A stretch of 32,000 bases of DNA from Trichodesmium erythraeum IMS101. Lineage in GTDB: Bacteria > Cyanobacteriota > Cyanobacteriia > Cyanobacteriales > Microcoleaceae. How positions within the stretch are numbered: position 1 is the first letter of the stretch; each line of letters begins with the position of its first letter. The translations under genes were made by a program, and so were the position numbers. The stretch lies in the NCBI RefSeq assembly GCF_000014265.1, contig NC_008312.1, positions 5,490,001 through 5,522,000 on the forward strand, written 5' to 3'. The notes beneath the pieces were generated by a model. It was not told the origin of the DNA. It saw only the letters and a list, made by a program, of their open reading frames with translations, and ran no database searches. Shown piece after piece: positions 1 to 32,000 of this stretch.

Positions 1-1328
1 TCCTAGAAAAAGGTAGTGGAGTTATTTGTCATATCTCTCAAAAGGAACTTCATAACAAATTAAAAAAGGGTGAAGCTATTGTCATGTTTGATGGGTTAGA
101 TGAAGTTTTCGACCCTGAAAAACGAGAAAGGGTAATAACTGATATTCATCGGTTTACTAATGACTATAAAAAGGTGCGAGTTATTGTTACTTCGCGGGTA
201 ATAGGTTATAAATTACAAAGACTCCGAGATGCTGAATTTTGTCATTTTATGTTGCAAGATTTAGATGAGGAACAAATTAATTATTTTATTAAAAATTGGC
301 ATGAGCTTACTTACAAAAGTGAAGAAGAAGAGACAAAAAAGTGGAGAATGGGACGGTTAAAACAAGCAATTAAGGATTTTTCAGCTATTAAAGAAATCGC
401 TAGAAATCCTCTATTATTAACTATGATGGCTATTATGAATCGTAATCAAGAACTTCCAAAATATAAAGCTGACCTCTATAATAATTCTTCAGAACTTTTG
501 TTAAAGTGGGATGTAGAAAGGGCGCTTCGTAGAGAAGGGATGGAACAAATTAATCTTGACTCTATAACAATTAAAGACAAGCAGGAAATATTGCGCCGGA
601 TGGCTAAGTTTATGCAGGAAAATAAAAAAGGTTTTGCTGGCAATTTAATCTCTGAGAATAATGTAGAAATAATTATCAAAGAATATCTAGATTTTCTAGG
701 TTTTAAGGATGCAATAATTATAGCTAGAGCCCTGCTTAAAGAGTTACGCAATCGGAATTTTATTTTATGTTTTGTTGGGGGTGGATATTATGCTTTTGTA
801 CATCGAACTTTTTTAGAATATTTCTGTGCCTGGAGTTTTGTTTGGGAGTTTAAGGAGACACAAACTATAAACATAAATCAGTTGATAAATGATGTTTTTG
901 AGAACCATTGGCGGGATGAAAATTGGCATGAAATTTTGCGATTAATTGCAGGAAAGATTAATGCTAATTTTGTGGGAAAAATTATTGGTTATTTGATGGA
1001 AAAAGATGGGGAAGAAGAAAAATTTATGAATTTATTTTTGGCGGGGAAATGTTTATTTGAAGTTGAACACCCTCAGCATATTGATGAGATAGCTTCTGAG
1101 TTATTGAATAGGTTAAAAGCTTTGACAAATTATAATCTTGATCATATTGACTATGATAGTAAAATTCGTACTCAAGCTGTAAAACTTGTGGCAGAAACTT
1201 GGAGGGATAATCGTTTAAATGAGGCTAATATTAAGACTTGGCTCGATAATATTGCAGAATCTCATAGTGATTTGAATGTACGGGAGAGAGCAAAAGAAGA
1301 GTTAGCTACTAGATGGAAAAATGACTGA
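1..1328 (+). CDS. NACHT-family STAND NTPase (bacterial NLR-like); 5' end lies outside the window
   Basis: The frame is open from base 3 (LEKGSGVICHISQKELHNKLKKGEAIVMFDGLDEVF). It aligns residue for residue with FLEKGSGVTCHLPQQELHAKLQNGDAIVMFDGLDEVF of the next gene, so the ATG at 84 is internal. NACHT-type motifs are present: Walker B IVMFDGLDEV, VIVTSR and NPLLLTMMA. The whole visible part is highly similar by eye to aa ~345-760 of the 2194-aa neighbour. It ends after only one or two degenerate HEAT-like units (IRTQAVKLVAETWRD, SDLNVRERAKEELATRWK). Confidence 0.85.
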   Translation, partial: LEKGSGVICHISQKELHNKLKKGEAIVMFDGLDEVFDPEKRERVITDIHRFTNDYKKVRVIVTSRVIGYKLQRLRDAEFCHFMLQDLDEEQINYFIKNWHELTYKSEEEETKKWRMGRLKQAIKDFSAIKEIARNPLLLTMMAIMNRNQELPKYKADLYNNSSELLLKWDVERALRREGMEQINLDSITIKDKQEILRRMAKFMQENKKGFAGNLISENNVEIIIKEYLDFLGFKDAIIIARALLKELRNRNFILCFVGGGYYAFVHRTFLEYFCAWSFVWEFKETQTININQLINDVFENHWRDENWHEILRLIAGKINANFVGKIIGYLMEKDGEEEKFMNLFLAGKCLFEVEHPQHIDEIASELLNRLKALTNYNLDHIDYDSKIRTQAVKLVAETWRDNRLNEANIKTWLDNIAESHSDLNVRERAKEELATRWKND

Positions 1329-1397
1329 TAAATTTGAAAAAAATAAGCCACGAATTCTCTTATTTTTTTCTATGGAATGTCAAAAGGTTAAATAACT

Positions 1398-4300
1398 ATG
1401 ATTGAACATTTAATTACTTGGATTTCTACTCAAGAGGTTGATTTTTTTACAAAGGAAGTTATTAGAGAATTAGCTAAACGTACACCTAAAGACTACGTTA
1501 AAGATTTTTTTAATTGGCTTATTTTTTACCTAAATGGTAGCAATATAAATACAAAGACTTTAGAAAAAGCAAATGTAGAAGCAATTAAAGAATTTTTGCA
1601 ATTGGTAAAGCAAGAATTAGAAGAAGTTGAGTTAGATGAAAGTCGATTAGAGCGATATATTGAACCCTTAGAACAATTTCTTAAAAATAAGTATGTTTTA
1701 AGAACTTTAGGTAGTGCATTTAATCATAATGTCAAAATTTTAGATACTAAGAAACTAGCTACTATCTGGAATAAAATTAATCCGCCCCTACCCGATGATT
1801 TTGACTGGGTCTTAGTTGTTAAGCAATATCAGAGAAGGGTGAAAAAAATTATTCGAGATTCTGATGAATTACGGAAAATATTAGACTCAGAAACCCTCGC
1901 TCAAATAGCAAATCAAAATTATAAAATTACACCAGAATTTGACCTCAGAAAATATCAAGAAGGAATCCAAGAACAATATGGAAAACTCAAATTAGAAAGT
2001 TTAGATACTAGTGGTTATGGTTATAATGAACTGAAATTATGGCGAATGTTTATTTCTCAAAATGTTCGGGAATCTCAAGAATTTAGGCCTCAATTATATG
2101 AAATTCCTAAAGAATATCTCCAACAATTAAAAGAGACTGGGCAGTTAGAAATAGAATTTTCTCCAGAACAATTGGAAACTGTCCGACGCAGATATTTAGA
2201 ACAGCCGGTTCGCTCAGTTTTAGAACTAATAGAAAATACTAACTATAAATATTTAGTTATTCTGGGAGACCCTGGTTCTGGCAAGTCTACTTTATTACAA
2301 TATATCGCTTTGAAATGGGCAGAATTACCTCTGAGAGATTTGCCTTTAAAACCAATTCCTCTATTAATTGAACTACGGAATTATGTGAGAAACCATGATT
2401 ATAATAAATGCCAAAATTTTCTAGATTTTCTCGAAAAAGGTAGCGGTGTAACTTGCCATTTACCTCAACAAGAACTTCATGCAAAACTACAAAATGGTGA
2501 TGCTATTGTGATGTTTGATGGATTAGATGAAGTTTTTGAACCTGCTAAAAGAAAGGAAATAATTACTGATATTCATGGATTTACAAATGATTATAAAAAT
2601 GTCCGGGTTATTGTTACTTCTAGAGTGATTGGTTATCAGCCACAACAACTCCGGGATGCTGAATTTTATCATTTTATGTTGCAAGATTTGGGGTCCGAAC
2701 AAGTTGATAATTTTATTCAAAGTTGGCATGATTTAACTTATCAAGATGAGCGGGAAAAAGAGCGGAAAAGAGAACGGTTGAAACGGGCAATTAATGATTT
2801 TTCAGCTATTAAGCAGTTGTCGGGAAATCCTTTGTTATTAACTATGATGGCTATTTTAAATCGTCATCAAGAATTACCGAGAGATAGGGCGGAACTTTAT
2901 AATCAAGCTTCTCGGGTTTTATTACAGCAATGGGATATGGAAAGGGCATTAGTTGATGCTAAGATTGACCCGATAACTATTGACTATAAAGATAAGCAAG
3001 AAATTTTGCGCCGAGTTGCTGATTTTATGCAGCAGAATAAAGAGGGTTTGGCTGGTAATTTGATTGATGAAAATAGCTTAGAAAATATTGTTAAAGAGTA
3101 TCTAAAAAGTGTAGATATTAATGATGTGAGAGTTGTGGCTAGGGCGTTGATGGAACAGTTGCGGGTTAGGAATTTTATTTTGTGTTTTGTTGGGGGTGGA
3201 TATTATGCTTTTGTACATCGAACTTTTTTAGAATATTTCTGTGCTTGGAGTTTTGTTTGGCAGTTTACGGTAACACAAACTCTGGGAAAAGATGGGTTGA
3301 TAAATGATGTTTTTGGTAGTCATTGGCGGGATGAAAAATGGCATGAAGTATTACGGTTAATTGCTGGGATGATAGATGCTAAGTTTGTGGGAGATATTAT
3401 TAGTTATTTGATGGAACAAGATGGGGAAGAGGAAAAGTTTCAGAATTTATTTTTGGCGGGCAAGTGTTTGTTTGAAGTTAGGAGTCGCCAGGGTATTGAT
3501 GATGTGGGTTATCGGTTATTAAATAGGTTAAAAAATTTGACTGGGTATGACCTTGGTTATTTTTATGAATCTTATGATGAAGATGATGAAGATGCAGAGT
3601 TAGTTCGTGAAATTCGTACTCAAGCTGTGGAAATAATGGCTACAACCTGGAGGGATGATCCTTCAACTTATACTTGGCTCAAACAAAGGGTTGTGTCTGA
3701 TGAAAGTTCGGATGTGCGAACTGAAGCCGTCCGACAAATAGCTACTGTTTGGAAACACGAGCCGGGAATTTTAGAATTACTCAAACAAAGGGTTGTGTCT
3801 GATGAAAGTTGGCAGGTGCGAACTGAAGCCGTCCGACAAATAGCTACTGTTTGGAAACACGAGCCGGGAATTTTAGATTTACTCAAACAATGGGTTGTGT
3901 CTGATGAAAGTGAGGATGTGCGAACTGAAGCCGTCCGACAAACAGCAACTGGTTGGAAACACGAGCCGGGAATTTTAGATTTACTCAAACAATGGGTTGT
4001 GTCTGATGAAAGTTGGCAGGTGCGAACTGAAGCCGTCCGACAAATAGCTACTGTTTGGAAACACGAGCCGGGAATTTTAGAATTACTCAAACAAAGGGTT
4101 GTGTCTGATGAAAGTTGGCAGGTGCGAACTGAAGCCGTCCGACAAATAGCTACTGTTTGGAAACACGAGCCGGGAATTTTAGAATTACTCAAACAAAGGG
4201 TTGTGTCTGATGAAAGTTGGCAGGTGCGAACTGAAGCCGTCCGACAAATAGCTACTGGTTGGAAACACGAGCCGGGAATTTTAGAATTACTCAAACAAAG

Positions 4301-7300
4301 GCTAGTATTTGATGAAAGTTCGGATGTGCGAACTGAAGCCCTCCGACAAATAGCAACTGGTTGGAAACACGAGCCGGGAATTTTAGAATTACTCAAACAA
4401 AGGCTAGTATTTGATGAAAACTGGCAGGTGCGAACTGAAGCCCTCCGACAAATAGCTAGTGGTTGGAAACACGAGCCGGGAATTTTAGAATTACTCAAAC
4501 AAAGGGTAAATTCTGATGATGACTCCGATGTGCGACTTGAAGCCATCCGACAAATAGCTCGTGGTTGGAAAAACGAGCCCCGAATTTTAGAATTACTCAA
4601 ACAAAGGCTAGTATTTGATCAAAGTTTGCAGGTGCGAACTGAAGCCGTCCGACAAATAGCTCGTGGTTGGAAAAACGAGCCCGGAATTTTAGAATTACTC
4701 AAACAATGGGTAAATTCTGATGATGACTCCGATGTGCGGCTTGAAGTACTCCGAGAAATAGCTAGAGCTTGGAAAAACGAGCCCGGAATTTTAGAATTAC
4801 TCAAACAATGGGTTGTGTCTCATGAAAGCTGGGATGTGCGAACTGAAGCCCTCCGACAAATAGCTAGTGGTTGGAAACACGAGCCCGGAATTTTAGAATT
4901 ACTCAAACAAAGGGTAAATTCTGATGATGACTCCGATGTGCGACTTGAAGCCATCCGACAAATAGCTCGTGGTTGGAAAAACGAGCCCCGAATTTTAGAA
5001 TTACTCAAACAAAGGCTAGTATTTGATCAAAGTTTGCAGGTGCGAACTGAAGCCGTCCGACAAATAGCTCGTGGTTGGAAAAACGAGCCCGGAATTTTAG
5101 AATTACTCAAACAATGGGTAAATTCTGATGATGACTCCGATGTGCGGCTTGAAGTACTCCGAGAAATAGCTAGAGCTTGGAAAAACGAGCCCGGAATTTT
5201 AGAATTACTCAAACAAAGGCTAGTATTTGATGAAAGTTCGGATGTGCGAACTGAAGCCGTCCGACAAATAGCTAGTGGCTGGAAAAACGAGCCCGGAATT
5301 TTAGAATTACTCAAACAAAGGCTAGTATTTGATGAAAGTTGGCAGGTGCGAACTGAAGCCCTCCGACAAATAGTTAGTGGTTGGAAAAACGAGCCCGGAA
5401 TTTTAGAATTACTCAAACAAAGGGTAAATTCTGATGATGACTCCGATGTGCGGCTTGAAGTACTCCGAGAAATAGCTAGAGCTTGGAAAAACGAGCCCGG
5501 AATTTTAGAATTACTCAAACAAAGGCTAGTATTTGATGAAAGTTCGGATATGCGAACTGAAGCCGTCCGACAAATAGCTAGTGGCTGGAAAAACGAGCCC
5601 CGAATTTTAGAATTACTCAAACAAAGGCTAGTATTTGATGAAAGTTGGCAGGTGCGAACTGAAGCCCTCCGACAAATAGTTAGTGGTTGGAAACAAGAGC
5701 CGGGAATTTTAGAATTACTCAAACAAAGGGTAAATTCTGATGATGACTCCGATGTGCGACTTGAAGCCCTTCGAGAAATAGCTAGTGGTTGGAAAAACGA
5801 GCCCCGAATTTTAGAATTACTCAAACAATGGGTTGTGTATGGTGATGATATGTTTGTGCGACTTGAAGCCCTCCGAGAAATAGCTAGTGGTTGGAAACAC
5901 GATCCCCGAATTTTAGAATTACTCAAACAAAGGCTAGTATTTGATGAAAGTTGGCAGGTGCGACTTGAAGCACTCGAACAAATAGTTAGTGGTTGGAAAC
6001 AAGAGCCGAGAATTTTAGAATTACTCAAACAAAGACTAGTGTCTGATGAAAATTCGGATGTGCGTCTTGAAGCCGTCCGACAAATAGTTAGTGGTTGGAA
6101 ACACGAGCCCGGAATTTTAGAATTACTCAAACAAAGGGTAAATTCTGATGATGACTCGGATGTGCGGCTTGAAGCACTCCGACAAATAGCCAGTAGTTGG
6201 AAAAACGAGCCCGGAATTTTAGAATTACTCAAACAAAAGCTAATATCTGATGAAAGTTGGCAGGTGCGACTTGAAGCACTCGAACAAATAGTTAGTGGTT
6301 GGAAACAAGAGCCGGGAATTTTAGAATTACTCAAACAAAGGCTAGTATTTGATGAAAACTGGCAGGTGCGACTTGAAACACTCGAACAAATAGTCAGTAA
6401 CTGGAAACAGGAGTCGGGAATTTTAGAATTACTCAAACAAAGACTAGTGTCTGATGAAAATTCGGATGTGCGGCTTGAAGTACTCCGGCAAATAGCTAGT
6501 GGTTGGAAAAACGAGCCCGGAATTTTAGAATTACTCAAACAAAGACTAGTGTCTGATGAAAATTCGGATGTGCGGCTTGAAGCGCTCCGACAAATAGTTA
6601 GTAGCTGGAAACATCAGCCAGAAATTTTAGAATTACTCAAGCAAAGGCTAGTTTCTGATAATGACTCGGATGTGCGAACTGAAGCCGTCCGACAAATAAA
6701 TAGTGGTTGGAAAAACCAGCCAGAAATTTTAGAATTACTGAAACAAAAGCTAGTGTCTGATGAAAATTCAGATGTGCGACTTGAAGCACTCCGACAAATA
6801 GTTAGTAGCTGGAAACACGAGCCCGGAATTTTAGAATTACTCAAGCAAAGGCTAGTTTCTGATAATGACTCCGATGTGCGGCTTGAAGCACTCCGACAAA
6901 TAGCTAGTACTTGGAAACATCAGCCAGAAATTTTAGAATTACTCAAGCAAAGGCTAGTTTCTGATAATGACTCGGATGTGCGAACTGAAGCCGTCCGACA
7001 AATAAATAGTGGTTGGAAAAACCAGCCAGAAATTTTAGAATTACTGAAACAAAAGCTAGTGTCTGATGAAAATTCGGATGTGCGACTTGAAGCACTCCGA
7101 CAAATAGTTAGTAGCTGGAAACACGAGCCCGGAATTTTAGAATTACTCAAGCAAAGGCTAGTTTCTGATAATGACTCGGATGTGCGAACTGAAGCCGTCC
7201 GACAAATAAATAGTGGTTGGAAAAACCAGCCAGAAATTTTGGAATTACTGAAACAAAAGCTAGTGTCTGATGAAAATTCGGATGTGCGAACTGAAGCGCT

Positions 7301-7982
7301 CCGACAAATAGCTAGTACTTGGAAACATCAGCCAGAAATTTTAGAATTACTCAAGCAAAGGCTAGTTTCTGATAATGACTCGGATGTGCGAACTGAAGCC
7401 GTCCGACAAATAAATAGTGGTTGGAAAAACCAGCCCGGAATTTTAGAATTACTGAAACAAAAGCTAGTGTCTGATGAAAATTCGGATGTGCGGCTTGAAG
7501 CACTCCGACAAATAGCTAGTACTTGGAAACATCAGCCAGAAATTTTAGAATTACTCAAGCAAAGGCTAGTTTCTGATAATGACTCCGATGTGCGAACTGA
7601 AGCCGTCCGACAAATAAATAGTGGTTGGAAAAACCAGCCAGAAATTTTAGAATTACTGAAACAAAAGCTAGTGTCTGATGAAAATTCGGATGTGCGAACT
7701 GAAGCACTTCGACAAATAGCTAGTAGTTGGAAATATCAGCCAGGAATTTTTGAATTGTTTTATCACGCCGCCCTCAATGACCCCTTTCAAAATGAAGATG
7801 AGTTTTCAGACAACCCTCGACAAACAGCACTAGAAGTAATAGTCGAACAATACCCAGAGCATCCACAAACCCTCCCATTATTAAAAGACAGAGCAGAAAA
7901 CGACCCAGACACACAACTACAGGAGTGGGCAAAAGAGACATTGCAGCAATTAGAAAATAGCTACTACAAGTATCTTTCATAA
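1398..7982 (+). CDS. Giant NACHT NTPase (bacterial NLR-like) with an unassigned N-terminal domain and a C-terminal array of 40 HEAT-like 34-aa repeats
   Basis: Single 2194-aa ORF. Walker A GDPGSGKST lies at 2265-2291, and Walker B IVMFDGLDEV at about 2509-2538. VIVTSR and GNPLLLTMMA motifs and a helical/winged-helix-like region (FILCFVGGGYYAFVHRTFLEYF) follow. From 3696 there are 40 units carrying the HEAT/PBS-lyase-like signature D-x4-VR-x-E-A-x-R-Q-I. Confidence 0.9.
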   Translation: MIEHLITWISTQEVDFFTKEVIRELAKRTPKDYVKDFFNWLIFYLNGSNINTKTLEKANVEAIKEFLQLVKQELEEVELDESRLERYIEPLEQFLKNKYVLRTLGSAFNHNVKILDTKKLATIWNKINPPLPDDFDWVLVVKQYQRRVKKIIRDSDELRKILDSETLAQIANQNYKITPEFDLRKYQEGIQEQYGKLKLESLDTSGYGYNELKLWRMFISQNVRESQEFRPQLYEIPKEYLQQLKETGQLEIEFSPEQLETVRRRYLEQPVRSVLELIENTNYKYLVILGDPGSGKSTLLQYIALKWAELPLRDLPLKPIPLLIELRNYVRNHDYNKCQNFLDFLEKGSGVTCHLPQQELHAKLQNGDAIVMFDGLDEVFEPAKRKEIITDIHGFTNDYKNVRVIVTSRVIGYQPQQLRDAEFYHFMLQDLGSEQVDNFIQSWHDLTYQDEREKERKRERLKRAINDFSAIKQLSGNPLLLTMMAILNRHQELPRDRAELYNQASRVLLQQWDMERALVDAKIDPITIDYKDKQEILRRVADFMQQNKEGLAGNLIDENSLENIVKEYLKSVDINDVRVVARALMEQLRVRNFILCFVGGGYYAFVHRTFLEYFCAWSFVWQFTVTQTLGKDGLINDVFGSHWRDEKWHEVLRLIAGMIDAKFVGDIISYLMEQDGEEEKFQNLFLAGKCLFEVRSRQGIDDVGYRLLNRLKNLTGYDLGYFYESYDEDDEDAELVREIRTQAVEIMATTWRDDPSTYTWLKQRVVSDESSDVRTEAVRQIATVWKHEPGILELLKQRVVSDESWQVRTEAVRQIATVWKHEPGILDLLKQWVVSDESEDVRTEAVRQTATGWKHEPGILDLLKQWVVSDESWQVRTEAVRQIATVWKHEPGILELLKQRVVSDESWQVRTEAVRQIATVWKHEPGILELLKQRVVSDESWQVRTEAVRQIATGWKHEPGILELLKQRLVFDESSDVRTEALRQIATGWKHEPGILELLKQRLVFDENWQVRTEALRQIASGWKHEPGILELLKQRVNSDDDSDVRLEAIRQIARGWKNEPRILELLKQRLVFDQSLQVRTEAVRQIARGWKNEPGILELLKQWVNSDDDSDVRLEVLREIARAWKNEPGILELLKQWVVSHESWDVRTEALRQIASGWKHEPGILELLKQRVNSDDDSDVRLEAIRQIARGWKNEPRILELLKQRLVFDQSLQVRTEAVRQIARGWKNEPGILELLKQWVNSDDDSDVRLEVLREIARAWKNEPGILELLKQRLVFDESSDVRTEAVRQIASGWKNEPGILELLKQRLVFDESWQVRTEALRQIVSGWKNEPGILELLKQRVNSDDDSDVRLEVLREIARAWKNEPGILELLKQRLVFDESSDMRTEAVRQIASGWKNEPRILELLKQRLVFDESWQVRTEALRQIVSGWKQEPGILELLKQRVNSDDDSDVRLEALREIASGWKNEPRILELLKQWVVYGDDMFVRLEALREIASGWKHDPRILELLKQRLVFDESWQVRLEALEQIVSGWKQEPRILELLKQRLVSDENSDVRLEAVRQIVSGWKHEPGILELLKQRVNSDDDSDVRLEALRQIASSWKNEPGILELLKQKLISDESWQVRLEALEQIVSGWKQEPGILELLKQRLVFDENWQVRLETLEQIVSNWKQESGILELLKQRLVSDENSDVRLEVLRQIASGWKNEPGILELLKQRLVSDENSDVRLEALRQIVSSWKHQPEILELLKQRLVSDNDSDVRTEAVRQINSGWKNQPEILELLKQKLVSDENSDVRLEALRQIVSSWKHEPGILELLKQRLVSDNDSDVRLEALRQIASTWKHQPEILELLKQRLVSDNDSDVRTEAVRQINSGWKNQPEILELLKQKLVSDENSDVRLEALRQIVSSWKHEPGILELLKQRLVSDNDSDVRTEAVRQINSGWKNQPEILELLKQKLVSDENSDVRTEALRQIASTWKHQPEILELLKQRLVSDNDSDVRTEAVRQINSGWKNQPGILELLKQKLVSDENSDVRLEALRQIASTWKHQPEILELLKQRLVSDNDSDVRTEAVRQINSGWKNQPEILELLKQKLVSDENSDVRTEALRQIASSWKYQPGIFELFYHAALNDPFQNEDEFSDNPRQTALEVIVEQYPEHPQTLPLLKDRAENDPDTQLQEWAKETLQQLENSYYKYLS
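3696..7775 (+). repeat. Tandem array of 40 x 102 bp (34 aa), in frame, inside the NACHT gene
   Basis: Consensus unit is SDESWQVRTEAVRQIASGWKHEPGILELLKQRLV. I counted 40 units directly from the translation, and 40 x 102 = 4080 bp matches 3696..7775 exactly. Many adjacent units are identical or nearly identical at the DNA level. A 41st degenerate unit follows (NDPFQNEDEFSDNPRQTALEVIVEQ). Confidence 0.95.
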
Positions 7983-8569
7983 ACTCAGAAGTTAGAAGTT
8001 ATTTTTGTATATCCCACGTTAGCTAACACTCAGGAGTCAGAAAGTAGTCAAAATTACACAATTTTCCAGCCCAAATATAGCCTCAACTCTTTCCGTCATC
8101 AGCAAATGCGCCCATTTTATGGCTTTAAAAAATCAATAAAACCCCTGTACGCAACCCCTCTCAAACTACTATTCAAGAAGTCACTAGACCTTCTACAGTC
8201 AATGTTTTCAAATTTATTCAAATGTATTCATGGGTGGAGATAGGCAAATCAAAAAGACAGGAAAAATTGGAAACAATATAGCTGGGAAAATTGAAAAACT
8301 CAGTGAATAAATTTAGGAGTTGACAATTTGTATACTTCCAGTTATCTTTAAACCATCAACATAAATATCAAAACGTCGCTACAAGGCAATTTCTCCCGGG
8401 TCTACTTTGACTTCCAATATGAGGGCAAAAAAAATTATCGTATTCTAACTCCTTCTTTAATAATTAACCAGACCAAAAAATGATCATGTCTACCACCACA
8501 ATAGTATCCTATTAACAATCAGATTTTTTTGATTTGTACTATCCAAATATTTGCCACTAATAAACATAT

Positions 8570-8812
8570 CTATTGATCTAATTTTTTTTCTGGGATTTTA
8601 TAAGTAGTAACAAAAGCAGTTAACCAAGTTCCAGGAGCAAAAGCCATAGTAACTTTTGCCCCTTCATTTGTGTACTTAAGGAATAATAAAATACCATCTT
8701 TTATCTGTGCTTCATCTGCCTGAACATATTGTTCCTGATTTTCGACTATATCTTTAGTTACCCGAACATACCAATAGTAATTACCATAACTAACCTGTTC
8801 AGCATTAACCAC
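8570..8812 (-). CDS. Hypothetical small protein (80 aa)
   Basis: ORF only. It lies on the same strand as the pentapeptide gene, 171 bp downstream of it. No motif recognised. Confidence 0.35.
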   Translation of the reverse strand: MVNAEQVSYGNYYWYVRVTKDIVENQEQYVQADEAQIKDGILLFLKYTNEGAKVTMAFAPGTWLTAFVTTYKIPEKKLDQ

Positions 8813-8983
8813 TTAATTTTACTCCTACTTAACTACACTAACTAGGCAAATTGTAATTATCTATAGTGATTTTGTCAAGCTAAATTTACCAAATAATAAT
8901 TAAATAATTATGATCAAAAATTAAGAAAAAATCACCGATTTTTTAGTAGAATAAAAAAATTAAAAATCAAGAACTTCAATAAT

Positions 8984-9541
8984 TTATTCATCAAAAATAG
9001 CATTAGTTAAATCTGCATTCTCAAAAGATGTTTTTGATAACTTTTCTAAATCAAAAACAACTTGAAAAAACAAAATAAGACCCAATCCTAAAATAACTCC
9101 TGAACCCAAAAATAAAAACAATCCTTTGACTTTACTTCCTGACAAAAAATAGACAATACCACTAGAACCAATAGTAGCAACAACCCCAGCCAAAATAGCA
9201 GCAATAATCTCATTTTTAGTATTAGTAATAGCAATAGCCACAGCCCCAGTCCCTATCAAAGCAGTAACCCCAGGCATTTCACCAGCAATAAAACTAGCAA
9301 AAGCACTAGTAAGAGTAACAGCGATCGCCGCTCCAGCACAACAGAAAATCAAAGTCCAAACTTTGCTCCTACTTTGCCCAATTCTGGCACCTCGAAAATT
9401 AGTCCCATAGAGGATAGCATCCTGAAAATTGCAACCTCTCAAGTCAGAACCGCTAAAATTAGCCCCTGTCAGGTCTTGGCCTTGAAAATCACGATGTCGT
9501 AGGTCTTGGCCAGAAAAATTTAAAGGAAATAGTTGATTCAT
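8984..9541 (-). CDS. Pentapeptide-repeat protein with a hydrophobic membrane region
   Basis: The N-terminal 55 aa show clear A(D/N)LXX periodicity (QDLRHRDFQGQDLTGANFSGSDLRGCNFQDAILYGTNFRGARI). About 100 aa of Gly/Ala/Ile-rich hydrophobic segments follow (at least 3 predicted helices). The C-terminal tail is again pentapeptide-like (FENADLTNAIF). Confidence 0.8.
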   Translation of the reverse strand: MNQLFPLNFSGQDLRHRDFQGQDLTGANFSGSDLRGCNFQDAILYGTNFRGARIGQSRSKVWTLIFCCAGAAIAVTLTSAFASFIAGEMPGVTALIGTGAVAIAITNTKNEIIAAILAGVVATIGSSGIVYFLSGSKVKGLFLFLGSGVILGLGLILFFQVVFDLEKLSKTSFENADLTNAIFDE

Positions 9542-10174
9542 GGTATTTGATCAGTAAGAAACAATTAAATATTGGAGTAGGTCAAGATTGAGTTATTAAT
9601 AATTAATAGTAAACTCAAGTTGTATTTTCCCAGCTTAAAAGGAAAAAAATCACGAATAAACAAAAGATAAAATAATTATTTTTAAGAATACAAATTCACA
9701 AAAAAAATCAGTTTATAAATTCGCTTCCTTTCAGTTTTTCAAAGACCATACAAATATTAAATAGGCTGTTAAATTTTAAGTTCCTATGCAAAATTAATTT
9801 TACATTTTTTAGAGAGTAGGGAGTAGGGAAAATATGATTTATTGTATATCAAAAATAATTTAGTCTATCTATCAATAAAAGGAGCTAATTTTTGACTCAT
9901 ATTTACCACTATTATTCACTTTATAAAAATATACTGATCGATCAATATATTTGCCAATAATTTGCACTTCAACAGGAGCTAATTTATGAATTTTTTGATA
10001 AATTATACTCCCTAAATATCCATAAATCCTCTAAAATTTTAGTGTATTTTGCTAGATAGCATTGAGATTAGTCGATTAAGATATATTCTCAAAATTCAGG
10101 ATAAGTTTTATACTCTATAAGTATTTTATTAGCTATTAAACAGATACCCCATTATTTTCAGCATATATTATGAT

Positions 10175-11224
10175 TCATTTGATGGCTTGTTTTCTAATTA
10201 ACCTTTGTGTACTAACTAGAGCCCTATTTAACTCATAATTACGTTGCTGAGGATTTTTTAGATAAGCTTGCTGTTCTTCTTCTATCATCTCTACATCTTG
10301 CTGTACTAAACCATCGAGTAGTTTTTGAGCTGAACCAAACAAAATTCTTTTTACAAATCGTCTAAACCATTCTGGGAGTTTATGTAAACGCCAAAAGGCT
10401 TGAAGGGATGTAAAGTGAATTAAATAAGCTTGAGTTTCTCTTTCATTAATTGGTAATAAAAGACAGTAAATTTTAAAATCTTTTCCGAGGTTAGAAACCC
10501 AATTTGGATATATATAACTAACATTTAATGGCTCAGGATGGAGTTGTCGTAAACTGGGAAATATTAATTGAGATATTGACCAAATTTTATCTATTTTATA
10601 ATAGCTTTGAGCTTCATAATAAGCATCTACTCGATGGTCATTTTCAGATAAGTCTATTAATTTTGCTGCTGCCCACGCTTGCCAATTTTGATGTAAATGT
10701 CCGTGGTACATGTCCATTAAATTTTCTACTAAATAGGAATAATGGGCGCGACATTTGATGACTGATATTGTGGCAATATAATTGAGATGGTCCCACTCAG
10801 GAATTTCTAAAGGAGAAATTAAATTTGCCAATGATTTATCTCCAGGGAATAGCCAGATGAAACCATGTAGCTCTTGAACCGGAAAAGTCCGAATTTGACA
10901 ACTAGGTAATTTTTGATTACTTGCTAAATAGGGTATATGAGAACATTTACCATTTGACTCAAAACGCCATCCATGATATGTGCATTCTAATTCATCCGCG
11001 ATCACACGACCAGAACTAAGTTTAACAAAACGATGAGGGCAAATATCTTCTAGACCATAGACTTTACCACTACAGCCCCGGTAAAGGACTATTGTTTGAT
11101 GCCAAAGGGTAATACTTAAAGGTTGAGATTGAAGCTCTATACTACGAGCAACAGCATACCAATGATTTTGGTTAATTCCCAAGTTACGGATACTATGGTA
11201 GAAAGTAATTTTAGAAGAAGACAT
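10175..11224 (-). CDS. Rieske [2Fe-2S] non-haem iron oxygenase (PAO/Tic55-like family)
   Basis: Rieske motif CPHR-x16-CTYHGW. A mononuclear-iron-like motif follows (ENLMDMYHGHLH). Size (349 aa) and layout fit the cyanobacterial PAO-like Rieske oxygenases. Confidence 0.85.
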   Translation of the reverse strand: MSSSKITFYHSIRNLGINQNHWYAVARSIELQSQPLSITLWHQTIVLYRGCSGKVYGLEDICPHRFVKLSSGRVIADELECTYHGWRFESNGKCSHIPYLASNQKLPSCQIRTFPVQELHGFIWLFPGDKSLANLISPLEIPEWDHLNYIATISVIKCRAHYSYLVENLMDMYHGHLHQNWQAWAAAKLIDLSENDHRVDAYYEAQSYYKIDKIWSISQLIFPSLRQLHPEPLNVSYIYPNWVSNLGKDFKIYCLLLPINERETQAYLIHFTSLQAFWRLHKLPEWFRRFVKRILFGSAQKLLDGLVQQDVEMIEEEQQAYLKNPQQRNYELNRALVSTQRLIRKQAIK

Positions 11225-11990
11225 AAGACTTGCGCATACACATTAAAAAAATTAATAACTGATGAGTATAATTTTGCTAGAAAATTTAACAATGATTAGG
11301 AACTCAAACTTTACAGCTTTATTGTCATAAATTATATCTTCTCTATTCCTGTAAAAATTTAGATGTAGCAGTGCGTAGTTTTTATAAACTCGAAAATATT
11401 GAGAGTTTATTATAGGTATTTTATCTGTTACAGAATTTAATTTTTACTATATAGCTGCCTTTTATCCCAGTGTTTCTGAAGTGAAGCCAAGAGAATACTG
11501 GCAAGAACTAGAAAAAAAATCAACAGGATATCAATATTTGGGAAGATAACTGTCAAGAAAACTTTCAACATAAGTATTTATTAGTAGTAGCAGAAATTAC
11601 AAGTTTTTCTGGAACAAATACAGCAGCAATATGTCTATAGCAATCAAAAATGAGATGTGAGAAAAAAAACTTTAGGAGTTGAGTCAGCTCAATCCCATTT
11701 TTGCCCTCGGTTTGGAGACTAAACCCCATAATTATAAAATATTAATATAAGCCCATATTGGTATATATAATTAAGCTGTGGAATCTAGCAGCAAAATTAA
11801 TTTATTTAAGATAAAGCAGTAAGCAACAAATTAGTAGTAAAATGTTAGTTAAATCAAGATTAACGTAAATATGCAAAAATTTGTTTACATAAAGCTCACT
11901 ATGATTATCAAGATTGGGAGGTAAATAGAAAGGTAAAAAAATAGAAAGTTAATATCAAAAATTATAAAATTTATTAAAATTCAAAAACAT

Positions 11991-13475
11991 ATGATTCAAC
12001 CTGAAAATATAGAAAATTCTAGTGACAAAGATATGAGTAATCACTCCTTAAATATAGCCACAGTTATTAAAGTATTTCAAGCAATTTATAGTGAGATTGT
12101 CTTAGATAAGTTACTATCTAAATTGATGAAAATTATCATGGAAAATACTGGTGCAGAAAAAGGTGTACTTTTTCTACTAACAAAAGGTGAACTAATCAAT
12201 AGAGCTGAAGCTAACTTAGATTCGGAAGCAGTAGTAGTTCAAGAGACTCAAATTCATGAATGTGAAGACTTACCACTAACAGTAATTAACTATGTGGAGC
12301 GATCGCGCCAAGATGTTGTATTAAGCAATGCTTTTGCTGAAGATAGCTTCACAACTGACCCCTATGTTGTCAAAGTTAAACTGAAATCTGTTTTATGTAC
12401 TCCTATTGTTAATAGAGGCCAACTTATAGGAGTTTTGTATTTGGAAAATAACCAAACTACAGGTGCATTTACTCCAGAATGTTGGGAAATATTAAGATTT
12501 TTATTATCTCAAGCAGCAGTTTCCTTAGAAAATGCAATGTTGCACAGTTCAGCAGAAGAAAAAATACAAGAAACAACCGAAGAATTAAACGAAAAAAATT
12601 TACAACTAGAGCAAACATTACAGGAGCTACAACGCACTAAATCTCAACTAATTAAAGGTGAAAAAATGTCAAGTTTAGGGCAGTTAGTTGCTGGAATAGC
12701 TCACGAAATTAATAACCCTGTCGGCTTTATTTATGGTAATATGTCCCCTGCCAATGAATATATTTCTGACTTACTAAATTTGATTAATTTATATCAAGAA
12801 CACTATCCTGAACCTGTAGACGAGATTCAAGATGAAATTGAAGATATGGACTTAGAATTTCTTATAGAAGACTTACAAAAACTTTTGAATTCTATTAAAT
12901 TTGGAGCCGAACGTATTCGAGATATTGTAATTTCCATCCGCAACTTCTCGCGCTTGGATGAAGCCAATATGAATCCTATAAATATCCATGAAAATATTGA
13001 CAGTACCATACTAATTTTAAATACTCGTATTAAAGAAAAATCAGATAAAAGTGAAATTAAAATAGTCAAAAATTATGGTAGCTTACCAGAAGTTATCTGT
13101 TACGTTTCGCAAATTAATCAAGTATTTATGAATTTACTAGCTAATGGAATTGATGCTTTAGAAACTATGCGAGAAAAAAAACAACAATTTGACCGTCAAC
13201 CCACTATTACAATTTCTACTGAAGTAACAGATTTAGAAACAGTAAAAATCAAAATTTATGACAATGGTAGTGGTATTAATTCTGAAGCATTATCTCAAAT
13301 ATTTGACCCATTTTTTACTACTAAACCAGTGGGAGTAGGTACAGGTTTAGGATTATCAATTAGCCATTCAATTGTAGTAGAAAAACATGGGGGTAATTTG
13401 AGTTGTGTTTCTGAAGTTGGAAAAGGTACAGAGTTCATAATTGAAATTCCTATTAAACCAGCATCTAGTAATTAG
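11991..13475 (+). CDS. Soluble GAF-domain sensor histidine kinase
   Basis: The N-terminal GAF-like region ends in GVLYLEN. A coiled-coil linker follows, then the H-box GIAHEINNP, N-box NLLANGIDA, G1 DNGSGI and G2 GTGLGLS. There is no hydrophobic segment and no adjacent response regulator. Confidence 0.9.
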   Translation: MIQPENIENSSDKDMSNHSLNIATVIKVFQAIYSEIVLDKLLSKLMKIIMENTGAEKGVLFLLTKGELINRAEANLDSEAVVVQETQIHECEDLPLTVINYVERSRQDVVLSNAFAEDSFTTDPYVVKVKLKSVLCTPIVNRGQLIGVLYLENNQTTGAFTPECWEILRFLLSQAAVSLENAMLHSSAEEKIQETTEELNEKNLQLEQTLQELQRTKSQLIKGEKMSSLGQLVAGIAHEINNPVGFIYGNMSPANEYISDLLNLINLYQEHYPEPVDEIQDEIEDMDLEFLIEDLQKLLNSIKFGAERIRDIVISIRNFSRLDEANMNPINIHENIDSTILILNTRIKEKSDKSEIKIVKNYGSLPEVICYVSQINQVFMNLLANGIDALETMREKKQQFDRQPTITISTEVTDLETVKIKIYDNGSGINSEALSQIFDPFFTTKPVGVGTGLGLSISHSIVVEKHGGNLSCVSEVGKGTEFIIEIPIKPASSN

Positions 13476-13931
13476 AGTTAATATCATCTGAGTGAAATTA
13501 AAATAGTCAAAAATTATGGTAGCTTACCAGAAGTTATCTGTTACGTTTCGCAAATTAATCAAGTATTTATGAATTTACTAGCTAATGGAATTGATGCTTT
13601 AGAAACTATGGGAGAAAAAAAACAACAATTTGACCGTCAACCCACTATTACAATTTCTACTGAAGTAACAGATTTAGAAACAGTAAAAATCAAAATTTAT
13701 GACAATGGTAGTGGTATTAATTCTGAAGCATTATCTCAAATATTTGACCCATTTTTTACTACTAAACCAGTGGGAGTAGGTACAGGTTTAGGATTATCAA
13801 TTAGCCATTCAATTGTAGTAGAAAAACATGGGGGTAATTTGAGTTGTGTTTCTGAAGTTGGAAAAGGTACAGAGTTCATAATTGAAATTCCTATTAAACC
13901 AGCATCTAGTAATTAGAGTTAATATCATCTG
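13050..13931 (+). repeat. Perfect head-to-tail tandem duplication, 2 x 441 bp, covering the 3' end of the histidine kinase gene
   Basis: 13050-13490 and 13491-13931 are identical except c13170 versus g13611 (Arg to Gly). Each copy carries the last 142 codons, the stop codon and 15 nt of 3' flank. Confidence 0.95.
13569..13916 (+). pseudogene. Orphan HATPase_c fragment created by the tandem duplication
   Basis: The 115-aa ORF is identical, bar one residue, to the C-terminus of the kinase. It starts at an internal Met (MNLLANGIDA) and lacks the H-box/DHp domain. Confidence 0.6.
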
Positions 13932-14266
13932 GTGGTAAGATCATTTGTGTATAAAGTTAAGTCACAATTTGAACAAAACCCTTCTGCCTCTCCCAAAATT
14001 CACCAAAATATAATTACACCAATTCTGATGTATTAATACTATAATAATATACTTAGATAAGACTTCATAAATTTCAGTAATCAACAAACTCTTATAATAA
14101 CTTCTTTGAGTGCTTTGATCAAATGTTAAGTTAATTTTTCTTATGTTTACTTCTCCACCATTCCCTTGCTATTGGGTAATGGAGAAAAGTTTTTGAGAAT
14201 ATAGAATTATCCAGGCCTACATGATCTGATTTTGTTTGAGGGAATAGAGATCCCTACTCCCTAGAA

Positions 14267-16219
14267 TCAAACTTTGAGAATACCTTCAGGGTTGACTGAG
14301 AATAATTTTCGTCTTTGTAAACCTTCTCTAGAAAGAATTTCATTTGCTGCTAATAACCCACTACTAGTAGCTCTTTCCATTAAACCACAAGGAAATGGCA
14401 TTTTTACCCAATCTCCAGCAAACATTAAATTAGAAATACCACTGTTAATTTCTGGACGTTGTTGATAACTACCTGGAGGATAACCGGAAAAATTTTTCTG
14501 GTTTACTAACTCTTGATGCAGCAAATTAGCTTCCTTTAATTCTGGTACAATTTCATATAATTCTTGTGCAAAAGTTGTGAGTAAAATTTCTTGAGTAGGA
14601 AACTGTTTTTCTTTGTAACAATAGGCGTGTAACTCCACAACACTACCACCTGTTTTTTTATGCCATTGAATGAACTGTTTTTGAATGCGATGATAGAGAG
14701 TAATACTATCAATTAATTGATAACCGGATAGAGAAGTAAAATTGCTATGTTTCCAGTCAAAGTCTCGGTCAAACCAAAAACGACAAACTGCAAAGGGGTC
14801 AGCTATATTTAATTTTTGTACCTGAGATTTTACATTTTGATTTACTTCTCCTTCCATCAAATTAAATAAGTGTTGAACTCCCGGAACATCTGTAGCAAAT
14901 ACATAATAATCAGCTTTAATTTCTGTGGATATAATTTCTGATTTATTTTCCTTTATGCTAACTAACTGAACTTGATTTTCTTGGCGTTGAGTAATTTTAT
15001 AGCGCGATAAATTTTGTTTTGCCGGACCTGTCAATACTTTTCCTTTTCTATCATAAACTGCTCCGTGACAAGGGCAGTAAAAATTTCCATCTTCTGCTAA
15101 GATAACAGTACAACCTTGATGAGTACAAGTCAAAGAAATAGCCTCATTTGAATTATATTTAACCGCAAAGAGGCGATCACTTGAACCAAAATAATTAACT
15201 TTTTCTTGATTGATTTCTAAATTACGTTCTACCCAAAAAGGAATCAAACTTTTCACCTCTCCTAACTGATAACTAATTGAACTAATCTTATTGTTTTGCA
15301 AATTAATTCCACTAACACCAACATCAGTAAAAATTTTACCTCCCTTATTCTCAATTTCTTTAGCAACTGGTTGTACTAAACTTGTACCCATATCTTGTCT
15401 AGTACCATTAAAAGCTAAACCTTCTGGATTACCAAAAAAATAGAAGTGAAAAAATTGCATTAATTCGGCAACGCTCAACTTGTTTGGAGCATTAAGACTT
15501 GATTTAGCAAAAGGCAAAAAATACAAATCATATAATCCTTGAGGAAAATCTTTTTCGACCCATTCAGCAACAGATAAATTGTCAAATTTATGATAAGTTT
15601 TCTCTAAATTAAAGCCACCTATAGCACGAAATACTTCCCAATGTTTAGGCTTGGCTAAATTAATTCCCCAGCTAAATCTATTAGAAGAAGAAATTGCTAA
15701 ATCTACTATATTCCAAGGAAACACAGAACTATTAGGATGAAATACTTCTGGGTTATATTTCCCTTTTCTAAACACCACAGAATAGAACTCTAAAGATTGA
15801 AAATTATCTGTAATATTCAATTCTTCTACCAAACTATTCAGATTGTAATATTGAGGAAAAAAACCATGAAAACCATGTTCCATTATAAACTTTTCTCCTC
15901 CTACATCAACAGACCAACTAGCAATTTTTCCTCCTAGTTGTGGGGATCTTTCTAATAAAGTAACTGTAAAACCTCGCTGAGTAAGTTCATAAGCACAAGC
16001 TAATCCTGCTAATCCACCCCCAACTACTACTACACTTTTATCATTGTTTAAATATTGTGGTAAATCTAGATTATCTTGGGTAAAAACCCTTGGTTGAGGT
16101 TTAGAGAATCGAGTATAACCTAGTAAACCAGTAGTAGCTCCAATAGTTAATAATTTGAGTATTGTTCGTCGCGAAACTGATGTAAATGATTTCAGATTAG
16201 TTAATTGATTCATCAGCAA
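14267..16219 (-). CDS. Tat-signal FAD-dependent (amine-oxidase/phytoene-desaturase-fold) oxidoreductase with an inserted Rieske [2Fe-2S] module
   Basis: Twin-arginine motif SRRTILKLL followed by a hydrophobic stretch. Dinucleotide fold VVVVGGGLAGLACAYEL...LLERSPQLGGK. An internal Rieske motif CTHQGC-x11-CPCHGAVY (about nt 15060-15130) is flanked on both sides by oxidase-fold sequence. Confidence 0.85.
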   Translation of the reverse strand: MLMNQLTNLKSFTSVSRRTILKLLTIGATTGLLGYTRFSKPQPRVFTQDNLDLPQYLNNDKSVVVVGGGLAGLACAYELTQRGFTVTLLERSPQLGGKIASWSVDVGGEKFIMEHGFHGFFPQYYNLNSLVEELNITDNFQSLEFYSVVFRKGKYNPEVFHPNSSVFPWNIVDLAISSSNRFSWGINLAKPKHWEVFRAIGGFNLEKTYHKFDNLSVAEWVEKDFPQGLYDLYFLPFAKSSLNAPNKLSVAELMQFFHFYFFGNPEGLAFNGTRQDMGTSLVQPVAKEIENKGGKIFTDVGVSGINLQNNKISSISYQLGEVKSLIPFWVERNLEINQEKVNYFGSSDRLFAVKYNSNEAISLTCTHQGCTVILAEDGNFYCPCHGAVYDRKGKVLTGPAKQNLSRYKITQRQENQVQLVSIKENKSEIISTEIKADYYVFATDVPGVQHLFNLMEGEVNQNVKSQVQKLNIADPFAVCRFWFDRDFDWKHSNFTSLSGYQLIDSITLYHRIQKQFIQWHKKTGGSVVELHAYCYKEKQFPTQEILLTTFAQELYEIVPELKEANLLHQELVNQKNFSGYPPGSYQQRPEINSGISNLMFAGDWVKMPFPCGLMERATSSGLLAANEILSREGLQRRKLFSVNPEGILKV

Positions 16220-17140
16220 TAATTTGATGACTGTTAGAAATTTTTATTTGGCCGATTAGCGTCCTGATATATTGTAATTTAGTGCATAATTTTTGCCTAT
16301 AAAAATCTATAATGCTTAAGCTTTTCTCAAGTTTTGGGATAACAAGAAGCATGAATAGTGGAAGAGTTTAATCTCCTTAAACTGCCTATGGTATAATACG
16401 ATATTGCTTTGAATAGTAATCATCAAAAAGGAAATTGCGTAGGTTGGGTTTAAGAGTGAAACCTAACACTAATCTCTAACATACTGCTAGTCAAGTTGCT
16501 CTATTGTTTTAAATTAAAAATATTGATTAGTAAATTGATTTTAGTAATCAGGAAGTAGGTTGTAAACATCATTGTTGTTTACTACTATCAATGTCTAGAA
16601 ATATAGCTGCAAGTTTATTTGAGGTGGAGAGTAAAGTTCAGTGACAAATTTTATTCTATTTGGTCTAGTAAAGACAAAAGTTTCTATACTATAACTGCCA
16701 ATAATAAAGTGATAAAATAAGCAGTAGATGTAACTATAAACTAGTTCTACTGAAACCTACTAAAAAAAAGCTGCAACTCTCAAAAAAAAAATGTTACTAC
16801 CCATCTTATTAAAGCAAATATTGTAAATATAACAGAATCTGTTGCTATCCAGATTATTATTATAGGGATAGCTAAGAACCCTAAAGTCAATGCTGCCAAA
16901 TAAATCACATATAAAAATAAGTATAGTTCGAGAAGGAGGCTTGATTTGCACCAATTGTAACTGGATAAAGTCTACATTTATTCAACCATTCTCATCCACA
17001 ATAAAATTTAATTGGAATTGTTTTTTACAAGAAGTAGATGATGCTTCTAGTAATAAATTTTCAGCTAATATTTTATTAATTAAATCCTCCAATACAGTTT
17101 ATTCTTGTTTTGTCAATCCTTCAATTTTTGAATTTCTCAT

Positions 17141-17350
17141 TTAATTTCATTAATGATGAGTAGGCAAATATTTTGACAGAGTGCTGGTTTTTCACAAAAT
17201 TGTAGGAAGCGACTGGGAACTACAGAGTAGGTGAGTTTACCATCTTCCCTTTGCGGTCGAATACCTTGAATAAAGTCTTCGTAGCTATCAGCAGAATGAA
17301 ATTGGATGAGTTCCCAGAAACCATCACCTAGACTGATTAAATGTTGGGCG
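17141..17350 (-). pseudogene. Relic fragment of a McrB-family AAA+ gene
   Basis: 210 bp align without gaps to 21418-21627 of the intact mcrB, at a constant offset of 4277. I count roughly 20 mismatches by eye. The minus-strand translation is AQHLISLGDGFWELIQFHSADSYEDFIQGIRPQ...LLIINEIK*. Similarity stops abruptly at both ends. Confidence 0.75.
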
Positions 17351-17510
17351 CTAAAAGTTTCAATATAACCGACTCAGTTTTGGAAAAACATCAGTCAAAA
17401 ATAGCATCAAACCCTTATATAGTAATTTTTTTTTACTTTTTATTAACTATGTTGGTTATCTATCTTTTGTTTGATCTATTTTTAGTAATAGCTGCTAAAA
17501 ATTAATAAAA

Positions 17511-17996
17511 GTGAATATATTAGGTTTTTATCAAGACCATATTAAGAAAAAAATGAGTCCATCTCAAGTAGCAACATTACAAATATTATTATGCTTAATA
17601 TCAGTACATAAAACTGTACACATATCGAAATTAACCAATTATTTTCAGCTACCAATAAAATCTGAAAGTCAGGAAAAACATATACAAATATTTTTAGCTA
17701 TGGACAAATTAAGTTGACCTATATTTTGGTTTACTTTAGTGAAAATAATGGTCGAAAAATTATTCAGTTTCAGCTCGGAATTAGTATTAAGTTTAGATAG
17801 GACTCAGTGGCAAAATATCAATATATTAATGATTAGTGTGGCCTGGAAAAAAAAGGCTTTACCCCAGGACGGTAAAATTTTCATTCATAAAGGTGCCAGT
17901 AATTTAACAGAACAACGAGCAGTAATTCGGACTGTATTAAAACTATTGAAACAACATAAAATCATGCTCACAGGAGACCGAGAGTTCCACTACTAA
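17511..17996 (+). pseudogene. IS4-family transposase, N-terminal fragments only
   Basis: Two short ORFs in different frames. The second (SLDRTQWQNINILMISVAWKKKALP...KGASNLTEQRAVIRTVLKLLKQHKIMLTGDREFH) matches the conserved N-terminal part, including the first catalytic D region, of IS4-type transposases common in cyanobacteria. There is no continuation after 17996. Confidence 0.6.
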
Positions 17997-18120
17997 ATCT
18001 ACCATTAAGCTTGCTTGTCACCTCGTGAGGGTAAAAGTACAGCTAAAAATGATGGAAGTTAGAAGAAGCGAAAAAAGGTGGCAGATATTTGACTTAGACT
18101 CAAGTAGTTACTTTCCATAG

Positions 18121-19496
18121 CGGGACTTTAGCAAATTTCAAGCCCAAACAAACCCTAAACTCTCTTTATGAGCGGTAAATACCTCGATGTTTTCATCTAA
18201 CCACTCAACAAAACGATAAGATATTGCGGTACAAAATGCTTCTAAAGTATCAGTAAACGTATTTAATGGTTTGTTAGCCCAACGCCTTCTTATACCTCCT
18301 GTTAACTGATGCCAGATAATAAATGTATAAGCACAAAATACTAAAATAAAATGCCTTTTAAGGCTGATTTTATCTCTGACTTGATATTCTCTTAATCCTA
18401 ACCATCCTTTGGCTTCCCTGTAGAAAACTTCCACCCAATTTCTTTGAGAATAAGTAGAATATATCCACTCAGGAGTTACATATTTGTCTTCTCTATTAGT
18501 GATATAATAGTTAATATCAGTGGCCTCAGAAAAACTTTTAGCATTCATAACGATAGCTATAGTTTTTTGACCTGACATCCTAGATATTTCTACTTCTAAT
18601 GTAGCTACCCAAACTTCTCTAGCATTTTTTGTACTTAGTTGAACTAAGTTGAAAGCTTTCTGAGGTATACTTTCTGCCAGCTTGTCTAATCTAATTTCCT
18701 CTTTAATGTCATCTTGTTTTTTAATGATGACTTTTCGATTTTTAGCTAATCCTCCTATATAAGTTAAACTTCTTTTCTCTAGTTGATTTAAGAATGATGT
18801 ATTGTTACCATAGCCAAATTTCAATTAACACAATTTCTGGTTGGTGTCCTCTGGACAAACATTGATCTACTAGAGACATTGCACTCGTCTGGTTTCTTGA
18901 CAAATTCTGGGTCTTTTTTTCCTTTTGGAAAAGAATCAGCTTTCTGATACAAAGCTATGTCTAAAGGTAGACTTTTAACTCCATCATAAAGATGAGTTGT
19001 CACCACGACTACACCATTATCTGTTTTTCCTATTTCTCCTATATATTGCCGCCCTACTCCTGCAGTAAAATTACCACTTTTTCTGTGGCCTGAATCGTCT
19101 ATAATTAAAGCAATAGGATCGAGAAGGTTTTGTTTGGCGACGTTCCCACATTACTTGAAGACGACGCTCATTCACAGCATCTACAGACCAATTTGCTCGA
19201 ACTAGAAAATGCCGTAATTTGTGGTACGTGTGACCTACAGTGTTGTTGGCAATTTGAGACAAGTTTTTTCGATCGCTTTCTCAAGAGTAATCCTCCTATA
19301 TATTCCCTAAACCCTGTTTTTTGGGCTTTTGTTTTAAAGACATTGTTAAAGCGATCGCACCATCGATGGAAACAAGAGGGCATGGCCACTGAAGTTGTTT
19401 CTTTCATCAAACTTTTCCCAGGCCAGTAATTAACGTAAAATACATATCAGGTATACATTATACCCTTTTTTTTACTATTTTTTCACTAAAGTCCCG
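18121..19496 (-). mobile_element. IS701-like insertion sequence, complete ends
   Basis: 11-bp terminal inverted repeats: CGGGACTTTAG at 18121-18131 and CTAAAGTCCCG at 19486-19496. A 4-bp direct repeat ATAG flanks both ends (18117-18120 and 19497-19500). Length is 1376 bp, and the transposase reading frames are on the minus strand. Confidence 0.8.
18138..19410 (-). pseudogene. IS701-family DDE transposase, disrupted by several frameshifts
   Basis: Four ORF pieces (19410-19168, 19262-19071, 19006-18821, 18824-18138) sit in frames 0/2/1/2. Together they spell the family pattern (ALIIDDSGHRKSGNFTAGVGRQYIGEIGKTDNGVVVVTTHLYDG...GYGNNTSFL...). At least three frame changes are needed. Confidence 0.75.
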
Positions 19497-19649
19497 ATAG
19501 TTTTTTATATCAGGATGAAAATTACTTTCTAAACTGTTTCATCTGTGCTTGCCCATGGAGTCTTATAAGTCTTATAAGAAAATGGGTTTATGGGAGGTAG
19601 ATATTAGTATGGTGCAACATTTAATATCAACCTGGTTTCTATGCTTTTT

Positions 19650-20867
19650 TTACAACGATACTACCGGATTTGATATTAATTCTTCTAAAAAAGATTGACC
19701 AGCTTTTTCCAAATCAGAGTCAATAGCAAATGTCAAAGTACGCAATCTTACTTGACTTTCACCAACTAATTGATTAATATAATTAGTTAGTCTTTGAGGA
19801 TAAATCAAAATAGCTTCGTGACATTTTTTATAAGTTGCATAAGCTACCACTTGGTTAATATCATCTGTCGATGGTCTGCAATCCAACTTATATTTAGTAT
19901 CAAGAATATAAACAACCTTGCAAGTTTTTATTTCATAAATAACTAAATCAATTTTACAATAAATTTTATCATCAACAATTTCTACTTTTTCTTGTTCTTT
20001 AACTCTTAAATTTGAGGATAGATGCAATTTTAACCATTTAGCTACAAATTTTTCATAGAGTTTAGCCATATCTATTAAAAAAGGTAACATTGAGTAATTA
20101 CCCTGTTGATGACTAGCTCCAATATTATCCAAAAAAAATCGACATAAACCGTGTAAAACCTGATAATCTTCATTCAAACGATGATATTTTATATTCAGAC
20201 AATCACTAGATTTAAAAGGTTGTAAAGTTACCAAACCTTGCAAAATATGAAAAGCTCTTGTTACAGTTACAGCGACTTTTTCAGAACAAAAACTACTACG
20301 GCTAATGATAAACAAAGTCCAAGCCAAAATTTGATTATCAGGAATATTAGCAGTATGTTCTTGATAATCACATTTTAAACTAACACCCCAGGGTTTGTGC
20401 ATAACTTGCCGCATATTTAATCGTCCCCGAATATAAGTTAAATTTTCTGTTTTTGGCAGATAAGCACGATGAAAACCTTTTCGACCTCGCTCTAATATTT
20501 TTTGAGCCAGAATATTAACTAAACAGTTGTAAAATTCCTGTAGAGAATTACAGTTAACTAAACCATCTAAAAAACAAAAACTTCTGAGGTTGTAGGCATA
20601 TTCCAACATTCCAAATAGGTTATGAAGTGGTACCTTAGGTTTAAGAATGATGTGAAAATCCAGAGTTATGGGAATATAACCCACCCACCCTTGAGAAGTA
20701 AATTGCCATTTGTTGTTGGTTTTGGGAGTAGGAAATTCAACTTTAATTTTTTGACCTTTTTGATCGTATTCTTGCCATAATTTAGTAGGAATACTATAAT
20801 CAATTTTATCTGGTGAAAACTGGTAAGGTTGATATTCAGTGAGTTCGATGATTTGGGAAGATTTCAT
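19650..20867 (-). CDS. mcrC: McrC-family nuclease subunit of a McrBC-type (type IV) restriction system
   Basis: 405 aa, immediately downstream (63 nt) of the McrB-family gene. The C-terminal PD-(D/E)xK-like motif is IDLVIYE...YILDTKYK, matching the D...(D/E)-x-K core typical of McrC. The N-terminus is typical of the family (IELTEYQ). Confidence 0.85.
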   Translation of the reverse strand: MKSSQIIELTEYQPYQFSPDKIDYSIPTKLWQEYDQKGQKIKVEFPTPKTNNKWQFTSQGWVGYIPITLDFHIILKPKVPLHNLFGMLEYAYNLRSFCFLDGLVNCNSLQEFYNCLVNILAQKILERGRKGFHRAYLPKTENLTYIRGRLNMRQVMHKPWGVSLKCDYQEHTANIPDNQILAWTLFIISRSSFCSEKVAVTVTRAFHILQGLVTLQPFKSSDCLNIKYHRLNEDYQVLHGLCRFFLDNIGASHQQGNYSMLPFLIDMAKLYEKFVAKWLKLHLSSNLRVKEQEKVEIVDDKIYCKIDLVIYEIKTCKVVYILDTKYKLDCRPSTDDINQVVAYATYKKCHEAILIYPQRLTNYINQLVGESQVRLRTLTFAIDSDLEKAGQSFLEELISNPVVSL

Positions 20868-20930
20868 ATTGTTTTTGAAGCAGACATAATAGATACTTTT
20901 TGCATCTGAGATGTGGGGAAAAGTCTATAT

Positions 20931-22550
20931 CTAACAAATTGTCTTTGACATCCGATGTTGAATTTTTTCCCACCGAAAATCATTGACTTTTTCTGGTTGA
21001 GCAAAGAAATATTCCTCTAAATATGGTTCAATTTCCATTTGCCAAATATCTGGAATTTCCTCTGCAATATTTTTTCGGAGAAAGAAGGAAACACCGACTT
21101 GATAGTTGGGGTCGTTTATTTCTTGGTTGACTGCTTCTAAAAGTTGAGTTAACCCCTCCACTGAAAAATTTGTTTCTATTTCCTTGTAGTATTGAAGCAA
21201 TATTTCATACTTAGGGGAGAGAGTGATGAAAGCAAAGCGACGACGAAGTGCATGGTCTACTAAAGCAATGGAGCGATCGGCAGTATTCATAGTGCCAATG
21301 ATGCGAACATTTTTAGGAATGCTGAATAATTCTGCACTACCAGCAAGGGGAATTTTGGCGTCGCGGTATTCCAGGAGGTACATAAGTTCGCCGAAAACTT
21401 GGGAGAGGTTAGCCCGGTTAATTTCATCAATGATGAGTACGCAAATATCTTGATTAAGTGCTGCTTTTTGACAAAATTGTAGGAAGCGACCGGGAACAAC
21501 AGGGTAGGTGAGTTTACCATCTTGGCTTTGGGGTCGAATACCTTGAATAAAGTCTTCGTAGGTATAAGCAGAATGAAATTGGATCAGTTCCCAGAAGCCG
21601 TCACCTCGACTGATTAAGTGTTGGGCGAGTTTTTGAGAGAGGAAAGTTTTGCCTGTACCAGGTGGACCTTGGAAAATAGCCTGTTTTTTACGGTTGATAG
21701 CGCGTATCCATTGGGTGAGTTCTGTTTCTGTGAAGTTTGTTTCTTGGGAGCATTGAGTTAGAGTGTATTCTGGTTGTAAATTAATCACATTTATTTTTTG
21801 ATCTTGATCTTGATTAGTTTTATAGATATTGTCTGTACTCTTTATATTTTCACTAATAAAATTGTATTTTTTTACATCTACCAACCAATAACAAAACATA
21901 TCAAACAAATCATCATCTCGCATTGCAGGTATATTTTGCTTCTGCATTTCTTCAGCTAATTCTAAAATTAGATTATGGCCAGTGAGATTAATATATGGGT
22001 ATTCAGTTAGCTTTTGAGTATGTTTTGTGTTACTTAAATAATTAATTACTTTTCTGGATTTATTATTAATTAAAAGAAAATCATCTGGTTTGACTGCATT
22101 CAGAATAGGTGTTATTATTCCTATTTTAAATTCTCTAGAATATGGTAATTTAGAAAAATTTTTACAAGCTACTAAAAATTTATGATAATCTGTAATACAG
22201 GAAGTTACAAAATTATAAATTGCTCTAGTAATAACAGACCAATCTTCTTGCTTTTCCAACCATTGAAACCATTCACTTAAATCAGTATTGCTAGATTCAC
22301 TCAAGTAAATCCATACACCCTTTTGTCGATTACTGGGAGTATTAGTATGAGGTAAAAGTTTCCATATAATCAACTCTGTTATGTCTTCCCCTGCCTTAGC
22401 AGCAGTAGTTATTTCTTCAAAATTCCGGCGACCTTGTTGACGTTGTTTTTCATAAGATGCTCTATGATTTAATCCTTCTAAGCTATAGGGATATGAGTCA
22501 GAAAATTCTTGAAAAAGTTGAACAAATAAAGTTAGTTGTTGAATTGCCAT
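20931..22550 (-). CDS. mcrB: McrB-family AAA+ GTPase with an unassigned ~270-aa N-terminal domain
   Basis: Walker A FQGPPGTGKTF (about 21645-21671). Walker B and family motif LIIDEINRANLSQVFGELMYLLE. McrB signature MNxxDRS present as GTMNTADRS, followed by RRRF. The first ~270 aa carry no motif I can name. Confidence 0.9.
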   Translation of the reverse strand: MAIQQLTLFVQLFQEFSDSYPYSLEGLNHRASYEKQRQQGRRNFEEITTAAKAGEDITELIIWKLLPHTNTPSNRQKGVWIYLSESSNTDLSEWFQWLEKQEDWSVITRAIYNFVTSCITDYHKFLVACKNFSKLPYSREFKIGIITPILNAVKPDDFLLINNKSRKVINYLSNTKHTQKLTEYPYINLTGHNLILELAEEMQKQNIPAMRDDDLFDMFCYWLVDVKKYNFISENIKSTDNIYKTNQDQDQKINVINLQPEYTLTQCSQETNFTETELTQWIRAINRKKQAIFQGPPGTGKTFLSQKLAQHLISRGDGFWELIQFHSAYTYEDFIQGIRPQSQDGKLTYPVVPGRFLQFCQKAALNQDICVLIIDEINRANLSQVFGELMYLLEYRDAKIPLAGSAELFSIPKNVRIIGTMNTADRSIALVDHALRRRFAFITLSPKYEILLQYYKEIETNFSVEGLTQLLEAVNQEINDPNYQVGVSFFLRKNIAEEIPDIWQMEIEPYLEEYFFAQPEKVNDFRWEKIQHRMSKTIC

Positions 22551-22694
22551 ACACAGTTATTTTAATTTTTGGTGTTGGTTATTTTGACTATGATTGTGCA
22601 AGAATTGCGATGGCCTAACTCTTAACTGAAAATAATTTTTAATTGGGCTAAATAATGGTTTCATAGCTTGATTCACAAACGCCTTATTTTTGAA

Positions 22695-23135
22695 CTATTC
22701 AAAATCATAGTCTACTAATTTCTTAATAATTTCAAATTCATTAGGTTTCAAGTAACGATAGCTTTGAGGTGGCCTAAAAGTATTCAATTCTTGTCTTAAT
22801 TGTTCTAATTCTACTGGATTACTAAAAGTTTTAATTTTTTGGAAAAATATTCCAATCCCCAAATCTAATCCTGAATAATAATCGTAAAATTCTTCCTGGG
22901 TAATTCCTGCTTTTTCTTCGACTTCATCCCAAAGGTAAGAGATATTTTTTTTGATAATTTTTTTGACTTTAAAGTAACCAACTACAGCTTTTTTAGGAGA
23001 TGAAACATAAACTATAACTAAATCATCTTTATCTAAAGAAGGAAAAACACGACGTAATTCAACTTTTTTTGTTTTCTGGTAGAAAATTTTATCAGCATAT
23101 TCTGGCTTTATAGATAAAAGAACTGTATTTGGCAT
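22695..23135 (-). CDS. Stand-alone ASCH (PUA-like fold) domain protein
   Basis: 146 aa. The N-terminal pattern LLSIKPEYADKIFYQKTKKVELRR followed by VIVYVSSPKKAVVGYFKV matches the ASCH/COG4933-type consensus as I remember it. The start is 16 nt after the stop of the upstream gene, with an AGGA about 10 nt upstream. Confidence 0.65.
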   Translation of the reverse strand: MPNTVLLSIKPEYADKIFYQKTKKVELRRVFPSLDKDDLVIVYVSSPKKAVVGYFKVKKIIKKNISYLWDEVEEKAGITQEEFYDYYSGLDLGIGIFFQKIKTFSNPVELEQLRQELNTFRPPQSYRYLKPNEFEIIKKLVDYDFE

Positions 23136-23151
23136 ATTTGAATAATCCTAA

Positions 23152-25257
23152 TTAATTTTTGTTGATTTGATCATATATTTTAGCAAATTGATCTGGTGTT
23201 ATTTTAAAAGGTCCTTGAACAGTTATCTGTTTTTTTAGTATATCTTGAAGTTCTTTTAAAGTTATAGTATTAGTGAACACTTGAGTATCACTAAATCGAA
23301 CAGCCATTATATCTTCATTAGGATCATTGTTGGTGATTTTTATTAAATCTTCTAATTTATATATACCTAGATTACGAAATTGTCTATATAATTTTTCTGG
23401 TTTGTCTACTATGACTTCATCTAATCGAGAACAAGCTTTAATTACTTTTGTTGTCCCGTATGGAAAAGATTTATCATTGCTGACATACCATATAATCCTA
23501 CCAATTACACCAGGTTTTAAACCGCCCTTAGAACGATAAAATACAAGTTCACGTTTAAGTGCTAATTCAGTTTTAGAGCCAAATAACCAATAATTAGCTA
23601 ACTCTTCATCAAATAAATCTTTTGCCCAAAATGGTTTAATAGGAATAATCCATGTAGGCACATTAGCATCAATTATTTTTGCAGGCCACAGAAAACGTTC
23701 TATTTCTATTGTAGTTTGTGAATTTTTCGTTGATTCAGATTGACTAATAGTTTTTGCAAATTTTATACAAAAATTTGATTGATATTCTAATTCAAATTTA
23801 GCTAAATCATTGAGACGCTTAGATAGATTAGATGCTGTTTCTGCTACGGGAATATTTACCTTTATATATTCTCCCTTATTCTTAATAAAAGCATCTTCTT
23901 GAATAGCTTTAACAACTATTTCTTCTAAATAGGGGTCAGTGATTCTTGTAAAATATCTGTTCTCCTGAGCTGAAATTATTATGGCATGAAAAATTAAATA
24001 ACGTGCAAGTGTTCCACCTAAAGAATTATCTTTAACTCTTAGTAATGGAATTTCTAATTCAGAAGATTTTGATTTATTATAAACAATTAAACCGACTGGT
24101 TGATTTTCTTCCATTACAAGCTGATGACATATAAACTTAGAACAATTACTAATAAAACTGCGAATTTTTTGCTGAAAATATTCTTTTTTCTCACCATTTT
24201 TTTGACTCCAAAAATAATCAGTCAGCCCCTTGATTTGATTGATCGGTACAGATTGAAGATTGATTTGATTTGAACCCGCTAATCGTACAGGTTGATATGT
24301 AGTGCTTCTACGAATTTCATCTAGGTTAATAATGAGGTTACTAGGATTAGTTATTTCTAGCTTAAAAATTTTATAGATTTCATCGGTTAAATTTAAAATA
24401 TGTGAATCACGAGTTACAAAAATTAGGCATTCAGAAGCAAGTGTCATAGCTAGCTGACGTATTTGTGATTGATCAAGTTTGAGATTACTTCCTTCCATAA
24501 ACTCTATAAAAGAGTTTAAAAAAACCTCAAAATTTTGCTGATTATATGGTAATTTTGTAAACTTTTCTGCATTGAGACGTTGATATTTTCTATCTTGGGA
24601 ATCAGTAATATTATTAATAGCATTAAAAATTTCATCAGTGACACATAACTCTAAGTCATCTTGTAGCCAATCAGCAAGTAAAGACTCTGATTCTTCACTT
24701 TTAAAACTATCATTTTCAGACAAATCAAAGAAAACATTTATATCAATAATTGCACATAGTTTAGAATTGAGCTTTTCGGTAGCATTAACAGAAAATAAAT
24801 TGGGATGACCATGATCTAGCCACCAAACTGTTAAGGGTTTTCCTTCCTTACTTTTTCCAGGCTTTTCATTTAAGGGAACAAAGCCTAACTTAGACCACAT
24901 TTCGTCTAATCCATAATCGCGACGGCATTTTAACTTAATACCATAAAAATCTTGATGCCTTTGACTTAAATAATTTACTAGTGTCCTAGTCAAACCCCTA
25001 CCGCGGGATGATTCAGCAACACATAAATGAACTATTACAAGATGATTACTTCGACGAACCTTTCGGTACATCAGATAACCAATAAAATTTTCTTTTGGAT
25101 CTAAAGCTATAATAATTTGGCCACGTTTTGCATAATCAAAAAAAGTATCGTAGGATAAATGACCTAGGGTTTTTGTATTAGCATCGCCCAATTTAATAAC
25201 AGCTTGTAAATGGGGAGATTTTTCGTCAATTTCTATAGTTTTTATTTTTTCTGTCAT
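23152..25257 (-). CDS. Multidomain protein: GNAT acetyltransferase, PIN-like nuclease, second GNAT-like region, C-terminal ASCH-like module
   Basis: 701-aa ORF. In aa ~60-135, IVHLCVAESSRGRGLTRTLVNYL resembles the GNAT motif A acetyl-CoA site, followed by WSKLGF. In aa ~168-300, CAIIDINVFFDL, VTDEI and LIFVTRDSHI give PIN-like acidic residue spacing. In aa ~385-450, GGTLARYLIFHAI looks like a degenerate second GNAT. In aa ~520-690, IIPIKPFWAKDLF...GRIIWYVS...LKELQDIL...ITPDQFAKI parallels the downstream ASCH protein motif by motif. Confidence 0.7.
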   Translation of the reverse strand: MTEKIKTIEIDEKSPHLQAVIKLGDANTKTLGHLSYDTFFDYAKRGQIIIALDPKENFIGYLMYRKVRRSNHLVIVHLCVAESSRGRGLTRTLVNYLSQRHQDFYGIKLKCRRDYGLDEMWSKLGFVPLNEKPGKSKEGKPLTVWWLDHGHPNLFSVNATEKLNSKLCAIIDINVFFDLSENDSFKSEESESLLADWLQDDLELCVTDEIFNAINNITDSQDRKYQRLNAEKFTKLPYNQQNFEVFLNSFIEFMEGSNLKLDQSQIRQLAMTLASECLIFVTRDSHILNLTDEIYKIFKLEITNPSNLIINLDEIRRSTTYQPVRLAGSNQINLQSVPINQIKGLTDYFWSQKNGEKKEYFQQKIRSFISNCSKFICHQLVMEENQPVGLIVYNKSKSSELEIPLLRVKDNSLGGTLARYLIFHAIIISAQENRYFTRITDPYLEEIVVKAIQEDAFIKNKGEYIKVNIPVAETASNLSKRLNDLAKFELEYQSNFCIKFAKTISQSESTKNSQTTIEIERFLWPAKIIDANVPTWIIPIKPFWAKDLFDEELANYWLFGSKTELALKRELVFYRSKGGLKPGVIGRIIWYVSNDKSFPYGTTKVIKACSRLDEVIVDKPEKLYRQFRNLGIYKLEDLIKITNNDPNEDIMAVRFSDTQVFTNTITLKELQDILKKQITVQGPFKITPDQFAKIYDQINKN

Positions 25258-25787
25258 TTTTGATGCTTTTTGAAATCACTTAAGGAGACTTAGGTGTTTA
25301 ATCTTAAAAATTCATGGTTCGATTGTCATTTATGACTTCATTTATCAACAACCATTTAGAGGTGGTGTATATATGACTTTCTCTTAGGTAACTTCCATCA
25401 AATAAGTTACTTTTAAATGTTTTATAACGGTAGGATTATAAGTATTTAATATTTTTGACAAAAATCTATATTTCAACTTTTTTATTGCTATAAATAGCTT
25501 GATATTATTTCAGATCTTAAAACATAATTTTCCCTAAGTGGGCAAATTTCGTGCAATATGGAATCAATATGACTAACTCCATATCTGTCTACCAGGAAAG
25601 TTTATTTTATCTCTTAAAACCGAATTTTGTAGTAGGTTAAAGATTTTACTATTCATATGACGAAAAGAAAATATAGGCAAATTAAAATTTTTTGTATATA
25701 AAACACAAGCAAAACCCAAGACAATGTGATGATACAAAGAAATAAGTTTAAAATTCTGAATATACTAACAGAAAAATCTAAAATCTA

Positions 25788-28700
25788 ATGGTTGAAGCAA
25801 AATCCTATAAAGAGACCGTAAACCTGCCCCAGACTAACTTTAATATGAGGGCTAACTCAGTCACCAGGGAACCAGAACTACAAAAGTTTTGGGCACAAGA
25901 ACAAATCTATGAACGTCTTTCTCAGACCAACCCAGGGGAAATCTTCACCCTACATGATGGCCCACCTTATGCTAATGGCAACCTACACATTGGCCATGCC
26001 TTGAATAAAATCCTTAAAGACATTATCAACCGCTACCAAATCCTCCAAGGGCGAAAAGTTCGTTATGTTCCTGGTTGGGACTGCCACGGTTTACCCATAG
26101 AATTGAAAGTTATTCAAAATATTAAATCAGCAGAAAGGGCAAAACTCACACCCATAGAATTACGTCGCAAAGCTAGAGACTTTGCTCTCGAAACTATAGA
26201 CAAACAGCGTGAATCATTCAAACGTTATGGAGTTTGGGGAGACTGGGAACATCCCTACATGACTCTCTCTCCAGAATATGAAGCTGCTCAAATTGGGGTA
26301 TTTGGTAAAATGGTTTTGAAAGGCTACATTTATCGTGGTCTCAAACCTGTACATTGGAGTCCGAGTTCTAAAACTGCTCTTGCAGAAGCAGAACTGGAAT
26401 ATCCCGAAGGTCACAAGTCTCGGAGTATCTATGCTGCTTTTAAAATCACTAACTTGGCAAAAGCAGTTGAAAAGTCTCTCGAATCTTATCTAGAAAAACT
26501 CTGGGTGGCCATCTGGACTACAACACCTTGGACTATTCCTGGGAATTTGGCAGTTAGCGTTAACCCAGACCTTAATTATGCTGTTGTCAAACCTGATGCT
26601 GACTATGCAATGGGAAAAGACAAATTATTTATAGTTGCAGCAGAAGCAGTTGAACGTTTATCAGCAACTCTGGGCACAACTTTAACACCTGTAGCGACGG
26701 TTAAAGGTGAAGACTTAGAAAACTGCACTTACCAACACCCACTGTTTGACCGGGAAAGTAAAATTGTTATTGGTGGGGACTATGTTACTACTGAGTCAGG
26801 TACGGGTTTAGTTCATACTGCTCCCGGTCACGGTCAGGAAGACTATATCGTAGGGCAACGTTATAGTTTATCAATTTTGTCCCCTGTGGATGGCAATGGG
26901 AAATTTACTGCTGAAGCCGGAGAGTTTACGGGGTTAAGTGTTTTGGCAGAAGGGAATATTGCTGTTATTGAAGCACTGCAAAATGTTAATTCTCTATTGA
27001 AAGAGGAACCCTACGAACATAAATATCCCTATGATTGGCGCACTAAAAAACCTACTATTTTCCGAGCAACTGAACAATGGTTTGCTTCTGTTGAAGGTTT
27101 CCGCAGTGAAGCACTTAAGGCGATCGCTGAAGTTAACTGGATACCTGCTCAAGGAGAAAACCGCATTACTCCAATGGTGAACGATCGCTCTGACTGGTGT
27201 ATTTCTCGACAAAGAAGTTGGGGTGTACCTATTCCTGTATTTTATGACGAAAAGACTGGGGAACCTTTGCTAACTGAGGAAACTGTTGCTCATGTGCAAA
27301 AAATTATTGCTGAAAAAGGTTCTGATGCTTGGTGGGAAATGTCGGTGGAGGAACTTTTACCAGAAACCTATCGCCAAGATGCTGAGAAGTACCGCAAAGG
27401 AACGGATACCATGGATGTCTGGTTTGACTCTGGTTCATCTTGGGCGGCAGTTGCTCAACAAAGGGAAGGGTTAAGATATCCAGTTGATATATATTTGGAA
27501 GGTTCTGACCAACATCGCGGTTGGTTTCAGTCAAGTTTGCTGACTAGTATTGCTACTAATGGTGTGGCACCATATCAAACTGTTTTGACTCACGGTTTTG
27601 TACTTGACGAGAATGGTCGGAAGATGAGTAAGTCTCTGGGAAATGTGGTAGACCCGGTAATAGTTATTGAAGGTGGCAAAAATCAAAAACAAGAACCTGC
27701 TTATGGTGCAGATATTTTGCGTTTGTGGGTTTCTTCTGTAGATTATTCTTCTGATGTACCCCTGGGTAAGAATATTCTCAAGCAAATAGCAGATATTTAT
27801 CGCAAAATTAGAAATACGGCGCGGTTTTTGTTGGGAAATATCCATGATTTTGATCCGGCAAAAGATGCTGTTGCTTATGAGGAAATGCCAGAACTAGATC
27901 GTTATATGTTGCACCGGATTACAGAGGTGTTTGCTGAAGTCAAAGATGGTTTTGATAAATTTCAGTATTTCCGCTTTTTCCAAACAATTCAAAATTTCTG
28001 TGTGGTTGACTTATCTAACTTTTATTTGGATATTGCTAAAGATCGACTTTATATTAGTGCGACTGATGCTTTCAGACGTCGCAGTTGTCAGACAGTCTTA
28101 GTTGTCGCTGTAGAAAATTTGGCAAAAGCGATCGCTCCAGTTTTACCCCATATGGCAGAAGATATTTGGCAAAATCTTCCTTATCCGACTCCCTGCAAAT
28201 CTGTATTTGAGTCTGGATGGGTGAAATTAGAGGAAAAATGGCATAACCCAGAGTTAGTTAAGTTATGGGAAGAGTTACGAAAAACTCGCACTGAAGTTAA
28301 CAAAGTGTTGGAAAAAGCGCGGGCAGAAAAAGCAATTGGTTCGCCTTTAGAAGCTAAGGTATTGTTGTATGTAAAAGATACTAAATTCCGGGAGCAAATA
28401 CAAGATTTTAATCCCATTGCTCAAGGAGAAAAAAGTAAGTCTGAATTCTGGGAAGCTAAAATCGAAATTGAACCAGAAAAAACAGAAGATAAAACTACTA
28501 ATAACCAACAAAAGTTTCCTGATATTTTTTATACTTATAAAAATTTTTTATCAGATTTTTCTAATACTGTGAGTAAATTACTTAGTGGGTATAAAAAAGC
28601 TTTAGGAGGGGTGTTTTTGATGATTATATTACTGTTATCAATACAACTAACAGTAACGGTAGTAAAAACAATTGAAAAACTGCCTCTAGTAAATTACATC

Positions 28701-29246
28701 ATGATATTAGTGGGAATTATCTACACAATTCGCTTTGTTACTCATAATTTGTTATTTGCTAAAAGTCGCCAAAGTTGGTTAGATAAAATAAAATTGACTG
28801 CTGAAGATATATTAGGTAAAGAGGCTTTATCTACTCAAAAGAAAAATTTGGCAGACAATACAGTTAAACAGTCAGCAACTTTAGTATATCCAGAAGGAGT
28901 TTTTGTGCCCCCCCAAAAAGTCGAATTTACCCCAGAACCACAAGTAGTAGAAACAGAAACTTTACCTCAACAACCTAATAATGTTAAAGCCATAATTCCT
29001 TCTGGTAATGGGGTTGATGAATTACGTTATCTATTTATTACTTCTCAAGTAGAATTATTAGAATCTCCAGAATGTTTAAGTAATCTCGAATATAAGTCTA
29101 TATTAGATTCTTTAGGTATAGGAGTAGTCAAAGCAGATGGTGAGAAATGCGAACGCTGTTGGAATTATTCTACTCATGTTGGTGACTTCTCAGAAGATCC
29201 CACAATTTGTGAACGTTGTGTTGTTGCTTTAGCAGGAGAATTTTAA
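25788..29246 (+). CDS. ileS: Isoleucyl-tRNA synthetase with an internal membrane-anchor (CAAD-type) insertion
   Basis: Class I signatures HIGH ([13 protein letters not shown]) and KMSKS ([10 protein letters not shown]). The N-terminus is typical of IleRS ([17 protein letters not shown]). The C-terminal zinc knuckles are CERCWNY...CERC. At 1152 aa it is about 190 aa longer than ordinary bacterial IleRS. Confidence 0.95.
28420..29000 (+). other. CAAD-like insertion (two transmembrane helices) within ileS
   Basis: This low-complexity, A/T-rich stretch interrupts the IleRS sequence between ...[10 protein letters not shown] and [19 protein letters not shown]. It contains two hydrophobic helices ([22 protein letters not shown] and [24 protein letters not shown]) followed by [20 protein letters not shown]. 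This matches the CAAD/CURT1 pattern as I remember it. Boundaries are approximate. Confidence 0.7.
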
Positions 29247-29295
29247 CTGTCTTGCAAAATTTTGTAGGGGCAAATGGCTATTAGCCTCTACCTAT

Positions 29296-30441
29296 TAGAC
29301 ATCTCCAAAATAGAAAATAAGATAAGATTGTCATGTTCATTTATAATTTTATTTAGGTAGCTATACCAATGAATAAAACTTTAGAGTACATTCATAATTA
29401 TCCGAAAGAAACAAAAAGAATTATAGGGATTACTTATGAACAGCTAACACAATTAATAGAAAATGCAATTATCAAAGAATCAGAAAATTTCCAGGTAATT
29501 GCCGAGAAAGAAATAAGTTTAATTAAACCAGGTGGAGGCAGAAAAAAGACTTTAACTAAAACAGAATAAATATTTTTAACGCTATATTATTTACATCATA
29601 TACCAACTTTTCAATTATTAGGAATAAATTTTGGAGTTAGTGAATCAACAGCCAATAATATATTCCATTACTGGATAAATATTTTACAAGATTTATTACC
29701 AGCTAGTTTATTAGAACAAGTAAAAAAAAAGAAGATGAATGAGAAGGGGTAAAAGAAGCGTTAATGGAATTAGAATTAATAGTAGATAGCTCAGAACAAA
29801 GTAGAGAAAGACCAAAAGAATCTGAAAAACCAGAAAAATATTATTCAGGAAAAAAGAAAAATAATACCTTTAAAAATCAAATAATAACGACACCAAAAGG
29901 AACAGAAATAGTGGATGTAATTATCGGAGAAAGGGGACCATTAAGTGATATAAATTTATTAAACAAACAACGGGAAAATTTTAAGGATAATCAATATTTT
30001 CAAGGGGATAAGGCAGATCAAGGAGCAGAAAGAACAAGTACACCAAAAAAGAAACCAAGAAAAAAAGAAATGCCAGAAGAAATAAAAGAAAAAAATCAAC
30101 AAAAAGCCCAAAAAAGAATATTCGTAGAACATGTAATTAGATTACTAAAAATATTTGGAATTGCGAGAGAAAGATTTAGATTAAAAGAGAAAAGTTATGA
30201 GAAAGTAATAATGGTAGTATGTGGATTAGTGAAATTAAGAATAGGAGCATTAATATTAGTATAAAAAGAAGATAATCAATTAAGAGAATAAAGTGAAAAT
30301 GGGGGGAAATAAATGTTGAATTAGTAAGAGAAAATATCTCAAAGATTTATGATTGCGTATTTTAGGACCAAAGATGCTTGATATGGCAACTAGGCTAAGA
30401 TCAAGTCAAGGAAAGGCTTTGTTAATTTTTGGAGATGTCTA
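29296..30441 (+). mobile_element. IS5/Harbinger-type (DDE_Tnp_4-like) insertion sequence, copy 1
   Basis: Perfect terminal inverted repeats: TAGACATCTCCAAAA (29296-29310) and TTTTGGAGATGTCTA (30427-30441). The outer TA may be a 2-bp target duplication. The transposase lies inside. Confidence 0.75.
29369..30264 (+). pseudogene. DDE_Tnp_4-type transposase, broken by an in-frame TAA and a frameshift
   Basis: The N-terminal HTH part (29369-29569) ends in TAA, and the same frame then continues (IFLTLYYLHHIPTFQLLGINFGVSESTANNIF). The frame changes near the A9 run at 29721-29729. The catalytic part (29764-30264) carries LIVDSSEQ, YYSGKKK, GDKADQG and RIFVEHVIRLLK. Confidence 0.7.
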
Positions 30442-30658
30442 TTTTATAACGCTCAAAAAAATATCATGGTTTTTTTGTTGGAGGGAGAGCGATGGCCTAT
30501 TTCATATTTCTGTGGTATAATTGTTATATGTAGGGGGTTTATGGCATTCGCCCGGAGAATGTATTGAGTCAGCAATGGTTGTTGTGTTGGTCCTAGTTTT
30601 TGACTATTTTTTTTTCATCTCAGAAGCGATGGCCTATTCCATATTTCTGTGGCATAAT

Positions 30659-31549
30659 TAGACCTCTCCAAAATAAAAATTAAGGTAAAATTGTAGTAGC
30701 CAATTATATATACTCTGTTTCCAAATGAATAATGTATTAGAATATATTTATAACCATCCAAAAGAAATAAAAAGAATTATTGGTACTACATATGAACAGC
30801 TAATAAAATTAATAGAAAACCCTCAAAAAGTTGAAAAAAAAAGACTGGGGAGCGCCAGCCAAGAAAAAAGGTTAATCAAGGCAGGAGGAGGAAGAAAAAA
30901 GTCTTTAAGCAAGACAGAAGAGATAATGTTGACCTTATATTATTTGTATCATGTACCAACATTTCAGGGACTAGGAGCAATATTTGGAGTTAGCTCATCA
31001 ACAGCAAATAATATTTTTCAGGCTTTGGATAGATATTTTGAGGGAATTATTACCATCTAGTTTACTAGAGGAATTCTCGGGAAAAGAAAACGAATATTTA
31101 TGGATAAAAGAGGCTTTGACATAAAGAGAATTGATAGTTGATAGTACAGAGCAGGATAGGGAAAAGCAAAAAAAATGATGATAAACAGAAAAAGTATTAT
31201 TCAGGAAAGCCAAAAAGTAATAAGTTTAAAAATCAGATAGTAATCACAGAAAAGGCAGAAAAAATTGTAGATATAATAGGAGGATAAAGAAGTCCAGAAA
31301 GTGATATAAAGTTATTCAAAAAAACCACAAAAAATTTGGGTAGAGAACCAAAATTTCAAAGAGATAAAGGATATCAAGATGGTCAAAAATTAACACGCTA
31401 AACAAAAAAAAGAATCCATAAAATGTCAGAAGAAGTAAAAAAATAGAATCAAAAAAAAAAGCTCAAAAAATAATATTTGTAGAACATATAATAAGACTGA
31501 TAAAGATATTTAGAGTGGCACGAAAAAGATTGAGATTGAAAGAGAGTAA
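30659..31549 (+). mobile_element. IS5/Harbinger-type element, copy 2; heavily decayed and 3'-truncated by an IS insertion
   Basis: The left end TAGACCTCTCCAAAA (30659-) differs from copy 1 by one base. ORF 30725-31060 is homologous to the HTH part of copy 1. Downstream sequence is recognisably homologous (LIVDSTEQ) but riddled with stops. Homology ends at 31549, where the IS701-like end begins. Confidence 0.65.
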
Positions 31550-32000
31550 CGGGACTTTAGCAAATTTCAAGCCCAAACAAACCCTAAACTCTCTTTATGA
31601 GCGGTAAATACGTCGATGTTTTCATCTAACCACTCAACAAAACGATAAGATATTGCGGTACGAAATGCTTCTAAAGTATCAGTAAACGTATTTAATGGTT
31701 TGTTAGCCCAACGCCTTCTTATACCTCCTGTTAACTGATGCCAGATAATAAATGTATAAGCACAAAATACTAAAATAAAATGCCTTTTAAGGCTGATTTT
31801 ATCTCTGACTTGATATTCTCTTAATCCTAACCATCCTTTGGCTTCCCTGTAGAAAACTTCCACCCAATTTCTTTGAGAATAAGTAGAATATATCCACTCA
31901 GGAGTTACATATTTGTCTTCTCTATTAGTGATATAATAGTTAATATCAGTGGCCTCAGAAAAACTTTTAGCATTCATAACGATAGCTATAGTTTTTTGAC
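31550..32000 (-). mobile_element. IS701-like element, second copy (partial; continues beyond the window)
   Basis: It starts with the same terminal sequence CGGGACTTTAGCAAATTTCAAGCCC. I see only two base differences from 18121-18571. The encoded transposase C-terminus (31567-31977) differs from copy 1 at 2 of 136 residues. Confidence 0.85.

Follow-up and report, generated by a model that had tools for sequence, protein, structure and literature searches.

An NNH2-NACHT-HEAT protein with a 40-unit repeat array, probably an intracellular sensor, beside an array-less paralog in Trichodesmium erythraeum

The 32,000-nucleotide (nt) stretch of DNA analyzed here (the window) contains open reading frames that correspond to proteins ABG52658-52667 of Trichodesmium erythraeum IMS101, a marine cyanobacterium. 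One of these, gene B, remains open across 6.6 kb (2194 codons) and belongs to the NNH2-NACHT-HEAT family of bacterial NLR-related (STAND) ATPases, which is concentrated in filamentous cyanobacteria (Table 1). It is the largest member of that family we found. A preliminary description of this DNA had proposed a frame at 1398-7982 with 40 units of 34 amino acids (aa) and a NACHT domain followed by a HEAT solenoid; both proposals were confirmed, the first with no indels across the array and the second by Pfam, an AF2 model, and Foldseek. This architecture has already been catalogued (Pfam NNH2; Kibby et al., bioRxiv 10.1101/2022.07.19.500537) and is no new kind of system. What is newly described here is gene A, an array-less 782-aa paralog 69 nt upstream, together with the conservation of the A-B pair in Trichodesmium and Okeania.

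Table 1. Features of genes A and B, in window coordinates.
Feature	Position (nt)	Strand	Basis
Gene A, 3' part: C-terminal 441 aa and stop of a 782-aa NNH2-NACHT paralog without a repeat array	3..1328	+	
Gene B, NNH2-NACHT-HEAT protein, 2194 aa	1398..7982	+	ORF list, translation, Pfam
NNH2 (NACHT N-terminal helical domain 2), aa 25-204	1470..2009	+	Pfam PF22734, E 6.8e-54
NACHT NTPase core, aa 285-444	2250..2729	+	Pfam PF05729, E 4.3e-10
Walker A GDPGSGKS, aa 290-297	2265-2288	+	
Walker B IVMFDGLDE, aa 370-378	2505-2531	+	
Sensor-1, R409, within the NACHT core of gene B			
NACHT-associated helical and winged-helix region, then cryptic HEAT-like hairpins	2730..3593	+	AF2, Foldseek
Degenerate unit 0, aa 733-766, ELVREIRTQAVEIMATTWRDDPSTYTWLKQRVV	3594..3695	+	Translation; helical hairpin in both models
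HEAT array, 40 x 102 nt (34 aa), aa 767-2126	3696..7775	+	TRF, unit table, entropy, AF2
Most recent block duplication; units 9-10-11 correspond to 13-14-15	4479..5216	+	Difference matrix, exact matches by lag
Array C-terminal part, units 29-39	6552..7673	+	Unit-family string ...QRSTRSRQRQR, difference matrix
C-terminal cap NDPFQ...NPRQTALE...HPQTLPLLKDRAENDPD..., two degenerate hairpins	7776..7979	+	

The N-terminal domain, previously called unknown, is assigned by Pfam to NNH2. It is all-helical in the AF2 model (aa 2-194) and lies N-terminal to a NACHT in 45/45 long relatives. Residues G290, G295, K296, S297, D374, D377, E378, and R409 are unchanged across 41 homologs, among which H607 (WHD-His) is also invariant. 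The model of aa 1-766 has a mean pLDDT of 79.7, with values of 80 to 95 in the region that follows the NACHT core, where the assignments come from AF2 secondary structure. Its best Foldseek matches are NLRC4 (4kxf, E 3e-12), NLRP3, and NOD2, and the alignments to NLRC4 and NOD2 cover ~600 columns.

Tandem Repeats Finder reports the HEAT repeats as a single array (3678-7756; period, 102 nt; 40.0 copies; 84% matches; 0% indels; score, 4898); we retain the register of the preliminary description, in which the first unit starts at aa 767 (nt 3696). The string LLKQ occurs 39 times at a spacing of exactly 34 aa. Each unit consists of a turn (2-4), helix B (5-18), a linker (19-24), and helix A (25-34), and the modeled array forms regular hairpins (pLDDT 93.8, pTM 0.86). 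Foldseek matches this model to HEAT/ARM solenoids, YibA, and alphaRep, profile searches match the repeat to 1oyz and the alphaRep entries 9rhz and 6gx7, and Pfam also detects HEAT_2. The repeats are alphaRep/YibA-type HEAT hairpins. The solenoid extends past the 40 units to include unit 0, hairpins from ~aa 631, and a two-hairpin C-terminal cap; the same cap follows the arrays of related loci L001, L002, and L011 and is present in the 41-homolog consensus. Typical family members are 1000-1300 aa long, and gene B carries ~3-4 times their number of repeats, the longest array of the family found, in keeping with the earlier remark that its length is unusual.

Variation among the units is restricted to fixed positions on a constrained scaffold, as had been proposed and as per-position entropy and a scaffold dN/dS of 0.12 indicate. 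R8, E10, W19, K20, I25, L26, L28, L29, K30, and Q31 are unchanged in units 1-39. The set of positions first given as nearly invariant is mostly fixed in those units, with one exception each at V7 and I15; D2 and P23 are almost invariant. The array contains every residue string reported earlier for positions 1-6, 16-18, and 21-24. The earlier numbering was one off toward the end of the unit, where ILELLKQ occupies 25-31 and the variable tail 32-34, and it missed variation at positions 9 (T21/L18) and 12 (L/V/I). Nor are the units near-identical, as they had been called: mean pairwise identity is only 73% (aa) or 83% (nt), and the 39 units comprise 31 distinct aa and 34 distinct nt sequences. 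Nevertheless, 37/39 match at least one other unit at ≥85% identity, and in five pairs the nt sequences are the same. The hot positions 3-6, 9, 32, and 34 are common to 19 related arrays, which include members from Planctomycetota and Acidobacteriota (Spearman rho 0.64, p 4e-5), and position 9 exceeds 1 bit of entropy in 19/19. Four of the positions that are hot across the family (5, 6, 9, and 13) correspond in the alignment to alphaRep 18, 19, 22, and 26, the residues that make up the concave binding surface seen in its crystal complexes (PMC3754942); position 17 aligns with alphaRep binding position 30.

Judged from the repeats themselves, duplication of multi-unit blocks together with recombination enlarged the array. 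The repeat shuffling suggested earlier has left footprints of both, in identical units, a block repeat, and four-gamete pairs. The longest exact internal repeat, 330 nt at a lag of 4 units, has copies at 4479-4808 and 4887-5216. Units 29-39 are drawn mainly from two alternating families (SDENSD...HQPE/HEPG and SDNDSD...INSG..NQPE..KLV). All four gametes occur in 37% of informative site pairs, and the nearest relative lies within the same array for 36/39 units. We suggest that unequal recombination copies 1-4 units at a time, and that exchange between units would homogenize the scaffold and reshuffle the variable residues. Syntenic orthologs have 10-12 units versus 40 here, although their assemblies may collapse repeats, and same-species metagenome contigs stop before reaching the array.

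The window begins inside gene A, and frame 3 is open from nt 3. The part within the window is 99.5% identical to aa 342-782 of protein P0074 and 62% identical to aa 345-788 of gene B. At full length, A aligns colinearly with B at 61% identity, NNH2 included, and retains intact Walker A/B, sensor-1, and WHD-His motifs. The same order, at a spacing of 69-72 nt, is found in loci L001, L002, L003, L006, L040, L041, and L055. The array-less paralog probably works with gene B.

We favor, with somewhat better than even confidence, the interpretation that gene B is a STAND ATPase whose HEAT solenoid serves as a ligand sensor, likely of invaders or conflict signals. The parts of such a mechanism are observed, and we infer its steps from animal, plant, and bacterial NLRs. 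In the resting state, NACHT would hold ADP and be kept closed by the helical and winged-helix domains and the start of the solenoid. The solenoid would be the ligand-binding part, with the invariant or almost invariant V7, R8, E10, A11, I15, W19, K20, and P23 and helix A (25-31) as the stacking scaffold. The predicted contact surface comprises the A-to-B turn (32, 34, 3, 4) and the first turns of helix B (5, 6, 9, 13), and in the gene B array may also take in the B-to-A linker (16-18, 21-24). Ligand binding would release NACHT for nucleotide exchange and oligomerization, clustering the NNH2 helical domains, which would deliver the output. By analogy, gene B is probably an intracellular sensor, most likely of invaders (phage, other mobile elements) or of another conflict-type signal; an anti-phage function, in particular, is suggested by analogy. 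In favor of conflict-type biology, genomes carry 3-5 family paralogs, and some homologs are plasmid-borne, one of them adjoining a Swt1-HEPN protein and DUF1156.

Several observations count against a sensor. PADLOC returned no match, and NCBIfam gave a NACHT-level match only (EruA, 37.6 bits versus a cut-off of 1000). NNH2 bears no recognizable enzymatic or pore-forming signature. The variable sites of gene B lie at both hairpin edges (turn 1-6 and linker 16-24), and the proposal that they line one face found no support in the helical periodicity of helix B, which is not significant (p 0.57). Positions 12 (L/V/I) and 33 (L/V) show conservative hydrophobic swaps resembling core packing. The immediate neighbors are metabolic or signaling rather than defense genes, the McrBC/PDC-M11 cluster lying 12-17 kb off. 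The C-terminal module is HEAT in 35/45 relatives, without the exchange of sensor types seen in many immune STAND clades, and a 40-unit solenoid far exceeds the size needed for one ligand site. The excess of non-synonymous change anticipated earlier did not appear in any test, omega being 0.5-0.9 overall. Minimum-event omega is 0.52, or 0.53 on hot positions picked from other arrays, and estimates based on minimum spanning trees (MST) are 0.57-0.88; the only value above 1, a frequency-weighted 1.38, was obtained on variable sites chosen post hoc and is circular. It may be that the variable positions are no more than surface sites that tolerate change.

An alternative that we consider unlikely but that carries real weight is neutral expansion of the repeats, through slippage and unequal crossing-over, in a genome that tolerates them. 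In this view gene B would encode a STAND regulator or scaffold outside immunity, a signaling or scaffolding ATPase unrelated to invader sensing, and its hypervariable positions would be the solvent-exposed tolerant sites of any HEAT hairpin. Besides the omega values and the neighboring genes, this alternative draws on the near-constant tie of NNH2-NACHT to HEAT and on the recurrence of the same residue pairs in all arrays (SD, WQ/WD at 5-6; HE/NE/NQ at 21-22), which implies a limited repertoire rather than open-ended diversification. Natural HEAT-like families also generally vary at such positions, the basis of alphaRep design (PMC3754942). Scaffold codons, however, have their dN/dS of 0.12 at a dS of 0.22, evidence that selection, and not recent copying alone, has conserved them; at the post hoc variable sites the frequency-weighted value is 1.4. 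The universal variability of position 9, the multi-copy, lineage-specific, and sometimes plasmid- or HEPN/DUF1156-associated distribution of the family, and the immune NLRs as closest folds likewise argue against neutrality.

It is most improbable that the array is misassembled or the gene a decaying, non-functional one. The exact protein is absent from a 15-billion-protein collection and has no close match in a GTDB representative scan, though neighboring genes are present, and orthologs have only 10-12 units. Yet the 330-nt longest exact repeat is shorter than a Sanger read, 34 distinct nt units anchor the unit order, and the frame is intact over 6.6 kb without indels, with its scaffold under purifying selection. 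Short-read assemblies are, moreover, known to truncate such arrays (PMC12222747). A further reading, which we regard as doubtful, makes A and B a two-gene NLR pair paralleling NAIP/NLRC4 or plant sensor/helper pairs, co-oligomerizing via their NACHT and NNH2 modules, B being the diversified sensor and A a helper, amplifier, or regulator. Besides sensing phage, such a pair could distinguish self from non-self between filaments. Their shared strand and 69-nt spacing, their colinearity and identity through NNH2, the retention of every ATPase motif in A at a fixed length (770-784 aa), and the recurrence of the arrangement, with sequences 76-86% identical, across Trichodesmium MAGs, thiebautii-like metagenome contigs, and two Okeania genomes all favor it. 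Tandem paralog synteny can nonetheless persist without functional coupling, other B-like paralogs lack an A-like neighbor, and array-less forms are also found alone.

As a sensor candidate, gene B resembles the bNACHT proteins with NNH N-termini and HEAT C-termini: it has their three-part architecture and Pfam domains, and in both cases the proteins are enriched, with expanded sets of paralogs, in cyanobacteria and other multicellular bacteria. A study of bNACHT proteins showed that several of them protect against phage, and classed HEAT C-termini in this group as antigen-receptor-type (Kibby et al., bioRxiv 10.1101/2022.07.19.500537); the literature searched reports no phenotype for an NNH2-HEAT member. 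Gene B departs from typical members in having ~3-4x the repeats and in its pairing with an array-less paralog in a conserved tandem. Fungal HIC-repeat NLRs (WD40/ANK/TPR/HEAT; HNWD; Dyrka et al. 2014, PMC4986451; PMC12222747) also place 24-42-aa tandem repeats after NACHT, and as in gene B their repeats are closer to each other than to those of orthologs, arise by block duplication and shuffling, and vary at few positions; it is their arrays that short-read assemblies truncate. In gene B, however, internal identity (73% aa) is below the 85% criterion, which sub-blocks alone reach, positive selection is not demonstrable, and the repeat type is bacterial HEAT.

By profile alignment, the units share the hairpin motif …DxxxxVRxxAxxxLxxxx… with alphaRep and E. 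coli YibA (1oyz), and in alphaRep the concave binding surface is built from variable positions where helix B begins and along its exposed face (PMC3754942); a long concatenation of this kind would be expected to form a superhelix of ~16 repeats per turn. Gene B differs in its unit of 34 rather than 31 aa, its extra hot positions 32, 34, 3, and 4 (helix A end, turn), its invariant E10 (alphaRep position 23), and the fusion of its solenoid to a NACHT switch. Animal NLRs (NLRC4/NAIP, NLRP3, NOD2), the best structural matches to aa 1-766, arrange their NBD, helical, and winged-helix domains in the same order, and NAIP/NLRC4 is a precedent for two paralogous NACHT proteins acting jointly, but their identity to gene B is 11-16%, its sensor is HEAT rather than LRR, and its N-terminus is NNH2 rather than CARD/PYD/BIR. 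Finally, the STAND sensors diversified by DGRs (PMC10907252; PMC7159879) share host types, conflict-system logic, and a diversified C-terminal sensor with gene B. There, a reverse transcriptase, of which none was found among the window ORFs scanned, diversifies a single FGS/CLec domain, whereas the gene B array appears to have diversified by tandem-repeat duplication and recombination.

Gene B combines the parts and folds of an NLR-related protein with intact catalytic motifs, a scaffold under purifying selection, position-specific variation that is shared with its relatives, and an array that has grown by recombination. The open reading frame proposed in the preliminary description is present and encodes 2194 amino acids. 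Its N-terminal domain, which had been called unknown, is a named domain, as it matches Pfam NNH2 over the full length of the profile, and the NACHT domain and HEAT-type repeats (HEAT_2, E 2e-148) that had been predicted were both recovered with Pfam. By every membership test run, gene B belongs to the catalogued NNH2-NACHT-HEAT group of NLR-related proteins in bacteria, and we rate it as a new, extreme member of that group. Kibby et al. (bioRxiv 10.1101/2022.07.19.500537) are the source of the NNH names and of the "antigen receptor-type" class in which HEAT C-termini are placed.

Features of the window and of the protein encoded by gene B (nucleotide positions in window coordinates unless marked aa)
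Feature	Position	Strand	Remarks
Gene A, 3' part	3-1328	+	The upstream "ORF 84-1328"; cut by the window edge
Gene B	1398-7982	+	2194 aa
NNH2 domain (PF22734)	aa 25-204	+	E 6.8e-54; profile 1-181 fully covered
NACHT domain (PF05729)	aa 285-444	+	40.1 bits; cut-off 26.7
Walker A, GDPGSGKS	aa 290-297	+	GxxxxGK[ST] form; invariant in 41 homologs
Walker B, IVMFDGLDE	aa 370-378	+	hhhhDGxDE with extra acidic residues; invariant in 41 homologs
Sensor-1 and winged-helix (WHD) residues	R409 and H607	+	Both invariant in 41 homologs
Repeat array	3678-7756	+	Period 102 nt; 40.0 copies; 84% matches; no indels
Antisense ORF	3668-4600	-	310 aa
Antisense ORF	5027-6538	-	503 aa
GAF histidine-kinase gene	11991-13475		3' end copied by the 441-bp duplication
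Tandem duplication, 441 bp	13050-13931		2.0 copies; 99% identical
Orphan HATPase_c ORF	13569-13916		Left by the 441-bp duplication
DDE transposase fragment	18138-18824	-	Partial DDE_Tnp_1 / DDE_Tnp_1_4 matches; probably a decayed insertion sequence
Defence-type cluster	19650-25257	-	McrC-like (PF10117), then AAA_5 McrB-like, then ASCH and GNAT genes; adjoins ileS
ASCH protein	within 19650-25257	-	Match to PADLOC candidate PDC-M11B, 5e-36
GNAT protein	within 19650-25257	-	701 aa; weak match to PDC-M11A

An AlphaFold2 model of amino acids 1 to 766 (pLDDT 79.7) has its best PDB matches in NLRC4 (4kxf, E 3e-12), NLRP3, and NOD2, over about 600 columns, and follows the NLR-like order of an NBD and then helical and winged-helix domains. 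The model of amino acids 733 to 1106 (pLDDT 93.8, pTM 0.86) forms a regular hairpin stack with one 14-residue and one 11-residue helix per unit; each unit consists of a turn (positions 2-4), helix B (5-18), a linker (19-24), and helix A (25-34). Foldseek matches this stack to HEAT/ARM solenoids, karyopherin-beta, Integrator, E. coli YibA, and alphaRep, and at the sequence level the family profile also matches YibA (5e-9) and two alphaRep entries. Neither a stretch of eight repeat units nor the N-terminal 766 amino acids found a PDB match when searched by sequence alone; the PDB relatives of gene B were recovered by profiles and fold search only.

Tandem Repeats Finder bears out the proposed 40 units as a single, indel-free array. 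In the register of the preliminary description, units begin at amino acid 767 (nt 3696), LLKQ occurs 39 times at a spacing of exactly 34 residues, and all of the variable strings that had been listed are found. The solenoid itself continues past the 40 units: cryptic hairpins, from about amino acid 631, and a degenerate unit 0 precede them, and a conserved cap follows; the cap (NDPF...NPRQ...LPLL) is common to a Trichodesmium MAG (L001) and two Okeania loci (L002 and L011), and the first unit, last unit, and cap are kept across species. The units are also less alike than "near-identical," with a mean pairwise identity of 73% (amino acid) or 83% (nucleotide) and 31 distinct protein units among 39. 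Per-position entropy over units 1 to 39 upheld much of the proposed constant scaffold, with R8, E10, W19, K20, I25, L26, L28, L29, K30, and Q31 invariant, and moved its boundary: ILELLKQ occupies positions 25-31, a helix A body with no change at all, and the tail is 32-34. Variable by the same measure are positions 1, 3-6, 9, 12, 16-18, 21, 22, 24, and 32-34, among which positions 9 (T/L) and 12 (L/V/I) had been overlooked.

On its reverse strand the repeat unit lacks a stop codon, and the two antisense ORFs within the array are therefore treated as a by-product, not as genes. A promoter and terminator scan told us nothing, since every unit carries its own copy of a weak promoter-like match; no Rfam or tRNA hit was found in the window.

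How the array has grown can be read from its internal repetition. Five pairs of units are identical at the nucleotide level (4=5, 9=13, 10=14, 15=18, and 30=33), units 9-10-11 recur as 13-14-15 with an exact match of 330 nt, the longest internal exact repeat, and the last eleven units are mainly two alternating unit families. Units are more similar at a lag of 2 to 4 than at a lag of 1, and within low-divergence blocks (for example, units 1-6 or 30/33/35/37/39) the differences amount to 0 to 7 nt. All four gametes are present in 37% of informative site pairs, which indicates either exchange between units or recurrent mutation. When compared with 17 other arrays, 36 of 39 units are closest to another unit of their own array, and identity is 0.73 within the gene B array versus 0.65 to 0.68 to syntenic orthologs. 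The pattern marks a lineage-specific expansion with concerted evolution, in line with the repeat shuffling that had been suggested, as seen in the identical units, the block repeat, and the four-gamete pairs.

To place the variation, 19 related arrays of at least 10 units each were extracted, including one from Planctomycetota and one from Acidobacteriota. Positions 3, 4, 5, 6, 9, 32, and 34 exceed 1 bit of entropy in 15 to 19 of the 19 arrays, followed by positions 13, 21, 33, and 18, and the profile of gene B correlates with the family mean (rho 0.64, p 4e-5). The same hot positions thus define a family-wide patch that runs from the end of helix A through the A-to-B turn into the first turns of helix B. 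The gene B array has extra variation at 12, 16-18, and 21-24, the opposite edge of the hairpin, and some of its changes (12 L/V/I and 33 L/V) look like conservative core packing. In alphaRep crystal complexes, variable positions 18, 19, 22, 23, 26, and 30 form the concave binding surface (PMC3754942). Profile alignment sets alphaRep V20-R21 on unit V7-R8, so these correspond to unit positions 5, 6, 9, 10, 13, and 17; by this alignment, positions 5, 6, 9, 13, and 17 would lie on a concave binding surface, and the family-wide patch overlaps it at 5, 6, 9, and 13. A helical-moment test gave no significant support for one variable face of helix B (gene B, p 0.57; family, p 0.07), and a single variable face is accordingly not claimed.

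Pairwise Nei-Gojobori estimates (NG86) give an overall dN/dS of 0.73 among 39 units. At the 17 conserved codons the ratio is 0.12 at a dS of 0.22, which argues that the scaffold is held by purifying selection and is not merely the product of recent copying. The 17 variable codons, which were chosen post hoc, give 1.38 by the same method. A minimum-event count yields 29 synonymous and 53 non-synonymous events (omega 0.52), with an omega of 0.53 on hot positions picked from other arrays, and there is no non-synonymous excess along a minimum spanning tree of the units (omega 0.57 to 0.88, p for excess >0.8). As neither event counts nor the spanning tree show an excess, diversifying selection on the variable positions is a possibility.

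The array was proposed to be unusually long, and its 40 units are indeed the most seen among the fetched loci, the runners-up having 28 (L011) and 22, in a comparison biased by short-read assemblies, in which such arrays are truncated, collapsed, or broken (PMC12222747). The counts in syntenic orthologs are 10, 11, and at least 11 (10-12 units versus 40), in assemblies that possibly collapse repeats. The 28-unit paralog of Okeania sp. SIO2C9 (L011, 9980-15367) is more homogeneous than the Trichodesmium array, with a mean amino acid identity of 83 to 84% and strict alternation of SDEDSD and SDENWQ/YDENWQ unit types. An N-terminal query of gene B recovered 2890 relatives, which among the matches listed are 780 to 1324 amino acids long and in many cases "partial"; an array query recovered 121 proteins, all 121 with NACHT, the longest of 1623 amino acids. 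A distant actinomycete NACHT-HEAT protein has 2095.

The longest internal repeat, at 330 nt, is shorter than a Sanger read, and we therefore consider the finished IMS101 assembly of the array credible. The gene B protein is absent from a collection of 15 billion proteins, in which the best match to the N-terminal 766 amino acids is only 84 to 88% identical; five other window ORFs are present there as identical IMS101 entries (ABG52658, 52659, 52664, 52666, and 52667). Public sets may omit highly repetitive genes or leave them without annotation. No identical locus or close match was found in a scan of GTDB species-representative genomes. Same-species metagenome contigs L040 (99.4%) and L041 (98.6%) end before the array, at window nt 1937 and 2277, and scanning metagenomes for the pre-array junction gave no hit. 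Among 13 contigs from a metagenome scan for the unit core, none is a same-species locus through the array; all are paralogs about 75 to 87% identical or other species. Truncation or loss of arrays in short-read assemblies, together with their absence from the protein collection searched, means that the true diversity of such arrays is probably underestimated.

Upstream of gene B, an open frame 3 that is already running at the left edge of the window encodes the C-terminal 441 amino acids of a 782-amino-acid NNH2-NACHT protein, gene A. The fragment is 99.5% identical to a database protein (P0074, 782 amino acids) that is colinear with gene B and 61% identical to it, keeps all ATPase motifs, and ends right after the first HEAT hairpin, without a repeat array. 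The order of gene A, a gap of about 70 nt, and gene B recurs in Trichodesmium MAGs (L001 and L006), in erythraeum-like and thiebautii-like metagenome contigs (L040, L041, and L055), and in two Okeania genomes (L002 and L003). No A-like neighbor lies beside other B-like paralogs in the fetched loci.

A search with NNH2 alone found 251 clusters at 50% identity among 1.84 billion representatives, with the domain nearly always N-terminal. One hit, P0363 (3126 amino acids, 39 matched stretches), was rejected as an unrelated repetitive protein. All 45 long NNH2 members have NACHT and 35 have HEAT_2; in rare cases TPR (2/45) or a GUN4-like, porphyrin-binding domain (1/45) takes the C-terminal place in what is otherwise a fixed architecture (alignment A3). 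Okeania, Dapis, and Trichodesmium genomes have 3 to 5 paralogs each, and homologs are also found on plasmids. The mobilizable Gloeocapsa sp. PCC 7428 plasmid pGLO7428.03 (L056, 6998-16334) carries an array-less NNH2-NACHT homolog (54% identical) adjoining a 1117-amino-acid Swt1-family HEPN protein, a four-helix-bundle protein, and a DUF1156 protein, a defence-like neighborhood. No phage was found to carry the family; a phage origin of gene B was rejected, the sole phage match being a 20%-identical NTPase. In the window, the immediate neighbors are a pentapeptide-repeat protein and a Rieske oxygenase, and the nearest defence-type genes lie 12 to 17 kb downstream.

By analogy with animal, plant, and bacterial NLRs, the variable patch of the solenoid would bind a ligand, binding would release an ADP-locked NACHT, and the released NACHT may oligomerise and cluster NNH2, the putative output domain. 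The alphaRep superhelix turns 22 degrees per repeat, with 16 repeats per turn and a pitch of about 6 nm (PMC10089216); with 43 to 46 hairpins, the gene B solenoid would make roughly 2.7 to 2.9 superhelical turns. This surface is far beyond the need of one ligand, which suggests that the solenoid has several binding sites or an extended target, or that the excess is neutral. A more specific reading takes the A-B tandem as a bacterial sensor/helper NLR pair, with the 40-unit solenoid of B (about 2.5 to 3 superhelical turns by the alphaRep analogy) as a receptor of multiple specificities that is diversified by recombination, and with Trichodesmium strains differing in the number and order of its units. 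We regard this combined reading as unlikely; were it true, the pair would be the prokaryotic equivalent of the fungal allorecognition or immune receptors with highly internally conserved (HIC) repeats, and would serve to sense phages or to let filaments within a colony tell self from non-self. The conserved pairing of B with the array-less A is a concrete, testable candidate for cooperative NLR signaling in bacteria. It merits attention, as does the hypervariable patch shared across the family, which sits on a designable scaffold. With a compact family of 251 clusters and a HEAT scaffold close to alphaRep, ligand mapping and engineering are realistic.

With respect to known systems, gene B has no match to a curated model of the Avs, bNACHT, or EruA anti-phage STAND systems: PADLOC gave only spurious repeat-driven or P-loop hits for gene B and the gene A fragment, and NCBIfam EruA scored 37.6 bits against a cut-off of 1000. 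STAND sensors diversified by DGRs differ from gene B in how diversity arises, and DGR-type diversification is not indicated here, with no reverse transcriptase among the scanned window ORFs (six small ORFs fell outside the scan). The array would show that fungal-type diversification of NLR sensors, through tandem repeats, a fixed scaffold, few variable positions, and recombinational reshuffling, also occurs in a bacterial NACHT family of an ecologically important nitrogen fixer, as an alternative to the DGR route described in multicellular bacteria. HIC repeats are defined by at least 85% identity between repeats over at least 100 amino acids; this level of amino acid identity is reached in 10% of gene B unit pairs, and 37 of 39 units have such a partner. 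Overall, gene B stays below this identity level; in its repeat dynamics it is like the fungal HIC NLRs.

What the first reader, a model, noticed from the sequence alone, without database searches (positions are those of the whole stretch)
19650..25257. Candidate composite defence cassette: GNAT-PIN-ASCH protein, ASCH protein, McrB GTPase and McrC nuclease
Four minus-strand genes run without interruption. The gaps are 16 nt (with AGGA), 144 nt and 63 nt. No plausible opposite-strand gene lies in between.

McrB and McrC are secure from motifs: GPPGTGKT, DEINRAN, MNTADRS and D...DTKYK. The two genes in front of them are unusual. One is a 701-aa protein combining an acetyltransferase, a PIN-like nuclease and a PUA-like ASCH module. 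The other is a free-standing ASCH protein.

PUA-like domains (EVE, ASCH, YTH) are known modified-base readers. As I recall from comparative surveys, they are often fused to McrB N-termini. E. coli YqfB, an ASCH protein, has been reported to deacetylate N4-acetylcytidine.

A locus that joins an acetyl-transfer enzyme, two ASCH modules, an RNase-type PIN domain and a modification-dependent GTP-driven nuclease suggests several possibilities, all inference:
- a system that reads, or writes and then reads, an acyl-type or other base modification on invader nucleic acid;
- an McrBC system backed by a GNAT/PIN abortive-infection effector;
- two independent systems stacked in one island.

I do not recognise this combination as a named system.
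Basis: partly seen in the sequence, partly recalled or inferred. Interest (0 to 1): 0.85.

Follow-up and report, generated by a model that had tools for sequence, protein, structure and literature searches.

The report
Gev-type GNAT/PIN–ASCH module wedded to McrBC
Four neighbouring genes in this Trichodesmium-like cyanobacterium form a conserved operon that joins an already catalogued but untested toxin/antitoxin-like defence pair to an ordinary McrBC restriction enzyme; the two halves are known, but their stable union appears not to have been described.

Summary
Four intact minus-strand genes (701, 146, 539 and 405 aa) lie at the stated coordinates with the stated gaps and motifs.

The front pair is not new. 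It is a long form of the (PIN)-GNAT-EVE + ASCH module of Iyer 2013 and Bell 2020. PADLOC lists this module as candidate PDC-M11, and a 2025 phage record annotates it as GevT toxin / GevA antitoxin. The 701-aa protein is an active GNAT, then PIN, then a degenerate GNAT-like domain, then a PUA-like domain homologous to the small ASCH protein. The back pair is a canonical NxxD McrBC, but its N-terminal domain is an uncharacterised all-α fold.

What appears new is the linkage:
- 61 of 80 species-level loci carry all four genes in the same order, with median gaps of 10, 51 and −4 nt.
- All linked loci form one clade in the GNAT-PIN tree; the 10 standalone pairs form the sister clade.
- The four proteins co-vary about as tightly as McrB does with McrC.
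- Sister McrBCs that lack the pair carry fused EVE or Mrr_N reader domains instead.

Both halves also occur alone. The most likely reading is a functionally coupled two-arm defence operon; independent hitch-hiking is not excluded. This is a new variant of known kinds, of moderate interest.

The parts
23152..25257 (-). 701-aa multidomain protein: an N-terminal GNAT added to a PIN-GNAT-EVE (PDC-M11A / GevT-like) core
   Evidence: ORF. 515 homologs with a conserved ~700-aa architecture. 1,314 representatives at 50% identity with E<=1e-30. AF2 model pLDDT 80.5 with four globular domains. PADLOC PDC-M11A 1.8e-9 on aa 500-672.
24808..25257 (-). D1 (aa 1-150): GNAT acetyltransferase with an intact acetyl-CoA motif R/Q-x-x-G-x-A/T (RGRGLT)
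   Evidence: Pfam Acetyltransf_1 7e-10 and in 30/30 family members. Foldseek top hits are Ard1/Naa and SpeG GNATs, TM 0.7-0.83. Motif conserved: R/Q85 in 54/54, G88 in 49/54.
24307..24765 (-). D2 (aa 165-317): PIN-like nuclease domain
   Evidence: PIN_3 7.9e-4 in the window protein and 1.8e-6 (above cut-off) in a homolog. 15/30 family members match PIN_3. Acidic residues: D172 46/54, E189 51/54 as E or D, D196 54/54, D208 45/54, D313 47/54. Eight orthologs have Ala at position 172.
23848..24261 (-). D3 (aa 333-470): GNAT-like fold by predicted topology; the acetyl-CoA signature is absent
   Evidence: AF2 secondary structure b1-a1-a2-b2-b3-b4-a3-b5-a4-b6. It sits where the GNAT of the PIN-GNAT-EVE profile PDLC04421 lies, by collinear alignment of a homolog. 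No Pfam hit, no hhalign similarity to D1 or to the GevT N-terminus. No R/QxxGxG/A motif. Assignment inconclusive.
23155..23694 (-). D4 (aa 522-701): PUA-like (EVE/ASCH) domain, paralogous to the downstream ASCH protein
   Evidence: hhalign against the ASCH protein family: 96.3% probability, E = 1.5e-9, 133 columns. PADLOC PDC-M11A EVE region 1.8e-9. Foldseek 5gus_B Zymomonas ASCH 1.4e-6. In the Okeania comparison it is co-inherited with ASCH-McrBC (85-98% vs ~45% identity for aa 1-500).
22695..23135 (-). 146-aa free-standing ASCH/EVE-type PUA-like protein (PDC-M11B / GevA homolog)
   Evidence: PADLOC PDC-M11B 5e-36. Pfam ASCH 21.2 bits, exactly at the cut-off, and EVE 18.2 bits. 34% identity, E = 4e-21, to GevA of phage PhiR47_2. 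K23, E26, L27 and R28 of the ASCH motif are invariant in 54/54.
20931..22550 (-). McrB: canonical NxxD AAA+ GTPase (aa 263-539) behind an uncharacterised all-alpha N-terminal domain (aa 1-235, nt 21846-22550)
   Evidence: AAA_5 4e-22 and NCBIfam McrB 5e-48. Matches PDB McrB chains. Walker A, Walker B (DE) and NTAD invariant in 54/54. NTD AF2 model pTM 0.79, all helical; no significant PDB fold match, best E = 0.39. The same NTD is fused to the NmeDI_C nuclease domain elsewhere.
19650..20867 (-). McrC: PD-(D/E)xK nuclease subunit
   Evidence: Pfam McrBC PF10117 4.7e-40 and NCBIfam McrC 7.8e-29. D307, D323-T-K325 and Q339 invariant in 54/54. Start overlaps the mcrB stop by 4 nt in the median ortholog.
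25258..25787 (.). 530-nt divergent intergenic region shared with ileS; presumed promoter region of the cassette (inferred, not shown)
   Evidence: Sequence. Promoter-like matches are no more frequent than in shuffled sequence. No Rfam family.
17143..17349 (-). Relic of a second mcrB copy (aa 309-377, 81% identical), beyond transposase debris
   Evidence: 210-nt direct repeat, 90% identical to 21418-21627. tblastn 1e-31. The sister Trichodesmium species has two tandem mcrB paralogs in the cassette.

Best explanation
This is a single, co-inherited four-gene defence operon built from two modules that work together.

Arm 1 (shown by homology) is a canonical McrBC Type IV restriction machine. McrB is an NxxD GTPase whose uncharacterised all-alpha N-terminal domain probably selects the DNA target. 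McrC is the PD-(D/E)xK nuclease.

Arm 2 (shown by homology) is a long form of the Gev / PDC-M11 '(PIN)-GNAT-EVE + ASCH' pair. It has one large enzyme carrying an active GNAT acetyltransferase, a PIN nuclease, a degenerate GNAT-like domain and a PUA-like domain. It also has a small ASCH protein that is a paralog of that PUA-like domain.

Inferred mechanism: McrBC attacks modified invader DNA. The GNAT/PIN enzyme is a toxin-type effector, acting by acetylation and/or RNA cleavage, probably on tRNA or another modified RNA. The ASCH partner holds it in check. The two PUA-like modules tie this arm to McrBC, so that the arm acts as a back-up or guard when restriction fails or is inhibited. The precedent is the PrrC anticodon nuclease nested in the EcoprrI Type I restriction system (established knowledge).

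The linkage is shown. The toxin/antitoxin behaviour rests on annotation of a homolog. The guard logic is inference.
For: Linkage:
- 61 of 80 species-level loci have G-A-B-C in the same order and on the same strand. Of 73 judgeable loci, 61 are complete and 2 more are degraded derivatives.
- Median gaps are 10, 51 and -4 nt across the 61 loci.
- There is no terminator-like site in the gaps of the window.
- In the GNAT-PIN tree every McrBC-linked locus falls in one clade and all 10 standalone pairs in the sister clade. This indicates one acquisition, retained down to ~45% identity.
- Pairwise identities of the four proteins correlate at r = 0.80-0.87 across the two arms (0.80-0.90 over all six pairs), against 0.90 for McrB-McrC.
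- The cassette also travels on cyanobacterial plasmids.

Coupling hints:
- In window vs Okeania, D4 + ASCH + McrB + McrC are 81-98% identical while aa 1-500 of the large protein are ~45%. The breakpoint lies at the D3/D4 linker.
- Sister McrBCs with the same NTD (GTPase 60-64% identical in the closest seven; 37% in L088) lack the pair. Several carry cis-fused reader domains instead: EVE 2.5e-10, Mrr_N 2.4e-13, DUF2461.

Module identity:
- PDC-M11B 5e-36 and PDC-M11A 1.8e-9.
- GevT = PDC-M11A 2e-133 and GevA = PDC-M11B 7e-52.
- GenBank annotates GevT as toxin and GevA as antitoxin at the lambda rex position.
- The literature places such pairs inside Type I RM and other defence loci (PMC7641849; bioRxiv 10.1101/2024.01.29.577857).
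- A Prevotella homolog sits in a defence island.

Enzymatic competence: the catalytic motifs of McrB, McrC, GNAT D1 and the ASCH protein are conserved.
Against: - Both halves can stand alone. Ten standalone GNAT-PIN/ASCH pairs sit among housekeeping genes. Eight McrBCs with the same NTD have no pair. Neither arm therefore strictly needs the other.
- Payne et al. show that independent systems are often nested in one another.
- The domain-boundary mosaic was seen in only one lineage pair.
- There is no expression, interaction or phenotype data.
- Toxin/antitoxin status rests on one GenBank annotation whose paper I could not find.
- The PIN first aspartate is Ala in 8 of 54 orthologs, and the fourth acidic position is variable.
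- D3 could not be confirmed as GNAT by sequence.
- The context sample is biased to the 80 closest of 180 genome matches, within a family of more than 1,300 representatives.
Confidence: 0.5

Rival explanations
1. These are two independent defence systems, a Gev/PDC-M11-type toxin-antitoxin or abortive-infection pair and a self-sufficient McrBC. They were joined once and have since hitch-hiked together as a compact island, with no mechanistic cross-talk.
For: - Standalone pairs exist in cyanobacteria, Scalindua, Chloroflexota and Prevotella.
- McrBCs with the same NTD exist without the pair.
- The NTD alone is paired with a nuclease domain (NmeDI_C) in solitary genes. This suggests McrB already has its own targeting domain.
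- The ASCH-to-mcrB gap (median 51 nt, 144 nt here) is larger than the other two gaps and could hold a promoter.
- Nesting of unrelated systems is common (bioRxiv 10.1101/2024.01.29.577857).
Against: - The linked clade is monophyletic, with no clean reversal, across divergence to ~45% identity.
- Co-variation is as tight as between McrB and McrC.
- Order and strand are identical in 61 loci.
- The mosaic breakpoint falls inside the large gene, not between the two 'systems'.
- The cassette-type McrB is the one that lacks a fused reader domain.
Confidence: 0.27
2. The PUA-like proteins are trans-acting specificity subunits of McrBC. The ASCH protein and/or the D4 domain read a modified base in invader DNA or RNA and recruit or license the McrB GTPase. 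They replace the EVE, YTH or Mrr_N reader that is fused to McrB in relatives. The GNAT and PIN domains add a second enzymatic hit at the recognised site.
For: - Distribution is complementary. Sister McrBs with the same NTD and no upstream pair carry fused EVE (2.5e-10), Mrr_N (2.4e-13) or other inserts. The cassette McrB (539 aa) has none.
- D4 + ASCH are co-inherited with McrBC in the Okeania comparison.
- PUA-like domains are the commonest sensors of modification-dependent nucleases (PMC7641849; PMC12191111).
- An ASCH domain fused to HsdS has been reported (PMC7641849).
Against: - The GNAT-PIN/ASCH pair functions as a unit without any McrBC in the sister clade and in phages.
- No locus was found with ASCH + McrBC alone.
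- McrB keeps its own conserved NTD, which serves as the only non-catalytic domain of solitary nucleases.
Confidence: 0.15
3. This is a write-then-read system. The GNAT acetylates (or otherwise acylates) a base on incoming nucleic acid, the ASCH/EVE modules read that mark, and McrBC cleaves.
For: - The active GNAT motif is conserved.
- Two PUA-like readers are present.
- According to Bell 2020 (PMC7641849), Iyer et al. 2013 proposed DNA base acetylation for (PIN)-GNAT-EVE proteins.
- E. coli YqfB, an ASCH protein, deacetylates N4-acetylcytidine (own knowledge, not checked here).
Against: - No self/non-self discriminator is evident.
- D1 most resembles protein and polyamine N-acetyltransferases (Ard1/Naa, SpeG, RimI).
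- Homologous pairs exist without any nuclease that could read the mark.
- Nothing in the data requires this model.
Confidence: 0.05
4. The upstream pair is a housekeeping RNA-modification or ribosome-associated factor, not a defence system, and it only happens to lie next to McrBC.
For: - The ASCH protein matches the C-terminal domain of an NCBIfam 'ribosomal protein L22 / unknown domain fusion' model at 8.6e-14.
- Standalone pairs sit among metabolic genes.
Against: - Distribution is patchy and plasmid-borne.
- Phage-encoded homologs occupy the rex locus.
- The Prevotella homolog lies in a defence island.
- The pair is a PADLOC defence candidate derived from embedding in BREX, DISARM or Type I RM systems.
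- IS elements and RM genes flank the Trichodesmium and Okeania copies.
Confidence: 0.03

Closest known systems
(PIN)-GNAT-EVE + ASCH operons (Iyer et al. 2013; Bell, Wolf & Koonin 2020, PMC7641849) = PADLOC candidate PDC-M11 = GevT/GevA of E. coli phage PhiR47_2 (GenBank PV340567.1)
   Same: - Both have a small ASCH partner immediately downstream (PDC-M11B 5e-36; 34% identical to GevA).
- The large protein ends in a PUA-like EVE/ASCH domain that matches PDC-M11A.
- The PIN-GNAT-EVE domain order is collinear with aa ~165-701.
- Both are associated with restriction systems and mobile DNA.
   Different: - The window protein has an additional, clearly active GNAT at the N-terminus. Its internal GNAT-like domain has lost the acetyl-CoA signature.
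- The partner system is McrBC (Type IV). The Type I RM, CRISPR-Cas, AAA_17 and prophage contexts reported for the known pairs do not apply here.
- The held text of Bell 2020 does not link these pairs to McrBC.
- The CoCoNuT census does not contain the terms GNAT, ASCH, PUA or acetyltransferase.
Canonical McrBC (E. coli K-12 type, NxxD GTPase) Type IV restriction system
   Same: - The AAA+ GTPase has Walker A, Walker B and the NTAD signature.
- McrC has the PF10117 fold and the D...D-x-K nuclease motif.
- The genes are tightly coupled.
   Different: - The N-terminal domain is not DUF3578, EVE or YTH. It is a ~235-aa all-alpha domain with no significant fold or sequence match.
- The system is permanently preceded by the GNAT-PIN/ASCH pair.
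PrrC-EcoprrI (anticodon nuclease nested in a Type I RM system) and similar 'guard' arrangements
   Same: A toxin-type RNA-directed effector is genetically nested with a restriction enzyme and co-inherited with it. This is the analogy proposed for how the cassette works (own knowledge plus the embedding survey, bioRxiv 10.1101/2024.01.29.577857).
   Different: There is no sequence relationship. The effector here is GNAT/PIN rather than an ABC-ATPase anticodon nuclease. The restriction partner is Type IV. No evidence of a physical complex or of activation by anti-restriction proteins is available.
END nucleases / iEndoIII sensor fusions (PMC12191111)
   Same: An all-alpha sensor domain is fused alternatively to a PD-(D/E)xK-type nuclease or to a McrB-like GTPase, the same pair of partners seen for this NTD. 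Ogg/AGOG, MagIII and MutY HhH-GPD glycosylases recur among the weak Foldseek hits of the NTD model.
   Different: The best Foldseek E-value is 0.39 with TM 0.3-0.43. No profile hit to any HhH-GPD protein was found in PDB or in 5.8 billion proteins. Membership is therefore unproven.
CoCoNuT systems (PMC11090510), some subtypes of which are cyanobacterial
   Same: Both are McrBC-derived operons with extra RNA-related domains.
   Different: This McrB has NxxD rather than NxD. It has no long coiled coil and an intact McrC nuclease. It is not a member.

Membership tests
McrBC Type IV restriction system (canonical NxxD branch) | McrB AAA+ GTPase with Walker A, Walker B and the NxxD signature | tested here: met
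   GPPGTGKT, DEINRAN and MNTADRS are present. AAA_5 4e-22, NCBIfam McrB 5e-48, and hits to PDB McrB chains. Invariant in 54/54 orthologs.
McrBC Type IV restriction system (canonical NxxD branch) | Adjacent McrC with a PD-(D/E)xK catalytic motif | tested here: met
   PF10117 4.7e-40. D307 ... D323-T-K325 invariant. Median 4-nt overlap with mcrB across 61 loci.
McrBC Type IV restriction system (canonical NxxD branch) | N-terminal DNA-binding specificity domain of a known type (DUF3578, EVE, YTH, etc.) | tested here: not met
   The NTD is all-alpha with no Pfam family. It has no hhalign similarity to ASCH or D4 and no significant Foldseek or PDB-sequence match. A targeting role is inferred only from its fusion to NmeDI_C nucleases.
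McrBC Type IV restriction system (canonical NxxD branch) | GTP-dependent cleavage of modified DNA | not testable with these tools
   Requires biochemistry.
(PIN)-GNAT-EVE + ASCH / PDC-M11 / GevAT | Small ASCH-family protein encoded immediately downstream of the large protein | tested here: met
   PDC-M11B 5e-36. GevA 34% identity, E = 4e-21. 16-nt gap here, median 10 nt across loci.
(PIN)-GNAT-EVE + ASCH / PDC-M11 / GevAT | Large protein ends in an EVE/PUA-like domain matching PDC-M11A | tested here: met
   PDC-M11A 1.8e-9 on aa 500-672. hhalign to the ASCH family at 96% probability. Foldseek 5gus ASCH 1.4e-6.
(PIN)-GNAT-EVE + ASCH / PDC-M11 / GevAT | PIN domain N-terminal to the GNAT | tested here: met
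   PIN_3 in 15/30 members, 7.9e-4 in the window protein. A homolog aligns to positions 4-216 of the PIN-GNAT-EVE profile.
(PIN)-GNAT-EVE + ASCH / PDC-M11 / GevAT | GNAT-like domain between PIN and EVE | tested here: inconclusive
   D3 has GNAT topology in the AF2 model and the right position. It has no Pfam hit, no hhalign similarity to D1 or to the GevT N-terminus, and no acetyl-CoA motif.
(PIN)-GNAT-EVE + ASCH / PDC-M11 / GevAT | Toxin/antitoxin or anti-phage activity | not testable with these tools
   The only support is a GenBank annotation. PDC-M11 is an untested candidate. No paper was found.
CoCoNuT (NxD McrB with coiled coil) | NxD signature motif, long coiled-coil fusion, often an inactivated McrC nuclease | tested here: not met
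   The motif is N-T-A-D (NxxD). The NTD model is a helical globule of 235 aa. McrC catalytic residues are intact.
END / iEndoIII-sensor nucleases | Sensor domain with the inactivated HhH-GPD (EndoIII/Ogg) fold | tested here: inconclusive
   Seven of the top 50 Foldseek hits are HhH-GPD glycosylases, but the best E-value is 0.39. No sequence-profile support.
GNAT-RHH toxin-antitoxin (AtaT/TacT type) | Small RHH/DNA-binding antitoxin next to a single-domain GNAT toxin | tested here: not met
   The partner is an ASCH/PUA-like protein. The toxin candidate is a 701-aa four-domain protein.

The most novel reading that the evidence does not exclude
The two paralogous PUA-like modules (D4 and the ASCH protein) are adaptors that physically dock a GNAT/PIN effector onto the McrBC motor. 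This would make the first 'guarded' Type IV restriction system. When McrBC engages or is blocked on modified invader DNA, the ASCH brake is released. The enzyme then acetylates and/or cleaves a modified RNA, such as tRNA, and aborts infection. If so, the long-uncharacterised (PIN)-GNAT-EVE family would be restriction-system guards in general. That would explain why they are found nested in Type I RM, BREX and, here, McrBC loci.
Probability: 0.25. Interest if true: 0.75.

Novelty: new variant of a known kind. Interest (0 to 1): 0.55.

Why it matters
(PIN)-GNAT-EVE + ASCH pairs have been predicted since 2013, and PADLOC lists them as an untested candidate, but their function is unknown. This cyanobacterial clade offers a natural experiment. 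The pair is locked to a well-understood partner, McrBC, across more than 60 species. A sister clade has the pair alone, and sister McrBCs carry fused readers instead.

That makes the question 'what do these modules do for a restriction system?' directly testable with sub-cassettes and point mutants. The locus also exposes an uncharacterised all-alpha targeting domain shared by McrB GTPases and solitary NmeDI_C-type nucleases. For Trichodesmium biology, it adds a mobile, IS-flanked defence locus next to ileS.

Tried and rejected
- CoCoNuT membership: rejected, because the motif is NxxD and there is no coiled coil.
- McrB NTD as a PUA-like reader: rejected (hhalign probability 0.1%, all-alpha model).
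- McrB NTD as an iEndoIII/HhH-GPD sensor: only weak Foldseek hints (E = 0.39). There is no support from a profile search of PDB sequences or of 5.8 billion proteins. Kept as a lead only.
- D3 as a recognisable GNAT: no Pfam hit in five orthologs at E <= 10, and no hhalign link to D1 or GevT.
- GevT vs the 701-aa family directly: only a weak alignment to D4 (E = 0.01-0.024). The link had to be made through the PADLOC profiles.
- Literature on GevAT or PhiR47_2: three searches found nothing relevant. Iyer 2013 is not held.
- Promoter and terminator scan: no more matches than in shuffled sequence, so uninformative about the operon.
- The 144-nt ASCH-mcrB spacer: no unusual RNA structure (z = -0.72). 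No Rfam family anywhere in the window.
- Viral contigs (IMG/VR): no relative of the 701-aa protein.
- Recurrent domain-boundary recombination: looked for in all pairs, but found only in window vs Okeania.
- The Foldseek output does not report query ranges. The PIN and D3 folds therefore could not be confirmed separately from the full-length model.

Full report
OBSERVATION. The window holds four intact minus-strand ORFs at exactly the reported coordinates: 23152-25257 (701 aa), 22695-23135 (146 aa), 20931-22550 (539 aa) and 19650-20867 (405 aa). The gaps are 16, 144 and 63 nt. The 16-nt gap contains AGGA. Only two small plus-strand ORFs (76 and 70 aa) lie inside the span. The McrB motifs GPPGTGKT, DEINRAN and MNTADRS and the McrC motif D...DTKYK are present.

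The region has about 30% G+C, like its surroundings. It lies between ileS and transposase debris. The organism is a Trichodesmium. The nearest named homolog of the large protein is from Trichodesmium sp. MO_231.B1 (87% identity). The identical protein is found next to the same ileS on other assemblies.

DOMAINS OF THE 701-aa PROTEIN. Pfam sees only a GNAT at aa 29-131 (7e-10). An AlphaFold model built on 30 homologs (pLDDT 80.5) shows four globular domains.
- D1 (aa 1-150) is a GNAT. Foldseek gives Ard1/Naa and SpeG acetyltransferases (TM to target 0.7-0.83). The acetyl-CoA motif R/Q-x-x-G-x-A/T is conserved across 54 orthologs.
- D2 (aa 165-317) is a PIN domain. PIN_3 scores 7.9e-4 in the window protein, passes Pfam's cut-off in a homolog, and matches 15 of 30 family members. 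Most acidic residues are conserved, but eight orthologs have Ala at the first aspartate.
- D3 (aa 333-470) has the GNAT strand/helix order in the model. It has no Pfam hit, no profile similarity to D1 and no acetyl-CoA motif. I call it GNAT-like, unconfirmed.
- D4 (aa 522-701) is PUA-like. It is homologous to the downstream 146-aa protein (hhalign 96% probability, E = 1.5e-9). It matches the EVE part of PADLOC PDC-M11A (1.8e-9). The full-length model also hits the Zymomonas ASCH structure 5gus.

THE 146-aa PROTEIN. It sits on the ASCH/EVE border of the PUA-like superfamily. Pfam ASCH scores exactly at its cut-off and EVE just below it. The protein is unambiguous as PADLOC PDC-M11B (5e-36). Its K-x-x-E-L-R motif is invariant in 54 of 54 orthologs.

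THE FRONT PAIR IS A KNOWN KIND. Bell, Wolf and Koonin (PMC7641849), following Iyer et al. 2013, described (PIN)-GNAT-EVE proteins. They are almost always encoded with an ASCH protein and are often embedded in Type I RM loci or prophages. The authors interpreted them as toxin-antitoxin-like, and nothing about them has been characterised experimentally.

PADLOC's PDC-M11 is an untested multi-gene 'phage defence candidate'. It was derived by guilt-by-embedding in BREX, DISARM and Type I RM systems (bioRxiv 10.1101/2024.01.29.577857).

ASCH homologs occur in 34 phage records. One of them, E. coli phage PhiR47_2, annotates the pair as 'GevT toxin / GevA antitoxin', located between cI and kil, which is the lambda rex position. 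GevA is 34% identical to the window protein (E = 4e-21). GevT is PDC-M11A (2e-133) and GevA is PDC-M11B (7e-52).

A PIN-GNAT-EVE profile aligns collinearly with residues ~172-675 of a ~700-aa homolog. The window protein is therefore an extra active GNAT placed in front of a PIN-GNAT-EVE core. This long architecture is itself widespread: 1,314 representatives at 50% identity score E <= 1e-30, and the best 150 are nearly all full-length. I could not find a paper on GevAT.

THE BACK PAIR. McrB matches AAA_5 (4e-22), NCBIfam McrB (5e-48) and solved McrB structures. McrC matches PF10117 (4.7e-40). All catalytic residues are invariant in 54 orthologs. The signature is NxxD rather than the NxD of CoCoNuTs, and there is no coiled coil. 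This is therefore a canonical-branch McrBC.

Its N-terminal ~235 residues are unusual. The AF2 model (pTM 0.79) is all-alpha and is unrelated to ASCH or D4. It has no significant fold match, with a best E-value of 0.39, and no distant sequence relatives.

The same domain is fused to a restriction-nuclease catalytic domain (Pfam NmeDI_C) in solitary Bradyrhizobium-type genes. That argues it is a DNA-targeting module.

HhH-GPD glycosylases recur among the weak Foldseek hits. A 2025 preprint describes an inactivated EndoIII/Ogg sensor of hypermodified DNA that is fused to PD-DExK nucleases and to McrB (PMC12191111). I keep this as a lead only.

IS THE LINKAGE REAL? A scan of one genome per species returned 180 relatives of the large protein, and the best 80 loci were fetched.
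- 61 loci carry all four genes in the same order and on the same strand.
- 10 are genuine standalone GNAT-PIN + ASCH pairs with at least 5 kb of downstream sequence.
- The remainder are cut by contig ends or visibly degraded.
- Median gaps across the 61 loci are 10, 51 and -4 nt.

In a neighbour-joining tree of the large protein, all standalone pairs form one clade: cyanobacteria, Scalindua and a Chloroflexota MAG. Every McrBC-linked locus falls in the sister clade. This indicates a single acquisition that has been retained down to about 45% identity.

Pairwise identities of the four proteins correlate at r = 0.80-0.87 across the two arms, against 0.90 for McrB with McrC. The cassette also sits on plasmids of Calothrix PCC 6303 and Nostoc CENA543. 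No terminator-like site lies in the window's gaps, although the consensus scans are not informative either way.

TWO FURTHER CLUES TO COUPLING.
1. Against Okeania, the ASCH, McrB and McrC proteins are 81-84% identical, but the large protein is only ~55%. The break lies inside that gene at about residue 500-520. D4 is 85-98% identical and aa 1-500 about 45%. So the PUA-like domain travels with ASCH-McrBC, while the enzymatic front end has a different history. This mosaic was seen only in this one lineage pair.
2. A reverse search with the McrB NTD found eight McrBC loci that lack the upstream pair. Seven have closely related GTPases (60-64% identity) and, where the contig extends far enough, McrCs at 47-52% identity; L088 is more distant at 37%. 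Their McrBs are 698-1132 aa long. Between NTD and GTPase several carry extra domains: EVE (2.5e-10), Mrr_N (2.4e-13), DUF2461 and others. The 539-aa cassette McrB carries none. Readers fused in cis in relatives, against PUA-like proteins encoded in trans here, is a Rosetta-stone-type hint.

WHAT ARGUES FOR INDEPENDENCE. Both halves exist alone. The standalone pairs sit among housekeeping genes. A Prevotella homolog (28% identity, same architecture) lies in a defence island without McrBC. Nesting of unrelated systems is common. The context sample covers only the closest 80 of a very large family.

MECHANISM. Shown by homology and conservation:
- an enzymatically competent McrBC;
- a large protein with an intact GNAT and a mostly intact PIN;
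- two paralogous PUA-like modules;
- stable, operon-like, monophyletic linkage.

Inferred: McrBC restricts modified invader DNA through its own NTD. The GNAT/PIN enzyme is a toxin-type effector restrained by ASCH. The PUA-like modules connect the two arms, so that the pair acts as a back-up or guard of restriction, as PrrC does for EcoprrI. I give the coupled two-arm operon 0.5. The alternatives are independent hitch-hiking at about 0.27, trans-acting reader subunits at about 0.15, and write-then-read acetylation at about 0.05.

NOVELTY AND VERDICT. The front pair is already catalogued under three names, and McrBC is ordinary. I did not find two things described in Bell 2020, in the CoCoNuT McrBC census or in the PADLOC source paper:
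- the stable union of the long GNAT+PIN-GNAT-EVE/ASCH pair with McrBC in a large cyanobacterial clade;
- the all-alpha NTD shared by McrB and NmeDI_C-type nucleases.

This is a new variant of known kinds, with interest 0.55. Its value is as a natural test bed for the function of an old, uncharacterised module.

Noticed in passing
window 17141-17350 (and 21418-21627): A 210-nt direct repeat, 90% identical, is a relic of a second mcrB (aa 309-377, 81% identical). It lies beyond mcrC and the IS debris. The sister species Trichodesmium sp. MO_231.B1 has two tandem mcrB paralogs inside the cassette (L107), and the Okeania loci L005 and L009 have duplicated mcrB pieces.
   Followed up: partly
window 17500-19430: Fragmented DDE transposase ORFs in several frames (for example 18138-18824, DDE_Tnp_1 1e-7) lie immediately downstream of mcrC. 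Another DDE_Tnp_4 gene is at 29764-30264. The cassette sits in an IS-rich stretch.
   Followed up: partly
window 25788-29246: ileS encodes 1152 aa, with a hydrophobic insert before the C-terminal zinc-binding part. Precomputed Pfam annotation calls the insert CAAD (PF14159), the known cyanobacterial aminoacyl-tRNA-synthetase membrane-anchoring domain. This is ordinary for the clade.
   Followed up: yes
window 1398-7982: A 2194-aa STAND protein: NACHT N-terminal helical domain 2 (7e-54), then NACHT, then about 23 HEAT repeats. It may be a sensor or defence NTPase. It was not examined further.
   Followed up: no
L104 (Calothrix sp. PCC 6303 plasmid pCAL6303.01) 3838-11542; L107 5147-7122; L083 3241-6237: Classical RM genes sit directly upstream of the cassette or of its sister McrBC. 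These are a DNA cytosine methyltransferase plus Eco29kI-family REase (Calothrix), a SacI-like REase plus Dam-like MTase (Trichodesmium MO_231.B1), and an Eco57I-type methylase (L083). A resident cytosine methylase next to McrBC implies that this McrBC does not attack that host mark.
   Followed up: partly
L063 8410-9921 and L069 6981-8489: In two standalone-pair loci, the gene immediately upstream and co-directional encodes a thymidylate-synthase-like domain fused to PterinBD-DUF4346. Thymidylate-synthase homologs make hypermodified pyrimidines in phages, so this may or may not be a coincidence.
   Followed up: no
window 22695-23135: The ASCH protein matches the C-terminal 'unknown domain' of NCBIfam PRK12279, 'ribosomal protein L22 / unknown domain fusion' (8.6e-14, model positions 189-311). 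This hints that the ASCH subfamily can act at the ribosome or on rRNA.
   Followed up: no
L081/L082 6001-7326; L090-L096: Solitary ~445-aa genes (Bradyrhizobium and soil metagenomes) fuse the McrB-type all-alpha NTD to a NmeDI_C restriction-nuclease domain, with no methyltransferase nearby. They are candidates for single-chain modification-dependent nucleases.
   Followed up: partly
L105 (Prevotella sp. oral taxon 299) 301-10474: A 685-aa protein of the same four-domain architecture (28% identical) plus an overlapping ASCH gene follows a Schlafen/RecG-like gene, an Eco57I-type RM fusion and an AAA_23 + HNH pair (Septu-like). It is followed by VapE-like mobile-element genes. This is a defence island without McrBC.
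   Followed up: partly
window 11991-13916: A GAF-HisKA-HATPase histidine kinase gene (494 aa) is followed by a separate 115-aa ORF that is only a HATPase_c domain. This may be a duplicated or split kinase fragment.
   Followed up: no

Follow-up and report, generated by a model that had tools for sequence, protein, structure and literature searches.

A GNAT-PIN-GNAT-ASCH protein and its ASCH partner alongside McrBC in Trichodesmium erythraeum, a candidate conflict pair

The locus and its genes

The stretch of DNA considered here, called the window, comprises 32,000 nucleotides of the cyanobacterium Trichodesmium erythraeum IMS101 (NC_008312.1, positions 5,490,001 to 5,522,000), and the coordinates below are positions within it. 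Gene A (23152..25257, minus strand) encodes a protein of 701 aa in which a GNAT domain (GNAT1), a PIN domain, a second GNAT fold (GNAT2), a helical linker and an ASCH/PUA-like domain follow one another. Gene B (22695..23135, minus strand), which starts 16 nt downstream of gene A, encodes a standalone, ZmASCH-like ASCH protein of 146 aa. After a gap of 144 nt come, on the same strand, the genes for a short-form McrB-like AAA+ GTPase of 539 aa (20931..22550) and a McrC-like nuclease subunit of 405 aa (19650..20867). Judged from sequence and gene order, these genes form a four-gene cassette in which the predicted GNAT-PIN protein is followed by ASCH, McrB and McrC.

The current database labels of genes A and B are ‘GNAT family N-acetyltransferase’ and ‘hypothetical protein’. 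A preliminary description of gene A had missed its main context, namely that gene A and the ASCH gene come first in a conserved cassette that continues with McrB and McrC. The IleRS gene lies divergently upstream of gene A, with no small upstream ORF as a partner, and transposase remnants flank the A-B pair. In a scan for promoters and terminators the counts did not exceed those expected from shuffled sequence, and the scan was uninformative.

Domain architecture of gene A

Gene A is a fusion of a GNAT domain, a PIN domain, a degenerate second GNAT fold and an ASCH-type domain. The open reading frame is unbroken, full-length homologs are found throughout cyanobacteria, and the AlphaFold model of the entire protein has a pLDDT of 81.8. 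The PADLOC profile PDC-M11A matches residues 500-672 (profile positions 297-458, E 1.8e-9) and is also matched by 39/40 members of the gene A family. The module order GNAT-PIN-GNAT-ASCH put forward in the preliminary description is upheld by Pfam, HHalign and AlphaFold/Foldseek, and every motif string quoted there is present in the translation. Different folds might have emerged from profile and structure searches, which instead returned GNAT, a GNAT fold and ASCH, with the PIN recovered by Pfam. Searches of the whole protein, the PIN region and the GNAT2 region against PDB sequences (phmmer and profile) gave nothing meaningful; what did match (a nitroreductase, a ribonucleotide reductase and a designed repeat protein) is put down to chance.

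The architecture had also been called unusual, a view that does not survive comparison. Gene A belongs to a large conserved family with 1,324 representatives at 50% identity (E<=1e-30), the best 150 of which are nearly all ~700 aa long. The predicted full-length architecture is not rare: it is present in at least 150 of these 50%-identity clusters, and a PIN-GNAT-PUA core with an ASCH neighbour had been predicted previously. Identity between gene A proteins of related cyanobacteria is only 40-55%, which suggests the fast evolution typical of conflict genes.

GNAT1 (aa 1-150; 24808..25257, minus strand) is the best-conserved module of the protein. It corresponds to Pfam Acetyltransf_1 at residues 29-121 (E 7.1e-10) and carries a canonical acetyl-CoA loop, R85-G-x-G88-x-A/T90. 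Among 118 homologs the loop and H77, C79, C111, R112, D114 and W121 are invariant, so that the residue conservation on which the earlier reading had been made to depend is found in this domain. The same loop and residues are kept at 28-30% identity in homologs from Prevotella and from L158, a contig that is the single match in IMG/VR. GNAT1 looks clearly catalytic by its residues. When the PDB sequences were all searched with its family profile, no solved toxin of the TacT/AtaT type matched; the nearest solved relatives, with weak similarity, are small-molecule and N-terminal acetyltransferases. The gene adjoining gene A is an ASCH gene, and the locus contains no RHH (DUF1778) antitoxin. The framing of gene A as a tRNA-acetylating GNAT toxin joined to a PIN toxin finds no specific support here: the GNAT1 search returned no toxin structure and there is no RHH- or VapB-type antitoxin gene.

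A Pfam scan of the whole gene A protein does not report the PIN domain (aa 165-317; 24307..24763, minus strand). Taken by itself, the domain (residues 170-285) matches PIN_3 (PF13470) over positions 3-114 of 115 with an E of 7.9e-4, and the same profile is matched by 15/17 family members in one set and 22/40 in another (best E 3.7e-9). In the L158 homolog, positions 2-159 of the PDC-M11A profile align to the PIN region, which identifies the start of that profile as PIN. The listed matches of three Foldseek searches are filled by GNATs, and the identity of the PIN rests on sequence. All four acidic residues of the domain, D172, E209, D284 and D313, are present in gene A. Among 118 homologs three of them are well conserved (D172 in 113, E209 in 110 and D313 in 104, each at least 88%), and position 284 holds D in 52 homologs and N in 43. 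In distant homologs the acidic residues are mostly retained, and position 284 is there mostly D. With Asn at this third acidic position in 43/118 homologs, many members of the family may do without nuclease activity or have lost it.

GNAT2 (aa 333-470; 23848..24259, minus strand) owes its assignment to structure. A model of residues 160-472, from which GNAT1 was left out, has a pLDDT of 86.4, and the matches listed for it in Foldseek are solely acetyltransferases. PDB matches include 3fix, SpeG and 3exn (E ~2e-6, probability 1.00, TM to target <=0.69), and a Foldseek search of a viral library gave the same result, with GNATs among the matches listed. A GNAT2 profile search against PDB sequences was empty. 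As the preliminary description had proposed, this second GNAT is degenerate: the fold emerges from the structure model in the absence of a sequence signal, the cofactor loop is degenerate and the domain is poorly conserved, with E356, F361, R407, L444 and F457 as its only long-range invariant residues. GNAT2 is probably non-catalytic. Its origin as a recent internal duplicate of GNAT1 is rejected, because HHalign finds no similarity between the two (probability 0.1). In the model, the GNAT fold lies directly upstream of the PUA-type domain, as in the PDC-M11 module.

The ASCH domains of genes A and B

The C-terminal domain of gene A (aa 530-701; 23152..23668, minus strand) is assigned from Foldseek, HHalign and PADLOC. 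In a Foldseek search with the full gene A model it matches ZmASCH (5gus) with an E of 1.5e-7 and a TM to target of 0.79. Pfam EVE has no match on gene A, whereas the PUA/ASCH fold is matched by ZmASCH structure, by HHalign and by PDC-M11A; by its scores the domain is closer to ASCH than to EVE.

The C-terminal module and the downstream gene had been suspected to be paralogs. BLASTP returned no alignment between the last 199 aa of gene A and gene B, and profile methods are needed here: HHalign of the C-terminus against the family of ASCH neighbours gives a probability of 97.1% and an E of 6.3e-11 over 136 columns, pairing the same motifs that had been paired by eye in the earlier work. By profile comparison, the C-terminal domain of gene A is a true remote paralog of gene B, far beyond chance. 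Consistent with this relation, the PDC-M11B profile is matched by the C-terminus of 7/40 gene A homologs.

Gene B itself matches Pfam ASCH at threshold and PDC-M11B with an E of 5e-36. Its profile finds ZmASCH (5GUS) in the PDB over residues 7-143, the full length, with an E of 8.7e-23. The cleft residues of ZmASCH, Tyr47, Lys53, Ser128, Arg32, Tyr90 and Gln127, correspond to Y43, K49, S125, R28, Y86 and Q124 of gene B. In the gene B family Y43 is invariant, K49 is conserved in at least 90% and S125 is the consensus residue. ZmASCH (PDB 5GUQ/5GUS) has a basic cleft with which it binds ssRNA and ssDNA; it cleaves ssRNA weakly and was studied alone (Kim et al., 2017; PMC5615036). The C-terminal domain of gene A shares the ZmASCH fold. 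In general terms, the earlier idea that gene A is an effector tied to nucleic-acid binding is kept in the reading favoured below.

Linkage to McrBC and wider distribution

The McrB-like protein has an AAA_5 match in Pfam (E 4e-22), while its match to McrB in NCBIfam (E 5e-48) stays under the equivalog cut-off. Its translation shows a Walker A motif GPPGTGKT together with DEINR and NTAD. McrC matches Pfam McrBC PF10117 above the cut-off (E 4.7e-40) and shows the nuclease motif D...D-T-K-Y-K. The conserved N-terminal domain of McrB (aa 1-235) is joined directly to the AAA+ module. Residues 1-250 have no Pfam match at all, DUF3578, EVE and YTH included, and HHalign detects no similarity of the N-domain to ASCH/PUA, GNAT or PIN profiles. 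Elsewhere this N-domain is fused directly to nuclease-like domains, and it could itself be a reader. A homolog search with the N-domain was uninformative, yielding only 12 fragmentary matches.

Gene B adjoins gene A in 77/78 loci, and does so too in distant homologs at 28-30% identity. Of 68 cyanobacterial loci, 57 have McrB and McrC downstream of the pair, and the order of the four genes persists between genera at identities as low as ~40%. The correlation measuring co-evolution of gene A with McrB (r = 0.886) is close to that of McrB with McrC (r = 0.901). The pair is found beside housekeeping genes without McrBC in 9/68 cyanobacterial loci, whose neighbours include no consistent alternative partner. 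McrBC is thus not required, and the genes could be linked because they travel as a mobile cassette that has done well, and not because their products are biochemical partners.

The presence of A and B also goes with the form of McrB. In a reciprocal scan with the N-domain, McrBs encoded without A/B carry an insert between the N-domain and the AAA+ module (19 without A/B, 1 with), whereas the short form prevails beside the pair (14 with A/B, 3 without; Fisher p = 1.5e-6, the loci not being phylogenetically independent). One of the inserts is an EVE reader (PF01878, E 1.7e-11). The commonest, a domain with the motif ‘YWKIAPGE’, shows no similarity to ASCH or EVE in HHalign and is not claimed here as a PUA-like reader; the argument that one reader displaces another rests on the single verified EVE case.

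The distribution of gene A is patchy and tied to mobile elements and plasmids, and distant homologs adjoin other restriction modules. A Calothrix plasmid, pCAL6303.01, which is mobilizable, carries the four-gene cassette next to a type II R-M system. In Prevotella the A-B pair, whose genes overlap by 19 nt, lies on a mobilizable element, preceded by a type IIG R-M system, an ABC/SMC ATPase and an HNH nuclease. The L158 contig (54% GC) carries a transposase and the pair without McrBC. A phage origin of gene A is unsupported, as a phage collection contained no homolog.

Relation to known systems

Systems of the form ‘(PIN)-GNAT-EVE + ASCH’ have been described computationally (Bell, Wolf & Koonin, 2020; BMC Biol 18:159; PMC7641849; citing Iyer et al., 2013, NAR 41:7635). 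Bell et al. (2020) read the family as toxin-antitoxin systems linked to type I R-M, with none of the modules characterized; their account contains no cyanobacteria and no link of McrBC to the PIN-GNAT-EVE class. The census of McrBC systems mentions neither GNAT nor ASCH nor cyanobacteria, and no experimental report on any member of the gene A family was found in the literature. Genes A and B are a cyanobacterial variant of PDC-M11, a candidate system that is predicted only. They share with it the order of PIN, GNAT and a C-terminal PUA-superfamily domain, the nearly obligatory standalone ASCH gene alongside, and the location near restriction systems and on mobile DNA. Unlike the PDC-M11 core, gene A adds an N-terminal GNAT, and the internal GNAT that defines the family is degenerate here. 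The C-terminus is ASCH-like instead of a Pfam EVE, and the pair is coupled to McrBC (type IV) and not to type I R-M. The additional conserved, catalytic-looking N-terminal GNAT and the four-gene cassette with McrBC are new relative to the PIN-GNAT-EVE literature.

Gene A has folds in common with the GNAT toxins TacT, AtaT, KacT and ItaT and with VapC-type PIN toxins, as well as a small adjacent partner gene that could serve as its antagonist and possibly an action on tRNA. These toxins, however, are single-domain proteins of ~130-175 aa accompanied by RHH antitoxins or by an upstream VapB, whereas gene A has four domains with its PIN internal to 701 aa, and its partner is an ASCH paralog. The downstream genes resemble the canonical McrB AAA+ GTPase and McrC of McrBC systems with fused readers, such as EVE-, YTH- and DUF3578-McrB (Bell et al., 2020; Bell et al., 2024, eLife RP94800). 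Relatives of the present McrB carry a fused EVE, but this McrB lacks a fused PUA-type reader, and two ASCH-type domains come instead from the two upstream genes.

A further parallel is PrrC/EcoprrI, in which the genes of a type I R-M system enclose that of an anticodon nuclease, an RNA-directed effector that provides a second line of defence. The likeness is a functional analogy only, as PrrC is an ABC-ATPase/HEPN protein with no homology to gene A.

Proposed function

Given the domain identities, paralogy, residue conservation, linkage and co-evolution observed for genes A and B, the pair is tentatively read, at a little under an even chance, as a conflict or defence pair in which a nucleic-acid-targeting acetyltransferase/nuclease effector and an ASCH regulator work alongside restriction. 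As to substrate, chemistry, the role of gene B and the functional link to McrBC, we infer the following. The ASCH/PUA-like domain of A would dock on single-stranded or base-flipped nucleic acid, with RNA such as tRNA favoured and DNA possible. GNAT1 would then acylate an amino group of the bound substrate with acyl-CoA as donor, the PIN would cut that substrate, and GNAT2 would serve as a degenerate scaffold or substrate-binding fold. Its ASCH paralog B would bind the same kind of ligand, or A itself, restraining or tuning the enzyme in an antitoxin-like manner. Co-inherited and probably co-expressed with the GTP-dependent nuclease McrBC, the pair would act with it in defence; its most plausible part is that of a back-up or second-line effector next to restriction, by analogy to PrrC with its type I enzyme. 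That the pair is found with restriction modules of different mechanisms is easier to reconcile with a generic back-up than with one substrate specificity common to them all.

The main rival, to which a smaller but real chance is given, takes A and B for an autonomous toxin-antitoxin-like or addiction module, with A as toxin through its GNAT and/or PIN and the ASCH protein as antitoxin, hitch-hiking with or stabilizing defence islands and mobile elements. The pair would then not work together with McrBC, and might have no role in defence. PADLOC models the pair as a two-gene candidate and Bell et al. (2020; PMC7641849) interpret the family in this way, in keeping with its occurrence as a two-gene unit in the 9/68 loci and L158, with the tight spacing or overlap of the genes here and in Prevotella, and with the transposase remnants, plasmids and mobilizable elements around them. 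Preservation of the four-gene order to ~40% identity and co-evolution like that of an obligate pair would, however, be unusual for unrelated neighbours. The antitoxin would moreover be a paralog of a toxin domain and not a DNA-binding repressor, and a four-domain ‘toxin’ of 701 aa is far from the classical type II toxins.

It is unlikely, though not negligibly so, that A and B are instead integral McrBC subunits acting as reader and writer of modified bases. The two ASCH-type domains would recognize a non-canonical base on invading DNA, standing in for a reader fused to McrB, and GNAT1 would acetylate its amino group, as might be found on a hypermodified phage base, so as to mark the DNA or remove a protective charge and let McrBC bind and cut. 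This would account for the short McrB beside A/B and the inserts elsewhere, one of them an EVE reader, and for a co-evolution of A and McrB as tight as that of McrB and McrC; in the setting of defence, ASCH/PUA domains are regarded as readers of modified DNA, and Iyer et al. (2013), as cited by Bell et al. (2020), proposed DNA-base acetylation for the family. The displacement argument is weakened by the ‘YWKIAPGE’ insert, in which no PUA likeness is demonstrable, and by the non-independence of the loci, and McrB keeps a conserved N-domain that may itself be a reader. Nor would a reader specific to McrBC explain the pair without McrBC or beside systems that attack unmodified DNA (Prevotella; Bell et al., 2020), and the PIN and the ssRNA activity of ZmASCH point to RNA.

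Least probable of all is a housekeeping role, in which A would be an RNA-modification enzyme such as a writer of acetylated nucleosides on tRNA or rRNA, and B an RNA-binding helper or an eraser like the N4-acetylcytidine amidohydrolase YqfB. PUA and ASCH domains are classically attached to RNA-modifying enzymes, the ASCH protein YqfB hydrolyses N4-acylcytidine, gene B aligns in NCBIfam with the ASCH portion of an L22-fusion family, and some McrBC-less loci have housekeeping neighbours. Gene B nevertheless groups with ZmASCH, and YqfB, of which the PDB presumably includes a structure, is absent from the PDB matches of the gene B family profile even at E<=10. A PIN nuclease, the tight linkage to restriction modules, the patchy distribution on mobile elements and plasmids, and the fast evolution suggested by identities of 40-55% also speak against such a role.

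Implications

Among predicted conflict systems the (PIN)-GNAT-PUA + ASCH class ranks with the larger ones, and the Trichodesmium locus gives it a well-defined form: it offers a catalytic-looking GNAT with invariant residues, a PIN with four acidic residues, a partner related to an ASCH protein of solved structure and a genetically coupled McrBC. Should the pair prove to be a hitch-hiking toxin-antitoxin module, the outcome would still be a useful correction to the annotation of genes A and B. In a bolder and quite improbable scenario, A and B are working subunits of an McrBC-based immunity that uses nucleic-acid acetylation: GNAT1 would acetylate an amino group on a non-canonical base of invading DNA (or on a specific RNA), the ASCH domains would read the base or the mark, and acetylation would license McrBC cleavage or strip a protective hypermodification. 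If true, this would amount to an enzymatic ‘modify, then restrict’ step, and we know of no restriction system with such a step.

If the coupling to McrBC is functional, restriction enzymes would recruit separate acetyltransferase and reader proteins, or carry an RNA-directed back-up effector like PrrC. Either outcome would give bacterial ASCH domains a biochemical role and could reveal nucleic-acid acetylation in immunity.

The GNAT-PIN gene and its family

The minus-strand gene at 23152..25257 (gene A) is an intact ORF encoding 701 aa, and every motif string quoted for it in the preliminary description is present in its translation. A protein of the same length with 99% identity is found in public data, and database searching brought in about 120 full-length relatives (44-87% identity) from Trichodesmium, Okeania, Moorena, Microcoleus, Nostoc, Scytonema, Calothrix, and other genera, all annotated solely as 'GNAT family N-acetyltransferase'. 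Mean column identity is 58% across the full length of a 40-sequence alignment. Membership of the family is extensive: searching exhaustively with a profile at E<=1e-30 gave 1,324 50%-identity representatives, and nearly all of the best 150 are about 700 aa long. The PADLOC candidate profile PDC-M11A is matched by 39 of 40 homologs, and in gene A it covers residues 500-672.

An AlphaFold2 model built from the 40-sequence alignment (mean pLDDT 81.8) is split by low-confidence breaks into five pieces: 1-150, 165-317, 333-470, a helical segment at 475-522, and 530-701. The first, GNAT1, matches Pfam Acetyltransf_1 (E 7e-10) and is conserved better than any other piece. Its acetyl-CoA pyrophosphate loop, R/Q85-x-x-G88-x-A/T90, is canonical (R/Q85 in 115, G88 in 94, and A/T90 in 117 of 118 homologs). 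H77, C79, C111, R112, D114, W121, and F126 are invariant in this set, and these residues are still invariant at 28-30% identity, in the Prevotella homolog and one on a contig of 54% GC. GNAT1 looks catalytic.

Pfam reported no PIN domain with whole gene A as the query; searched by itself, the domain (residues 170-285 of the 165-317 piece) aligns to the full length of PF13470 PIN_3 (E 7.9e-4), which bears out the proposed union of GNAT and PIN in one polypeptide. PIN_3 is matched by 15/17 and 22/40 family members (best E 3.7e-9), and the modeled region has the secondary-structure order of the PIN fold. Among the 118 homologs, D172 is kept in 113 and E209 in 110, while position 313 is D in 104 and E in nine. 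At the third acidic position, which belongs to the T282-x-D284 motif, 52 homologs have D and 43 have N; all four acidic residues are present in the window copy.

GNAT2 (333-470) was undetected by every sequence method tried. A second model of residues 160-472, leaving out GNAT1 (pLDDT 86.4), returned acetyltransferases alone among the Foldseek matches listed from the PDB and viral library (E about 2e-6, probability 1.00); such matches took up every list, and no PIN structure was displayed among them. GNAT2 follows the GNAT order β1-α1-α2-β2-β3-β4-α3-β5-α4-β6-β7, has a degenerate cofactor loop, and keeps only five residues invariant at long range. The suspected second, degenerate GNAT is borne out by this fold, which is probably non-catalytic.

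An ASCH paralog encoded next door

Gene B (22695..23135, minus strand), 16 nt downstream of gene A, encodes a 146-aa ASCH protein identified by Pfam at threshold and by PADLOC PDC-M11B (E 5e-36). BLASTP found no similarity between gene B and the gene A C-terminus; HHalign of the two family alignments gave 97.1% probability (E 6e-11, 136 columns), pairing IIPIKPFWAKDLF with LLSIKPEYADKIF, WYVS with VYVSS, and the C-terminal helices. These are the motif pairs from which paralogy had been proposed. Both relate to ZmASCH: the full gene A model matches structure 5gus through its C-terminal domain, 530-701 (E 1.5e-7, TM to target 0.79), and the gene B family profile matches it over the full length (E 8.7e-23). 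ZmASCH has a basic cleft, containing a base pocket, in which it binds ssDNA and ssRNA, and it cleaves ssRNA weakly; Tyr47, Lys53, and Ser128 are important for these activities (PMC5615036). These align with gene B Y43 (invariant), K49 (at least 90%), and S125.

Linkage to McrBC

Gene B is directly followed by same-strand genes for a McrB-type AAA+ GTPase (20931..22550, minus) and the McrC nuclease subunit (19650..20867, minus). Across 80 cyanobacterial loci recovered with the gene A protein, the ASCH gene comes next in 77 of the 78 with enough flank, and in 57 of the 68 whose flank reaches 4.5 kb or more, McrB and McrC follow the pair (median gaps, in order, 38, 89, and 30 nt). In 52 complete cassettes, the four proteins have correlated pairwise-identity matrices (r = 0.82-0.90). 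Gene A and McrB (r = 0.886) co-evolve about as tightly as the obligate McrB-McrC pair (r = 0.901).

The McrB N-terminal domain (aa 1-235; 21846..22550, minus) has no Pfam assignment and carries the conserved motifs LFQEF..SYPYT, TPILNAL.PD.FLLIN..S..VINYF, and DDLFDMFCHWLV. Its behavior is that of a mobile module: what follows it is EVE and AAA+ (L117), a 'YWKIAPGE' domain of 150 aa with DUF2461 and AAA+ (L097, L103, and others), or a nuclease-like C-terminus of roughly 200 aa that lacks AAA+ (L129, L140, L149). In a reciprocal scan of metagenome contigs with this domain (77 loci), short-form McrB, in which AAA+ follows directly, has an upstream ASCH gene in 14/17 assessable loci, whereas McrB with an insert has one in 1/20 (Fisher p = 1.5e-6, for loci that are not independent). 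One insert is a genuine EVE domain; attempts to assign the common 'YWKIAPGE' insert to a domain gave none. The pattern suggests, without proving it, that a reader domain fused to McrB and the upstream pair are alternatives to each other. The sole 'long' McrB with the upstream pair (L145, 6001-8741) has N-domain and AAA+ matches ~1 kb apart with broken query coordinates (q9-179, then q141-535), and looks like a gene insertion or disruption rather than an extra domain.

A complete cassette is also carried by the mobilizable (MOBP) Calothrix sp. PCC 6303 plasmid pCAL6303.01 (L159, 3838-11542), where it immediately follows a type II R-M pair, a DNA cytosine methyltransferase and an Eco29kI-family endonuclease; a recombinase also adjoins. 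Because of the neighboring methyltransferase gene, this McrBC presumably tolerates the methylation made by that enzyme.

The pair is separable from McrBC, which is absent from 9/68 loci where the pair lies among unrelated, often housekeeping, genes. Two such loci (L063, 6395-7921; L070, 6385-7893) have a thymidylate-synthase-like protein with PterinBD-DUF4346 immediately upstream of the GNAT-PIN gene on the same strand; a link to base modification is conceivable from these two loci. The 54% GC contig homolog (29% identity) keeps GNAT1, PIN, the PDC-M11A match, and the ASCH neighbor without McrBC. In Prevotella sp. oral taxon 299 F0039, an apparent operon on a mobilizable element (L160, 707-9474; unannotated in the record) runs from an Eco57I/MmeI-like type IIG R-M enzyme through an SMC/ABC ATPase and HNH_5 nuclease, possibly a Septu-like pair, to the GNAT-PIN-GNAT-PUA homolog and ASCH, followed by VapE-like primase and relaxase genes.

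Other genes in the window

Transposase remnants bracket the cassette: DDE transposase fragments or IS genes at 18138..18824 (minus) and 29764..31060 (plus) flank it and the IleRS region. The IleRS ORF (25788..29246, plus) is unusually long at 1152 aa, and a lower-GC stretch (28001-29000; GC 0.34 vs 0.41 upstream) encodes a hydrophobic segment that appears to resemble the CAAD membrane-anchoring insertion described for some cyanobacterial aminoacyl-tRNA synthetases. A 2194-aa STAND NTPase (1398..7982, plus) joins an N-terminal NNH2 helical domain to a NACHT module and about 24 HEAT repeats and is perhaps an immune sensor of the Avs-like type; long antisense ORFs within it (3668..4600 and 5027..6538) are probably artefacts. 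A GAF-HisKA-HATPase histidine kinase (11991..13475, plus) is followed by a 115-aa ORF (13569..13916, plus) that is a second HATPase_c domain alone, which may be a duplicated fragment or split gene.

Proposed role

'(PIN)-GNAT-EVE' fusions in operons almost always containing a separate ASCH gene, often adjoining type I R-M systems, were described by Bell, Wolf and Koonin 2020 (PMC7641849), who built on Iyer et al. 2013. As cited there, the role put forward by Iyer et al. was DNA-base acetylation; Bell et al. instead saw the modules as probable toxin-antitoxin-like systems whose target would be modified nucleic acids, possibly aminoacyl-tRNA, and stated that no such module had been characterised. 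The pair is listed in PADLOC as candidate PDC-M11.

The earlier interpretation of gene A, an effector regulated by nucleic-acid binding or an enzyme acting on a bound nucleotide, is supported in part. We tentatively propose that the pair serves as an effector in defence or conflict. Gene A would dock on single-stranded or base-flipped nucleic acid through its ASCH-type domain, and there GNAT1 would acylate an amino group on the bound substrate and PIN would cut it, with GNAT2 as scaffold. Free gene B may restrain the enzyme by competing for ligand or binding the gene A protein. The pair would play a generic second-line role beside restriction, perhaps analogous to PrrC with EcoprrI. The analysis shows the domains, their conservation, the paralogy, the gene linkage, and the co-evolution, whereas substrate, chemistry, the part played by gene B, and functional coupling to McrBC are inferred. 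Taken as a whole, this mechanism is plausible, if somewhat short of probable.

Tight co-evolution with McrB could also mark a McrBC-specific reader/writer, possibly acetylating DNA bases. The restriction modules found with the pair differ in mechanism (McrBC in this locus, type IIG with ATPase/HNH in Prevotella, type I in the literature), and we therefore favor the generic role over one tied to a single DNA modification; the McrBC-specific reading seems unlikely. An autonomous toxin-antitoxin or addiction module merely hitch-hiking with restriction genes would suit the McrBC-less and mobilizable loci, but the conserved gene order and correlated matrices of the cyanobacterial cassettes speak against it; we consider it rather doubtful. 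A housekeeping RNA-modification enzyme might be expected among housekeeping genes, as in some McrBC-less loci, and next to the prevailing company of restriction genes this is very improbable.

The core type is known from computational description, and the second-line effector we propose is encoded by a variant of an experimentally untouched kind; targeted literature searches found no experimental work on the family. Bell et al. 2020 mention neither cyanobacteria nor a McrBC link to the PIN-GNAT-EVE class (PMC7641849), and GNAT, ASCH, and cyanobacteria all go unmentioned in a 2024 McrBC census. New here are an extra, catalytic-looking N-terminal GNAT alongside the degenerate internal one, and the conserved, co-evolving operonic coupling of the pair to short-form McrBC in cyanobacteria. 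The pair will not surprise specialists in defence-system genomics; it offers a clean, testable way into an uncharacterised system and into bacterial ASCH-domain function.
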